A stretch of DNA of 64,000 bases from Haplodiscus bocki (lineage: Eukaryota): assembly GCA_965655095.1 (NCBI GenBank), contig OZ296649.1, positions 58,962,001-59,026,000 on the forward strand, read 5' to 3'. The position numbers were made by a program, and so were the translations under genes. Positions within the stretch are counted from its first letter, which is position 1; every line of letters starts with the position of its first letter. Of this stretch, positions 1 to 64,000 are shown in pieces. Under the pieces are notes generated by a model, which had not been told where the DNA came from, searched no databases, and saw only the letters and a program-made list of their open reading frames with translations.

Positions 1-240
1 TCAAACAATTTCTGAGATTCGATATCCTCATACCCAACTGAAATATCTGAAATAATGCAGAATAAAACTCATTTTGCAGAACAAAATTTTTTCAAGCGTT
101 TTGAACACGTCTATACGCATTCACACGTGTTTTCGCAAAAGATGTTTTACATCGAGTTTTTCCAGAAGACACCACATGGAGTGGTGTTCTATGGTGATTA
201 ACAAACCAATGGTGATATTATTATTTTTCGGAACATACTA

Positions 241-830
241 AAACGAAACGGCGGGCAACCACTGGCAAATATTCCGCCTACCCGTCTTGATGGCGTTGCT
301 TGTTTGAATAATGCACGCGTTTTTTCTCAAAACTTTCTGCTTCAAACTTGATAAATTCTAACTTTTTCCAACATTTATTTTTTTCTGATTTTTCTCCGAG
401 AAGACCTCACAGTTAAAGTATAAAAAACCTTTTTAGGAGATAATGCTATTTGATACGCATTCTGGTGCAAATTTTTCATATTTAGCGATTATAAAAAAAC
501 CGTCTTTTCCAAAAAATCCCAAAACTTGAACGTTTAGAGATACCTTACTATTTCAGTTGGATTCTATGGTAAATTTGACACAGTTTGGTGAAAAAAAGTT
601 CTAAGTCTAGATAGTATCCAGTTTATTAGAACATCGGACAGTCGCAATTGCCAAACATTTGATAATAAAAACGTTCGCGTTGAGGGGTTGATTTTTCCCC
701 CATGTTATGAAAATGGCTGAAACTAGAAAGCAGTCACTTATGTTGGTGATGTCATATTTTATCCCTGTTTTTAAAAAAGTGTTTCTGGAATAATATATTC
801 TGCAATACTTATCTACACACTCGCGTTGCT
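241..830 (-). mobile_element. Non-autonomous Helentron/HINE-like interspersed repeat, copy 1 (diverged)
   Basis: Shares blocks with 7668-8250, 37200-37730 and 54777-55450, including the left end aaac..cggc..c.acc..ggc..atatt..cgcc, 'tttgatacgcattct', 'cccaaa..ttgaacgttt.gaga' and 'gcaattggcaaaca'. The right boundary is approximate. Confidence 0.6.
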
Positions 831-1799
831 CATTTTCAGCAAAATGCCACCATGACATACCATAAAATCATGGTTACCAACCAATAGGAGAACTCTACCG
901 TCTTTTAACCATGACATTCGTGACAAAACAGAGTTTTTTATTGTACGATACTTTTGCTGATGGAAGATTGATATTTGCAATGCCTACTTGCCTCAACTTT
1001 TTCATTTCAACTGTTTGAATTGTTTGTGGAATAACGGAACGAACCTTCTACAGTCAAATTCGTCTTGAAAACAACAGCGTTTTCTAGGCAAAGGGCAAGC
1101 TAGAGCGAGATATTCAGAGTTATAGAACTAAGAAACAAAGAAAAGGCAGGTTCAAATCTCGGAGGTTTTTCAAAACAAATGCACGAAAGTGGAAATTCAG
1201 TTAAGTAGTTATCAAGCAACGACCAACAACAGCAACTGGAGCTAGAAGAATTTTTTGCACAAACATTTGAGCGAGCGGGCAAAAATTTTTGTTTGACGGA
1301 ATGAGTTCGAAGTAGGACTCAGAACTGCTTTAGACTGCTTTAGACAGCCTGAAAGTATCCATTTATACAAACTCCAACCGCAAGGCCTGAAGCTTGACCT
1401 CAGCTAGTAGTTGATTTTTGTGGTATTAAATAGCCCGCCAAGACGGCCCAAGCATCCAATATGACCACGATAAATACCTGATGCGACGACTTTGGCGTCT
1501 CAAAAACTTTGCTACAGACAGTTGGATCTGCAACAGCCAAGTAAGAAAAGATTTGACAATAAGTGATCGAAAGTCCCTCAGCAAGACAATCCTAGCCACA
1601 GAAAAGCAAAAAACGTATTTGAACAGAACCATAAACTTCGAAGGTGGTAGGCAATAAACGCTAAAAACAACAAAAATAAATAAAGACAGGCACTTAATAA
1701 ATAAGTCAAAGATTTTGCTTCTTATGTTCTACTGGTAAGTCTGAAACAAATCGAATTGCTTGCATTTTCTCAACGCTTTTTGGATAGACAGTTTTTTCC

Positions 1800-3500
1800 A
1801 CAGGAGTAAATGCAATACACTTAAAAATGACGGAATATTAAATGCGGAAGAAATTGACGGACTTGGGGCTGTTTGAAACAGGTGTATAAGACCTAAGAGT
1901 GGAAGATGACGTTTGCTTTAGGTTGGAGAGTTGATGAAAAAAAGTACGTTATAAGTGGTAATCCGTTTCACTTAAGCTGTCAGCCTAACTCAGTCGATCA
2001 ATCATGCTAGCGTTGGTGGAAAGCAAAAAAGGAAACATGGCTTCTACAAAGTTTGCGCACACTTTCGGGCCACACACCTAATCCTGTGAAAAAATCATTC
2101 TCAGTTAGGTAATTTGAAAACGAGCTGAAAACGGTCTAGTTGTACAGATTGCACAAATTACTAAATTGGAAAACTTTGCAGCTAAAATATGGAGTTTTTT
2201 GGTTCCACAAAATGTTTGGGCTTTAAAACAAGTGAACTTAAGTTTGTCAAATATGTAGTTCCCTTGAAATTCTTTTGAAGGTAAGGAAACTTTTGAAGCC
2301 TGATGTAAGACCACTGGTAGCTTGTCGGTTCAATTTTTCAGTTAAAAGAGAAACTACTGGCTAAAAAACAACTTCAGGGGTTTCTACGCCAAAAGAAAAA
2401 CAAATCAATGAAAACTTTTCAGTCAGGTTAAAAAAGATCTGACGGAGCATTGCAATGGACCATATTGCACCGTTGAAGAATGTTTTCTGAAAATGGCATA
2501 GTTAGACTGTGCAGTAGAAGGTTGAGGGTGATGTAACTGAAAGTCATTATCAAAGAGTTGAAGAAAATCCCTTGATTAGAAAATCATATTTTATTGGCGA
2601 CAAAGTATTGGATGTTTTTGTCGATTATTTACCCGTAAACTTTGCAGCGGCGACTGAAAAAGCAACAAAAAAATAGGCGCAGAGATAAAAAGATTTTAAA
2701 AAATTTTCAAAAGGCCGTTAAAAGGCCGTTTAAAGTTGACTTTCAAAATTCAACGTTTTCCTGCAGAAAAACAAAACATTACCGCGAAGAAATCTTCAGT
2801 CAAAGTGTAGTCTTGAGTCTGAGAAAGTTGCTTTGAAAATCATACCGGGTTGTCCATTAAACTTTTAGACCAAACTTTTCGGAAACCTTTTTCTGGAAGT
2901 ATAAAGAAAACTGCGAACTATGAAAAAATCTCAGAACCAAGTTGGCAGGAAAAAGTTGGCTATCTTTCGACAAAACGAAACACTCATGGTCTTGTGCCTG
3001 AGTGTACCAAAAACAAGAGGCAACAACTCTCACATTTCCAGTTGTTTGCGTTTGAAACAAACCTCTGTAAAATTCAGTGCCACGATTGTTGAGAAGATAA
3101 ACAAGACGGCTGCTTACCATCGGCATTTCTTGCGCCTTCCCATTTGTGTAAAAGAAGCTTCCAAATCAATCAAAACGTTTTTTTCTCGACATTAAAAACT
3201 TTCTGTTTTTTGCCAAAAAACCGCCTAATCAGTGAAAATAAAAGCTGCCTGGAAATTTGGGTCGAAGTTTGAGTTAACAAAAATCTTCCGCAGTTTGCAA
3301 TGGTCCGCAGGACAAAGTGAGAAACCATTAGCCCATTCGGCTAGTTTCTTGCTTTTTATAGGAACAAAACCTGCTGATCTCAGGTACTAAATTTGAAAAA
3401 ATTCCTTTGATGAGTAGAAACTTTGGTCGCAAAAACTATGAAGGCGAACTATTTTTTCAGCTTTTGGGAGCTGCAATGGAAAAATGACCGCCCTTTGTGC
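1800..3500 (+). mobile_element. Highly decayed Gypsy-type pol remnant (RNase H to integrase)
   Basis: Scattered motifs only: GLGAV (~1859), HTG...FW integrase Zn-finger-like stretch (~2840-2950) and GQSE (~3310). Many stops and frameshifts; interrupted by the repeat at 3100. Confidence 0.35.
3100..3300 (-). mobile_element. Truncated HINE-like repeat, copy 2
   Basis: aacaagacggctgcttaccatcggcatttcttgcgccttcccatttgtgtaaaag closely matches the left end of the 54777 copy (aacaatacggccggctaccaccggcatattttgcgccttcccatttgggtaaaag). Confidence 0.6.
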
Positions 3501-6500
3501 AATGACATCTGAGACATTCGCCCCTACGAAACTTTTGCAGTCAATTGGCACGAAATCTGACAAGAAAAACAAATACAAGTGCCAGAAAACATAGCACACC
3601 GCCTAAAGCCAACCCCATAAATACCGACCAAAACTTGTTTGCTTTCACTCTTCTACAAGCGTCTTGAGTAACGTCAGGCTCTTCATGAATATTTGTTCAT
3701 TCTCCCATACATATACCCAAATTCACCCGAAAAGCAAGTTTCTGGAGAAACTAACCTATGTATAAAAATACCAATGCGCTCACATTTTTCGGGGCAATAG
3801 GAGCGCAAATGTGAACACCAGGGGGCCGTTAAAAATGATACTTTGGACTCCCAAGAGAGCCATTCCGATATGTTACATTTTGAGAACAAAAATTTTACCA
3901 AAACAGCAATCTTCCCTAATTCTTCAACTACCAGAATGATGCAGGTTGGCCATCCAAAAACAAAAAAAAACACCATTGACAAAATGGATGACAAAGTGTA
4001 AAACAAGCATAAGAAAGAAGGTGCTTTCGTATTTTCAAATTTGCCATATTCTATGTCAGAGATCAAAAATCAACATTTTCCTTTGAAAAACATTTTTGTC
4101 AGGACTTTTTTTCAAATAAAAATTTATAACTCAACCTTTTCGGTGGTCCTGTGAGCTACCTTCAAGCATTGGCTAACTACGCTTCACGCGTAAGAAGCAC
4201 TTTTTAAGACTGACTAGTTTCATATTCGAAAACCAATTATCAAAAAACTAAACGTCATACGCAAAAATCAGTGTTGTTTGAAAAACCTTGCCTTTTCTTT
4301 CAAGCAGAAGGTAGTCCTGACACTTCTTGGCAAGTTTTTCAGAACTGAAAGAGATAAATGAATTAGCTTTGCAGACATACGCATATTTCAAGCCCTACAG
4401 TGCCTCAATTGCAAGTTGCATGAACGAAATTTAACCGACTTCCTCCCAATAAACCCTGCTGGAAAGAAAAATTTAGATTTTGAGGACGAAGTATAGCTCT
4501 GAGTTTCCACTATGGTCGTGTGAAGAGACTTTGTTAAAAAGTCAAAAGGCGTTATTATAAAGTAGTTTAAAAAGTTCTTGCAAGTGTTACAAAGTCCTTT
4601 TTAAGGTCTTCCTGGCTCACCAGTTTTTTTTTTGAAAGGCGATGTGGTTCTTGGCGCATTGAACCAAACCACTTCATAGTTGGAGGAACATGCGTAAGAA
4701 TAACAAAAAAAGACAAGAAGATCTGAATCAATTCTAAATTGCAAGATTGAGGCAAAAGAGACAACATTTCATAGGAACACACGTCTTTCTTCCTTAAAGA
4801 ATGAAAGGTTCGATAATTTTTCCCCGAGATAGAAATTTCCGAAATCACCAGACGCCTTCAAAAATTCTTTCTGAAATCATGTGCAGTAATTACCCGGTAG
4901 GGAAAGTCTAAGTATTTCAGTAAGAGAACTTTTTTTCCAAAAATAAGCGATTTCCTCCTGATGAAATGAACTTCCGACATCTTCGATGTAAAAAAAGCCG
5001 AAAAGCATCAATCGCAAATTTCTGCGTATGAAGTATTCGCGTACCACCATTAGGACTTGAAATAGAAGCTGTCTGTGAAAGTTTTCTCAAGATATGTCAC
5101 AAAGTTTGCGAAAAGAATGCAAAAGCAATGAAAAACAAAATAAAAGAACATCGCAGGCGGATAAGCGGTTTCCTCTTTCAGTCGCTTCGATTCTTCGACT
5201 TGAGTCATAAAATGATCAACAGTGCAACAAGAACTGCACTTGAGCATTGAGCAGGAGGGACCACCAAAGCCAGGGCTTCCCAACTCAGCGCGGGAAAGGC
5301 TCATTTCACCAGCCGCGAAAGTCTGTCGGCAAAAAGTTTGAGTTTTTTCAACGAGAAAATTCAAAGAAGGGGAAAAAGATGAATTGTTTATTTAAAATTG
5401 AGTTTAAAATTCAAATTAACAAGGAATATTGCCATCCAACGATTTGTTTGCCAAAAAATTAGCTTTTTCGTCACCACATCAATTTCTCCGTCAAATTTTG
5501 TCTCCTTAGCGAAAATGGATCCACGCGTCAAGCCATTTCGCTTTCCGTTTTTGAAGATTCATGATTCCAGGGTGCCAGTTTTAATTTTGTCAGGTTTCTG
5601 GAGAATTGAAAGTTACTGAGATTCACACACAGGAGCACACAAGCACTAGATCTCACTAGTGCCGGTAAAAGACAAGGGCGAGGTACTGGAGCGAAACATT
5701 GGACCCGAAAGTACCACTTAACAGGTGTCACTGACTGAAACCATCCTTCTGCAAAAAAAAAACTATTAGGCCCAAAACGTTCGGAACCTCTCAGTATCAA
5801 AAAGAAACCAAACCGGAAACCCTACAACTCAGTTCATGAAAAAAAGCAGCTTAATGCAAAGTTCCCGAGGGGAGATATGAGTGTTGAAAGACGGGCTACC
5901 CGAAAAAAAGTAACTAGTTTTGCAAAAAATAACGTCACCATAAAGAGGTTTTCCTTCGACTCCATGTTTCGAAAACGAAAAAACATTCTTAGAAGGCTCT
6001 GTGCGTGACACTTTTTTTTCTCTTTTGAACAAAATAGCGCATACTATATTTTTATACGGAGTAAGCACTGTTGCACAAACAATATATAACAAGCTAACAT
6101 GTTGATAAGTGTTTCATTTTGCGTGAAGAAATCAAAGAAATTTCTCATTTCTTCTCATTTGGCCGTTGAAAAAGTTAATTTTTTTAGCTCAATATGTCAG
6201 ATAAAAGCTGTGAGTTTCATTTGACGCCTAACAGCTAAATGGTTCGTTATGAGGAGCCTAGAGAGAAAACAAATCAATTTGAGGTTAATCACGGGTCAAC
6301 AAACCAATTATTTGATAAAATTTTTGCATGAAGAAGCGTACCGCATACTGACTTGAAGGAATTTTAGAATTTAGTTTTGTTATTGTTCGCAGGAAATTTC
6401 CAACAGTCCAGTGACCAATCTTAAGGAATGTTAGCTGATAGCCGTAAAAACTGAATTTTTCTGCGAGGTTTCAGTCCGGCGAAATTTTAGTGTTTCAAGC

Positions 6501-7667
6501 GGAAACTTCAGAGGGACCGCACCAAAAACACTTTCAATCAAGTTTCCGCACTAACAGATGCTTCAAACAAAAGGAATAAGAGTATAGTATTTGAGTTGTG
6601 AACGCTGTTTTGAGGATTCTACAACAACCCATACGAAACTGTAATTTTTCAAAAAGTACTATGGAAAAATATTTTGAGCGAATTAGAGCATAAATTAGGC
6701 TTTGGAAGAAGTAAGTTTCAATCAAAAAGTTCGTGTTTGAACGTAATAAAGTGGTTGCAGCTTTCCCTACCGTTTTGCGTGCACCTGCAGTGCATTCCGG
6801 TTTATGTGCAAAAACAAGTCATCTTTCTGGCAACTTTAAAAACTCAATCTTTATTCAATATTTTGTATCTAACTTATATAGGAAAAGATTCAAGAAAGAA
6901 GTTGTCAATTCGAGATTAAACCACGAAAGCATATTTGTTCACTTCAATTTTCTCTCTCTGAATGCTTAAAAACTCCAAGTATCCACCACACACATACAAA
7001 AACTACAAAAACAGGACGTTAGAAAAATCATTGTTTTGGTTTTAGACCGATTAGTGGAAAGTTTTTGAAAAGACATTTTTTTGTTAGACCATGTTGGTCT
7101 GACAGCCGTTGGTGTTATCTGCACGACAAGTATTGGCTCAACAAAGGCATTGGACGCTCAATTATTTCAGTAAAGCCCAAACCTTGAAAAGAAAAGAAGT
7201 AAGGATAATTTTCGTGTCTCGACAGATTCCGCCGGGAAAATTTACCTGGCAGAAAACTTTCGAAAAGTTTTTCCAGAAACTTTCCTGGAAAGCTCCTATC
7301 TGGATAAAAGTTTGGGAGAAACAGGCGCGAAAAATTGATTGTTCCGGGTGATATCAGCTTCCCGTGGAAAAAAAAATCAAATATAGGTGGAACTAGCGTT
7401 GGCTATATGCCTTCAGTAAGAAAAAGCAGAAAACAGATAGGAAAACAAAGCAATGTTGACAAGCGAGGGAAGCACCTACAATAAAACATTGATGCTGAAA
7501 CGACGGAGAATTACCGACCGGAACCTGATATTCTAATACAGTAGGCGAGTATGACATCCATTCCGGAAGCTTTCGGCATCAAAAACTTTTTTCCCGGAAT
7601 CGGGGTCAATGCGGTCTCCCGATAGAGTTTCTCAATGTTACACAAAGATTCATTTGAGCATTTGGTG

Positions 7668-8250
7668 AACAAAACACCCGGCTACCTCTGGGATATTTTG
7701 CGCCCCCCAACGTTGTTAAAGATGCCTTTTAGGAGGTTGAAAGCGTTTTTTGTTTCTGTTTCTTCACTACTCTGTTTCTTCACCATTTTTTCTAACTTCT
7801 CCAACTTCAATTTTTTTCTGATTTTTGCCGAAAAAACATCGAAAATAAGGTGGAAAGATATTTTCAAGAAAACATACCATTTGAGACGCATTCTAGAAAA
7901 AAAATGCCACATGTAGAGATTTTGAAAAATTTCAAGATTTTTTTTCGAAAAAACCCATTTCTCCAAAAAAACCCCAATTTTTGAACGTTTTGAGATCTCT
8001 TTCTATTCCAGTCGCATTCCACAGCAAAGTTGCTACAATTTGGTGAAAAAATAGATTCACGTTGAGACGTGAACAAAATTTCCAATCTTGGCGTGAACGC
8101 AATTGGCAAACATAGGTTGCAGAAAAAAAACGTCAGAAATAGCGCAATTGAAAGGAAAATTTTGCTGCCATATTTTTAATATGATGCAAAATATAAATAT
8201 TTGATAAAAACAAAGATCCTTTCTGGAACTGTAAAAAGTTGCCCTGAGAT
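7668..8250 (-). mobile_element. HINE-like repeat, copy 3
   Basis: Colinear with 37200-37730 along its length. Terminal hairpin cccgg-ctacct-ctggg lies next to the aacaa end, and the internal ~120-bp unit starts gcattc. Confidence 0.75.
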
Positions 8251-8449
8251 GCGAGAAAACACCAATCCAAAGCTTGAAAAAAAAGTTTTTTTCAGAATTT
8301 CCCTTATGAAAAGTCGAACTTCGACAATCAAAAACGTCCACTTCTGGGGTAAAGAAACTATCATGGCTCTGTGATAGCAATTTTGTCTCAAGCAATCTGG
8401 AGACACCGTGGCCACAAATCAAAGTGTCATGTTTTTCGTGAATATAACA

Positions 8450-10400
8450 AAAGCTTGAAAGAACAACCTAAAATAAAGAATTTCCGAAAAATAATTTTGA
8501 GGAAACCTTGCAGTGTTTCTGCAGAATCGCCTCTAATGAGTCTCCTTAATTTATCAAATGCCGCATGAGGTGGGTACAAACAACGTCTACGGAGAAAACA
8601 ACAAGTTTGAAACTTCATCAACAAAAGCACTGCAAGCAACGACCAACGTCAGTTACTACTGAGGTATCAAGTGATGATCCCAGTAGATTCATTCCACCGG
8701 ATAAAAATTGAAAAATAGCCATCAAAACGCCTTTGCAGTGACGAACATCCCAGAAAAAAGACTTCTCCTTTTTAAACTAAAACCCGCCAAAGAAAGTTCA
8801 AAAAATTTGGCAAAACATATCCAACAAGCTACCAGTTGATGCTTCTTTACTTCCTAAGTTTTGTTGGACCTTACAGGCCGCGTGCAACGAGAAAAGACCA
8901 AAATGATAGCCTTTTAAAGAAGCAGTTGCTTTCAAATGTCTATGTTAATTTGTTTGTCAGCGAAAGATCTGATAAGTTGCGTCAATCAAAGCCTCATGCA
9001 GGCGTCAGTTTTAAAACCGGTGCAGTAGAAATTTGGGTAACAAGTAAAGGAGCGTATAAGTATTTGAAGATAAAAAAGAGGTTTTAGGGTGAAAGTTGCA
9101 CGTTTCCAAACTTATAAACGTTTTTTTATCCTCGGTAACAGAAAGTTTTTTCACGTGAGAGACACAATTACCCCAAACTCGTTATAAGAAAAAACGAGTT
9201 GGGATATTTCATCTAAAAAGTGAGGAGGCCTTAAAGCTGAAAATTTTCCGGAGTTTTCATGCAAAGATACAAACATGAGCACAAATATGGTAAACACAAA
9301 GCTCAGTTAGAGTAGTAGCGGCTACAGCATCGAAACGAACTCCAGAGAAACACTGATGTAAACAAGCGTTAGAGGACGCGTTAAAATTTGACGGAAAAAT
9401 TGCTAATTACTCAGAATTCGCATAAAAGATTAGCTTGTAGCACAACCTCGGCTGAAACGCAAGCAAACAAACTGGTGTTACCCGCAGTGACCTTCACCTT
9501 GTATAATAGAGGAACCAAAGGGACTTGATATCAGTTTCGTTTTGAAAACCTTTCAATTGGTGAAACAACAAAAACGCTATGAAAACGTTTTAGCTTAGTT
9601 TTTGAGCAAAAACTAAGCCGGAAAACTGTGAAAAAGTTTTTAACGCGCGATTTCTAAAAGAATGTTCCGCACTTGGTACTCATTCAAAAAGTGAAAGCAT
9701 AGAATATTCAACACAGTGTGTGACTTTAAACGCTCCAGAAAAAGCCGAAAAGGTATTGCGTACACAATGTAGTTTTTTGCTGTTGATGGCAGAATCGGAA
9801 CATTTATCTAAAACAAAACCTAATTGAAACTTTGCGTACACTCCAATAACACTCAGGCTCCCCACATTGTCAGTTAAAATTGAAAAGCGACTTTTGATTT
9901 TTTTTGCAGCATAACCAACACATTTTTTTCAACAAGGATTTTCCAAAACTCAATTCTCTGAGTCCTCCATTTTGCTAATATTTCGCTGAAAAAAATTTTG
10001 GTAGCCAATATTATGGCATCTGATTGATCATCAAACCATAATTGTTTTCATGGCTTCCGACAAAACCAACTAATGGGCTGAGATATTTTCGCTCAGAGAG
10101 GAAAGACGCAGATGGACATCTAGTGACAGGTAAATAAAAGCAACACTCTTTTCGACACGTCTTGATGTCGGACAACAAGTTTCACTCCACGTGCATAAAA
10201 TTAGGTACAACCAGCAGCATGCTAGGAGAGTATCAATAACGTATAGAGTCGCAAAGCTTTTCATTAAACAAAATTAAGAATTTGCAGCGGAGTTTCCGGC
10301 TGAGAACACTTGGTGCTGCACCAGGCAGAATTATGCTTCCACAACTGTCAATTGGAACTTCTACACAGGCCGCCGAGACTATCTGCAAGTGGTTTTGAGA
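8450..10400 (+). mobile_element. Highly decayed Gypsy-type pol remnant
   Basis: LNLSNA..KTT/F RT-like stretch (~8545-8620), FLSFVGPYR resembling FLGxxGYYR (~8850), and QPTNG-like integrase motif (~10065). Confidence 0.3.
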
Positions 10401-12399
10401 CAAAACTACCTGGAGAAATCAAGAAAATTTAGGTTCTGAAATAGTTTAAAAGTAAAAAAAACCAGGACGGTTTTTTCAGCAGTCGGGGCTTTTCCAACCC
10501 AACTTTCTTGAAGAAGAAAGTAGTTGTGTATCGCCAGTCAAATCCCTGACAAAGTGCCAAACGTTGAAGTTGCAGAGATAAAATTGCGCTGATTTTACTG
10601 AAACTTTCAAAAAAAATTAGTCAAAACAAACGACCCTCACACAAAGCACAACGTTTTGCACCTCCCCCCGGTTGCTACTTTTTGGACACTCTCCCCACTC
10701 ATTTGAAACCCGTAGCTCGAAAACTAGGCAACCCCAATGACCTTAACGACTTGTTTTCAAGGATATTTCCTTGAGTAAACACCTTTGACTTCAAACAATT
10801 GTAGAAATGTTAGGTCATCTACCCCTCTTGAAACTTTCAAGTTACAGTAATGACGTAAGTTTAATTTTACTACCAGTTTTGCTGTTGAAAAAATCATTCC
10901 GTGGGCAGACACTTCACGGCAACACAAAAAAACATGCCAGAAACCAACGGGCTGTTCAACAAGAAAAATGATTGTTAACCATTACTATACAAAAATTCTT
11001 TTGGGTTATCGTTTCTGTCAACTGTTTGTGCTCAATTTTTCACCTAAATTCTCATATTCTTTTCAAAGCACTAGTAAACAAAGAATGTTCATGCACTCTG
11101 ACACTTGATTGCCTCTAGTCATTTCGCGTCTCATGACTATAATAAACTCAGTTGACTTCTTTAGCTCTTCACAATTTTCAACTTAAGACTTAAGGCGCAA
11201 ACAAGCTAGTTCTTCTCAATCGATGGAGAATATATATGTGTTAGCAGGAATTACAGGTGGTACATCGACCCGGACATAGTCGGTTTTAGGTGGTCAGCTT
11301 TTCACCAGGAGTAGAACAAGCAGGGATATTTGACTGTTGTGTGAAAGTCGGAAGATAAGATTGTCCTAGCGGAGTATCAAGTGAGAACACTTTCAGAGTT
11401 GCAAGGGAAACTAATGGGTTCAAAAGCATTTGTGCAATTTGAATTTTAGGAAATCAGTGTACTCGTGGTCCGGGAGCAATTTCGGCAGGTTTGAGTCAGA
11501 TAATATTCGAACTTCGATTTACCGGAAGACATTTGTAAAGTAATGTTGAAAACAAAAAGAACAACAGAAAGACTCAATGAAGTCGGAGGAAAACAGGTAA
11601 AATTTCGCTTAGCAGCCACAACGAGAAAGCAGTACAAAAACAATGGAAGAGCTGGACAGGACCATAGAAATCATAGACGCATAGTCGTGCTAACAGCGCG
11701 TTGGACAAAAATTTTCAGATACTCACTCTCTTCAGAAAAACCCACTCCTCAGATAGCATAGACTCATTCAGGCATAGAAAGGCCTCTGAGAAATATATGG
11801 CAGCCTGAATAGAATAAAAGGGAAATAGCAATTCTCGGCAAGGTCAGGGAGCAATTGAGTTGACTTGAGAGAAGCAGCATTTGCTCATTTGCTCACTGGC
11901 AACAGAAGTTAAGAACATAAAGGACAAGAAAAAGGGTTTTTACAAATAGCAAGGAACAACAAGAAGACGCTTGTAGGAAGACGAGCTCTTAACGTAGCAA
12001 AGACGTTTGCACTATTAAATTCACAAAACTGCACGCAGCTGAGTAAATGAAAAGTGGCACCAGATAGAAATGGTTGGAAGAGCCATTCACGAGCCTTAAT
12101 ACCTCCCTAAAAAGCTGCTGACATGATAATTAGAGGCTGCAGTTAGGGAGAAGAACCAGTGTCCCACAAAGGTTAGACTTCTAGCTAGACAATTGAAAAA
12201 AAAACACTTCGAACAACGCTCAAATGTGGTAAAAGTTCAGTCAGCCCTGAATCTGATAAGGCACAGCGAGTAGAGCAGACAGAGCTTTGAATGAGGTAAT
12301 CAAATATACAGGATAGTTGATCGCCAGGAAAGGTGGAGTAGAGATCCAGAGAATGTAGCAACAACTCAGAAACCATCCAGGTCAATTTTCAAAAGACAT

Positions 12400-15300
12400 G
12401 AAAAAGTTCCGAGAAGACCTTGTTTTTTTCGAAAATTGAGAAACAGAAAAAGCAAAACAAAAAGACTAAGACTTTGATTAAAGAAAATGAAACAGCGAAG
12501 GCAGAAATTGGCGTTTCTCCCATGCTGCCTGGAAAACAGTTTTTTCAAGGAGCAATTCCTTTTTGGCTGTGTCAAGTCAAAGCTGTCTAGAACACTCAAC
12601 TAGGGTTTGCTGAATGTGCAGCTGAAAGAAATCTTCTGTACACAACAGCTATGCAACTTTGTTTGTCAGAAAGACCACCACTACGTACGTCATTACTGCC
12701 ACCAACAACTCCAATGCCGACCAGGAACGACAAGAGCCAGCAAGAAAAATTGCATAATCGAGGAGACATAATGCAACAAAAACTAGAACAAAAACAATCG
12801 ACAAACGACGAATTCGGCAAAAATAAAGTTTTTTGATTTGTCATGAGGCCCACTAGTTTGGCCAGAATGGTAAGGTATTTCCTGAAGCAACTCTGCAAGT
12901 TAAATATGTAGATCTGAGTGGGAATGCGCAAACATTGATGGTTGGGAAAGCCAATGTTTCGATTATTCGAAGATGTTCAAGGCTACAATGTAGCCATGTG
13001 AAATGTCACTGTAAGCACATTGGTTACAAGTTCTGGGTGACCACATGCTGAAGAAATAACAGCTCATTCAGATTGTGAGTTTCTTTCTCGAACCTGGCAA
13101 GCCGTTTAATGTTCCGAGAATCTAGCCGACGTTTCAATTCACCTATTTGGTGAGAACCTGATGAAACATGTACAGTTTTGTTTCATCACGATGGGTTGGA
13201 AGTGCGCAAAAGCCACTGCACCACAATGCCGACACCACTGGGCTTGAGAAAAACAAATTTGTGCGCAGAAGGCGGATACATTTGCCATTATTCGATGAGA
13301 CTATAGGGAAAAACAGAAGGCGAGCAAAAACTTTGTCTAGCGGTCATGCGTGGTAGCAAAAAATCCGCGCCTTGGTGTGCCTGAACGCAATGCACATTAT
13401 TGATTTTGATTTTACGTTTCCTGTCCATGTATCCTTTTTTCATCTTCAAAAATTGGTACAGGTGCCAAAAAACACTTAAGAAAAAGAAAAACTCCGAAAG
13501 GAAACATAACACTTAAAACATAAAAGGAAAGCACTCTGGTAGTTCTACAAAGGGTGTTCTGTTCTGTGCAAAGAGGCGCTCTAGGAACTCTTTATCACAT
13601 TTATAGCCATTTATTCGATAAGGGGACAGCATGTGCACGTCCGAGGGGTCTAAGTTAGCGAAAACAAAACAAAAAGCCGCGTAACCCCTTTTCGAAGCTG
13701 AGCAAAATGTTCTCTATCACAGGACCCGGTAGTCCCAACCAAGAATGAGAAGGAATCAAAACGTTGACAAAAACCGTTTTTTTTCCGCCGAAAATGAAGT
13801 CTCCAATGTGGATGGTGCTTCCCAACTTTTTTGTTTTATTTCGTTGGAACGATTAAATTCACAAAAAATTTCGGGTTCCACTTTTCTAGCTCGACTGCAC
13901 CACAACGTTTCGAGTACCCATTTTACAAAATCTAACTCACAGCCACGTAGACATAGACCAAAGGGACGTTACAATGGTGCCTAATGAGTCGGTGCTATTT
14001 TCTATACGGGGCCTTCCACCGCCACGAAGACTAGCCGTTGAGTGATGCCAAGCAATACTCCTAGAGATATTTAAAGTGTTCAAAGATTGATAGGGAAACA
14101 AAGTATGAAAAAGCAAAAGGTCTGAAAAAACAATATTTTGGTTTTTTTAGATTGTTTCTTACTTACCAGTGGTTTCACGAACAGTCTAGCGGAAGGATGA
14201 AGCATGCGGCATTGTCAACTACTGCAACTTCAAACAACTGAGAAGCTGAAAAATGCATAGAAGAAAGGTTCGCCACCAGTAGATTAGACGACTTCTACTT
14301 TTGCTCTCTAAACGGGAACGGCAAATTGACAGTTTTACTAGTGACTGTCAAAAAAGAAAAACATGAGATTCAACTTTGGCTTGGTGCGATTTGTGAGCAA
14401 GCTTATCGTCCATGGATCAGTTATTGCCTAATGATTTGATCGCTAAGAGTGACCTAATTGACATCAATGAAGAAAAAAGACACGGAATAACAACGCTAAC
14501 ACTTGAAAAGTCATAATAAAAAGGTTTGATCGAAAAAAATCTCAAAGACATTAGATAATGGAATTACACCCAAAGGTTGATGCAGGATCAAAACGTATTA
14601 AAGCAGCAAGCTAAGCCCAACGCACCCACAGTTTTCTTTCGGAGTTGAACAGAAAGAACATTGGACCTCAAAGCTGATGAACTGATGCAAAGGTAAATTA
14701 TTTGGACCACTCGGTTGAATTCGAAAATTCTACGAAAGACAAGCCTTGAAATTGGAACTCAGTTGTAAAGAAAATTGAACCGCTATTGAATCAGTAGAAA
14801 TGTAGATGACTACAACTTGCGGAATTGTTAGTGATGACGACTCGTTAGCAGCACAGGAGACAACTCTTTGAGACATCTAATGTTAGGCGTTTCGATGCGA
14901 TGTGTGTGAGGAAAGTCGAAAAAAGAAAAACCCACAATTGGTGAAACAAAGGCAAAAACTGTTGGGGAGAGATGTCAATGTGTCTTCTCTGGAAAAAACT
15001 CCATTTTACTGCGGAACGTTTACATTTGGCGCTGAGCCAAATTAAGTCTGTGCAGTGTCCACTAACAAAAGGTCCTTCCTTGATTGAGGAACCGTATCAT
15101 GATACAATTGAAGACATTGCAGAGAAAGCGTTAGTTGAGAATCGGTAGCAGGAAAAAGTAAGAGGAACAAAAATCGAAAATTGACAGTATGTCTCAACAT
15201 CTGCTTGTAAACCCTGAAAAACCGGTGATGAGACATGATTCCACCGGAGATACCGAATGAACTAATACGTCACTGATTGAAAACCGTTGAGCCAAGCCTG

Positions 15301-15500
15301 ACCTTCTTCAGAACCTGATTGGGATAAATTTTTGGTTTGAAAACAAACAACTATTATTACCGCGCACGTTGGATGACGTTTTTCGAAGTGAAATTGATCG
15401 AAAAAGACCATAAATTATTGTAATTTTTTTGCAAAAACAGCGGTATAGAAAAATTGAAAAGTTGCGAGGGTAAGATGACAATGTTTTGGGCAGACAATTT
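12400..15500 (+). mobile_element. Highly decayed Gypsy-type pol remnant
   Basis: DG..C.DY-like (~12937-12970), GYxxV...EITA-like (~13020), YRP(G) (~14404) and integrase-like TT.Y...D remnants (~15350). No open frame. Confidence 0.3.
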
Positions 15501-16399
15501 GTTTAAACGCATGAAAAGTGCTTTACAGAGAGCAGCAAAACAAAAACTGGGGATTCTACACAGAGTGCAAAGTTGTCTACGTTGAACATAAAAGACTTTA
15601 GGAAAACATTACGCGACGAACAGCGAGCTATCAACCTTAATCAGAAGTTGAAACAGCTCTGCAAATGGAGATTTCCAGAGGACGAAAAAATTAGTAATGT
15701 TTATGAAATGATCATGCTCTTTAACCCACACGCCAGGGGACAAATGGACATCGTGTCGACAAATATTTGAAGCGCAAGCACCTTCGATACCCAAATCCGT
15801 GATTCAACAGAATGTCGTAGATGACTATATACTTATAACTGTTTTTGTAGGAGATAATAACAGAGAAAATAGGACGAAGAGTGGTGGTGTCCCATGTTCA
15901 GGCATATTTGACTCTGCTCAAACACCCGCGCCGTTCGCCTTCCAAATGAGAAATTTGCTCAAGGCAATCTCGACGGATGATTGGTAGTCGTGCAAAATGA
16001 ATTGAATGAACAAATCTCAACTGAACCTGAGGAAAGTTGATCTGATCTAATAAAGGTTTAATGGTTATGAGCCGGAAGTTGTTTGCTTGGGGATTAGAAA
16101 GAACGAATCATCACTATTTCTCACACACCTCGTAAGGAACAATTGGTATGGTGGCCCACCTAAGCAATTGACATGTTGGAAAGACTCTAGTGATTAAGAA
16201 TTGCAAAGTATTCCCAAGAGAAAAAAATTGACAGAAGCTCAACTGGAGCATTGAGTTGCTATTTTCCGAAAAAGACGACGAGAACTGATCTTGTTTGCTC
16301 ATAATAGTTTAGTAGATCTGAGCTTGCACTAGAGAAATTCAATTAACTTCCTGCGATGGATCCACCCAGCAAACAAGATTGCACGGGAAATTCTGGATT

Positions 16400-18400
16400 C
16401 CACCACGATCTATAATCAGCGGTGAAATGTTGAAGAAATTAGGAGACTGGCTGACACCGGGACTTAAGGAATGTCAGTTGAAGCTTTCAAGGTTGGCCGG
16501 TAGCCCACAAGGACGGTATTAATGACATACACACAAACGTCATGGCCAACGAAAACTGGAAAGTTGAAGAGGGCTGTAAAACCTGTTGTAAAAAGTGTGG
16601 AAAACCACCAACTTAATCAGAAAAATTGAGTTCAGACACGCAACAAACCAAAATTTTTTTGTCAGCTAACATCGAAGAAAAAGGAAAAGGTACGCAAAGA
16701 AGCAGTGGAGGAGTGGATCGCAATTAAACTTTTTTACTGAATCGGATAAGGAAACAAGTCTTCGGGAGCCTGCGAAACGCTATCAAAGGAGCAACCATTG
16801 GCTGCCGCAAATCAAATGAACAAAATCACCTTCTCTGGGAAAGAATGGACCGTCACGACGAAAAGAACAACCTTCGAATGCCGAGTTGAGCTATGGAAGA
16901 AATATCAAAGTTTTCCGTCAAAATTACGTGATTTTTGGACTGATCAGAGAAGCGCAACAGATGAACCTATCAGAACAAATCGAAAGTGTTCAAAAGCAAG
17001 GGCGTTGGTTATCTAGACAGCTAAATTCATTGGAAAAAGTCAAAGTCAAGGTGTTTTTTTTTGAAGATTGGGGAGCATAGAGATGAAAAATCTCAGCAAT
17101 TAATGGCTGGTGTGCTACCAGAAAGACTTTCGCTCCTTTTCAGAATCACACCCACTGTTGATTTGGTCAATTGAATAAACATTTATGTGTTAGACGATGA
17201 AGAGATGGCGTTCCATTTTTACAGGTTTTAAAACAGGGGCAGTGCTACAATGATAGATGTTTCGTCATTGGAGTCAGCTTCATTTGTAGGTGGCATTACG
17301 CGATTTGTTGCCGGAGGAGGTGGACTGGCCATCCTTCTGAACAAGGATGGGTCGATTTTTCATTTTCACCCAAGGAAATGAGTGAATGCTTCAATGCATG
17401 GAATCAGTCGAAGAAAATGGAAGCCTTCGCACTTCAGGAAATCAAAAGGAAACTCCATCCAAAACACTTGACACTTGGAAGAATTGGGCCATAAATTGTT
17501 CAAAAACTCCTGTTTTTTTCTTTTTATATCCAGAGAACTCAACTTGATCTTCCTCAATGCCTTTAGTTGTCGAAGTAACCAACATTTTTGCCCAAGAACA
17601 CTCCTGATATTTTGACAGGTTCGTTTGATATTATCCTTTGATCAATCTGAAAACCACGTATTTCTTCACTGCATGGTTTGGGGTTGAAGGAAAGCCATGT
17701 GAATGAATTTAACGGGAGACGATACTCTCTTCTTAACAGCAGACTTTACTATGTTCTTGTGAAAGCGTTTTGACTAGCAGCGGAGGAAATTAATGCCAGG
17801 TTATTGGCTATACTTGGTGATGATAAAGAAAGTCTACAGGAACCCACATCGAATCATTTACTTTTAGGTAGAGCTGGCTTAGCCGCTTTCTGCCCCAGAC
17901 GCACAACAATATGAAGACTTACGATGACGGTTTTGAACAGCACCAGCTTCCTCACATTTAGAATTGACTCAATGGAGCAAAAAGTGCAAGTAATGAATGG
18001 AACACAGATGATAAGTGACGACTGAAACCGGGACGAAAAACATTGGAGTCGCATTTGGTACTACCATATCAGGATTCAGTCCTTTTTGATCAGGAAACAC
18101 GTAGTGTTCTACAAAGCTCCGCAGTTCTAAACAACGAAGTCAGGGCTTCTTGAAACCTAGTCGGGCGAAAAGATCAGGCATCTTTTAAGAGGTGGGTTTT
18201 TGAGTTTCAAGTAATTCCAATGTTATTGAAGGTCAACTTGTCAGCGCTCTAGCAAAATGATCTCCAAGAAAAAAGATTTTCACCGCCAAGCACCCTTCCT
18301 TCAGTGATTGCTGGTTTTTGGCAAAAACCCCGTCATCGGTTTTTTGAAGGGATGATAGTTCAACAGCGCTCAAGAATCGAGATCGAAAACTTGACACTGA
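16400..18400 (+). mobile_element. Highly decayed Gypsy-type pol remnant
   Basis: S.xASP..K..NKIT RT N-terminal-like segment (~16755-16830) and TPY.xQS-like integrase motif (~18060). Confidence 0.25.
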
Positions 18401-19776
18401 CTAAATGAATCTCTCCGTCAGCCAAGGCTCATACCTTTCGGTTTAACATTCACGTTTTTAGTCGAATGTTTTGTTTTCTTTTATCAATACTCTCTCACAG
18501 CTGAAGCTTTGAAATTCTTCCGGATTGTGATTTCCTTTTTCAAAATATATGTTACCGTGATTAGTGTCTTTTTTGACACTGAAAGTTAACTAGTTATTCA
18601 TTTTACCGTAACAGTTCGTGGCTCAGTCATACTTCACAATCATTTGTTTTCAGGGACTCAACAGGAAAAATAGTACACCTTTCAGTCGCTCATTTCGAGC
18701 ATTCCGGGCTCTAGAAAAGTTCGACCTGCACAAAGCTCGAGCTTTTCAAACTTTTACACAGGCAACTTCACATAAAAATCTTACTTAAACGTCCGAGAAG
18801 CCGAACACTGTTTTTTTTAGTCTTTAGCAACTCTAGAAAACATTCCTGAAAACACTTTGTGAAACTCGAAAAATTCATCTTGCTACCTAAGCAAGAAACT
18901 CCTCGAGACAGTATGATTCACGTCCAATCATCGGTTTTAAAAATATATCCAAACCACATTCCCAAGCCAATCGCACCTGCACACTATCCGAAAAACTCGA
19001 AAAAATGGCTGTGTTGCAAACTCAATTTGGTTGACCACGTAAAGGATCTTGAAAAAGCCTAAAAGGAACCCTTCCAAAAAACATTTCGTTGAAACGCTAC
19101 GATAAACCAAACATAACAACACTGCAAGTGTTGTTCAAGATTGCTATCTGATGCTTAGCTTGCAATCTTTTCTTTCCTACATATGATTGATTAGCAAACA
19201 GTTTCAAAAAACTAAAGCAAGGTTTACTTGAGATTCCTGCTTTGGCACTTTCAAACTTAATTCAGTTTAAATTCAGTGGAAGGTAAGTTGTCGGAGCTTC
19301 TCATGCTTTCCGATAAGCAGAAAAATGAATTTTCAGGATGTTACCACCACTCCCAAGACGGTAGTAGGAAAGTCTGTACAAAAGAAATTGTGACGCTTTA
19401 AAGAATTACCAAAAATACTCGTCATGCAAGTTGACGGAGAGAATTTTTTAAAACGGTAAGCTACTTTGCCACAACAGTCAACAATTTGAATCATTTAGGC
19501 GATCGTTTTTTCTATCCACAACACCTCAAATTTTGAAGACGTAGCAAAAATTCAGGTTGAAAAACGACGTCAGTTACCGGTCACACAGCAAACGCAAAGT
19601 TTTTTTCTGTAAGTGGGTTGCCGAGCCAAATGGCGAAGGATTGTTTGGCAACCCAAACCGACATATAAGACTTGAAGCACAAAAATGACTCACCAAAAAG
19701 GCAAAGTATACTGCCTTTGCCACAAAAAAACCAAGTTTTACACAAAAAATCACCAGGAAAAAAAGCAGAGCCATTG

Positions 19777-19976
19777 NNNNNNNNNNNNNNNNNNNNNNNN
19801 NNNNNNNNNNNNNNNNNNNNNNNNNNNNNNNNNNNNNNNNNNNNNNNNNNNNNNNNNNNNNNNNNNNNNNNNNNNNNNNNNNNNNNNNNNNNNNNNNNNN
19901 NNNNNNNNNNNNNNNNNNNNNNNNNNNNNNNNNNNNNNNNNNNNNNNNNNNNNNNNNNNNNNNNNNNNNNNNNNNN
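19777..19976. other. Scaffold gap (200 N)
   Basis: Run of exactly 200 N. ORFs spanning it are artefacts, and the two flanks need not be truly adjacent. Confidence 0.99.
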
Positions 19977-20750
19977 CCTTGTTTTGCAACAAGAAAGGAT
20001 TTTTCAATAGAATTTAATTCTTCGTTTTTGGTTGTTTGCATAGTTAGATTTGTTCTCATTATAAAATCATCAAAAGTGACATCAACGAAAAAATTTGCTG
20101 GTATATATTTTCTCGAAGTTTTGTTAATGTCTACTACTTCATAACAACTTGGTAATAACGTAACAACTTCTTCTTTGTTCTTGATAGATTTCATTCCGAT
20201 TAAGGATTTTAATTCATCAAAGGTCCAGTTTATTCCAATTACCACATCTTAGACTCCAAAATCATCAACTCCACCATTTTCTCGACTGAAGTTTTGACTT
20301 TATTTTCTCTACGGACTTCATAATCAGGATCTGATAAAGTGAAAAAAAGTAATTATATCCCAGTTTTCAATTTTTTTTCACTTCCCGTGTTTTTAAAGTG
20401 TTTTGTAAATGATATATTTCATGCTTCTCTCCCAAGTTTGAATAAATTGTTTTTTCTTCCAAGATTTCTAGGATCTTCATTATGGCTGGGGGTACAAAAT
20501 AAAACTATAAACAATATTGTTTTTTTTTCGCTTTTGTCAGAAGCACAGTCATAAACTTCTAATAGTCACACTTACATGTCAAATAAGTTTTGGCTTCAAA
20601 AGACAGATTATTCAGAATGTTTCTAAAGATTTACTCATTTTATTTTCCAAAGTTTCTTGTGGTCTTGCTTTTGTTCATACAACGATTGTATTGGTTATGT
20701 TTTCAACTAGGAGTTGTATCTCATCCGCGTTTTTTAAGTTGTTTTATTAT
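19977..20750 (-). pseudogene. Putative Polinton minor capsid/penton-like gene, disrupted
   Basis: Reads ...EIQLLVENITNTIVV*TKARPQETLENKMSKSLETF...LEVYD...NN... then TLLPSCYEVVDINK...VDVTFDDFIMRTNL. This resembles the W/LEV.N and LPPG.YE..DIN pattern of Polinton-type minor capsid proteins. The assignment is from memory of the family, not a search. Confidence 0.4.
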
Positions 20751-20944
20751 CTTTAAAGGTTAAACAGATACCTTCTCTATGAAGCTTTTATTGCGTTCGC
20801 GTAGCGAACGGTCAGTTTCGCTCAAATCTCTGGCAATGGATTTTCGTGTGTAGTTGCGTTTGATTTGTTTTTCAAGTGCAGTGATATCAGTTGGCTTGTC
20901 ACTGACAATTTTCACATGATTATCAATTTTCTATTTCCTCAATG

Positions 20945-21357
20945 TCAATTTTTACTTTGAAACAAATGTAAATCGGCAGATTCAAAAAAAAATTTTAATA
21001 AGTGAGTCAAGTAAAAAGTGTAAAAACAAGAAGCACAAAACATGAAGCGCTGTCTCTTCCTTGCATTTTGTTCTCTGAAAAAACTTTCTTGTTGTTCTAT
21101 TGATATAATCCGATAATGACTTTGGTAGTGAAAATCTATATGAATCAAAACTTGAATCATTCATATATAAAACCCAATGTTTGCCTTCAGTTGGGTGTAA
21201 ATCTAAAATTGTAACTTTTGTTGTAATTTGACAATCTCGCATGTATTTAATTGTTTTTTTCCTAATTTGTTTAGTACTTCAAACCATTTTTTATTCGATG
21301 TAGTTTTTGTTCAAATAGTTTTTGGAAATGAAATTAATAGAAGAAATTGTCATCATT
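20945..21357 (-). pseudogene. Adenain-family (Polinton PRO) cysteine protease, frameshifted
   Basis: ILDLHPTEGKHWVLYMNDSSFDSY matches the GxHW...FDSY His/Asp motifs. In adjacent frames it is followed by ENKMQG (Gln) and FCASCFYTFYL (catalytic Cys region). Confidence 0.75.
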
Positions 21358-22229
21358 AGTTATGTAAATCTAATTCTCCTGTTCGCCATTTCTTGAAGGC
21401 AATGCAATGTTTAAAATTTTCAGTTTTGTTATCGAAACGATCAAATAAACCGACACTATAAAGTTATTATTTCGTTGCCTTAATAGAAGCTTCAAAAAAA
21501 CAGTTTTCTTCTTAGTTTTTTGTTTTCTTAAACTTATTTAAAAATTATCAAAGGCTTTTGAAGATGATTCTACACTTTCATTTACTGTCTTATTAGCTTC
21601 TGCCAATTTCTTATTATCAGTTTTCAAGTCGCTACGTTTTTTTACAACTTCTTTTTTACTTTGTTGAAGTTCGCTTCACTCAATTTTTTTCTTTAGGTTC
21701 GTTTTTTTCTCTATCATGTTTTCATATTGAAAAATGTCTGTTACGCAAAAAATATATTTTTCCTCACTTCTACCAAAATCGTTATAGCTGACATAACGCT
21801 TTTTTTCGTCATTTATGATTTTGATAAAGGTCTTTCCATTAAACTCATTATTTGGTCAGCCTTTCCTTGAGTATTCATTTTTTTCATTTTTTTTCTTTGT
21901 TTTTAATTAACAATTTTTTGTCAAAATCATCCAACTTTCTATATATGTTTTTCTGTTTACCATCCCATAATGGCATTTTGGTTATTTCAAATTTTTTTAT
22001 AATAGCCGGTAGCCTTGCTAATTATTCTACACTTTCTTTAAATTGAGTTAGTAACGAATGAGGTTTATGATCTTCTAAATCTCGTTTCATCTCCCCTCTG
22101 ATTTTTTTTCATTTGATGCAAGTTGGATTGTATTTGCATTTTTTATAAATATTTTTACTGTTTTCAAAGAATTTCATTCCAGTTTCAAAATTTAAGTTCA
22201 ATTCTTGCATTTTTCTTACTTTTTTTTCT

Positions 22230-22450
22230 AAATTACGGACTGTTCATGTTTATATCATGTCCATATCGTTTAATTGTTGAATCAGTGTAGCCCAGTTTTT
22301 TTTACAATTTGCTTTTGTGTAGAATTTGAATTAGTAGTTTTTGTTTCCAATTTTTTCATCATTATTTTCAGTTTATACGATCGTAGTATAAAGTTTGGGT
22401 CAACATTTTTTGATTTAGAAATTGAACCTATGGAAAAAGGAGAGGACAAC
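22230..22450 (-). pseudogene. Small helix-turn-helix DNA-binding protein of the Polinton-like element
   Basis: SKSKNVDPNFILRSYKLKIMMKKLETKTTNSNSTQKQIVKK/LGYTDSTIKRYGHDINMNSP, with one frameshift in an A-run. Fits the TQxxIxxxLGxSxSTIxR HTH pattern. Confidence 0.55.
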
Positions 22451-23899
22451 TTTTATCATTATTATTAAAATTGTTTCGAAGAAGATGTTTTTGTTCAAGA
22501 CTTATTTCATGACTTTTACTGTAGGCTGAAAGTGTCTTCGTCTCAATCAGAACAGTCATTTAAAATTGAATTTTTTCTATTTTTTAAAGAAAAGATGCCG
22601 GAACTGATGTACAACCAAAAATGTTATGGTGTGGAAGGGACTTGAAATTTAATAAAAAAATTAAAGAGTAAAATTAAAATTCGATTGATATGATAAAGTT
22701 AAACTTATATTATGAAAAACGAGTTCAAGAAAGTGTTATCAAAAACTTTACTTTGTTGCCTTTGCATTCAAAATGCACCTAATCCACCGACGGTTTGTTA
22801 TGTTATTTCTAAAGTTTTTACTCTTGGGAGGAAAATCTTCTGTTTCTCTATAATTTGTGATTTTTATAGTGAAATGGAAATTCAAAAATCTCTTGAAAGT
22901 ACAGGGGATCATTTTGAAATGCTGAACGTTATTTATGTTTTTGTATTAGAGCTTCTAATGTTTCTTGCAAAATATGTAAAGTTTTCCTTTTTAATTGTTA
23001 AATTGAAAGACATTTTCTAACAATAGAACACTCATTTTTAAAAATAGAAGTTTTTCCGAAGAACAAGTAACCGTTCTCACTGCTTCTATATCAGTGAATT
23101 GAGTGCTGACGTTCTCGAAGCGAACCGTCGGCGTTGGCAACGTTTTTGAGTACGCAGAAGAAAAGTTACACAAAATTGTATGTAAAAAAGGAGAAAGTTG
23201 ATAAAAATCAATCCTTCTGATCCTTCCAAAAACTAAATCCTTCTAAACTTTCCGGTTAAAAAAACACATGCAATATTGTTTTTGTAAATTTGTAATTTAT
23301 GCACTTGAAAATAATCGAATCCGAAAAGTGGAAAAGGGAATATATTTTGTTTTCTGTTTATAATTTAATTTTAAACAATTGCAATTCCACATATTTCCAC
23401 CAGAATCGATCAAAAAAGGCAGAAATTGCTGTTAGCTCAAAACAGTTGGTTGATACTAGTTTGGCACAAATTATTATGTTTCGACTGGCTTATGTTCAAC
23501 TAAAAGTTTAGTCAGGCTTTCCCGGTCTGAAATTGAAGACAATCGTGCTGCATTAGCTCAGAGTCAGTGGTGTATTCGGACGGGAGTATAAAAGTCAGTG
23601 CACCAGCGAATGTGTACAAAAACATATTGAAACGTTTTTTTTATCAGGAAAATGCTCGATGGAGTTGGCCAGTACATTTTTTTCATTCAAAATGCTCTAG
23701 CATAGAGTACGGCTAAAATATCGTCTCTTTACCTCTGCTATCAGAAATTTGTATGATTTTTTTGATTGAAAAGAGAAACTTTTTGTGCATATACAAAATA
23801 AACACATAAAGTTTTTCAGAAAACCATGTTTTTTTGAAAAAATGATTTGTGGTTCAGGAAAAACGTTTTCTTTTCAGTTATTTTATGATGGTATAGCAA

Positions 23900-25400
23900 G
23901 AAGCTTTTTTTGCGTGATTTTATGAAACAAAGTAGTACACGAAAACGGATTTCAGAATAAGGCTCAAAAATCCGTATTTTTCTAAAATATTAGCGGCGTT
24001 TGAAATTTTTTCCAAGTAGATTCTGCACTAATTTGATCGTCGTGGTGCATAACTAAAAGCACTTGGTTGATTCCCAACTTTTTACAAAACTTCTGGAATT
24101 TTTGGGAAAAACTATAGAGCCTGCTCTGTCTCAAAAGCTAACGGAAAATTTGAAAAAATAGAAAACAATCAGAAATCGCAGTTTCTTTAGGGTTGAATTC
24201 GTTTACCAAAAACTACAGGAGCCTATTTTTGCGGAGGAGTATGACAAGTAATTGTCTTCATTTCCTGTCGTAATCCTGATACGTCTAAAAAGCCAAAAAG
24301 TTCCATGGATATTGACATGTCTTGTTATTCAACTTCATTTTACTTCCACACTTCACGCTTCACTACTACCGGAAAAGTCAACGCGACCATCCTTTAGTTA
24401 TTAATACTAACAAATAGGATAATTGGGAAATAGACCACTGTGTGGAAATTTCATAACCCCAAAAAGCTGAAAAAATTATTTTTTATGAAAAATACGGTTA
24501 ATCAAACTCATATCTCTCCGTCATTTTTGACTTGATTTTTTCCATGAAGTTACTGATGGACAGTTTTAATGTCTGGAATTTTTCTCCAGTTAAAAGTCTT
24601 TGGTATGTGATTACTTGATTAACAGATTTTAATAGGTTGACCAAAAAGCGAAAAAGTGCTACTATTACTTTTCTGTTGACATTCAAGTTCAAATTTCTCA
24701 AGTTTTTTTGGTTTGCAACAAGATTAGCTATTGCGGAAGTAGCTCTATCGAAAACATCTACTATCTTAATGTGAGACTTTTCAACTCTGAAGGCAGAAAA
24801 ACAAGTCTTTTGACAGATTTCATGATATTTCGATGACTCAAATTTCTAGTGGAAACTCTCTTTTCCTACCAAACTAACACACTCCGTTGGCCTTTCAGAA
24901 CGTTCGAAAAACTTTGGATTTGATTTTTCTCCGGCAAAATCCAGAAAAACATGATTTGAATTCTCCCAAAATCTTTTTCCTGGAAAAAGTACACGTTTGA
25001 TTTTTATTTGTTTTTTAATGTGTCATTGTTTTCGCGACTGTGGTTCCTCAAGAACTAAGAAGAGAGAAAATCATTTTGGTTTTGCTGCGACATCTCGTTT
25101 ATGATACCTGAATGTCAGAAGTATGAAAAAGTTTTCTTTCTTGTAGTTCTTGAAAATCTTTCGTCTCCAGAAATATATTGTTGAATTAGCTCAGTTCATC
25201 ATGGCCCTTGTTGACAGCCTCATACTCGTCAAGTAGCTTTAAGAAAAGTCTAATTTTTTAAACACTTTGTTAAAGGCCTAAAATGCCAAAAACGTTATCA
25301 ATGAATACATGAAGTTTTACGATGTCTTAATTTCCCACGTTTGCGACCTTGAAACTTTCGTTGAAGAACTTGAGCTACATCCCATTTTGAGGAGGGTACT
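23900..25400 (-). mobile_element. Probable decayed LTR-retrotransposon RT remnant
   Basis: FRFLVNLLKSVNQV (24498-24701 ORF) resembles R.xVDYRxLNxV. Little other support. Confidence 0.2.
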
Positions 25401-25939
25401 GTACGTATCAGTATCTCAAGCAGGGTATATAAAACGACTCGAAGAGACGTAAGCTGTATTCGGAGGGTGTAAAAGCTTTAAGATCTGCGATAGTGTGAAG
25501 GTGTTGGAATTGTTGGAAATGATCAGCTGTGTTGCAGAGTAAAATTAAGGCTTTGGTGGCTGGTGTATTACTTACTGTTCCGCTCCTCTACAGTGATCTT
25601 GATCGTTTTCCTTATTTATTAAAAACTACTGGAGGGTGGCAAAATACTGCAGTGTGTGAATTTTTTGACTCTTTTTTTTGAGAATTTTTTTTGATTTATG
25701 TACTCCCTTTTCAGTATTCGCTCCAATCGAAACTTCCTGTGTCTCGTTCCTTTTGAATGATATAAATCCCTTCAGTCCAATGAAGTTGCAGGAGCGGGTA
25801 AGACTAATTTTTGTTTGAATGTAATTCACGCCATTGGCACATGATTCCGATGTTTTCCAAATAAGAAAGAAAGAAAGAAACTTTTATTCAAAAACAGATA
25901 GAGCATCCATTTTCACTAGAAAACATAAACATTATATCT

Positions 25940-28210
25940 GATAAGAACGCAGTATACGAGAGGGAAATAGTCTTAGTTCGTGCTCAAATTTGGTTGCCTC
26001 AACTGGTGGTCTTTTTTTTCGTAAACCGGACGTTCCTGTGGCTCTTTTTGGCAGTATTTCGTGGAGGACATGATTATCCCCTTGGTCAAGGATCTGTATG
26101 TATAGTTTTTCATCGGAGATACGAATGATGTCTTTTATTGGACTGTACTCGTTGATGATCCCAAGACGAACTGCTGAACTCTGTCAATCTTTCGGAGGTT
26201 CTCATCAGATGTTCCGCCCCACACTGAGCAGCAATACGTAAGTGTGGGTAATACCAGAGACTTATAAAGAAGTGTTAGTTCACGAATAGAGAACCCAATT
26301 CTCCTTAACCGAAAAACAACGTATAACTTGGCAGTGGCTCGTTTTGTGATGCATTTCACATTATCATTGAAACTCAACTTTTCGTCGAACAGGATGCCAA
26401 GTAAATTAACAGAAGACTTTCTGTCGATGCCAGAGATAAGTGGAACGTCATGTCGACCAAAATTCAACAGCATTTCGGAACCCAATGATGTATAATGACT
26501 GCGAGAAGTTAGAAAACACTTTAAAACGTCCACCACATATTCGTTAAGCAGAGGTACACATCGGGAGATTTCTTTGAAGATTTCCGAATGTTGAATAGTG
26601 TCGAAGGCCTTTGACATCTCCAGTGTAATAAGTCGAATATAGTTGTAATTTTTTCGCAGAGAATACACGTCATGAAGTAGGTTAATAAGGGCGCTGCACG
26701 TTGAACTATTCTGTTGAAAACCAAATTGTTTTGAGCAAATATACGTGCTATAGGGCTTCTTTATGTATTTATTGTATAGTATGCGTTCAAATAACCTCGA
26801 CAGTATTCGAGTGGCTGCAATTGGTCGAAAATGATTCGGAAGTGTTGGTCGAGCGACTTCTGGGATAGGTCTGATATTAGATATCTTGAAAAAGTCAGGG
26901 ACAGTGCGTGAGAGTAAGATAAGATTAAACAACGAGCAAATGAGTTCTGCTATAGTTTCAGCTGCGTAAGTAAATATCCAAAAGGGAAGACCACTAGATT
27001 CGTGTGACGTCCGTTTTTGTTCATCAAGATGATGATAAACCTCTAGAGGGTAAAAACAGGGGATTTCCCCTGTTGGAATTTCAATTTTCTCTAATTGTGG
27101 CTGGCCGTTAGGGTCATTTGAAAACGAATTGTAATACATATTAAGGTTATTCACATCAACGTTGACAGGCGAAGCATGTTTTTTATCTTTCGAAAGACTA
27201 TTGATATGTGTGCACCAGTTGCGGGAGTCAACTTTATCGAGAATTCGGCAGTTCTTCTGAACAAGTTTTCGAATACGCTCGTTCAAGTCTTTAACTTTAG
27301 CTGCATTTTGTTTGCGCAATTGTTTGTTTCGCTGTTTTATTAGCAGTTTGACGGCAGGGGTAACGGACAGTCACTTGGCGAGTTGGACTGGAGATGTGAA
27401 ATGCGGAATACATGATAGAATTTAATTGACACAGAGCTTCGTTGGGATCCATTGATCTGTACACACAAATATAATTCGCATCACGAAGAAGTTTGTAACA
27501 CATTTGGCGGCAACTTTCACGTTGGTCTATGAAATAGAAGACTTTTTTTCCATTCTTGGCAATCTGCAAAGAACATAATACTGAATCGTGGTCTGTTGAA
27601 ACAGTCGGAATAACGGTTTGAACTGTCGATATATTCCATAGGCAAGAAACTAAAAGTTTGTCGATAACTTTATTGTTATGTGTGGGTTCAAAATTGATCT
27701 GCGTCAGGTTGCACTCAGCATGGACATTGTCGGTGCAAAAATCATTGAATTCACCACACAGAATAAACTGCCAGTAGTTTTTTGAGCGGCAGAGATGTTC
27801 GTAAGCCTGAATCAAATATGCACAGAGATCCTTGTCATAATCGCAAAGGGGTGGGTAGTAGACAACACAAATAAGAGCACAGAGACACATAATATCGATT
27901 TCTAACCACAATACTTCGAATTCCTCCTTGTCTTGAGGGTTTATCTGGGTACATAAGAAATTGCTCCGAACATAGGAACATACCCCACCTCCATGGTTCT
28001 TTTTGAATTTTTTGCGGATCTGTCACAGCGAAAAAGATTCTAATTTGGAATTGAGACGAAAATATCGTCGATATCAGAATTTAGCCACGATTCCTTGACA
28101 AAACACCAGTCTATAGATTGTGCAGCAAGATCAGTGGATAAATGGAAAACAGCGTTGGGTTTCTTAACTGAACGAGCGTTAATCAACATCAAATTGCAAT
28201 ATGTTGGTTG
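25940..28210 (-). pseudogene. LINE ORF2 (APE endonuclease - reverse transcriptase), frameshifted and internally deleted
   Basis: Endonuclease motifs: LINARS, ESWL, RCDR, VVYYPP, CGEFN, IDKLL, STDH. RT motifs: FRPIA, QFGF, EMSKAFDTIQH, LLGILFD, PTLTYCCSVW. The GVPQGS/YADD block is absent. Confidence 0.9.
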
Positions 28211-29019
28211 TCATAAATTTGCCGGTTGCTCATTTCCATCAACATTAAGTTTCAAGTTGCGAATTCTGATACGCGTCCGTTTTGTTCCATTTTCAATGAG
28301 ATGGCGACGCTTCTCAAGGAGATTTCTTTCTATTATACGCTCCTCGTGTGTTAATTGACGTGATATAAAAGCACGGTAATCAGCTGGATAATTTTTCATA
28401 TGGTGAGAATTTGCCAGAATTTTTCGTGTCGTCCAAATATTTGAGAGCTTCACGATGATGCCTCTTCGCTTGGTTTCGTCATATTTACCAATTCGGAAAT
28501 AGCGGGTTCTTCGCCAATTGTATGTTTCAAAATAGCCATGACGTGCTTCATGTGCTGAAGCCTCTGCGCTGAATTTTGTGATGTAATTTCCGGGATGTTT
28601 TGAATTCGAATGCCGGTACTACCGTCTGGTGAATGTTGTTTGCGTACGTTTTCGGGAGTCTTCACTTCACTTTCATTCACTTTTTTCTCGACGAATTGAA
28701 GTGCTTTTTCGACTTTCATTTGAAGGGACGACAAATTGTTCTTTATTTCTGCGCATTGCAATGTGGCATTGACAGTTATCTTCGGGAAGTAATAGTCACA
28801 ATAGTATCTGAAGTTTGGAAACTTCTTCAGCGTTTGGTACTCATCTGCTGTCATAGAAATACACTCTGCGTGGGTCCAGGAGTTGCAAGCATCGCATTGA
28901 AACCAGCAGCCACCGCTCTTTTTCTTGCATTTGACACAGTTTACCTCCGATACGGAGCCACCGCGGCGGCCCCTCGCAGCTGCCAACAGATATGAAACAC
29001 TATTTAATAAGTTTATCAC
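28211..29019 (-). pseudogene. LINE ORF1 (PHD finger + coiled coil + C-terminal domain), one frameshift near 28450
   Basis: CVKCKKK...WFQCDACNSWTHAECI...RYYC matches the PHD C4HC3 pattern. IRIQNIPE and AFISRQLTHEER are typical CR1/L2 ORF1 C-terminal motifs. Confidence 0.85.
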
Positions 29020-29339
29020 AACAATTAGGCTTGCGCGTTATCACAACGTGCAAAATTAAGAATATTTTCTGTGCCCAAATCTTGATTTCAGGTGTAATCG
29101 GGCTCGAAACTCTGACTTGTTCATGTTGAAGCCGAAGTTTATTGGCCAAAGGACATTCAAGCAATCTGGTACGTACTTTTTCTCGTCGAGTCATCTTTTT
29201 GGCGATTTTTTCAATCAGGGTTTGTGAAGCGTTTCTGTTTTGACTTTCAGTCACTTGGTTTTTCCCCGCTTGCTTCCAGGCGATTTTTCTTTGCGCTTTC
29301 CTGTTGCTTCCGAGATGCTCTCATCAGTTAGTTGTTCTC

Positions 29340-30700
29340 CAATGTGTTTAAGCAACAATTTTTTTTCTGGAATGTTCTCAGATGTTTAGCCCACCTACCT
29401 TGAGCGACAAACAAAAGAAACACCAAACTTTTTTCAATTTTGATGGTTGGCCTGGGGAATTTTTATTTTTGGCAGATGTTGACCTAATTTTGCCATACAT
29501 GTCTGCCATCTGTGGTGCTGTTATGTCCGCGGAAGAAAATTGTCGCTGGACACTTCTGGACAGACAAAAGTATACGTTTTGTGACGATGTCTCTCCTAGT
29601 TGAGACAATTTTAAGCAGTTATTGTTGTAATTTGTTTCTCGTTAGTATATTTTTTAAAGGACTTTTTGATTCCAGTGACAGAATCCAGGACTCGATCCAA
29701 CTGTGAAATTGATTGATGTCTCGTGGAAAAGTGTTCTGGGTTTGAAGGGTGAAGCTTATTCGACAGTGTGGTGGTATTTTGATGTTTTGTACTTACAACC
29801 AAAGATTTTCCGTGGTCGTTGAAACCAGCTGTGTTATTGAAGGACAACTTTACCAATTACTTTGAAAATGTCAATCAACGTTTCTTTGTTGTACGAATGT
29901 GCTGCTAACTTGACTTGGTATGCGTTGATTCTTTTAATTCTTGAGGTAGCCAATATCAACTTTCTTGATTTTCTCGGGACTACTTTCGCTAAGAATCTGC
30001 TGTCTGTGCCCTGCATAAGCAGATTGTTTGCCAGCAATAATTGAGTTATATTCAAAGAGACTATTATTTAATTGGTCCTTTTTTGTGATTATATTTGTAT
30101 TAGGGTATTATTATTATGTTGGAGTACTGGAATGCCGAGTAGTAGTTAAGTTAAATACCTGACAAGGGAGGTTGTCTCCTGATCCAATAGTGCCCTCTCT
30201 GGTTATCGTCCAGTTTCTGCCACTTCAAAATCCATTGCTGCCTACCCAACAGAGTATTTGATAAGAGGCTCCAACATTCATATCCACCTATTCAATAAGT
30301 TTATCCTAACGAATGGCCTATATTTCAGAAGTATTATCTAATGAAAATGTGATGGATCTTAACCCTTGCGTGGGAATCCTGATAGTCCTAAAGGCGAAAA
30401 ATGATAATGGTTTTGACTTATCCCTCTATTCAATTTCTCATCTCCGAAATTATTGGCTTAAGTTCTCCCATCAAGGTAATAATTGACATTTTTGTGGCTG
30501 CAGAAGGGTCTTGGAATTGAAATTCCTTCCTTTCCGCGAGCAACTCAGTTTATGTTGCGCCGAAAATGCCGAATTGTGCAATTATTATTGTCAATTTTGA
30601 CGGTATTCAAACTAATATTTTTCTAATCTTCTCCGACTTAATTTTTTCCGTCACGGTCTGAATCGACAAGTTTCTATTTAATCAGTAATTTTTTGAGAAT
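29340..30700 (-). mobile_element. Older, heavily decayed LINE ORF2 remnant (endonuclease to start of RT)
   Basis: LMGEL (GDxN-like, ~30470), WTITREGTIGSGDNLPL (SDHxPI-like, ~30165-30215) and an ISLxS.VGK..E.I-like stretch at ~29370-29430. Confidence 0.3.
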
Positions 30701-31161
30701 AATTCGTTGTATGTTCGATCAGTCAATTCTAGACGCGTTTGAAGGAAAATTTCGCCGTGCGGCGGCGCCTCCTGTTTTACGTAAAGTGTGGCGGCGTTAA
30801 TCATCGTCTTCATTTGGTTTAGAGTGAGTGTTAAGTACTTCTATGCACCTTCTTTGGCTGCTGAGTTGTTTCACTTTCCTGAAGTTTCCACAATTTCTTC
30901 TGAAAGTTTGTCCTTTTTTCAACTTTGTTCGTCAGAACTTTTTACAACGTTATGCTTCAGTCTATGTGAATTTGGCTCTCTTCTTGACTCCGGTAATTCC
31001 TTAGCGCTTACGGCGACATTTTTCATTACTTTGCCACTTTGCAGACGTTCAAAAAGTGATGGGAAAAATTTAGGGTATCAATTCACTCTCTTCGATGTTC
31101 ATGTCTCGCAAGATTCCTTTTTTTGAAAAAAGTCGACGGCTCCTCATGTTCTAGAAAAAAA

Positions 31162-31338
31162 ATGGCGACCATTCTCAACTTGGCCAGTACAAAAACTGAT
31201 CAAGCGTTCAACGAGAGAGACGAGGGAACTCTATCTGTTCAACAAAATGATATTCACATTCGCATACAGCAAAGAAATGGACGTAAAACACTAACGACAA
31301 TCCAAGGTGGGTTTTCCGTGAGCTATGATTTACGTTGA
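31162..31338 (+). pseudogene. EIF1: Eukaryotic translation initiation factor eIF1/SUI1, N-terminal half only (truncated copy, or a first coding exon ending at 31306)
   Basis: MATILNL...DIHIRIQQRNGRKTLTTIQG is the near-invariant eIF1 signature, with start context aaaATGG. There is a possible donor CAAG|GTGGGT at 31307; otherwise the frame stops at TGA 31336-31338. I did not find the C-terminal F[AS]CNG/IQLQGDQR half in the window. Confidence 0.85.
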
Positions 31339-31811
31339 CTGAATGATTCAGAACTAATACAGTTGCTAAGATGGGAAAATTGCTACTACCAGGCTTGTTC
31401 AAATAATATTTGCAATTGTTAATTGGAGAAAGGTTTTCCATTTTATCAATTCATTTTCGAAGCTCCCAGTTACAGCAATTAATTGCCCTCTAACTTTCAT
31501 ACATCTACTGTCACAATCATATCTTGACAAGTATGCGAGCACAACTATATCTGTAACGTATCTACATCTCAAACAATTCAGAAGCTGCCTCCTGGCCCCG
31601 TTGCCCGCAGTCCTTTCAAATTTTTTTTCAAAAAAAATAAAGTAAAAAAAACTTAATGATCCGCTTAAACGAAAACGGTGGGGGTATGATGAATTTTGGG
31701 GATTGCGTCTTGAAAAGACTACCAAGTGGGAGTATCCATAGATGGTAGATATAATATTGCAATATGTCATGTACTGAAACAAGAACCTTGGTTGAGGACA
31801 GATGAACTTGA

Positions 31812-32990
31812 AATCAAACCTAGGATTCCCTGCCCTTTAAAACATTCCAATGTACCTAATGACCTTTGAACCATTTAAACTATTTGGTCATTCTGTTTAT
31901 TTTAATAAAGAAAACTTCAGTCTTAATTACAAGCTCAAGAGAGAATATAACTACTGCGTGGTTCGTTTTTTTTTAACTAACCGAAATCTAGGATTGCGAC
32001 CCAAGCTCCGAAGTTCTTGTTCCGCTCGCCAATACTGTCTTCTCCAAGATTTAAGGACAATCAAGACCTGAAATTCAAATTTTTGAGTTGGTGACAGTTC
32101 CGAAACAATCCTGATAATGCAATACAGAGAGAAACTATCCTCCAGATAGATGGCAAACTTTTGCTCCCTACCAACCACCCGCTGCCATTCGTTCACGTCA
32201 TCCACCAAACCCTGTCAACCGTCATCCACACCTGATCCAGTTGCACGTCATCTACATCCAGATCCACGAACCTGTAAAACTAAAATTTTGTCTTAACAAC
32301 TCCCCCTTACAGATTGTAAACAATCAACGTGATTTGGGTCTTACGCTCTACTCATTGCTCTCCTGGTCGAATAACTGTGGAACAAGACTTCAGAAAGGCT
32401 GGCGTGCGTTCTATTTTGTGAAGAGAATTTTTTCGCCTACTGCCACTGAGCAAACAAAGTCAAACGTTTATCCTGGCTATGTGTTTCTTATACTCAAGTC
32501 TAGAGATTTTTCTAGTCAAGTGAAAATAATGCCTCTGTCGATGTACTTTGAACTTCACTTCATGACCTTTTCCTAATATCAGTGATGGGAGGCAAGTACA
32601 GCATCGGCACTTGTAGGGCATTATCAATCGCTGCAGGTGCGAGAACTCTTCAGTCAGCGGTAAATGAATTTATTATACCTTAGACCCGACTGAAGAGATG
32701 TGACGAAAACTTTGTGGTTCTTGCAGCCATCTTATTCAACGTTATGAGACGCCGCCTAATCAAAAGAAATGAAACGTTGATGAATAAGAAAACGATAACT
32801 GCAGTTTACTGGTAGTACTTTCGGAACTTTTCTCAAGTAGAATGTCATGTGCACTTGGAGATTTTACTGTCACTGCGGAGACTGCAAGATACACTCAAAA
32901 CTGACATACTTGTGCCTTGTTGGAAAATACTGGGTGAAAACCGATGGGCTCAAAACCTAAAGACTTTACTAGTACTACTAATACTAAAAC
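31812..32990 (+). mobile_element. Internally deleted LINE fragment (3' end of RT with TAC-type tail); also at 48323-49500
   Basis: LNNSPLQIVNNQRDLGLTL...LSWSNN matches the KDLGV..D..LSW..H motif. It ends in a tactagtactactaatact microsatellite-like tail. Confidence 0.7.
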
Positions 32991-34871
32991 AGGAGAAGGA
33001 TCGGCAGGATCAATGAGAACAAACTACAAGTTTTACGCGTAGACTGTCTGTTGCTTCAATTTTGAAGAGCAACTTTCAAATACATTGCTTTCAGTTCAAC
33101 ACTGGAGGCGCAAAAATATCACTGATGAGGAGTTTTCACCTTGTTCGCAAAAGTCGTATTTCAATAATGATTCTGGCACTTTTACAATTGAAGTACAATT
33201 GATATTCAATTTGGGCGCAACGACAGTACGATGGTTAGATTTCAGTTACCAGCCAGAGATTCCTCGGGATGTCTCAATTCATGAAGTATTCCAAAGGTGT
33301 TGGTAATGTCAAAGCCAGTTTTGATGTATTTTTCAAGATGCTTTAGCGGCTGAACTTCTTGCAATTGCTTTCATTTGACTTAGAACATTGTTTTTCAACT
33401 ATCCGATTTTCTTTTTGATCATTTTCAATCTCACCATAGTCTTCCGAGTATTGTTTTTTGCAGAAAATTTCTGATTTTCACTTTAGATTTTTAGAACAGT
33501 TGAGTTGTACACAAATGATTTTTCAATTTAGTTTTTTGTTTGATTGGGTGGCATTGTTGTTTTCATCTTTGTTTCTACATCTATTGGTCTTTCCATGGTT
33601 TTTACGAAGAACTGATTAAAAAAACTTCAAATATCTCTCTGCAGTTACTTTGCATTTGTTAGAAATTTTTCATTTAAAAATTTTTTTTTGGAGACGCAGT
33701 TGATTCTTTTCAACAACAATTCTTAGGCGATTATTTTCCAGTTTTTTTCTTGCGTCCTGTCATTAACATGTTGACATGAAGTTTGTAATTAACTGAGGAG
33801 AGCTTGAGATACCATAATGGAACACCTAAATGTGTTTGAATCACAATTTCTTCGGTCTTGATATTCACTTCTCTCTAAACTACCAGAGTCACTGGTAAAG
33901 TATTAATTTAGTATTCGGTACCAAATATTACTTTTCAGAGCTCTACTGCTCGAGTTCCGACGTGAAGGCAGTTTAGTGGGATCGCTCATTGTTAGCGTAA
34001 AAACGGATTCAAGCATCCGAGTCAAAAAGAGAATTTGACGAGTTCAAAAAAGCATCGATGGTGAAACTCCAAAAAAGGTTGTTTTGGTCCTTCAAGATCC
34101 AATGTGTAGTAGGCTCCCGGAGGCTGATTTATCATCAAGTTTGGAAAACTTTGGCTACCTGCAGTTTGGAGTTAAGCTGGAAAGCAAGTTGCTTAATGAG
34201 CGTTTTCCGATGACCCTCAGTTACGCCCTGCCATTCTGCTGAAAGATCTTGGGCCTAGACAACCCAAAGATGGATAGTCCAAGTAGCAGCAGGCGAGAGA
34301 CTGTTTATGGCAAAAACCCAAGCTTGGAACTCATTAGGCGACTTTTTTCAACTAGCCGGGAACATTATTCAAAGAGATATAGTGTCATGTCATTGACATT
34401 CCTGGCTTTGAATTTATTTGAGAACCACATGAGACACCCTTATAGAACACCCAAAGATTTTAATTCATAGTTTGTTCGTTCTCGTTGTTTTCATCTCTTC
34501 TCTCTAATCTAGCACAGTCGCATGTAGTGAGTTTTTGTTTAGTCTTTGGTACCAACTGAACATTTTCAAAGCCTTCCCGGTCAAATTCTGACATCTTGTC
34601 CTCTGATCTAACCTAATTTTTGCTTCACTCAACTTAGCTTTTTTAACTCGTTTCTTACGGCTCAACCACTACTTATACACTTAATCCTGATTCGTATTAT
34701 CCTTAATCCTTATGGAATTTTTCTTTGAGTTTGAACAAGTACTTGGAAGTGTTTTGGTGGTGACGGCGATACCAACAGGCATGCTTTTTGCAATTGCTTC
34801 TTCGAGATGCTGCTTCACGTTCAAACTTTGCCTGAAGCAACGAAATAATTTAGATCTGTCTGTAACATCCC

Positions 34872-35277
34872 TGTAACATTGCGTGCTATGGTGAAACTAA
34901 GGCAGAAAAGACTTATCTAAAGAATGTGCACATCAAAACGTATCTTTAAAGGAGATATGAACTCTGCACTTTCCGGAGTGTAACCGGCACTTTTTTTAAG
35001 ATAACCTACTCCCTCTCCTCAATAGTGAGACATTATTTAGTATCAATAGCTTAAATTCTTAGTTTAAGGACACAATAAATTTGCGGAATCTAAGTGAAAG
35101 TTGACTTAAACTAACAAAGTTTCTTTTCTGAGACGGGCTGTTGAGTTACCACTGGTAGCAAGTCTAATCGCGGGACCTCGCAGCCACTACTCTCATGAAC
35201 AATCTGAAAGTATTGAACGTTAAAATTCGCTCCGGCTACGAAGAAGAACATCTAGAAGTAGATTCACTTACATTGGA
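34872..35277 (+). mobile_element. Solo LTR (family A) inserted in a Gypsy gag, with 5-bp TSD ATCCC
   Basis: Starts TGTAA, has TTACA near the end and AATAAA at ~35073. ATCCC lies at 34867-34871 and 35278-35282. Removing the insertion restores in-frame gag LSVTSLCDRFCNP. Homologous to 36863-37797 and 51381-51786. Confidence 0.85.
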
Positions 35278-35368
35278 ATCCCTTTGTGACCGTTTTTGCA
35301 ATCCTCATGCACAAGGATTACATATTTTGTAACTTGAGTACCGGAAATTTGACTCAAAACGGACAATC

Positions 35369-36120
35369 GCTATCAAATATGTCTTGATATGATTGCAACT
35401 AAAGCAAGGCAATAGTCCTGCCTAGCAACTCTTTTTTCTAAAGATAGCGTTGAAGCTCTAGAAACTTGCGAAACTGAGCAAATAATACTACTTTCGACGG
35501 AAAAAGCTTTCGACGGAAAAAGCTGAGAACTTATGCTATGGAGCTTGGCTCATTACTTCAGCTACAACACCATGTACTCTATACGAATCGGATATCAAAT
35601 CTACCACATCTGGAGTTATTAAATATCGGGGATGCCGAGTCTATATAATCACTTTGAAGTGCGCAGGGCAATTGTCGTCCTCATCAAGATTAGATCGGAC
35701 GTCAGTATTTGTGAACAACTTCCGGCTATCAAAGTCAATGTAAAAGTTCCAGATCCTTTAAAAAAGTTATGGAGTAAATAACCCGCAATTGATGACATGC
35801 CCTACTACTCTACGAAAACAGAGGAAGGAGTTGCTTCACTAAAAGAAGGCCGTGAGCACTTACTTGAAAGTCCTAAAATGCGCGACCCGAGAAAAACTTC
35901 GATATTGCACGCCCGATTACTTCGAAGATGACTCATGACTCATCTGCGCCCATCGCTCTCTAAGGTGTTTGAATCCCACCTATCTATAAAACATTCTTTG
36001 ATATTGAGTTTGATTTCATTCATTGGTTTTATGCTACTTCATGTCATTGTTGTTTGGTTGTATCACCGTTATAAACTTCGCCACCTGACTACTCGACTTT
36101 GGTGTAGTCTCTTGTCCTAA
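35369..36120 (+). pseudogene. env: env-like envelope glycoprotein C-terminal portion, decayed
   Basis: Cys-spaced ectodomain remnant (RYQICLD..SCLATLF..ETCETE..WLITSA..GCRVYIITLKC..SICEQLP) followed by a hydrophobic TM segment HSLILSLISFIGFMLLHVIVVWLY and a basic tail HRYKLR. Lies upstream of a PPT and an LTR. Confidence 0.55.
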
Positions 36121-36862
36121 AACGCCAAAAGACAACAATTCTCGCAAAACTCCGGCGCGAACATGTGTTAATGAAAACAAAGTAGGCTCAGCCAGTGCAC
36201 CTTCCCCTGACTACTCAGAAAAGGTCAGAGCACTCTCTCGTTCTCTATCAGAATCTTCTTTAAGGGAGAAGACTATGATTTCAGCCTTAGGCTAATTTCA
36301 TGGTACTGCACCAAGCTTGTCGGAGTGGAGCAAAATCGAGCTCAAAGTCAAATTGATGAGCTCCTGCGGTTTCTATTGGAGCGCAAACGTAACGTCTATC
36401 GAGCAGCAAGCTCTTTTGACCGGAAACAGAAAAAAAATGAGTTTCTTAACCACGCTAGGTCTTTTCAAACAGATGGAAAAGGAACCAGAACATTTTTTTG
36501 CCAGCTGATTGTCATCGTCAAAAACGTTTTTATTTTTTATGCACTGGAATTATTTTCACTTTCGTAACTGTAGTGCAAATAAATTTGAAATATAAAAGCT
36601 TCTTGGGATTGGACGACTGTGTTGGCAACAGTACGACAACTCTTCTGGATTCTGCATATTCATTTTTGATACTGACTCTGCTAATGGAACTATTCTCAAC
36701 TCCTCAAAGACGTTTTTGGATCGAATTGAACCTTTTGGCTTCGGAATATCGATTTTTTTATGCCACTCTGGAGATGGCTGTTCTGCATCTGAGACACCTG
36801 CCTTCCTTCGCCTTGTTGCAAATGATGACGAACCAACGGCGAATTGACGGAAACGAGGGTAG

Positions 36863-37797
36863 TGTAGAATTGGATAATGTGGTGAAACTAAAGCAGAAAA
36901 AACTTTTCTAAGGAATGTGCCCATGAAAACGTATCTTTAAAGGAAATATGAACAAAATATGAACTCTGCTCTTTCGGGAGTGTAACCGGCGCTTTTTTCA
37001 AGATAACCTACTCCCTCTTCTCAAAAGTGAAACATTATTTAGTATCAATAGCTTAAATTCTTAGTTTAAGGACACAAGAATTTTGCGTATTCTAAGTGAA
37101 AATTGATTCAAACTAACGAAGTTTCTTTTCTGAGACGAGGTATTGACTTGCCAATGGTACCGATTCTAATCGTGGGACTTCGCATCCAATACTCTCATCA
37201 ACAAGAAACCCGGCTATCCCAGGGATATTTTGCGCATTCCAACATTGTTAAGGATGCCTTTGAGGAGCATGAAGGCCTTTTTTTTGTCAAAATAATCTGT
37301 TTCTTCATGTTTTCTAATTTTTCCAACCTTAATTTTTTCTGATTTTCGCCAAAAAACCTCTAAACTAAAGTGGAAAGACATTTTCAAAAAAAATCTTTTG
37401 ATACGCGTTCTAGAAAAATTTTGCCACATGTAGCGATTTCGAAAATTTTCAAGTTTGTTTTTCGGAAAAACCTGTATTTTTCGATAAAAACCCCAAGTCT
37501 TCCAAATTTCGAACGTTTTGAGTTTCATTCTATTCCAGTCGCATTCCACGCTAAGTTTGCTACACTTTGTTTAAAAAAATAAGTCAGTTTCAGACGTCGC
37601 CAAAGTTACCGATGTTGGCGTGAACGCAACAGGCAAACACCGGGTGAGAAAAACGTCAGTAATAGCCCATTCGAGGTTAAGATTTTGCTTCCATAGTTTG
37701 ATATATGGCGCAAAATGACTTTTCAAAAAAAAATTGGAACTTTAAAACCCGCTCCGGCTCCGAAGGAGAGTGTCTAGATATAGATTCACATTCATTA
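36863..37797 (+). mobile_element. Solo LTR (family A, diverged copy) with nested HINE-like insertion
   Basis: 36863-37200 and 37730-37797 align with 34872-35277. Flanked by GGTAG (36858-36862) and GGTTG (37798-37802), a 1-mismatch TSD. Confidence 0.75.
37200..37730 (-). mobile_element. HINE-like repeat, copy 4, inserted in the solo LTR
   Basis: Colinear with 7668-8250 and absent from the homologous LTR copies at 34872 and 51381. Confidence 0.8.
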
Positions 37798-37802
37798 GGT
37801 TG

Positions 37803-38174
37803 TGCCAGTTCGTGTGCGACGACACGCTACACAGTCAAAACCAGCAGCAGCACAACACAACTGGATCCACTGGTTGGTCTGAAATTTAACATACAGGACA
37901 ATACGATCTTCTCAGAACAACAAGAAGCCTACATCCTATTGCTGAATAGAATAACCTAGACAGACGCCTACAACCATTTGGAGAAGGAATGGACAAGACA
38001 CGTACTTGAGCTAAAGCAATCCTATGATGCAGAGAGCCGCAATCCCAATATTCTGTCAATCCTATTCTTATCCTAACCCAGGACGCTTAATTTAGATGCA
38101 GTAAATCGATAGTTGCGCTCCGATTGTTTTGATAACGATTGTTTTCATCATGCATCTTGAAACCACAGATTTCA
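37803..38174 (+). mobile_element. Putative LTR of the macrodomain-bearing Gypsy element
   Basis: Once the solo LTR is removed, the purine tract GGAAACGAGGGTAG abuts TG (37803). The segment ends TTTCA and is followed by TTGG (PBS position), ~150 bp before gag. No second copy in the window confirms it. Confidence 0.45.
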
Positions 38175-38317
38175 TTGGGAAGAATGACCCAAATTGATAA
38201 GGCAGTATTTGTGATTTTTCTTTCATTTTCCCTCATTACTTTTTGAAACTGAATCTTTTCACTAGGTTCTCATATTTCGGAAAAATCTCGCGAACCGTAA
38301 CGACGTAAATTCGGCTA

Positions 38318-39580
38318 TGAAAATTGCAGTACAATCAACAGTATCTCTTCCAAAATACGGAGGAAGTTCAACTGACAATTGGACTGACATTGAGTCTTCG
38401 ACGGATAGTTGATGTTACAGCAATCTAAGCTAGTCAAAGAGTAGGAATCTTGAAACTTCACTTGAGAGATCCAGCATTACGGTTTATCCACACATTAGAT
38501 TGAAACACGAAAGCAGACTTAGAGCTAACAATCACAGCCATGAAAAATCATTTTTGCAACCCGAATTTGAGAGAAATTCATCATATAAACTTAGAAAACA
38601 TGAGATTTAACCACAAAACAGTATCCTGAACAATGTCTGGTGAAACTTCAAAATCTAGCGATGGAAGCTTATCCAACACCAGCAGATCAACCAGTGGCAC
38701 CGGTTTAAACTAGTGTAAAAAATGACCAAGACAGATGCGATCGGGAAACGAGAGAAAATGACACTTGGAGAATTTTTGCCCAGATGGAACGAAATTGACA
38801 GATAATTAGATTGTTCAAGATTGCAATGCCCATTTTCAAGGGACTTTAACTTTTAGAAGAACCGGAGAATTCCACAATCAATGTTTTGTGCACAAAAGCT
38901 AAGCGAAAATTTGTTTTGAGAGAGCAATGCCCAGTAGATGACTGGTTTAGAGACGGATTTACTGAGTTGAGTACAGATAAGTCCTAGAAATTCCAAATGG
39001 TCACGACCAAAATGACAGAAAACCGAAACTCTCTTAAAGAGACATTCCATGCCTTCACTGAAAAAATTACTCAGCCTCAACAAGGAACATTGAGCCAAAA
39101 CACAAGCGAAAATTTTAAATCACAACAAAAATGGAGAGGAAATTTAAGCGGATGCTTAAATCGATATTGTCGAAACAGAGGATCCTATAATAATCAAGGA
39201 TCGAATAGCAACAGTACCAAAATCACAACCAAGGAAGATGCGGGAATAATTTTACCGGAAATTTTCGCGAGAGAAGTAATTATAGAGGAAACAATTACAG
39301 AGGGAACATTCGTGGAAATTTTTCAAACACTGACAACAGATACACTAATTTTCAACAAGATGATAGTCAAAATTCTGGAACGACACTAAACACAGGAAAT
39401 GTGGAAGGACATATTGAAAGAACAGCATTCTCAAAAGGTTTGCTATTCTTGTGGTTATACTAATCACACATCAAAATTTGTGAAGCGAGAGGAAGAAGCA
39501 GTTCACGAGGTGGACAAGTTCCATTCAACTCCCAGACAAAGAAACTCAAAACTCCACTCACGTCAGCTAGCTCAGAAGCG
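38318..39580 (+). pseudogene. gag: Gypsy gag, decayed
   Basis: SLPKYGGSSTDNW...LHLRDPALRF...HFCNP, an N/Q/R/G-rich low-complexity region, and a zinc knuckle CYSCGYTNH (~39440). Homologous to the gag at 51200-52870. Confidence 0.75.
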
Positions 39581-39739
39581 TCTAACCTTTCGAATTCAAT
39601 GCATTACTCTGAGCACCATTATCTAAATGTTTTCTCACCAGAGCCAGACTTATGAACCAAGAATCAGCTGTAGGAAAACTCTATCTTTAATATGGATGAA
39701 TCTCATCATCCAGTAAACTTAGAAATGAACGCGGTCATG

Positions 39740-42700
39740 TCACTTGATGGGGAAAATTGATGTAATTATCGGGTTACAGTTTGAAAATGACGTCAAGAGG
39801 AAAGCATTAATTGATAGAGGAGCTTGTGGTAACGCCATGCAGGATTTTTATGAAAAAGTGGAATATCGTCGATTTCACTCAGAAATACAGCAAGCTCGTT
39901 TCTTAAATGTCAAAGTAGCATCAGGGCCCTTTTTTAAAGTTCTCGGCCAAATTGACGTCAAATATAAATTTCATGAGCATTATTTTGAGGATACATCCTT
40001 CATACTTCCCTCTAAGATTAGTGTTGTAGGCAACCCATTCTTTCGAAAACACAGTTTTGACTTTATTCCTGCAGAAAACTTACTTATACTATCGGGAATG
40101 ACTTACGAATTGAATGAAAAAAACCCTGGCGAAGGACCTAGAACTTCCGAAAAAACGTTTTGATGAGCCAGAAAGTTTTAATCAGGCCTCTGCATCAGGA
40201 AATTCTACAGACAAAACCAGATTTTTGGAAAAACCTCGATGGAAACACTGGATTGATTATCCCAGGTGACGATCCCGAAAATAGTACAGAATTGAGACTT
40301 TAATCATCTGATCTCACAGCTGCAAAGCACTATAAAGTTTCAATTTTAGCAATCAATTTGAATGACCACGCTGTAACTTTCACAAAAAACAAACAGGTAG
40401 CAGATTTCCAATTTCTCTCCACAAAAAGAGGAGAACTTAATTGGAATCCCACCAGAATTTTTAGCACTTGACTAAGCGAAAAATGGAGTTTTTTTCTGCG
40501 TAATTGATCAACTTATTCGAGTGGGAAAAACGAGCAGGAAAGCAACCTAAACGCCCTCTTCCAGAATTTGACAATCTGGTATCCTGCGCCAGAAACATGT
40601 CAAAATCCTGAAAATCTTTTTACCTTGCAGAGGAATTTTTTTGACAACATAGCTGAATTGCAAAAACGATCTTCTAGGTCTGGGAAATAACGAAACCGAA
40701 GAGGAAACCTTCGAAATGGAAAGGTTTTCAGTTGAGTAGTGCGACATTTCGGCGAAACATAGATTTGATGTTGGATACATTACAGAGTTGAAACTTGAGG
40801 TGAAACTAGCACATGATTTACCTGTTCATGTACAAAGTGCCCCCCACCCCAATTCACCTGCGAGATGAAATTCTGGTTGAATTAGCTCCAATGCAATAAT
40901 ATGGCATTGTCACTTTTCCGAACTCTGAGTATTGTAGTCCAATCTTTGCACAACGAAAGCCATGAGAAAAACTGGGACTATTGATCAATTTGAAGCGTGT
41001 TAATCACCTTCTTCGAATGATTACAGCGACCACAGTTTCCCCATTTCGAAAATGACAGATGCCGCTCGTCATTTTGCCAGACAGACTTTGTTTACCAAAC
41101 TAGGTTGTCCACACGTTTATCTTTGTATGCAAATGGCTGACTCCTTATCAGTCCAACTCTTGTCTTTCAACTTTGCCTCGAGAGCATATGCCTATTCAAG
41201 ATTAGCTCAAAGTTTGAACAAATCAGTGACCGGATTTAGCTCATTTGCCACATCCTATCTTGATGCTTGCCTTGCGGCCAACTTATGTACACAATTCATG
41301 GATGATATCGGATGTGGAGTGGAGACATTTGTCCCCGCACTTAGACAAATTTTTGATTTTTTGTGAAAATCAGGACTTCGGTTGACACCTCATAAATTTG
41401 ATTTCGGCATGACCTCGATAAACTTCTTCGGCGACACGATCAGCTCGAAAGGACTTAAACCGGAAACTAAGATAGTGGAAAAAATTTCAAGAACTATGAA
41501 ATTAGCGGCAACAGTTAGACAACTGAAGAGATTGGTCGATTGGTTTTGTTTCATCGTACATTTTTGCCTAATCTTGCTCAAAATTTGATGCCTTGGTATA
41601 AATTATTTCGGTCAGATGTTGACTTTTCCTTGAGTGACGATCATTTAAAAAGTTTCGCAACAATAAAGGCCTTTTACAAGCTACAACAATCACTCAGGCT
41701 AACGAAGACTCGAGAACAATGTTATTTTATGTGATGCATGTTATTGCAGTAGTGGATTCGTTCTCATGATAGACGGCCAGCTCAAACAGAAAGACGGGAA
41801 GCCGAAACAAGCATACACACCAGTTCCGTTTGGCTCCTAATTTTATAACTCGAGTCAATTAAAAATGTCTACCTTTTGTTAAGAAATTTTAGCACTTTTT
41901 CGCTAAAATGCTTTTCCTATTTTATCTGGGATGCAGAAAAAGCGGTGATAGTTTTGACGGATAGCAAAAGTCCAACTAGTTTTTCCAGTCGAAACGACTG
42001 CATCCATCATTACGGAACATTATGAATAGAGTGATCGCTTATAACATAGTCTTAGCGCATATACGTGATCGAGCAATTATAGCGACAGATTTTCTGTCAA
42101 AAATGCAAACTGATCCAAGTCAGATCTTGGAACTGCAATTGCTTGACTCAATTCCAATGAAACATATTGATATGTTCCAATTAAACAAAAGCTAAAACAC
42201 CCGATGGATCTTTGCTGTCGATCGAATCGAGAAGCGTCTTACATGAAACAAAACAACCGCAAATACAACAAGGTTTACTGGAACAGTTACAAGCTAACGA
42301 TGCCTCGCCCAATTTTGTTCGTAACCTGAACGACATTCTTGAGAGTGCTTAACCAAAGGAGACCATTGAACTTTTTGCAGTAAAATGAACGCCTGAAATT
42401 AATTTAGTTCAAGGAAATGACCCATTGAATTTTTTGAACATCGAAATCGAATACACAAGTAATAGGCTTTCAGACAGAGAGGAAAAATGATCAAGCCTTC
42501 CGCAAAGTTAAAGCCTGGATTCAAAACGGATGCACAGATGATATTACATGTGCATCATTTAAACTGAAAAATTACCATATGCACCTATCGCGTTTGCAAG
42601 TACAAAAAGTATTCCTTACTCATCTTTTTTTGACAGAGTCGGACAGATTTACCATCATCATGTGTGCGATCAGCTACATTTGAGACAAGAAGTTATATAT

Positions 42701-43760
42701 GGAATTCACTACTCACCAACAGGTGGCGACATCGGCATTGTCCGAACCGCCCAAGAGTTCCACAAGAGATTCTACTTTCCGGGATCCTCTGAATTCCTCA
42801 TGGATTACATCAAAAATTGTCGCTCTTGTTCGACACTGAAAAAAATCAACATGAAGCAACTGAAACCTCCTTTGCAGCCAATCAATTGGAACATTTTTTT
42901 CCGGGAGAAATGATGCAAATTGACTTGAGTGGTCCTTTCCAATCACCGATTTACAAGTATGCTCCCTCGGGCATTGATGTATTTTCAAAACACCCGTTTG
43001 CGGTTTCGCTAACACCGGTACATGCCGGAAGCGTTGGTAAAGCATTGGTTTCAATACTTTTTCAACACAGTTACATTCCTACGACAGTTCTCTCGGACCT
43101 GGAAACAAGCCTCGTAGCAAAATTACAGCATGAATTGACTGATTTACTTGAAATTCAATTACAACACGCTTCTTTGAAACATCCACAGACCATTGGAGTA
43201 GTTGAACGCTCATACTCGGCGTTGAAACGTACTCTCAAACCTAATACGGACGAAGATTGGACTACATGGTATCGGTATGTTGACCTAGCTACGTTTTTTC
43301 ATAACACTTCTGACCATTCATCGATTGGATGTGCCCTCAGCTCATTGTTTCACGGCATAGACCCAGTCAAACCTAATGAATTGCGGTTCCGGAGCCATGT
43401 TATAGCGAAAAAGAACTCACGTCAGAATATTCAGTAGATTTGCAATGTTGCTGCTTCCCAGACGCAAAATCGAGACTGCTCGATGCATATCATAAATACC
43501 GTACCTACTATATAAAGGCAGCAGCAAAGGTGTTGGCTAACCAGGAGTATTGCTTACTGTTGAATCCTTCGTTGCTTCCGCAGAATGACTTTGCTGCGAA
43601 ATCGACAATCATCTGTCTCTCATTGTTTAAGTTGAAAAAGTTGTCACAAAATCAAACTACTTAGTTGGAAAGGTCGGTACGCCCTAAACTTAATGTGTGC
43701 ATCGCATTAGACTGCGACAGTTGAGCCTAAAAATCAAGCTGAGGCTATATCTTTAACAAC
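39740..43760 (+). pseudogene. pol: Gypsy pol (protease-RT-RNase H-integrase), multiple stops and frameshifts
   Basis: Protease ALIDRGA; RT SEYCSPIF, FTKLGC..VY, QFMDDI; RNase H MCDA...GFVLM; integrase H..GG.IG...C..C, QIDLSGPF, VLSD, HPQTIGVVERS. The PR-RT-RH-IN order is Ty3/Gypsy. Confidence 0.92.
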
Positions 43761-43864
43761 AGATGAGTTTCGGCCTGATCCAATTGCGTTCCGAGCTTGA
43801 AATATTTGAGTCAGCGCTAGAGCAATCATTTGAGGATACCGCATTTTAACTAACTCATCCTCAA

Positions 43865-44428
43865 TTGTCGAAAAAAGAGCACGATGAAGCTCAATACAAT
43901 ATAGGAGGAGCAATTGCTGGTCCAGGGGTTGCCGTGCCCGCAGCTATTGCCCCAGTAGTTGGACCCCATGATGCACCAGCGCAAGTTGACGCACCACAGT
44001 GTAATTCTGGGGCAGGCGGAAGCCCCTCGTTCCCAACACCACCCGCACCTGAGCTAGAAAATCCGGTAGAATTGGAAAACCTATTTTTTCCTGAACCTAA
44101 TCAACAACTGACACCGGCTCATGTACACAACAACAATTCACAAGCGGGTGTGCCTGCGCAGGGAACCGTGAATGCTTCCACTGCACTCGTTCAGCCTAGT
44201 CCTCCTTTTGCATTCGCTCGGCGGACTGACGCTCGTTCGCAAGGTCATACACAAGGCCATGCTACGGTAACACGAACAGGTCCGCAGCCTCCGCGCATTT
44301 TATTTGATTGCTACGATCATGATAGGGTCATCCTTACTAGACAACAATTGACTGCCGATGCTTACTACGAGTATTTGGCTCAACAATCTGCGCTACCGCA
44401 AACACGTGACGAAGACATTAGCACTTGA
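43865..44428 (+). CDS. Pro/Ala/Gln-rich low-complexity ORF, likely integrase C-terminal linker
   Basis: 187 open codons rich in P/A/Q directly after integrase and before the macrodomain. Confidence 0.5.
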   Translation: MSKKEHDEAQYNIGGAIAGPGVAVPAAIAPVVGPHDAPAQVDAPQCNSGAGGSPSFPTPPAPELENPVELENLFFPEPNQQLTPAHVHNNNSQAGVPAQGTVNASTALVQPSPPFAFARRTDARSQGHTQGHATVTRTGPQPPRILFDCYDHDRVILTRQQLTADAYYEYLAQQSALPQTRDEDIST

Positions 44429-44639
44429 AAGTCCTTGCTCAATGAACTCGGAAACAGCTGGTCACCTCAAAAAATCCGACGGCGGATTTTCACAAAACTC
44501 CCGAAAAATCTATTTTGAAAAAGCCATACCCTGATAGATCAAATATAGGACAACGGGGTCCTTCTTCTGATATCTATTCGGCAACATTTCAGCTGAATCC
44601 GAATGATGCTAATCAGACTGACATCATTGAGTTACCTCA

Positions 44640-45075
44640 CAGCATTCACATCTCAGAAGGTGACATTTTTAGTGATCCTGAAGGAAATTTCGCACATTGC
44701 TTTTTCTCTGATTTAGCAATGTCTGCAGGGATATCAACGCAGTGTCTTCACATTTTTCCAGACTTCACTGAAATACGCAAAACTCGGAAATTTTTACCTC
44801 CAGATTTTTTAATCGCACATTTTAATCTTTTGCCTAACAATTGGATAAACAATTTAATCACGAAATGGACATGATATGACAAGCCAAAATACTCGGACCT
44901 GGACAAATGCTTTTGCCGAATGAAAAGTCATATATTGCAACATCATATTAACGAAATTCGCTTACTTCAAATTGGATGTGGACTTGACAAACTGGAATGG
45001 AACCGAGTTCTGCAGATAATTATAGCAATGTTTGGCAATTATGACATTGACATTGACATTTTCCTTCTCCGAGCT
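44640..45075 (+). pseudogene. TARG1/OARD1 (Poa1p-like) macrodomain, ADP-ribosylhydrolase family, element-encoded; one in-frame TGA at 44872
   Basis: ISEGDIF...FAHCFFSDLAMSAGI...NLITKWT*YDKPKY..L..C..RMKSH...IRLLQIGCGLDKLEWNRVLQIIIAMF aligns motif for motif with TARG1 (GDLF, LAHCIS.D..MGAGIA, LITK, KPTY, MKSH, IGCGLD.L.W). ORFs 44515 and 44920 are in the same frame. Confidence 0.9.
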
Positions 45076-45448
45076 CCAACCAGCCTTAGTCCGGCAAATC
45101 TTAATGGCAGAGGAATATTCCTCAGATGAAGAAACGCCAAGACTTGTTCGAGAAATGAGTAAGACGTCAATACCCTCCCACGACTGACCGAAATGATCGT
45201 GAGACACCGAGCTGAGATACGTCACACAAGTTGACTTGTTTGCCTGATTATACTTATCATAATTTTGACTAGAAATCTGATAAATTTGACTGGTGTTTAC
45301 CTCAAGTAAACGTTTAAAATTATTTGTTGTCAACCAATTCTTATTACAAGTCGTCAATCACTACTTACGAGGTGTCAACTAGAGTGCAGAGTTCAAGAGT
45401 AATTAACTCATTGCATCTAAGATTTATACGATTTTCCCACGACAGAAA

Positions 45449-48322
45449 ATGAACAATCTATTTTGGGGTTTTCCACACCGAACTTTCTCTTGCAATTTTT
45501 TCAAAATTTTACTATTAAACATAGCCGGCACATTAGTGTTCAACCTACAACGGTCCGTCTGTACCCTGAGCGCTGGCAAAGTCAAGTGTTTACGGACGAT
45601 GAAATTGATGGAGTTCCGCACAAATTTGAATTGGATAGGTGTCCTTGATTCATTACATCAACATGCTGATTCGGACTGCCTCCATCAATTCCCACAATGG
45701 CTTATCGATGATGAGCATTCGCAACGGCGCACATTTTTCTTCACGGTTTTGTAAATTGACACCTGATATCGCATAATGAATTTGGATGAATTATCATTTA
45801 TCTCATCAGCCTCTATAGAAAAACACTTTCCGCTTCTCTCCTCAGTCTCACATTAGATATTCAACGTATGCAAAAACCATGAGTCGTTGTTTCGGAGAAT
45901 TCCAATCAGTGGATACATTTGTGAATTTCATGGTGCTCCCGTTGTCTGGAGAGTGACCCCTTCATACATAAGCCCCCGAGTGGACTTGGAATCCGTTACT
46001 GGAATCAAGGAACCATCATATACAAAGATTTTGAAAATTCACAGGAATGGAGCACACTCATGAGTGCCGCAGCTCTCCTTGGTCATGATTTCAACGTTGT
46101 TGAAGAACTCTGTCAACTCGGTCTGGTTGGCACGACAATTCAGGTGCCGTTTTTAATTTTCGGAAACACATTATGCTGTCACGATTTTGATCACTTCTCT
46201 AGCCAGGACTATCTGTCACTGAATTTCCATACTCTAGTTGTTATATATTTGTAACTTGCACCTGGTTTTCGAAAAAAGTTTTTTAATTGTGTCACGCGGT
46301 ATCAGTTTCCAACATCCATTTTGAAAATCGTAGGTTTTAGTTCATTTATTCGGAAAAACTTCCGCTCTGGCTGCACTTTTCATTGTTTAAAGAGGAAAAT
46401 TCTCATCTCCCGTTAGGTTTTCTCGCCCATATGAGAAAGATTCATAGCCCTCGTCATTGTAGCCTTCTCTCAAGCGTTTACTAATAATTTCGTGACGTTT
46501 CAGTTTTTGACTTTGTACCAAGTAAACTGGCTGTATTACCATGAATTCTCCGAATGTGGAGTCTTCCGACGGGTTCAACTGGTCGGTACTAGCGCTGATT
46601 GTGGTTACCCCCCTTTGGTCTTAACGTTCTGCCGATGGAGTTACAGACATTTACCAAATTGGAACGACGCCGTTCTCCCCAACACCGGAATGAAATAATG
46701 GCGTGTCTCGTCAAGTATTCAGGAACGAGCAGCCAGGACTCTCATCGACTTGCTGATGCTGAATATTTTTTAAGCGCACTCAATGACCGGGCAAGAACCG
46801 CCGATAGCATAACTCTTTGTTGAGTTTTTGATCAAATTGAAATGTAAGCAATGAGAGATATTTATAGTCCACAGTTAATATGTTTATTTTGTCTGATTAA
46901 ATTGACAGCAATGAAAGTTCTGAATTTTTTAAATCAAGGCCTAACCAACAAAAACGTGGGCTTTTTCGCCATTTTGCGCTCAACTTAAACGAAACTGGAA
47001 AAACTATCCCCAACGTTAGATAGCCCTAGGTTTTGTTACCCTACGTGGAGAATATCAGTATCCTATCTTGTGATCCCTACAAACGGTACGAAAACTTCAC
47101 TCCTGAAGTAGTGAAGGCTACAGACTTCATTTTCGCAGATTACAATTTTTTGCAAAAAGATTGCACAAAAGAACCAGTTGGACCATTGTGGAATTTTTTT
47201 CAATTAACCGCACTTGTATTGTGTTTTCCCCTTTATCCATCTAAATTTTTGCATGACTTTGGCTTTATTCTTCAAAGGTTTTCGTTTCTCAATTTCTGAA
47301 TGGAAAGAAGGCCTCACAAAATCCCGGATTTTTTTCTTGGGTATGCAATTTCGCCTTGAACACAGTTGCAGGCTCCCCTGAACAGCTAAACTTTGGGAAA
47401 AACCGTTCAAGGACTGGCTCACACCATTCGTACAGCTTTCAAGGAAGAGACACACGTCTCAGACGCCAGCATCTCCTTCTTCAAGGAAGTGAAATTCTGC
47501 ATAACACCCTCACCTAAAACAAACGCAGGGAAAAAACAAGACCGATAACAAACACTGTAACTGACCTAGTGCGAAAATGAGCAATGGAAAATGGTTTTGG
47601 GTACCGTCCGTCTGGTAACAGTATGCACCTGCTGGCGGAATAAGGATGGTTATCATTAGTCCGTTGTTTGAAAATGTATGTTCTCACAGTTTTCCACCGG
47701 GGGGGGGGGGGGGGGCGAGAGATTGACATTGCCTTCCCGAGATATCATCATCCGACATGCCAATCTCCCCTGCGTTACACTTTTCCAAATGAACCAGACA
47801 CGTCAAGCGTTTTCATACGCCAAACAGTTTACGTAAAGATGCCCCCTTAGAGGAAAAGTCGGTGAATTGAACTACGATCAACTTGTCATTGATACCCTTT
47901 GCTTTACCGCAGCCATCCCTCGTTTTCCGAATTGTCTAATATGGAAAGGCCCAACCCGTCCGGGGTACACGTTCTTAGAAAGCACATTTACTTCAAATTG
48001 ACACCTCGTGGGGCCACTATCACTGATTTGAATGTACTAGATTACAGTCCAGGTCATCAATCTCTTTTGAACTGGTTTGCGCCATATTCATAGGAGCCCA
48101 ACGTGGGAAAGATACACGTACTCGCCCAGGTATACAAAATGGCTGATTCTTATCTTTGATTCCTCCCACGGTAGGTACCTTCTGGTCATACCTACCTTCG
48201 ACGCTGCGTTTCCGAGAAGCAACTTGACTTCGGCAAAATTTTGCATCATTTCTGAGAATACCTAGGTCTGTTTGAACCCCCCTTGTGAAGATCTGAGTCA
48301 ATCCTTGAGTGAAACGCTAACG
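45449..48322 (+). other. Extended 3' internal region of the Gypsy element with decayed orphan ORFs
   Basis: Chain of plus-strand ORF pieces (45449, 46060, 46492, 47033, 47668, 47899) with no domain I recognise. No 3' LTR is seen before the duplication breakpoint. Confidence 0.35.
47699..47715 (+). repeat. Poly-G tract (17 G)
   Basis: Directly visible in otherwise AT-rich sequence. Confidence 0.95.
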
Positions 48323-51300
48323 AATCAAACCTAGGATTCCCTGCCCTTTAAAACATTGCAATGTTCCTAATGACCTTTGAACCATTTAAACTATTTGGTC
48401 ATTCTGTTTATTTTAATAAAGAAAACTTCAGTCTTAATTACAAGCTCAAGAGAGAATATAACTACTGCGTGGTTCGTTTTTTTTTAACTAACCGAAATCT
48501 AGGATTGCGACCCAAGCTCCGAAGTTCTTGTTCCGCTCGCCAATACTGTCTTCTCCAAGATTTAATGACAATCAAGACCTGAAATTCAAATTTTTGAGTT
48601 GGTGACAGTTCCGAAACAATCCTGATAATGCAATACAGAGAGAAACTATCCTCCAGATAGATGGCAAACTTTTGCTCCCTACCAACCACCCGCTGCCATT
48701 CGTTCACGTCATCCACCAAACCCTGTCAACCGTCATCCACACCTGATCCAGTTGCACGTCATCTACATCCAGATCCACGAACCTGTAAAACTAAAATTTT
48801 GTCTTAACAACTCCCCCTTACAGATTGTAAAGAATCAACGTGATTTGGGTCTTACGCTCAACTCATTGCTCTCCTGGTCGAATAACTGTGGAACAAGACT
48901 TCAGAAAGGCTGGCGTGCGTTCTATTTTGTGAAGAGAATTTTTTCGCCTACTGCCACTGAGCAAACAAAGTCAAACGTTTATCCTGGCTATGTGTTTCTT
49001 ATACTCAAGTCTAGAGATTTTTCTAGTCAAGTGAAAATAATGCCTCTGTCGATGTACTTTGAACTTCACTTCATGACCTTTTCCTAATATCAGTGATGGG
49101 AGGCAAGTACAGCATCGGCACTTGTAGGGCATTATCAATCGCTGCAGGTGCGAGAACTCTTCAGTCAGCGGTAAATGAATTTATTATCCCTTAGACCCGA
49201 CTGAAGAGATGTGACGAAAACTTTGTGGTTCTTGCAGCCATCTTATTCAACGTTATGAGACGCCGCCTAATCAAAAGAAATGAAACGTTGATGAATAAGA
49301 AAACGATAACTGCAGTTTACTGGTAGTACTTTCGGAACTTTTCTCAAGTAGAATGTCATGTGCACTTGGAGATTTTACTGTCACTGCGGAGACTGCAAGA
49401 TACACTCAAAACTGACATACTTGTGCCTTGTTGGAAAATACTGGGTGAAAACCGATGGGCTCAAAACCTAAAGACTTTACTAGTACTACTAATACTAAAA
49501 CAGGAGAAGGATCGGCAGGATCAATGAGAACAAACTACAAGTTTTACGCGTAGACTGTCTGTTGCTTCAATTTTGAAGAGCAACTTTCAAATACATTGCT
49601 GTCAGTTCAACACTGGAGGCGCAAAAATATCACTGATGAGGAGTTTTCACCTTGTTCGCAAAAGTCGTATTTCAATAATGATTCTGGCACTTTTACAATT
49701 GAAGTACAATTGATATTCAATTTGGGCGCAACGACAGTACGATGGTTAGATTTCAGTTACCAGCCAGAGATTCCTCGGGATGTCTCAATTCATGAAGTAT
49801 TCCAAAGGTGTTGGTAATGTCAAAGCCAGTTTTGATGTAATTTTCAAGATGCTTTAGCGGCTGAACTTCTTGCAATTGCTTTCATTTGACTTAGAACATT
49901 GTTTTTCAACTATCCGATTTTCTTTTTGATCATTCTCAATCTCACCATAGTCTTCCGAGTATTGTTTTTTGCAGAAAATTTCTGATTTTCACTTTAGAAT
50001 TTTAGAACAGTTGAGTTGTACACAAATGATTTTTCAATTTAGTTTTTTGTTTGATTGGGTGGCATTGTTGTTTTCATCTTTGTTTCTACATCTATTGGTC
50101 TTTCCATGGTTTTTACGAAGAACTGATTAAAAAACTTCAAATATCTCTCTGCAGTTACTTTGCATTTGTTAGAAATTTTTCATTTAAAAATTTTTTTTGG
50201 AGACGCAGTTGATTCTTTTCAACAACAATTCTTAGGCGATTATTTTCCAGTTTTTTTCTTGCGTCCTGTCATTAACATGTTGACATGAAGTTTGTAATTA
50301 ACTGAGGAGAGCTTGAGATACCATAATCGAACACCTAAATGTGTTTGAATCACAATTTCTTCGGTCTTGATATTCACTTCTCTCTAAACTACCAGAGTCA
50401 CTGGTAAAGTATTAATTTAATATTCGGTACCAAATATTACTTTTCAGAGCTCTACTGCTCGAGTTCCGACGTGAAGGCAGTTCAGTGGGATCGCTCATTG
50501 TTAGCGTAAAAACGGATTCAAGCATCCGAGTCAAAAAGAGAATTTGACGAGTTCAAAAAAGCATCGATGGTGAAACTCCAAAAAAGGTTGTTTTGGTCCT
50601 TCAAGATCCAATGTGTAGTAGGCTCCCGGAGGCTGATTTATCATCAAGTTTGGAAAACTTTGGCTACCTGCAGTTTGGAGTTAAGCTGGAAAGCAAGTTG
50701 CTTAATGAGCGTTTTCCGATGACCCTCAGTTACGCCCTGCCATTCTGCTGAAAGATCTTGGGCCTAGACAACCCAAAGATGGATAGTCCAAGTAGCAGCA
50801 GGCGAGAGACTGTTTATGGCAAAAACCCGAGCTTGGAACTCATTAGGCGACTTTTTTCAACTAGCCGGGAACATTATTCAAAGAGATATAGTGTCATGTC
50901 ATTGACATTCCTGGCTTTGAATTTATTTGAGAACCACATGAGACACCCTTATAGAACACCCAAAGATTTTAATTCATAGTTTGTTCGTTCTCGTTGTTTT
51001 CATCTCTTCTCTCTAATCTAGCACAGTCGCATGTAGTGAGTTTTTGTTTAGTCTTTGGTACCAACTGAACATTTTCAAAGCCTTCCCGGTCAAATTCTGA
51101 CATCTTGTCCTCTGATCTAACCTAATTTTTGCTTCACTCAACTTAGCTTTTTTAACTCGTTTCTTACGGCTCAACCACTACTTATACACTTAATCCTGAT
51201 TCGTATTATCCTTAATCCTTATGGAATTTTTCTTTGAGTTTGAACAAGTACTTGGAAGTGTTTTGGTGGTGACGGCGATACCAACAGGCATGCTTTTTGC

Positions 51301-51877
51301 AATTGCTTCTTCGAGATGCTGCTTCACGTTCAAACTTTGCCTGAAGCAACGAAATAATTTAGATCTGTCTGTAACATCCCTGTAACATTGCGTGCTATGG
51401 TGAAACTAAGGCAGAAAAGACTTATCTAAAGAATGTGCACATCAAAACGTATCTTTAAAGGAGATATGAACTCTGCACTTTCCGGAGTGTAACCGGCACT
51501 TTTTTTAAGATAACCTACTCCCTCTCCTCAATAGTGAGACATTATTTAGTATCAATAGCTTAAATTCTTAGTTTAAGGACACAATAAATTTGCGGAATCT
51601 AAGTGAAAGTTGACTTAAACTAACGAAGTTTCTTTTCTGAGACGGGCTGTTGAGTTACCACTGGTAGCAAGTCTAATCGCGGGACCTCGCAGCCACTACT
51701 CTCATGAACAATCTGAAAGTATTGAACGTTAAAATTCGCTCCGGCTACGAAGAAGAACATCTAGAAGTAGATTCACTTACATTGGAATCCCTTTGTGACC
51801 GTTTTTGCAATCCTCATTCACAAGGATTACATATTTTGTAACTTGAGTACCGGAAATTTGACTCAAAACGGACAATC
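48323..51877 (+). repeat. 3.55-kb direct duplication, copy 2
   Basis: See 31812-35368. This copy continues seamlessly into gag at 51878, whereas copy 1 jumps into env-like sequence. Confidence 0.98.
51381..51786 (+). mobile_element. Solo LTR (family A), duplicated copy with ATCCC TSD
   Basis: Near-identical to 34872-35277, with the same TSD. Confidence 0.85.
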
Positions 51878-54479
51878 CTGAAATTTTTCTCATAACTTAG
51901 CAAACAAAGGCAATTAAAGCCTCTCCGAATTCAAATCCTCCAATGGTTGTCCAAATAAACGCAAATGCACCAGATGAGGCTGTTGAGCAAATTCGGTTTG
52001 ATCAAGACACAGAGCGTCGCGCAGAAGTTAGAAATTCTGCCCAAGAGGATCGTTCAGTACAAGTTCGGCCGCTAATTACTTAAAACTTGCCTGGCTGGCT
52101 ACGTACAAAATTGATTCAGCAAACAGAATGGACTTCAGTTGAAGACTTCCGTTTTTTGCACGAAAACTGTTATCCATATATATAGTCTGTGACAGAAAGA
52201 TTCAGTCATGGACGCGCTCAGTGAAATCGGTCCTTCAGTAACAGATGCACTTGCTACGACCTTCTTAAAATTGAGCAGTAGTCAAGAAGCTATGGAATTT
52301 GGGTTAGATGAAGTGCGCACAAAAATCGAAGAACGCATTACTGCTCTAAATCAGTTGAACTGTTTTGAAAAGGAATCAGTCGTAGCAATCTCAGTGGGGC
52401 TCTTCATCACAAAATCGCGGACAAAATTCGAACTCTTCGCAAGGAGGTCGTGGTAATTTAAGAGGCCGCTACCGCAGTAATAACCAGGGATACAGAGGTC
52501 CGCGACCGAACTTTCAAATGCCTCAGTGACAAAAACACTACCAGAGCGGTTATACGGCTCGACAAGTCACAACACAAAAATTTCCCATCGCACAATTCAG
52601 ATTCTCATCTCAGCCACAAACCTCAATTTTTCCGCCGCAAAATCAAAGTTTTGAGCTACAAAATGAGAATTTTCAAGCTCACAGTTCGAAATTTCAACGG
52701 AGACCTACGTTTGAAGTTTTCACGCCTTGTCCTAACTATATGCCGTAAGTGCAGCAGTCAGCAACGACGTGTCATAAATGCAATTTTCCTAATCATTCAG
52801 CAACTCCTATTTTCCTTATTCCAGTGCCAAAGGAAATCCTCCCACAAACGGAATACAAAATCCATTCAATCAGAATTGAAACTGAATCAGCAGTACAAAG
52901 TTCACAAGCCAGTCTCAGCAACGAAAGTCCAGTCGGAAAAGCCAGATACTTGTAAAGAAATTTCCTATATTGACCGCCAGTAATGTGTGTTGTAGTGTCT
53001 GTGGAGGGAGTTAACCCCCCCTATGTTGACCTATTTTTTTTCTCAAATTAAACGGCGAGACGGAATAGATACAAGCTCCTGAGCAAATGCTTCATCTGAA
53101 TCATTTTTTAACGATCCGAAGTTCAATGAACCCAAATTAAAAACTCTAGAAATACCTTCATTTTTTTCTTTTCGAATGTCTTCTGGTCAGCGAGTTGCGA
53201 TTGACAAACCAACGAATCTTTCGTTTCAAATTGGGCCTCATTGTTTTCAAGGCAGTTTTTCAATTATGCTCACCGTGAACAATGTTTTGCCTGGAAATAT
53301 TTTTTTCAAAAAGTACAAGATCGCTTTTGATCCGAAACGAAATGTACACTTGCCAGATTTAACAGTTCAGTTGAATCAAATTCTACCTCAACAGGGCATA
53401 AAATCGTATTACCGAGAAACTATCTGAAATTCCTCCCGTTTTAACGCGAAAAGTACACTTTCCGCTTCAGTCTCAAGCACTTTTGGAGTGCCATTCGGCG
53501 TAGCATTCTGATCAGTACATATGTTGCAGGGGACTCGTTCTTCCTGGTGATCCACTAGAAGGCAAATATAGCATTGTTCTTTTATCTCATCTCCCGGTGC
53601 AATTGATGAATATAGTATAGTTTTGGTGTCAGCCATAACTTCGATGATCAAATTACTTTAAATAATCAAACTGAAAAAACACATTTGGAAATTTTGAATA
53701 AAGCATAAGCTGATAACCTAATTGGAGTTGACCCTGAGTTCATTTCCTTTGCCAGAATGCATAACCAGGGTAATTTGGAGGCGAAGTGAACCACTTGATT
53801 CAATATTCTCATTTTCAAAAGATTGAGACACCAACAGGTCGCCCACCTCCGGATTAGACGAAACTCCGGCTTCCAGAGGAACTACCAGCCCTACGAGATC
53901 TGAAAAAAGATTGGGGCATCGCTTTTGTTTTTTTCCAACCGACTTCTCATGTTGAAAAGAAATCAAACAGTTCCATTGCTGACTCTGTCATTGGTAATGC
54001 CGCTGATGGGGTAACTACAGTTGATGACACTTTTGAACTTCTTCGACGCAATCTTTGACAAAAACAACTTGTTCATCCTATTGAAGTTAATCTTGAGACT
54101 GATCATTCATCAACCAGTGCTTGATTGACTTCAAGTCTCTTGTTTAATCATAATCAAAACTGATGTCAATATCAACTTTTATCATGGATCTTATAAATGT
54201 AAGAGATTTCTGGCTCAACACAATAAAAACATTTTGAGACTGGCGCAATCAACTACTTCTAGTAAGATCATATGGCGATTTTGGAGCAATTCATTACTTA
54301 TGCTGCCTCTTCTACGAATAACTTTACTTTTCAATTTTCTTCGGAGTTCTGTGGGTTCTATTTTGAAATTGAATTTCCTCAACTTGGGCGTTTCGGTCAT
54401 TTGTACAACATGTTGCAACTGCATTCCCCCAACCGTATGATGATCCTTCTCAATAGGTCAACTGTTTGAAGGGAGGAAG

Positions 54480-54777
54480 TGTCACGTACTGAAACAATAG
54501 CTTTTGTTGAGGAGAAACGATCTAGATATGTGAACGAGAAATGCCTTTAAATTAAAACACTTTATTCATGCTAATTTAACTTCAAACTTTGTGTTTTATT
54601 TGTTCATATTGTTTAGTTGAACATTGAAAACTGAGCAAGAAAGCAACCAGCTCAGAACAGTAACAGCTCGATTAAAATAAAGTTTTCTCTTTTTATGACA
54701 GAAGTAGGATTATATCTACGCTTTCGAAGTTCTAGTCCGCTCCCCAACCATCGTCAGCAGTTGGAATGAATGTAACA
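54480..54777 (+). mobile_element. 3' LTR (family distinct from A) preceded by polypurine tract
   Basis: GAAGGGAGGAAG (54468-54479) is followed by TGTCAC...GTAACA inverted termini, with AATAAA at ~54676. Confidence 0.7.
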
Positions 54778-55450
54778 ACAATACGGCCGGCTACCACCGG
54801 CATATTTTGCGCCTTCCCATTTGGGTAAAAGTGCAGTTTTAAAAGATGAAAACGTTTTTTTCGTCGCAAAAAATACGCTTCCTTCGTCATATCTTTTTTT
54901 TTGTCAGAAAGTCCTGATATTGAGGGCGGAAAAGACCTTTGTAAAGAAAAAATACCATTTGATACGCATTCTACAGCAATTTTGCCATCTTTATCAATTT
55001 TGAAAAAAAATCATTTTTTTTTTCGCAGAAAACCAATCTATTTTTCCAAAAAAGACCCTAAATTTTGAAAGTTATGAGAATTCTTGCTATTCCAGTCGCA
55101 TTCTACGCCAAATTTGCTACCTTTAGCGATTTTAAAAATTTCATTTTTTTTTCGAAAAACCCATTACTTAAAAAAAACCCAAATTTTGAACGTTTTGAGA
55201 ACTTTCATTATTTCAATCGCATTCTACAGCAACTTTGCTACAATTTGATGAAAAATATTGATATTCAGACACGTGAAGAAGCGATGTTGGCTCGTTTACG
55301 CGAGCTCAATTGGCAAGCATCGTGTAAAAAAAACGCACCTATTTGAGAGGAAGAGTTTGCTTCCCATATTTTTAACCACATAAACAATGTCTTCATCCGG
55401 GCGATAACCGGAGCAGTTCGTAAGGAAACATTGATTTGAAAGTTTTTTTC
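54777..55450 (-). mobile_element. HINE-like repeat, copy 5, with expanded internal tandem array
   Basis: Perfect hairpin GCCGG-ctacca-CCGGC near the aacaa end, and three gcattctac-anchored ~120-130 bp units (~54967, ~55098, ~55219). Confidence 0.75.
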
Positions 55451-57299
55451 GAGCGCAACGTTTTTGTGTTTCTGCATTTATGTGTGACTCGTTGTTGGTT
55501 GTTTCGACCCCGCAAATGTTGGGAGGCTCAGGTACAGTTTCGCTCGTATTTTTTGAAATAAAGATTGATGACCCTGACCTAGTTACTTGGTGAAGTACTG
55601 AGCTTTTTCTTTGAGAATTTGTCCATTTAAGGGTACATTACGCAGTCGTTTTTATGTGAACCACATAAAAAGGACTTTGTCCACATCCTCCTTAATTATT
55701 AACCGCTGCTTCTTTCTGACAAAGGGTCCAGTTTGATGAAATTTCTGATCCCTCTGTAAAAATTCCAAAATGGTTACCCGTGGAATGGCCTCATGATCAG
55801 TAAATCCTGACTGTGATTCATTCAAATCCTCGGCATCGATATGTTCATCAATTTCTGTTTCTCTTCCGCTGTGAGTGATTCGCGTTCACGTGTAGCACGT
55901 TTGTTCATATGCATAAGTCGCATCTGGAAATGACATTTTGTTGAATACGGTGTGTGCTCTGATATTTTTGCCTATTGCTATTAAACGTTATAAAACGATT
56001 AGTTTATAGCTCTAGTTATGAGTGGACAACGTTCATTAGCGGACTATTTTTTCCCTTTGAGAAAACCGGATCGATGTACGATTTCGTTATAAATGGACTT
56101 TCGTTGTAAACGGCTTCTATATGAGCTGACTTTGTTATGTTTACTTACAGAGCACCTTGAAATATATATATAATTGCCATAATGGATTTTGCATTAATTT
56201 ATTTAACATCTGCGGGCATCACAACATTTTGTTATTTGCCATTCCAAAAATCTTTTGGCGCGTTCTGCCTGATGCGGGTCTGAACTGCGTTACTATGGAC
56301 CCGAAATTGCCAACCCCCCATTGAATCAAACTGTGTAATTGAATTCTCATGGTAAGTGCGCGAAATGATATTTTGCGCTTGCTTTTCAGATAAATTTTGG
56401 TATTTTAAAGAATGCCGTAAACAGTATTTTACATATTTTTTTCTTTTGAGGAGGAACTCTGTCATTATACTTCGTAAAGTGAAATTTCAGACTGTGTTTC
56501 GGAATTCGAAGTCTTTTTCCGTGTTCAAAATTTGTGACGTCATCAGAGAGTCTAGATGTTTTCCTTTTTTCATTTTCGCATCTTGTTTAGAGGGAAAAAA
56601 CGCTTATTTCTCAAGTGCAAGGGATACGTTTTCTGCTTTCAAAATTTTCTAGAAGTTTATTCAGCATTGAAGTTTTTGAATTTATTGACTTATTGTCGAG
56701 ATTTCAATTTGGTACAGAAGATTTAGGATTAGTATTATTTCCAGAGTTGAGCTAATTTTTCGACCGTTGAAAATAGATTTCGCCCGATTTTTCTCTTTCA
56801 TCGCTATCAGGTCAAATTTTGCCGGCAGAGTTTTTGAAAAATTGGTGACAACGAAGGTGATCAATTTTTTTTTGTGAGAGAAAAATGACGAAGTTTGTAA
56901 ATTTAATTTACGAAAATATCTTGTTTTTTCTGTTTTTTTTCCGCAACTTTCGCTGTTGGAGTAGGATTAAGCTTTTCAATTACGCATGGGGCGAGCGTGC
57001 GATAAAAACCAATACGACAGGGCTTATTTTGCTATTATTCATGTACGGTTAAATAATTTGCCGTAAAAAAGTAGTGTTTATGTAATCGATTTTTTTTAGA
57101 TTTTTACGTAATTTCTGGCCTTTGTGCCTTCCAAATGAAAAACGCTTTCACCTAAATCGATCAGAAGTGTTAATTTTCGGAATTTCACCACAAAGTGGTA
57201 CTCTTGGTGCTCCAAAGTCATTCAAAACTGGTAAAGTTTGCTTTTTTGGACGTTTTGTTTGTTAGCAACCAAAATCAGTCTTTTGATTTCACTGGTAGG

Positions 57300-60200
57300 A
57301 TAACACCGCACGTGATAATGCTCTGAGAGAGTTCCGTATTTGTGAAAAAATAATTTTCTGACGAAAGCCAGCCAGTTTTCTTTTCAGCAAAGAGTGTGCA
57401 TCCTCGCGCCCTAGGGCCATCTTTTTAAGGTTTGGGAATTTTTTCAACTTTACGATGGACTTGGTGTTATTCGGTTTTTTTCTGACGATTTTTCGTACAT
57501 TTTGCGACCTCGTCCAAAATAGGATTTTGGTGCGTATTTGAGAAGTCTCATTTTTTCGAAACGTAGCATATCTTCGTTGGAGTACTCGGGGGATCATACG
57601 GACGATCGTAGTAAGAATGGGAGCGCGCAAATCAAAAGGACTTCATTTTACACCTCAGGTTAATTTTTTTCTACATAGTTTACATCTAGGACTCTTCTGA
57701 ATATTTTTGCCAAAGTGTGGGAAAAGGAAACAAGGGTCAAGCAGGAACCCTCTGCACCAGCATCGAGTCTTCACTGCCGAAACTCAATTGTTTCGATATC
57801 CTCCGAAGATATTCCTTTTAAGGAACACTAGTAGCGAAATTAACCGGGTAGGTTGATATCGTTCGATATTTTCAATTCTAACCCGAGATACTATCGAGCT
57901 AACGGTGCAGCTTCCCCCAGTATGTAGGAACTGAGTTAAAAAAAGTCTAGAAAATTGAACATTTTTCTCCAACTTGCGTTCACTGGTAGGTGAGGGAATG
58001 CTAAATAGTAGGAATGGCTGGGGAAGTTTCACGCTGAAAAAGTTTTCGATACGAATGCGGGTACAATCCCGGCAAATATGTGGCCATCTCAGGTGGCGAA
58101 AATGCATTGTAATTTGTAATCTAATGTCACCTTTTGTAACGCGGTTGCTGAGGAAGTACCTTCTACGGAAGTTTTGGTCGGTAGTTGAATTGGGTGAAAC
58201 TTTTCAATTCTTTTAAGCGTTGCTTTCCGAGAAATGTATGACCATTCCTGGGAAGTTACAATGAAAGGAATGACGTTTTCGGAATATTAGACCTTTTCTT
58301 TGGATATCGAGCTCGGACATTGGAGACTAGGGAAAGTATTGGGAACATCACGGGAAGTTGAAGTGGTTAATATTTGGCGATTCTATTCACCGTTATTATC
58401 CCGCCCTTAGGGCACGCCTTTTTCCAAACTTTATGAGCGGAGGATGTGAAAAAAACTGATGAATTTGTGAGGTTGTTCCAATGTGGGTACGTAGAACGGC
58501 AGGCGAATTATACTTAGGATTAATTACCATGGTTAATGAGCAATAAATGGACTCTGAATTTGGCAAAGACATTGCAGGTTAGTCTTTTGATGAGTTGCTC
58601 CATTTGTTTTCATTGCGGTCTCTGTAAACTGAATTCAAACTTTCGAACTTTCAAGATATGTCGTAACATTGGAATATCTTAGGGCTTCCTTGTCGAAGTC
58701 AGCCTCTTCGAGTTAATGTGAACTTGGAGGTCCTTTTTTCGACTTGGAACTTTTGTGCGTCAATATAAGCTTCCAAGTCGTCTTCGTTCGATTGGTGTGA
58801 CCGTATAAAGTTTGCCGTCTTTTGAAAGATAATGTTTTTGCTTCATTGATTTGTCAGGAAATGGCCTTTAAAACGGAATCAAAATTTTTCACGGTTAGAA
58901 CGGACCGCATCACTCAACCAAATTGTGGTTCAAATCAGCCATTTTGTCGTTGAAAAGTGGGTTAGTTGTTTGAATATTCGCCTTAAAGTTCGACCTATAT
59001 TTCAAAAGCTAGCGTGCTCTTCTTATTTATTGATTTTCCTTGAAAAAGAGTTTGGGGGTGAATGATAGTCACGCCCCATGCGCGGAAAGCCTCTAAATAA
59101 TTACCCTAAAACTTTTTTGAAGTCCTATCCGCTTTGGGTGGCTATGTTTTTGGGTAGTTTTTGAATACGAATTAAAAAACTGATATGTAAATGTCACAGA
59201 TTTTGAGTTTTCAAATTGCGCTAGCGTTTCTGAAGAACGGAATTTTGCAATGATTTTTTGACACAGTCTAGCAAGTTTCAGGTTTCGAATGAGCTTTAAT
59301 TTTGTTTCGACAACTTCGGATTCTTTCGCTTCTTTTCAGTTTTGATAGGTCGTGCTATTCTGATTTGCTTTACGTTGCTTTGCGAAGCACTTCTTCACCT
59401 CCGTGTTGAAAAATTGAGAGAGTAATCGAAAGCCCTTCTGTGGGGACTTATGAGGGTGGATCGTAAAGGCAGCAGAAAAAGCTTTTCGTTGATTGTGTCC
59501 AGAATTTTCGGTCGAATTCGCAAGTCATGTTCAGCACTAAGGTCCAGATTTTTCAATCGATCCAGCAAGCCAGTGTTCAGCGCAAAAAGCAGTCCTATCA
59601 AATCGAATCAGGTGTCCTGGATTATTGTTTATACCCTTTGCTATGCAGTTAGATCGATTTTTGAAATGTTTTGAATGGGAATCTCGTTTGAATGATGGTT
59701 GTCCACGATTATTTTCCCTGTGTTGTAACAGGATCAATGTTCTGCTTTCCTCAACTACGTGTGCTTTGCTGATGAAGACAGTTTTTCACTTGTCCTCAAA
59801 GTGTGAGGTTCTGCCAACATAAGGCGCGTATCCAGATGTTATTGAACTTGACCATAACACGACGATTTTTCGGATTCTCTGAATTACGTCTGTCTTCTTT
59901 TGTGTCTGAGTTTGCGGCACTAATGCCCAAGTCTTTGACAGAGTTTAAATTCGCTGTAGTAGTTTTCGATGTCTCTTCGGTAATTCCTTGCATGAGTACA
60001 CAGTAGCTTAAGTCATCTTCTTGTGTCTTGCGTCTACTGATTGATTTTCATGAGTAGGACTTTCTGTGATTATTTATCTAACACTTTCTGCATGACGGAT
60101 TTCATAACTTCAAGGTATCAGTTTTTTGGTGGTCGAGAAGCACGCATTCTTCAATAGTCTGTTGAATTATTTTGAATTTGCATGCTTAAGTTGTGGGAGA

Positions 60201-60350
60201 GTATATCGCGAAAGTCAAAGTAGACTCGTCTTGTTTTGTTTCTGCAATACCATTTCAACTTTTTTCATCGCTTTGTATCGTTATTTTGTAGTCCTGTTTC
60301 CACGATCCGCACTCCTACCTCTCGAGCACTATATAGTCTTCAAGTTTCAC
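57300..60350 (-). mobile_element. Old decayed CR1/L2-type LINE related to the 25861-29330 element
   Basis: ORF1 remnants KWYC, QGITEE, VKFNNIW (cf. KLSNIW) and VFISKAH.VEES (cf. AFISRQLTHEER); endonuclease CCLYDPP; RT FHPI, FLDF...VP and GA.GS.L. Confidence 0.6.
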
Positions 60351-61599
60351 TTCAGTTGAGTTGCGGGTTGTGGAATTTGTGGATAACGTTTACCTTCACA
60401 AAGTTCTTCAAGTTATTGAGCGCGTTAATAGAGATGTGTGTGGTCTGTATAGTTTGTCGCCACACCGTTCTCCAAGTGGTCGGTCGGTTCCTCATATGAT
60501 ATGAATTCTGCAATAGTGTCGCGACCTTTGGGGGAGGGCTGGAAGAAATGTGCTGACATTCCTGAAGAAATATAAAGTTAACCACAAGTTGATTTGTTTG
60601 CGAATCTACAATGAGCAGGTTTCCAATTCTCGTAGTTTTGAAATGAAGATCTTTCATCTAGTCCACAGAGCCCGGTGGCACCTGAATAAACGCTTGATTG
60701 TTGTTAGACTTGGGTAGCGGGGGTTCTGACTTTTTCAATATTTCACTTGAATAAGCACGGCTGTCACTAAAAGTCTCCCCATTTGGAGTTTTCACACAAG
60801 ACTTTATACAAAACCAAGATGAAGCAAACTATTAATTACCATCTTTTATGAATGCATCGATGAAAAAGTTTTCAGCCGTTGGAAAAAATTTGATCTCGGC
60901 TCACTTGTTTATTTAAACTGCTCCACCAGATCACTGGTACCACGGACTTCTTAACAAGTGTGGAGATCGGTGGTATGAGTCAAGTCTTGAGATAACATGA
61001 TCTGGGACGTATAATCGAGTTCACTATTCACTAATCTACATAGGAAACGTCCAGGATTTAATGTCCCTGATCTTACTTTCGTTTTTAGTCGCCGTTTTCA
61101 AAAATTCTAACTGAAAGTGTGTGTTAAAAACAGCTTATATCCAGTTTTTTTTCAATACTTTCACTTTTTGACACAATCAGAGATGCTTCAGTATTGCTTT
61201 TAATTAAGTGAACTACGGAGCAAAAACTGAGAAACGGTGGAGCTTATTTTCTCTGCACAAAGATTTTGTAAGGAAACAGTAACAGTGAAAGTTTCCTGAA
61301 TTTTTCATAGTTTTTTTGATGCTTTTAGCCTGCGCTTTATTAGCAAAAAAACGACTTTGGTAGTATTGTTTCTTAAAGACAATGACCGCACTCTGTATAC
61401 GCGTTCTTACTAACCTTACGTATTGGTATCTCATCTGCACAGAAGATGACAATCACAAAAGTACGTGCTACAAATTCTTTGAGAAGGCCAATTGCAAAAA
61501 GTTTCATAATAACCTTTTCGTAACCCAATAATACATTAGATAGAAGAACTTAAAAATTTGTGACGCCCCTATCAACGGTTTGTGATGACTGATGTGATC

Positions 61600-62800
61600 T
61601 GTAATTTTCCGACGAAACAGAGTTTTTCAAAACACCAAAGCGTCACCTCGTTTTGTATTTTGAGCCTCACGGATGTCGCCGACTTAGATGTTTTCGGTTT
61701 GCTTGGTTTGAAATCGGGCCAATAGTTGGAAAGTTTTGACGAACACAAATTTGAACGTTTTCGACCGAATATGATGTTTTTCTCGAAAGTCTCGCAGAAA
61801 CTTCAAGAAAACACTGATTTACGTTTTTGTAGCTATGTATCTTTCCCTATGTCCACATTTCAACAAACAAAATGCTCTAGATTTGGTCGATGCTCTAGAA
61901 AAAAGTGCCGATTATCATGCTGACAATTTCTTGCAAGGCACCCTTCTGACTTCGAACCGATCCACTCTTCGGTTAGATTTTTATATCGTGAGTGTAAAGA
62001 ACAGAATGCTGCCGGTGCACTCGTTTTTCCGCGAACAATATGCAGTCGTTTATCTGCTGACAATCTGCTACGCAACTCTTGACAGAAAATCGAGGGGTTA
62101 CTGAACTTTTTTTGGTATCCGGACTTTTCTTCCTAAGCAAAACTATGGCAGTAGTATCTGGTCTTTCTTCGATTTCCGCCAATTAGGTCGACCAGCGCGC
62201 AATATTGTTGGCGGATAATCGACGGTTTGATGAATTATTGTTTGAAAATATTAAGCTCAACATTTTTTTGGAAAAGCTGTAAAGACTTCTGTAGTATCTC
62301 CCAATTTTCGCACCGATATCTGCGTGCCACAGTCAAATAGCGGAAATACAGGTGGAAAACCAAGAGTTTCAAATCTTTGTAGAGTTTCAAATCTTTGTGT
62401 TGATAATGAAACTATCTCAAGTAACCCAAAAGTAGATTTTCCGTTTTCTTGCAGCAAAGGACGAATCTCAAAAAGTTTGTGCCATCTCAACCTGTCACTC
62501 TGTTTTGGTTTACGTTAACTGCCAAAAATACTGTACGAATACTGATGGAAAAGCGAGGGATTATTAAACTTATAGTTGGTATTCGGAGTCATCTTCAACT
62601 ACTGAAAATTTTTCATTTCTGTGTGAAAACACAGGAATCAAAATTTTTGTGATACCACCAAGCGTTTCCTTGATTATCTGCCAGTAGAATAGCAGCATTT
62701 CTGTCAACTGAAAGCGCATTCTCTTCGGTTGAAAAAAATAGCTTCCAAATTCGAATTTCATTCCAACTTAGACCTAAAGATTAGACTTTGGGTGTTGCAT
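61600..62800 (-). mobile_element. Possible decayed LINE RT 3' remnant
   Basis: RPNLEHFVC resembles RPxLEYxxxVW. Single motif only. Confidence 0.25.
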
Positions 62801-63813
62801 CGTAATGAAAGTGAAGCAATTCAGGTTTGAAGTGCTGCGCGAATGCTGGCGAAAAACCTGGAAATTTTATTTTTCCGTTTGCTTATAGAGTTTCTTCCAA
62901 AAACCGAAAATCATCACAACATTGAGCCCCCCTTAAGGCTAATGCTTACTTTGAACATTTTCGGCTTGTTTAAACTTTGTTACACTTGCGCAAGCAAGTG
63001 TTATACTACAGGCTTCTAATTCTTTTTTCTCCGATCCTATCACAATTCGCATTTTTGCCTACATTCTAATTTTGCCTAGATTTTGTTCATGCGCTCCCGC
63101 TTTCCCGGGAAAAATTGCTCACATTGCCTATTTTGTAGCCTGAGTTCTTGTTTTAGTTAAATATAATGGGAATTAATGTGTATAGCTGTTCGCACTTAAT
63201 ACATTTACATATAAATGTATATGCAAGAAGTAACTGAATTAATTAACTTTTTAATCGTTTAATCAGTAGTTTTCGTAGTACTCTGGCCCCTCCATAATCC
63301 GTTATATTTGTTCGGTTCATTCACTGGTATTCCGTTGGAGCAGGTGCTGCGAAGCCCAGCTTCTCCTTTGTGTCTGAAAAATTGAACAACAGACTGCTTA
63401 AAGGGCATGTTTGACTTGTCATTATTCTGATAAATATTAGACAAGGCTGGCAGTAAATTCTTCATTTCCGAGTTGTTTTCTGTGCAAATCTGTCAAACGC
63501 CTACAAAATGGCGTAACAAAGAAACATCAGTTTTTGAGTGTGAAGCTATGACAGGTACTTGTCTTAATTCAGTTTTTTCCGACAATTTTTTTAATTTGTA
63601 GCTGGTGTAATATTTCTCAAAGTGTCAATCAGATCTGTCATATTTACAAATGTATTTCGGTACCTTTGATCTCAGCTGACAAGCGGTAATTTGTTGCGAG
63701 GTTCTATTCCGCCTGTGTGCTTAAAATAAAATGCCCAACTATGACAGTGTCTCGTTTTTTCCTTTTAGCCTAGACAACCAATTTTTGCAATGATCTTTTC
63801 TGGGCCAAACTCT

Positions 63814-63880
63814 ATCCCCGTGGCCTAGTGGTTTGGGCAAACGGGTAACGAATGCAGAAGTTGCGGGTTTGGAATAAGTT
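63814..63880 (+). repeat. tRNA-derived SINE head or tRNA pseudogene
   Basis: Pol III A box TGGCCTAGTGG (63821-63831) and degenerate B box GGTTTGGAAT (63866-63875) at tRNA-like spacing. The cloverleaf does not close. Confidence 0.5.
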
Positions 63881-64000
63881 ATGTTTTTTACCAAAAAATA
63901 TGCCAACTACCTAGCGTGCTTGGAAAATTTTTGAACCTTGGGCCCAATTTTTGTCATATTATATTTTTTTCTACTAAAGCAGTTACAAAGAATCGAGAAG

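Follow-up and report, generated by a model that had tools for sequence, protein, structure and literature searches.

The 13-kb block at positions 35369-48322 of the 64,000-nt stretch analysed here (the window) is a piece of a long-dead retrovirus-like element and not a fresh circle insertion, and sequence comparison supports the presence in it of a TARG1/OARD1-like macrodomain fused to a Ty3/gypsy Pol. The annotated parts of the block and of its flanking duplication are given for the plus strand. The block runs from the 3' part of env through a polypurine tract (PPT), an LTR, gag, protease-RT-RNase H-integrase and the macrodomain to extra ORFs. A first-pass annotation had read the same order, and gag-like and protease-like frames, RT, an integrase zinc domain and the macrodomain were indeed found in that sequence; the start in mid-env that it described agrees with 13 of 13 env relatives, whose alignments begin at 35365-35371, and the closing 3' LTR that it reported as lacking is indeed absent, no second LTR copy being present in the block. 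The slice holds one LTR and its ends lie in env and in accessory DNA, so that it lacks the Metaviridae hallmark of an LTR at each terminus and a short target-site duplication; this has no bearing on intact copies. As a local rearrangement, the permuted order is of small importance and is outweighed by the lineage from which the block derives.

The macrodomain is found in a C-terminal Pol segment at 44446-45126 that carries one in-frame stop. It matches the C6orf130/OARD1 structures over ~140 aa (E 1.6e-16) and belongs to the TARG1/OARD1 sequence family; it is thus of the same family as the TARG1/OARD1 hydrolases, the difference being its fusion to a retroelement Pol. The segment aligns to P0014 934-1145 and P0015 1373-1584. 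In two of three close relatives the macrodomain is the C-terminus of Pol, and P0015 is one unbroken polypeptide with the OARD1 match at residues 1456-1582. Positions equivalent to Lys84 and Asp125, the catalytic pair of TARG1/OARD1 (PMC8120803), are retained in the alignment of the decayed window copy (numbering counted by hand); they are absent in both macro-bearing relatives with an unbroken Pol (P0014 and P0015), which weakens the case for a catalytic role. Judged from sequence, the domain would most likely remove or bind ADP-ribose on the replication/integration complex or on target chromatin, and its most likely effect would be to counter PARP-type restriction or to tether integration. 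No report of a TARG1-like macrodomain in a Ty3/gypsy Pol was found in the literature searched, which covered few subscription papers or Repbase entries and is weak evidence of novelty.

A decayed gag-like region at 38317-39720, recognized by eye from the translations, has a tail rich in N, R and G as well as a motif resembling a Cys/His knuckle; it has no Pfam match. The following pol (39729-43800), also decayed, contains protease, RT, RNase H and integrase in the Ty3/gypsy order. The RT was detected with a Pfam E-value of 7.6e-4, under the curated cut-off, the integrase zinc domain with an E-value of 1e-8, and the protease by its motif together with a weak match to P0018. The RT is closest to Ty3/gypsy as judged from the PDB matches of the close relative P0015, the best being Ty3 Gag-Pol (6e-42) and the next 7ksf, a PR-RT-RNase H chain (7e-26). 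In-frame identity of pol to P0014-P0016 is 63-75%, and the frame switches 16 times over 3,437 bp.

The env 3' part (35369-36295) starts at residue ~440 of the 775-787 found in full-length relatives (alignment of 13 relatives) and extends, in decayed form, through a transmembrane segment and a tail whose end was placed by eye. The first-pass annotation had drawn env to 36860, whereas coding stops near 36295; on the antisense strand, 36560-36861 forms a frame with few stops that matched no family. The env sequence matches P0003 in tblastn (E 1e-70) and shows 64-74% in-frame identity to 11 of the 13 relatives, with four frame switches in 747 bp. It has no Pfam, PDB or PHROG sequence match and its structure prediction is of low confidence (pLDDT 31). 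The relatives display a furin-like site (motif in 9 of 13), a hydrophobic fusion-peptide-like stretch, a cysteine-rich ectodomain and a C-terminal TM, and the neighbouring clusters in the Atlas are those of Baculo_F and paramyxovirus Fusion_gly (0.95-0.96; recognition 1597, under 2300); from its sequence, the env looks F-type-like. The N-terminal part was searched for separately: env profile positions 1-436 are unmatched in six frames of the whole window, the best profile score within 44400-48400 is 1.0 bit vs 192 bits for the 3' part, and tblastn with the 13 relatives found no env N-terminus near 48322 (best stray match P0009 1-43 at 46635, E 0.63).

The last part of the block is a predicted accessory-ORF region (45421-48322) that is cut off at 48322. 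A small accessory domain is present in it twice (~45960-46110 and ~46450-46790), with a structure prediction of low confidence (pLDDT 43). Searching frame 1 against 1.84 billion representatives gave five matches (E 1e-14 to 3e-4); some of them (e.g. P0020) may stem from related DNA on which ORFs were called out of frame, and the matches are thus taken as evidence of repetition, not of coding. No Pfam family scored over the cut-off, the Atlas gave no usable match for P0022, and a word-based search, insensitive because it used one frame of a region with many frameshifts, returned 0 of 4,622 candidates.

The PPT that had been proposed is present as a purine tract at 36849-36862 (12 of 14 purines) immediately 5' of TG, an arrangement seen at 40 of the 4148 TG sites of the window (chance about 0.01). 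Directly after it begins the LTR termed Y2 (36863-37794; ~400 bp net), which is split by the dispersed repeat Z (37200-37716) and on either side of it is colinear with a reference copy, the solo LTR Y1 (34872-35277). When compared with 34872-35274 of Y1, 36880-37204 is 85.5% and 37737-37796 is 80% identical, with 43 differences in 328 aligned bases. Y1 has its CA end at 35272, followed by 5 extra bases, and a 5-bp target-site duplication (34867-34871 / 35278-35282; exact 5-mer by chance 0.013 within 8 offsets); it sits within a gag-like stretch. Repeat Z is 76.6% identical to 7668-8192, and related pieces occur at 242-596, 3100-3185 and 54777-55375. LTR sequence is therefore found where the first-pass annotation had placed a nested solo LTR, but as a composite of Y2 with Z inside; Y2, which adjoins the PPT, is more likely to be the LTR that a tandem shares than a nested solo LTR. 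A clear primer-binding site (PBS) was not seen after Y2; the window has no tRNA genes for comparison and gave no Rfam match.

The single LTR of the first-pass annotation (37803-38174; TG..CA-T-TGG, 372 bp) is possibly an LTR; it could represent either a second LTR or a 5' leader. It occurs in one copy, lacks AATAAA and is not similar to the other LTRs in the window (115-169 of 200 shuffles reach its score), and CA-n-TGG sites are expected by chance ~1.2 times per 520 bp. The complement of a candidate PBS after 38174 had no match in one published PBS table, and the longest self-priming complement is 6 nt for each LTR candidate. The two LTR families of the window have a hexamer 40-75 bp upstream of their 3' ends, and the same hexamer lies ~55 bp before 38174; this was observed post hoc, among 11 plus-strand sites in 64 kb of which four fall in known LTR copies. 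There is also a 4-of-5 target-duplication-like match around Y2, then TG (chance 0.13 within 7 offsets). This match and the hexamer near 38174 favour 37803-38174 as an LTR.

Both block ends (35368/35369 and 48322/48323) coincide exactly with the borders of a direct duplication that was missing from the first-pass annotation. The duplicated segment A, a 3,557-bp patchwork of TE fragments, has its left copy at 31812-35368 and its right copy, 99.5% identical, at 48323-51877; the copies differ by 16 substitutions (5 transitions and 11 transversions) and two one-base indels in base runs. They were considered as giant LTRs and rejected, as they have no TG/CA ends and A starts within another LTR. The left flank is continuous through the start of A, where the LTRs at 31765 and 54480 align with each other across 31812 (score 120 vs 45 as the best of 200 shuffles), so the joints between A and the block (B), A|B and B|A, are the new ones. 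A 4-mer is present at both joints and may be microhomology. Block B contains 3.7-5.4 frame switches per kb vs 0.5% divergence between the A copies. Such heavy decay between nearly identical copies suggests that an old locus was recently copied at the DNA level, or that the assembly was misjoined. No contaminating copy was found in a scan of bacterial and archaeal genomes (none of 48 stretches was confirmed). An artefact of assembly or of chimeric reads would explain the A-B-A layout, thus the placement only, and is compatible with any anatomy; the differences between the A copies look error-like and a 200-N scaffold gap is present in the window. We consider it rather improbable: a low transition/transversion ratio is also found in old LTR copies here (22 to 21), and two new joints are needed, of which an allelic misjoin of a simple insertion accounts for one only.

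The preferred explanation, to which we assign a probability of roughly 55%, is that a slice of a tandem donor decayed and was recently copied between the A duplicates. The parts of it that were observed are the gene order, the duplication, the decay, the missing env 5' part and the macrodomain fused to Pol. We infer a tandem donor, a template-switch mechanism, env-pol linkage and the function of the macrodomain. The ancestor, at a donor locus elsewhere, would have been a Ty3/gypsy element of the form LTR-gag-pol(C-terminal macrodomain)-accessory ORFs-env-LTR, which when active would have carried the macrodomain at the end of the Pol/integrase polypeptide. Unequal LTR-LTR recombination, as the simplest route, would have generated a tandem in which env-PPT-LTR-gag reads across the single shared LTR Y2, and the donor tandem would then have decayed and acquired repeat Z. 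Long after, in a recent event, a 13-kb slice with arbitrary ends would have been copied into the present locus by repair or template switch, in the course of which 3.5 kb of acceptor sequence was duplicated as well (L-A-B-A-C), with no role for integrase. A tandem slice was one option of the first-pass annotation and is retained here, with the shared LTR probably at 36863-37794 and not the LTR chosen there. Shared-LTR tandems are common in Drosophila and likewise join a 3' part to a 5' part through one LTR, according to a portion of the paper describing them (10.1101/158386). Blunt or microhomology joints are a likeness to the permuted duplications arising by way of circular DNA or MMBIR that are treated in part of PMC7450558. 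Unlike these tandem and permuted cases, the slice lies between the copies of a 3.5-kb acceptor duplication and its ends close no circle.

In-frame identities of env and pol to their nearest relatives are similar, and this like decay was counted for the preferred explanation. It stands against the reading in which two different elements were nested or adjacent, with an env element ending in Y2 inserted into or before the 5' LTR (37803-38174) of a macro gag-pol element and the slice copied later; env and macrodomain would then be unlinked. The TG...CA-T-TGG and typical length of 37803-38174, the shared hexamer close to its 3' end and the frequent nesting in the window (Y1 in the gag-like stretch, Z in Y2) would fit two elements, and same-site double insertion is documented in part of 10.1101/158386. 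We nevertheless regard two elements as unlikely: a same-strand insertion within about 3% of the host element is required, and the candidate has neither AATAAA nor homology to other LTRs. The anatomy of the first-pass annotation, one element in a tandem slice with Y2 as a nested solo LTR at the PPT/LTR border and 37803-38174 as the single LTR, would call for a base-exact insertion at that border, a single mismatch and an end that falls 2 bp short of Y1's; even with the 4-of-5 match followed by TG, the hexamer, and Y1 as an example of a solo LTR left by this family with a 5-bp duplication, we find it quite doubtful.

A one-LTR circle would give the observed order, and circular intermediates can yield permuted duplications, as part of PMC7450558 reports. 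The first-pass annotation accordingly envisaged an opened 1-LTR circle and suggested checking whether 48322 joins 35369. The two ends are not adjacent in the element map, where at least 1.3 kb of env would have to lie between them; the env N-terminal part is absent from the window, and the block had decayed before its placement here. The decay and the nested repeat speak against a fresh reverse transcript, the element not being near-intact at insertion, and an old copy excised as an LTR-LTR circle, with large loss, is possible but makes no extra prediction. A circle of either kind, opened and reinserted, is thought very unlikely. Least credible is a native env-gag-pol order in one element with Y2 as a nested solo LTR that separates env from gag: ENV-GAG-POL elements are known from two arachnid genomes (in part of PMC13524379), but the PPT-like tract just before TG would be there by chance.

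With respect to the lineage, the proposed macrodomain-encoding, env-bearing Metaviridae stood in so far as the macrodomain is fused to a Ty3/gypsy Pol and the env is F-like; that env and macro-Pol belong to one element is likely. The relatives used for env and pol are protein sequences without genomic context. On balance we favour a new lineage of complex invertebrate Metaviridae, at least 14 kb in length, that would unite an F-type env, several accessory ORFs and a TARG1-like ADP-ribose hydrolase behind integrase in one element; within it, one accessory domain would probably be duplicated, with catalytic and pseudo-enzyme macro versions in sister families. If env and macro-Pol do form one element, an invertebrate retrovirus-like element would have captured a TARG1-type ADP-ribose eraser, a retrotransposon counterpart to RNA-virus macrodomain counter-defence that would point to PARP-based retroelement restriction or ADP-ribose-guided integration outside vertebrates. 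Epsilon-like fish endogenous retroviruses bear macro-domain ORFs (Basta et al., 2009, via part of PMC4977317) and are likewise env-bearing retroelements with a captured macrodomain; they are Retroviridae with macro as an additional ORF, whereas here the Pol is Ty3/gypsy-like and the macrodomain is in the same polypeptide. F-type env Ty3/gypsy elements are already known, and the TARG1-Pol fusion is the apparently new part. The 'ancient errantiviruses' of Chary and Hayashi (PMC13524379) share the Ty3/gypsy Pol, F-like env features and a size of 13-15 kb, the differences being that a TARG1-like domain ends Pol here and that the copy is dead and permuted. The term 'macro' has no match in the main text of PMC13524379 as seen in part, the 4 listed of 14 matches in its supplements are all species names, and the supplements, which may lack protein sequences, gave no peptide match. 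In the sections on its filters, the POL-ENV gap was limited to 1,000 nt in the first non-insect filter, with a 3,000-nt extension for protostomes, both shorter than the accessory ORFs after pol here, which span at least 3.2 kb. Surveys demanding env near pol may undercount env-bearing elements with long accessory regions, and the present class, if real, would have been overlooked by such short gap filters.

Block B, the 13-kb stretch at 35369-48322, is decayed LTR-retroelement sequence on the plus strand. It begins inside env, whose 3' portion (coding to ~36295, as judged by eye) is followed by a purine tract (PPT) at 36849-36862 that abuts an LTR starting at 36863. Beyond a gag-like stretch that begins at ~38317 (by eye only), the block carries protease, RT, RNase H and integrase up to ~43800; a low-complexity linker then leads to a macrodomain at 44446-45126 and ~3.2 kb of further ORF remnants. 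No closing LTR was found in the block. Our analysis of the window sequence therefore agrees with the gene order given in the first-pass annotation (env end, PPT, LTR, gag, pol, macrodomain, ORFs, no 3' LTR). On the minus strand between env and the PPT (36560-36861), an antisense frame runs for about 100 codons without a stop; it has no family match and is possibly an accessory ORF.

The macrodomain matches human C6orf130/OARD1/TARG1 structures (E 1.6e-16). When long proteins were searched, six Pol relatives were matched among 4,731 candidates, three close and three distant. P0014 and P0015 each have an unbroken Pol whose C-terminal domain is the macrodomain, which hence belongs to Pol and is not a separate ORF. 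The best PDB match of P0015 is Ty3 Gag-Pol (6e-42), with the OARD1 match at residues 1456-1582. P0016 terminates just short of the macrodomain, and the macrodomain region has no match in the three distant relatives (38-39%). By our count on the OARD1 alignment, the decayed window copy retains the positions that correspond to the Lys84/Asp125 pair (PMC8120803); both are missing in P0014 and, by eye, in P0015. The macrodomains of these two proteins are also more diverged from OARD1 (E 3e-7) than the window copy is (E 2e-16), a divergence that suggests pseudo-enzyme drift in sister families. Judging from family and position, the function we prefer is that an integrase-containing complex would remove or bind ADP-ribose via the macrodomain, for which viral macrodomains provide an analogue. 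A further analogy is the chromodomain tethering of MAGGY (10.1101/2021.11.30.470311).

Downstream of the macrodomain, one frame at 45421-48321 matched five proteins among 1.84 billion representatives. Three of the five (P0022-P0024) are mutually related and each align to the window at two sites, which indicates that one small domain was duplicated in the accessory region. This region received no family or fold assignment. For env, one frame of 35371-36117 recovered 13 relatives among 1,013 candidates, the full-length ones being 772-787 aa with a C-terminal hydrophobic segment. The relatives have 10-17 cysteines and a hydrophobic Gly/Ala-rich stretch after a furin-like R-x-x-R motif, which is present in 9 of the 13. 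Atlas neighbours belong to Baculo_F and paramyxovirus fusion clusters (0.95-0.96), at a recognition value that stays under the cut-off of the tool. Pfam and PDB gave no match and structure prediction no usable fold; the env is likely F-type.

Which LTR belongs to the element bears on whether env and the macrodomain-bearing Pol were linked. The LTR at 36863-37794 (Y2) aligns colinearly to the solo LTR at 34872-35272 both before and after a nested copy of repeat Z (~37200-37716), and the PPT abuts it directly; such a tract occurs at 40 of 4,148 TG sites. We favour Y2 as the element's own, shared LTR (probability roughly 0.55; all odds for the LTR readings are our judgement, not computed). The first-pass annotation took Y2 for a nested solo LTR and 37803-38174 for the element's LTR, an anatomy we consider improbable; such nesting requires a base-exact insertion at the PPT border. 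Speaking against a shared Y2, a 4-of-5 duplication-like match (chance 0.13), then TG, flanks Y2; 37803-38174 has the ends TG..CA-T-TGG; and a hexamer that both LTR families of the window carry close to their 3' ends recurs ~55 bp before 38174 (a post hoc observation). Yet CA-n-TGG sites are commonplace (149 sites in the window), and 37803-38174 has neither AATAAA nor homology to other LTRs, with 115-169 of 200 shuffles reaching its score. That env and the macrodomain-bearing Pol come from two separate elements is rather unlikely. Identity to the nearest relatives is 64-74% for env (11 of 13 relatives) and 63-75% for pol (3 of 6), and this equal decay is weakly consistent with one element. Taking the shared-Y2 case and the earlier anatomy together, env and the macrodomain-bearing Pol probably belong to one element.

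A direct duplication of 3,557 bp (A, 31812-35368 and 48323-51877), which the first-pass annotation does not mention, flanks block B, its borders falling exactly at the ends of the block. The two copies of A differ by 16 substitutions and two one-base indels. The LTR at 31765 aligns with that at 54480 across 31812 with a score of 120, whereas the highest of 200 shuffles reached 45, so the left flank is unbroken through the start of A; the right flank carries on a gag-like stretch (by eye). The original locus was therefore left flank-A-right flank, and the A/B and B/A joints are new. By parsimony, the arrival of B and the duplication of A were one recent event, with an assembly misjoin as an alternative of some probability; a 200-N scaffold gap in low-GC sequence lies at 19777-19976. 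The same 4-mer stands at the start and end of A (31812-31815 and 35365-35368; also 48323-48326 and 51874-51877; chance ~0.006) and thus brackets B on both sides; it could reflect microhomology or a 4-bp stagger.

An opened 1-LTR circle, as proposed earlier, predicts the 5' part of env just upstream of 48322. All 13 env relatives start aligning at 35365-35371, corresponding to residue ~440 of the full-length proteins, and env positions 1-436 were absent from all six frames of the whole window (tblastn with the 13 relatives and a 703-position profile). The best profile score in 44400-48400 was 1.0 bit, against 6.3 for a true fragment of just 20 residues at 35877. Between the two ends of B, 1.3 kb or more of env is missing, and the circle is unsupported. 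Block B is old: its env shows four frame switches over 747 bp and its pol 16 over 3,437 bp, and a repeat is nested in its LTR. A fresh reverse-transcription circle is a poor fit, as the old, decayed block contrasts with a flanking duplication diverged by only 0.5%. A circle excised from an old copy, much of it then lost, is possible but adds no explanatory power over a linear slice. The first-pass observation is confirmed in part. The best reading is that B is a slice, moved to this locus, of an old element that was probably tandem, which retains the tandem-type alternative of the earlier proposal. Shared-LTR tandems are common (10.1101/158386) and permuted duplications via circles exist (PMC7450558).

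What keeps its interest is the fusion of a TARG1-like domain to Pol, together with accessory ORFs and an env that is probably F-type. Ty3/gypsy elements with an F-type env occur widely across animals (PMC13524379), fish epsilon-like ERVs are reported to have macrodomain ORFs (PMC4977317), and the passages of PMC4695847 covered here say nothing on macrodomains in retroelements. No report of a TARG1-like macrodomain in Ty3/gypsy Pol was found in the literature listings covered, which excluded subscription papers and Repbase. The first non-insect filter of the PMC13524379 survey allowed a POL-ENV gap of 1,000 nt, with extensions of 3,000-5,000 nt for some groups, so an element with a long accessory region could escape.

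Several other repeats occur in the window. Non-coding copies of repeat Z are dispersed at 242-596, 3100-3185, 7668-8192, 37200-37716 and 54777-55375, are 62-85% identical to one another, contain internal ~130-bp subrepeats, have no Rfam match and in two cases lie within an LTR or at its end. A second, distant gag-protease remnant (34440-34871 and 51787-54776; gag by eye) lacks RT and IN, is split by the solo LTR Y1 (34872-35277) and ends in a PPT and the LTR at 54480, which is related to that at 31765. In the Y1 region (34861-35282), five extra bases separate the right target-site copy from the CA end, and the first 8 bases of Y1 recur 11 bp upstream, in the target; possibly the end was left unprocessed, or LTR-like targets are preferred. 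The minus strand at 26000-29320 carries a fairly young non-LTR element, which we take to be CR1/L2-like, with a PHD-finger ORF1 (Pfam E 4e-6), an RT ORF (E 9e-9) and, by eye, an endonuclease-like stretch.

What the first reader, a model, noticed from the sequence alone, without database searches (positions are those of the whole stretch)
43865..45129. Gypsy LTR retroelement carrying a TARG1/OARD1-type ADP-ribosylhydrolase macrodomain behind integrase
Seen: directly after the integrase and a 187-codon Pro/Ala linker, on the same strand, is a complete macrodomain broken by only one in-frame TGA. It retains the LITK lysine and GCGLD aspartate. Established: these match the catalytic Lys/Asp pair of human TARG1. 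TARG1 and the related bacterial DarG remove ADP-ribose from acidic residues or from thymidine in DNA, and RNA viruses use macrodomains against PARP-based defence. Macrodomains are already known from some retrotransposons, so the domain alone is not unprecedented. Inference: here it sits where chromoviruses carry a chromodomain. It may be an integrase-fused module that either erases host ADP-ribosylation of element protein or cDNA (anti-defence) or steers integration to ADP-ribosylated chromatin. This copy is dead.
Basis: partly seen in the sequence, partly recalled or inferred. Interest (0 to 1): 0.85.

Follow-up and report, generated by a model that had tools for sequence, protein, structure and literature searches.

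The report
Dead Gypsy retroelement with TARG1-type macrodomain
A decayed 15-16 kb Gypsy-type retroelement once made its integrase as one protein with a TARG1-like enzyme domain that removes ADP-ribose, and intact relatives elsewhere carry the same domain, which suggests that retroelements, like RNA viruses, fight ADP-ribose-based host defence.

Summary
Window 44635-45080 (+) encodes a full-length OARD1/TARG1-type macrodomain. It has one in-frame TGA (44872-44874) and keeps the catalytic Lys (LITK) and Asp (GCGLD). It lies downstream of a Ty3/Gypsy integrase on the same strand.

It is not a one-off host retrocopy. Two other copies (L002, L003; 62-68% nucleotide identity, each with its own LTR pair) have the same gag-PR-RT-RH-IN-linker-macro order. 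Every junction from integrase to macrodomain is open in at least one copy, so the ancestor most likely made them as one Pol protein.

Macrodomain pN/pS between copies is 0.45-0.59 (95% CI below 1). Frame-shifted controls give about 1.0-1.4. All three copies are dead.

Public collections also hold uninterrupted Gypsy Pol reading frames with this macrodomain, after IN, between RH and IN, between PR and RT, or before PR. One also carries Tpt1/KptA.

The most likely role is an ADP-ribosylhydrolase carried in Pol that reverses host ADP-ribosylation of element proteins or nucleic-acid ends. That role is inferred, not shown.

I found no paper describing this in Ty3/Gypsy elements. The only precedent found was macro ORFs in fish retroviruses.

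The parts
35367..36651 (+). Remnant of the 3' internal region (C-terminal part of ORF3) of an upstream tandem or permuted partner of the same family
   Evidence: Colinear with L003 16404-17651 and L002 16236-16899, which lie just upstream of their 3' LTRs. Conserved at protein level.
36849..36862 (+). Purine-rich polypurine-tract-like run directly before the LTR
   Evidence: Same context as before the 3' LTRs of L002 and L003. Assigning it as a polypurine tract is inference.
36863..37204 (+). LTR, main part (starts TGTAG...). It serves as the 5' LTR of the gag-pol copy.
   Evidence: 85.5-85.8% identical to the LTR copies at 34889-35202 and 51398-51711. Aligned with the LTRs of L002 and L003.
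37205..37734 (.). Unrelated ~530-bp repeat inserted into the LTR
   Evidence: 76.6% identical to window 7668-8192. It interrupts the LTR alignment.
37735..37798 (+). 3' terminal part of the same LTR
   Evidence: Aligns with the LTR ends at 35220-35276 and 51729-51785 and with the L003 5' LTR end.
37806..37820 (+). Conserved block just after the LTR, a primer-binding-site candidate (CAGTTCGTGTGCGAC)
   Evidence: Conserved at the same place in L003 and partly in L002. The primer-binding role is inference.
38400..39623 (+). gag remnants with a decayed CCHC knuckle (39399-39623)
   Evidence: Position in the element. Weak zf-CCHC_4 match, E=0.036. Similar to L003 at protein level.
39729..40160 (+). 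Aspartic protease region (LIDRGA)
   Evidence: Motif and position. 47-54% identical to the other copies, pN/pS 0.47-0.54. No Pfam hit.
40700..42200 (+). Reverse transcriptase (FMDDIG) and RNase H, in several frames
   Evidence: Window 41004-41363 is 66-68% identical to the L002 and L003 stretches. The L003 stretch overlaps an ORF with a recorded RVT_1 hit. pN/pS 0.24-0.41.
42563..42910 (+). Integrase H2C2 zinc-binding domain (frame 2)
   Evidence: Pfam PF17921, E=2.7e-10.
42793..43434 (+). Integrase catalytic core (frame 1)
   Evidence: blastp to the rve regions of P0404, P0398 and P0400, E=1e-8 to 1e-10. pN/pS 0.22-0.31.
43380..43849 (+). Integrase C-terminal module. Frame 3 to ~43640, then frame 2 with four in-frame stops.
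   Evidence: Aligns with the uninterrupted ORFs L002 8428-9048 and L003 8756-9475.
43850..44425 (+). Linker (frame 2): Pro/Ala-rich first part, conserved FDCYDH motif near its end
   Evidence: Continuous with the integrase C-terminus in a single ORF in L003 (8756-9475). pN/pS 0.58-0.80.
44446..44634 (+). Pre-macro segment (frame 1)
   Evidence: Open into the macrodomain in the window. Its junction with the linker is open in L003 9337-9699.
44635..45080 (+). TARG1/OARD1-type macrodomain. TGA at 44872-44874. Lys of LITK just before the stop. IGCGLD in the C-terminal half.
   Evidence: pN/pS 0.45-0.59 with CI below 1.
45081..45187 (+). C-terminal tail of Pol (acidic AEEYSSDEE; frame 2 after a frameshift near 45090) and the Pol stop
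   Evidence: Conserved tail in L002 and L003, which end 50-65 residues after the macrodomain.
45407..46740 (+). Conserved region downstream of Pol, content unknown. Homology to L003 ends near 46740.
   Evidence: tblastn blocks shared with L003 and L002. No Pfam family. pN/pS 0.75.
34872..35276 (+). Solo-type LTR of the same family inside the duplicated segment 31812-35368
   Evidence: No polypurine-like context upstream and no gag downstream.
51381..51785 (+). Second solo-type LTR, inside the duplicated segment 48323-51877

Best explanation
The macrodomain is the C-terminal enzymatic domain of the Pol polyprotein of an old, now extinct family of large (about 15.6-15.9 kb) Ty3/Gypsy LTR retroelements. 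The host is an unidentified, probably marine invertebrate genome.

Shown:
- The ancestral order was gag, PR, RT, RH, IN, a linker of about 330 residues, the macrodomain, and a short acidic tail. An unknown region and a third ORF (ORF3) followed before the 3' LTR.
- The macrodomain is of the TARG1/OARD1 (ALC1-like) type.
- It keeps the catalytic Lys and Asp in all three copies.
- It evolved under purifying selection while the lineages leading to those copies diverged.

Inferred: the domain worked as an ADP-ribosylhydrolase made and packaged with Pol. It would strip ADP-ribose that host PARP-type or TRPT1-type transferases put on the element's Gag, RT or IN proteins, or on the phosphorylated ends of its RNA or cDNA. 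That would keep reverse transcription and integration going. This is the retroelement counterpart of the macrodomains of RNA viruses.

The copy in the window is a fossil with no coding capacity.
For: Identity of the domain.

Part of the element, not a one-off:
- Window 37803-46685 aligns with L003 2787-11842 at 68.6%. Window 38332-45048 aligns in blocks with L002.
- Both loci have the same order with the macrodomain about 2 kb after the integrase zinc domain.

Independent insertions: within-copy LTR identity is 86-90%, while copies differ from each other by 32-38%. They therefore split before they inserted.

One ORF:
- The integrase C-terminus to linker junction is open in L003 8756-9475 and L002 8428-9048.
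- The linker to pre-macro junction is open in L003 9337-9699.
- The pre-macro to macrodomain junction is open in window 44446-44871.

Selection:
- Macrodomain pN/pS is 0.45-0.59, with bootstrap 95% CI of 0.32-0.78.
- The same nucleotides read in shifted frames give 1.0-1.4.
- By comparison, RT, RH and IN give 0.22-0.43 and the linker 0.58-0.80.

Catalytic dyad: kept in the three copies and in eight other retroelement macrodomains.

Generality:
- Uninterrupted Pol reading frames carry the same macrodomain after IN in P0114, P0394, P0400 and P0404. P0400's macrodomain matches TARG1 at E=8e-35.
- It sits at other positions in P0403, P0133, P0398 and P0029.
- 11 of the 79 best metagenome loci with this macrodomain have RT or IN beside it.

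Chemistry: TARG1 removes ADP-ribose from Asp/Glu and from phosphate ends of nucleic acids, using a dyad of Lys84 and an acidic residue at position 125 (PMC7050489).
Against: - No activity, substrate or host transferase has been tested or identified.
- The host genome is unknown, so the presence of antiviral PARPs in it is unknown.
- All three family members are dead, and no intact member was found among 1.84 billion representative proteins. The single-ORF claim therefore rests on combining junctions from different copies.
- pN/pS of about 0.5 is weaker constraint than on RT or IN. It includes neutral decay after insertion, and pS is near saturation.
- The macrodomain tree is unresolved. The source of the domain, and whether it was captured once or many times, cannot be stated.
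- The window copy lacks a regular 3' half and 3' LTR.
Confidence: 0.6

Rival explanations
1. The macrodomain acts as a reader rather than an eraser. Tethered to integrase, it binds mono- or poly-ADP-ribosylated chromatin, for example at DNA breaks or PARP1-marked sites. It would steer integration there, as the chromodomain steers chromoviruses to heterochromatin.
For: The domain lies C-terminal to integrase here and in P0114, P0394, P0400, P0404, L009, L039, L040 and L070. Macrodomains in general bind ADP-ribose, and the ALC1-like class includes readers (PMC7050489).
Against: The catalytic Lys and Asp are kept in every retroelement copy examined. In other lineages the same domain sits before PR, between PR and RT, or between RH and IN, where tethering to integrase after processing is not assured. 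A 330-residue, poorly constrained linker separates it from integrase in this family.
Confidence: 0.15
2. The domain belongs to a nucleic-acid or ADP-ribose-phosphate pathway rather than to protein de-ADP-ribosylation. Together with Tpt1/KptA-type or cyclic-phosphodiesterase-type partners, it would process 2'-phosphate or ADP-ribose adducts on the element's own RNA, primer or cDNA ends.
For: P0114 carries the macrodomain directly followed by a Tpt1/KptA RNA 2'-phosphotransferase domain in the same Pol. TRPT1/KptA ADP-ribosylates phosphorylated nucleic-acid ends (abstract of PMC10415124), and TARG1 reverses such modification (PMC7050489). Fish retroviruses are reported with either CNPase or macro ORFs (PMC4977317).
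Against: No Tpt1 or CNPase-like domain was detected in the window family. The link is seen in one protein only. This rival overlaps the best explanation and differs only in substrate and purpose.
Confidence: 0.15
3. The macrodomain was a separate accessory gene product downstream of pol, with its own ORF or splice product, and was not fused to integrase.
For: In the window the linker and the macrodomain are in different frames from integrase. Fish retroviruses are reported to carry macro domains as additional ORFs.
Against: Each frame change in the window is open in another copy. The L003 ORF 8756-9475 runs from the integrase C-terminal module into the linker, and 9337-9699 runs from the linker into the pre-macro segment. 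Intact relatives encode IN and the macrodomain in one ORF.
Confidence: 0.07
4. It is a chance passenger: a host OARD1 retrocopy or exon that landed in one dead element copy and has no function for the element.
For: The domain is about 44% identical to vertebrate OARD1 over its C-terminal half.
Against: Three independently inserted copies, 32-38% diverged, all carry it at the same place. pN/pS is well below 1. The DNA alignment between copies is continuous through the region, with no poly-A or duplicated flanks. The three copies form their own long-stemmed clade rather than nesting in a host OARD1 group.
Confidence: 0.03

Closest known systems
Human TARG1/OARD1 (C6orf130), ALC1-like class of macrodomain hydrolases
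   Same: Full-length colinear sequence similarity. A minimal macrodomain of about 145 residues. The catalytic Lys in (L/V/F)TK and the Asp in GCGLD align.
   Different: It is embedded in a retroelement Pol behind integrase rather than being a free cellular protein. About 44% identity in the C-terminal half. Broken by a stop in this copy. Activity untested.
Chromoviruses (Ty3/Gypsy elements with a chromodomain at the integrase C-terminus)
   Same: A Ty3/Gypsy Pol with an accessory chromatin- or modification-related domain added C-terminal to integrase.
   Different: No chromodomain was detected. The added domain is an enzyme with its catalytic residues retained. It is separated from integrase by a long linker. 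In other lineages the same domain sits elsewhere in Pol.
Macrodomains of positive-strand RNA viruses (coronavirus Mac1, alphavirus nsP3, hepatitis E virus, rubella virus)
   Same: A parasite-encoded macrodomain inside a replication polyprotein. Those macrodomains are held to counter PARP-mediated antiviral ADP-ribosylation (abstract of PMC7232374).
   Different: The best structural-database relatives here are TARG1 chains, and no viral macrodomain structure appeared among the PDB hits. From my own knowledge those viral domains are MacroD-type with a different catalytic mechanism; this was not tested here. The carrier here is a retroelement. Some alpha-like RNA-virus replicases in the databases do carry this TARG1-like type (P0399, P0402, P0405).
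Epsilon-like endogenous retroviruses of teleost fish with macro-domain or CNPase ORFs (Basta et al. 2009, as cited in PMC4977317)
   Same: A reverse-transcribing element that acquired a macrodomain.
   Different: Those are Retroviridae with additional ORFs. This is a Ty3/Gypsy element with the domain inside Pol. I could not read the original paper or compare sequences.
Bacterial DarG antitoxin
   Same: Same ALC1-like class as TARG1 (PMC7050489).
   Different: No DarG structure appeared among the PDB hits at the thresholds used, and I did not look for a DarT partner. The closest relatives are eukaryotic OARD1-like proteins.

Membership tests
TARG1/OARD1-type (ALC1-like) macrodomain hydrolase | Full-length macrodomain homologous to OARD1 | tested here: met
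   PDB phmmer E=3.6e-10 for the C-terminal half; the N-terminal half is colinear. 130.6 bits against an OARD1-like HMM, positions 5-146 of 159.
TARG1/OARD1-type (ALC1-like) macrodomain hydrolase | Catalytic lysine equivalent to TARG1 Lys84 | tested here: met
   LITK in the window, LVTK in L002 and FTK in L003 align with LITK of TARG1. Role of Lys84 from PMC7050489.
TARG1/OARD1-type (ALC1-like) macrodomain hydrolase | Catalytic acidic residue at position 125 (the Asp of GCGLD) | tested here: met
   IGCGLD, VGCGLD and LGCGLD align with GCGLD of TARG1. The review cited writes Glu125; the aligned human residue is D.
TARG1/OARD1-type (ALC1-like) macrodomain hydrolase | ADP-ribosylhydrolase activity | not testable with these tools
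   Needs biochemistry.
TARG1/OARD1-type (ALC1-like) macrodomain hydrolase | Intact reading frame in this copy | tested here: not met
   TGA at 44872-44874, with frameshifts on both sides of the domain.
Ty3/Gypsy (Metaviridae) LTR retroelement | Pol order PR-RT-RH-IN on one strand | tested here: met
Ty3/Gypsy (Metaviridae) LTR retroelement | Long terminal repeats flanking the internal region | tested here: met
   L003 2351-2781 and 17853-18275 (89.6%). L002 2383-2866 and 17482-17958 (86.4%). In the window only the 5' LTR is in place, and it is interrupted; the other LTR copies are solo-type.
Ty3/Gypsy (Metaviridae) LTR retroelement | Target-site duplication, primer-binding site and polypurine tract | tested here: inconclusive
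   A purine-rich run lies before the LTR and a conserved block after the 5' LTR. No clear target-site duplication was seen, and no tRNA match was tested.
Chromovirus | Chromodomain at the integrase C-terminus | tested here: not met
   No Chromo family hit in any piece from 43380 to 45184 or in the L002 and L003 equivalents.
DarTG toxin-antitoxin | DarT partner gene next to the macrodomain | not tested
   The context is a eukaryotic retroelement Pol. I made no specific search for DarT.
Env-carrying (errantivirus-like) Gypsy elements | Envelope gene downstream of pol | tested here: inconclusive
   A conserved ORF3 with a C-terminal hydrophobic anchor exists. It has no Pfam or PDB match.

The most novel reading that the evidence does not exclude
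TARG1-type ADP-ribosylhydrolase domains have been recruited repeatedly, at several different positions, into the Pol of Ty3/Gypsy retroelements of invertebrates or protists, and into some alpha-like RNA-virus replicases. In one case the domain is joined to a Tpt1/KptA transferase. This would mean that ADP-ribosylation of retroelement proteins or nucleic-acid ends is an old and widespread host defence against retrotransposition, and that retroelements carry their own erasers.
Probability: 0.35. Interest if true: 0.8.

Novelty: new variant of a known kind. Interest (0 to 1): 0.62.

Why it matters
Macrodomains that reverse ADP-ribosylation are established counter-defence tools of RNA viruses. For LTR retroelements, accessory domains fixed in Pol are considered rare (PMC9289625). 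I found no description of a TARG1-type hydrolase in Ty3/Gypsy Pol.

If the domain is active, ADP-ribosylation becomes a candidate restriction pathway against retrotransposons. The uninterrupted natural reading frames found here (P0400, P0404, P0394, P0114, P0403) would allow direct biochemical and genetic tests.

The different positions of the domain in Pol, and its pairing with Tpt1/KptA, also bear on whether the relevant substrate is protein or nucleic acid.

Tried and rejected
- Pfam on the separate pieces gave only a sub-threshold Macro hit (E=0.052) and nothing for the L002 and L003 pieces. The PDB search and a purpose-built HMM were needed.
- The first LTR searches failed because the search ranges were too narrow. 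The LTRs turned out to lie about 15.5 kb apart.
- Rfam found nothing in the window.
- A scan of metagenome contigs with the integrase core found no relative. An eight-sequence macrodomain alignment was too diverse for the scan.
- No intact member of this family appeared among the representative proteins. The two best hits were the L002 and L003 copies themselves.
- The macrodomain tree did not resolve the origin of the domain or the number of captures.
- Host identification reached only 'marine eukaryote, probably an invertebrate'. An eIF1 first exon is 63% identical to the Exaiptasia protein and 76% identical to a marine metatranscriptome protein.
- ORF3 and the region after Pol matched no Pfam family or solved structure.
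- Contigs carrying other macro-bearing Pols showed no LTR pairs within their lengths.
- Literature searches for macrodomains in Gypsy elements found nothing. Basta et al. 2009 could not be read.
- I did not fold the window's macrodomain. The tools take no read-through by reference, and I chose not to type a long sequence with X.
- Hypotheses considered and rejected: host OARD1 retrocopy, segmental duplicates of a single insertion, and chromovirus membership.
Full report
**What is at the coordinates.** On the + strand, frame 1 is open from 44446 to 44871 and again from 44875 to 45126. The only break is TGA at 44872-44874.
- The piece after the stop matches the C-terminal half of human OARD1/TARG1 structures (4j5q, 4j5r, 2eee, 2l8r, 2lgr) at E=3.6e-10 and about 44% identity, up to the last strand. 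IGCGLD lies on GCGLD.
- The piece before the stop matches the N-terminus of the same chains weakly but in register.
- Its equivalents in related copies match OARD1-like proteins at E down to 5e-12 in a set of 150.
- Read with X at the stop, the window's domain scores 130.6 bits against an HMM built from 33 OARD1-like proteins and covers positions 5-146 of 159.
- The equivalent piece of copy L002 aligns LVTK on LITK of TARG1.
- According to Rack et al. 2020, TARG1 works through Lys84 and an acidic residue at position 125. It removes ADP-ribose from Asp/Glu, from O-acetyl-ADP-ribose and from phosphate ends of nucleic acids (PMC7050489).

**The element around it.** Upstream on the same strand lie the following parts, in several frames and with many stops:
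- gag remnants
- a protease motif (LIDRGA)
- reverse transcriptase (FMDDIG)
- RNase H
- an integrase H2C2 domain (Pfam E=2.7e-10)
- an integrase core

The integrase core is in frame 1, the integrase C-terminus in frame 3 and the macrodomain in frame 1.

From the integrase core to the end of Pol, this copy needs about four frameshifts. It also has four stops between about 43685 and 43849, one at 44426, and the TGA. Pol ended about 35 codons after the macrodomain, in an acidic tail (AEEYSSDEE; stop at 45185-45187 in frame 2).

**Other copies.** A search of 1.84 billion representative proteins with the C-terminal piece gave 529 hits. The two closest short ones, P0001 and P0003, lie on two contigs of one ENA assembly (ERZ26859043, about 72x coverage). 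On both contigs the macrodomain follows RT and the integrase zinc domain on the same strand.

At the DNA level, window 37803-46685 aligns with L003 2787-11842 at 68.6%. Window 38332-45048 aligns in blocks with L002 at 64-68%.

The window's own RT ORF from another element is in the same collection, on a 123-kb contig, and its close relatives are all ENA contigs. The three copies are therefore probably from one genome. That is inference.

L003 and L002 each have a pair of LTRs about 15.5 kb apart, 89.6% and 86.4% identical. This gives an element of 15.6-15.9 kb. The two LTRs within a copy are far more alike than the copies are to each other. The copies are therefore separate insertions from lineages that had already diverged, not segmental duplicates of one event.

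**One reading frame.**
- L003 8756-9475 is a single 240-codon ORF. It runs from the integrase C-terminal module (KVNYLITEIGTPYTQCVHRVRLRPI) into the Pro/Ala linker.
- L002 8428-9048 does the same from further upstream.
- L003 9337-9699 runs from the conserved end of the linker (FDCYDH...) into the pre-macro segment.
- Window 44446-44871 runs from there into the macrodomain.

Every junction is thus open in at least one copy.

The stops inside the macrodomain are at different places in each copy:
- in the window, after LITKWT
- in L002, just before ILVTK
- in L003, two stops either side of FTKRR

I compared the copies and recorded where they are broken.

**Selection.** I used codon alignments taken from protein alignments and the Nei-Gojobori method.

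| Region | pN/pS |
|---|---|
| Macrodomain, three pairs (about 137 codons each) | 0.45-0.59, bootstrap 95% CI 0.32-0.78 |
| Same aligned nucleotides read one or two bases out of frame | 1.0-1.4 |
| RT, RH, IN | 0.22-0.43 |
| Protease | about 0.5 |
| gag | about 0.6 |
| Linker | 0.58-0.80 |
| Region after Pol | 0.75 |

Part of the divergence is neutral decay after insertion, so the true constraint was stronger than these values show.

All three copies keep the Lys and the Asp. In a domain tree they form one well-supported clade on a long stem (SH-aLRT 98). Their position relative to cellular OARD1 proteins is unresolved.

**Wider occurrence.** Long hits include uninterrupted Gypsy Pol proteins with the same domain.

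| Position of the macrodomain in Pol | Proteins |
|---|---|
| After IN | P0114 (followed by a Tpt1/KptA domain), P0394, P0400, P0404 |
| Between RH and IN | P0403 |
| After RH (partial protein, no IN present) | P0133 |
| Between PR and RT | P0029 |
| Before PR | P0398 |

- P0400's domain matches TARG1 at E=8e-35 over its full length.
- All of these proteins keep the dyad.
- A scan of metagenome contigs found 419 relatives. Of the best 79 loci, 11 have RT or IN next to the macrodomain on the same strand: five as IN-macro and six as RT-macro-IN.
- The window family's integrase is only 25-29% identical to those Pols, so it is a separate Gypsy lineage.
- The same macrodomain type also occurs in alpha-like RNA-virus replicases (P0399, P0402, P0405) and in a DNA-ligase-like protein (P0401).

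**Interpretation.** What is shown is an integral, once-selected TARG1-type domain of Pol. What is inferred is that it removed host-added ADP-ribose from element proteins or from nucleic-acid ends.

A chromodomain-like targeting role is less likely. The catalytic residues are conserved, and in other lineages the domain is placed away from integrase. That role is not excluded for the IN-fused forms.

The Tpt1/KptA partner in P0114, and the reported CNPase or macro ORFs of fish retroviruses (PMC4977317), point to a possible nucleic-acid or ADP-ribose-phosphate substrate.

**State of the window copy.**
- Its 5' LTR (36863-37204 plus 37735-37798) is split by an unrelated 530-bp repeat.
- Upstream of that LTR lie a polypurine-like run and a remnant of the family's 3' internal region (35367-36651). 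The LTR is therefore shared with a truncated tandem or permuted partner.
- Homology to L003 stops near 46740.
- Two further LTR copies (34872-35276 and 51381-51785) lack gag or polypurine context. They sit inside a 3,557-bp segment duplicated at 99.5% identity (31812-35368 and 48323-51877).

- The element is a provirus-like Ty3/Gypsy element in what is probably an animal genome.
- The N run at 19777-19976 was left alone.
- I took no contig for human DNA. One fetched locus (L049) is titled as a human gut metagenome contig, and I left it out of the comparison as a precaution.
- Human OARD1 appears only as rows and alignments printed by the structure-database search.

Noticed in passing
window 31812-35368 and 48323-51877: A 3,557-bp direct repeat at 99.5% identity, 16.5 kb apart. 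Each copy contains a solo-type LTR of the old Gypsy family. It is far younger than the element it brackets, so it may be a recent segmental duplication, a gene conversion or an assembly effect.
   Followed up: partly
window 31162-31310 (+): First exon of an eIF1/SUI1 gene (MATILNLASTKTDQAF...IHIRIQQRNGRKTLTTIQG). The rest of the gene was not found in the window. The closest named protein is from the sea anemone Exaiptasia (63%), and the closest overall is a marine metatranscriptome protein (76%). This is the only clue to the host.
   Followed up: partly
window 26135-29019 (-): An intact 394-codon ORF with a reverse-transcriptase domain, with a PHD-finger ORF next to it. There are many relatives at 71-94% identity (over part of their length) on other contigs of the ENA collection. 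This looks like a much younger, possibly active retroelement family.
   Followed up: partly
L002 14956-17113; L003 15148-17203; window 35371-36132: A conserved third ORF at the 3' end of the element with a C-terminal hydrophobic segment (HVIVVWxYHxYK). It may be envelope-like, but it has no Pfam or PDB match.
   Followed up: partly
window 45407-46740; L003 10460-11843: Protein-level conserved blocks directly after Pol (for example VQLVGTSADCGYPPLVLTF) with no known domain and weak constraint (pN/pS 0.75).
   Followed up: partly
window 44300-44400; L003 9400-9500; L002 9440-9540: A conserved motif of about 35 residues at the end of the linker (R-x-x-FDCYDH-x-R...T-R/K-x-Q-L...Y-x-Y-L). Its function is unknown.
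   Followed up: no
L001/L006 (P0114 residues 1171-1513): An uninterrupted Gypsy Pol reading frame in which the TARG1-like macrodomain is directly followed by a Tpt1/KptA RNA 2'-phosphotransferase domain. This is a possible writer/eraser or 2'-phosphate-processing pair inside a retroelement.
   Followed up: partly
P0399, P0402, P0405: Alpha-like RNA-virus replicases (methyltransferase, helicase, RdRp) carrying a TARG1-like macrodomain.
   Followed up: no
L004 960-20615: The contig with the macrodomain-bearing Pol P0394 also has a 1,234-residue gag-like ORF and a downstream ORF of more than 2,950 residues. This may be a giant retroelement.
   Followed up: no
window 37200-37716 and 7668-8192; also 37374-37580 and 54931-55258: An unrelated dispersed repeat (about 73-77% identity between copies). 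One copy is inserted in the Gypsy LTR.
   Followed up: no
window 19777-19976: A run of 200 N. It was left untouched.
   Followed up: no
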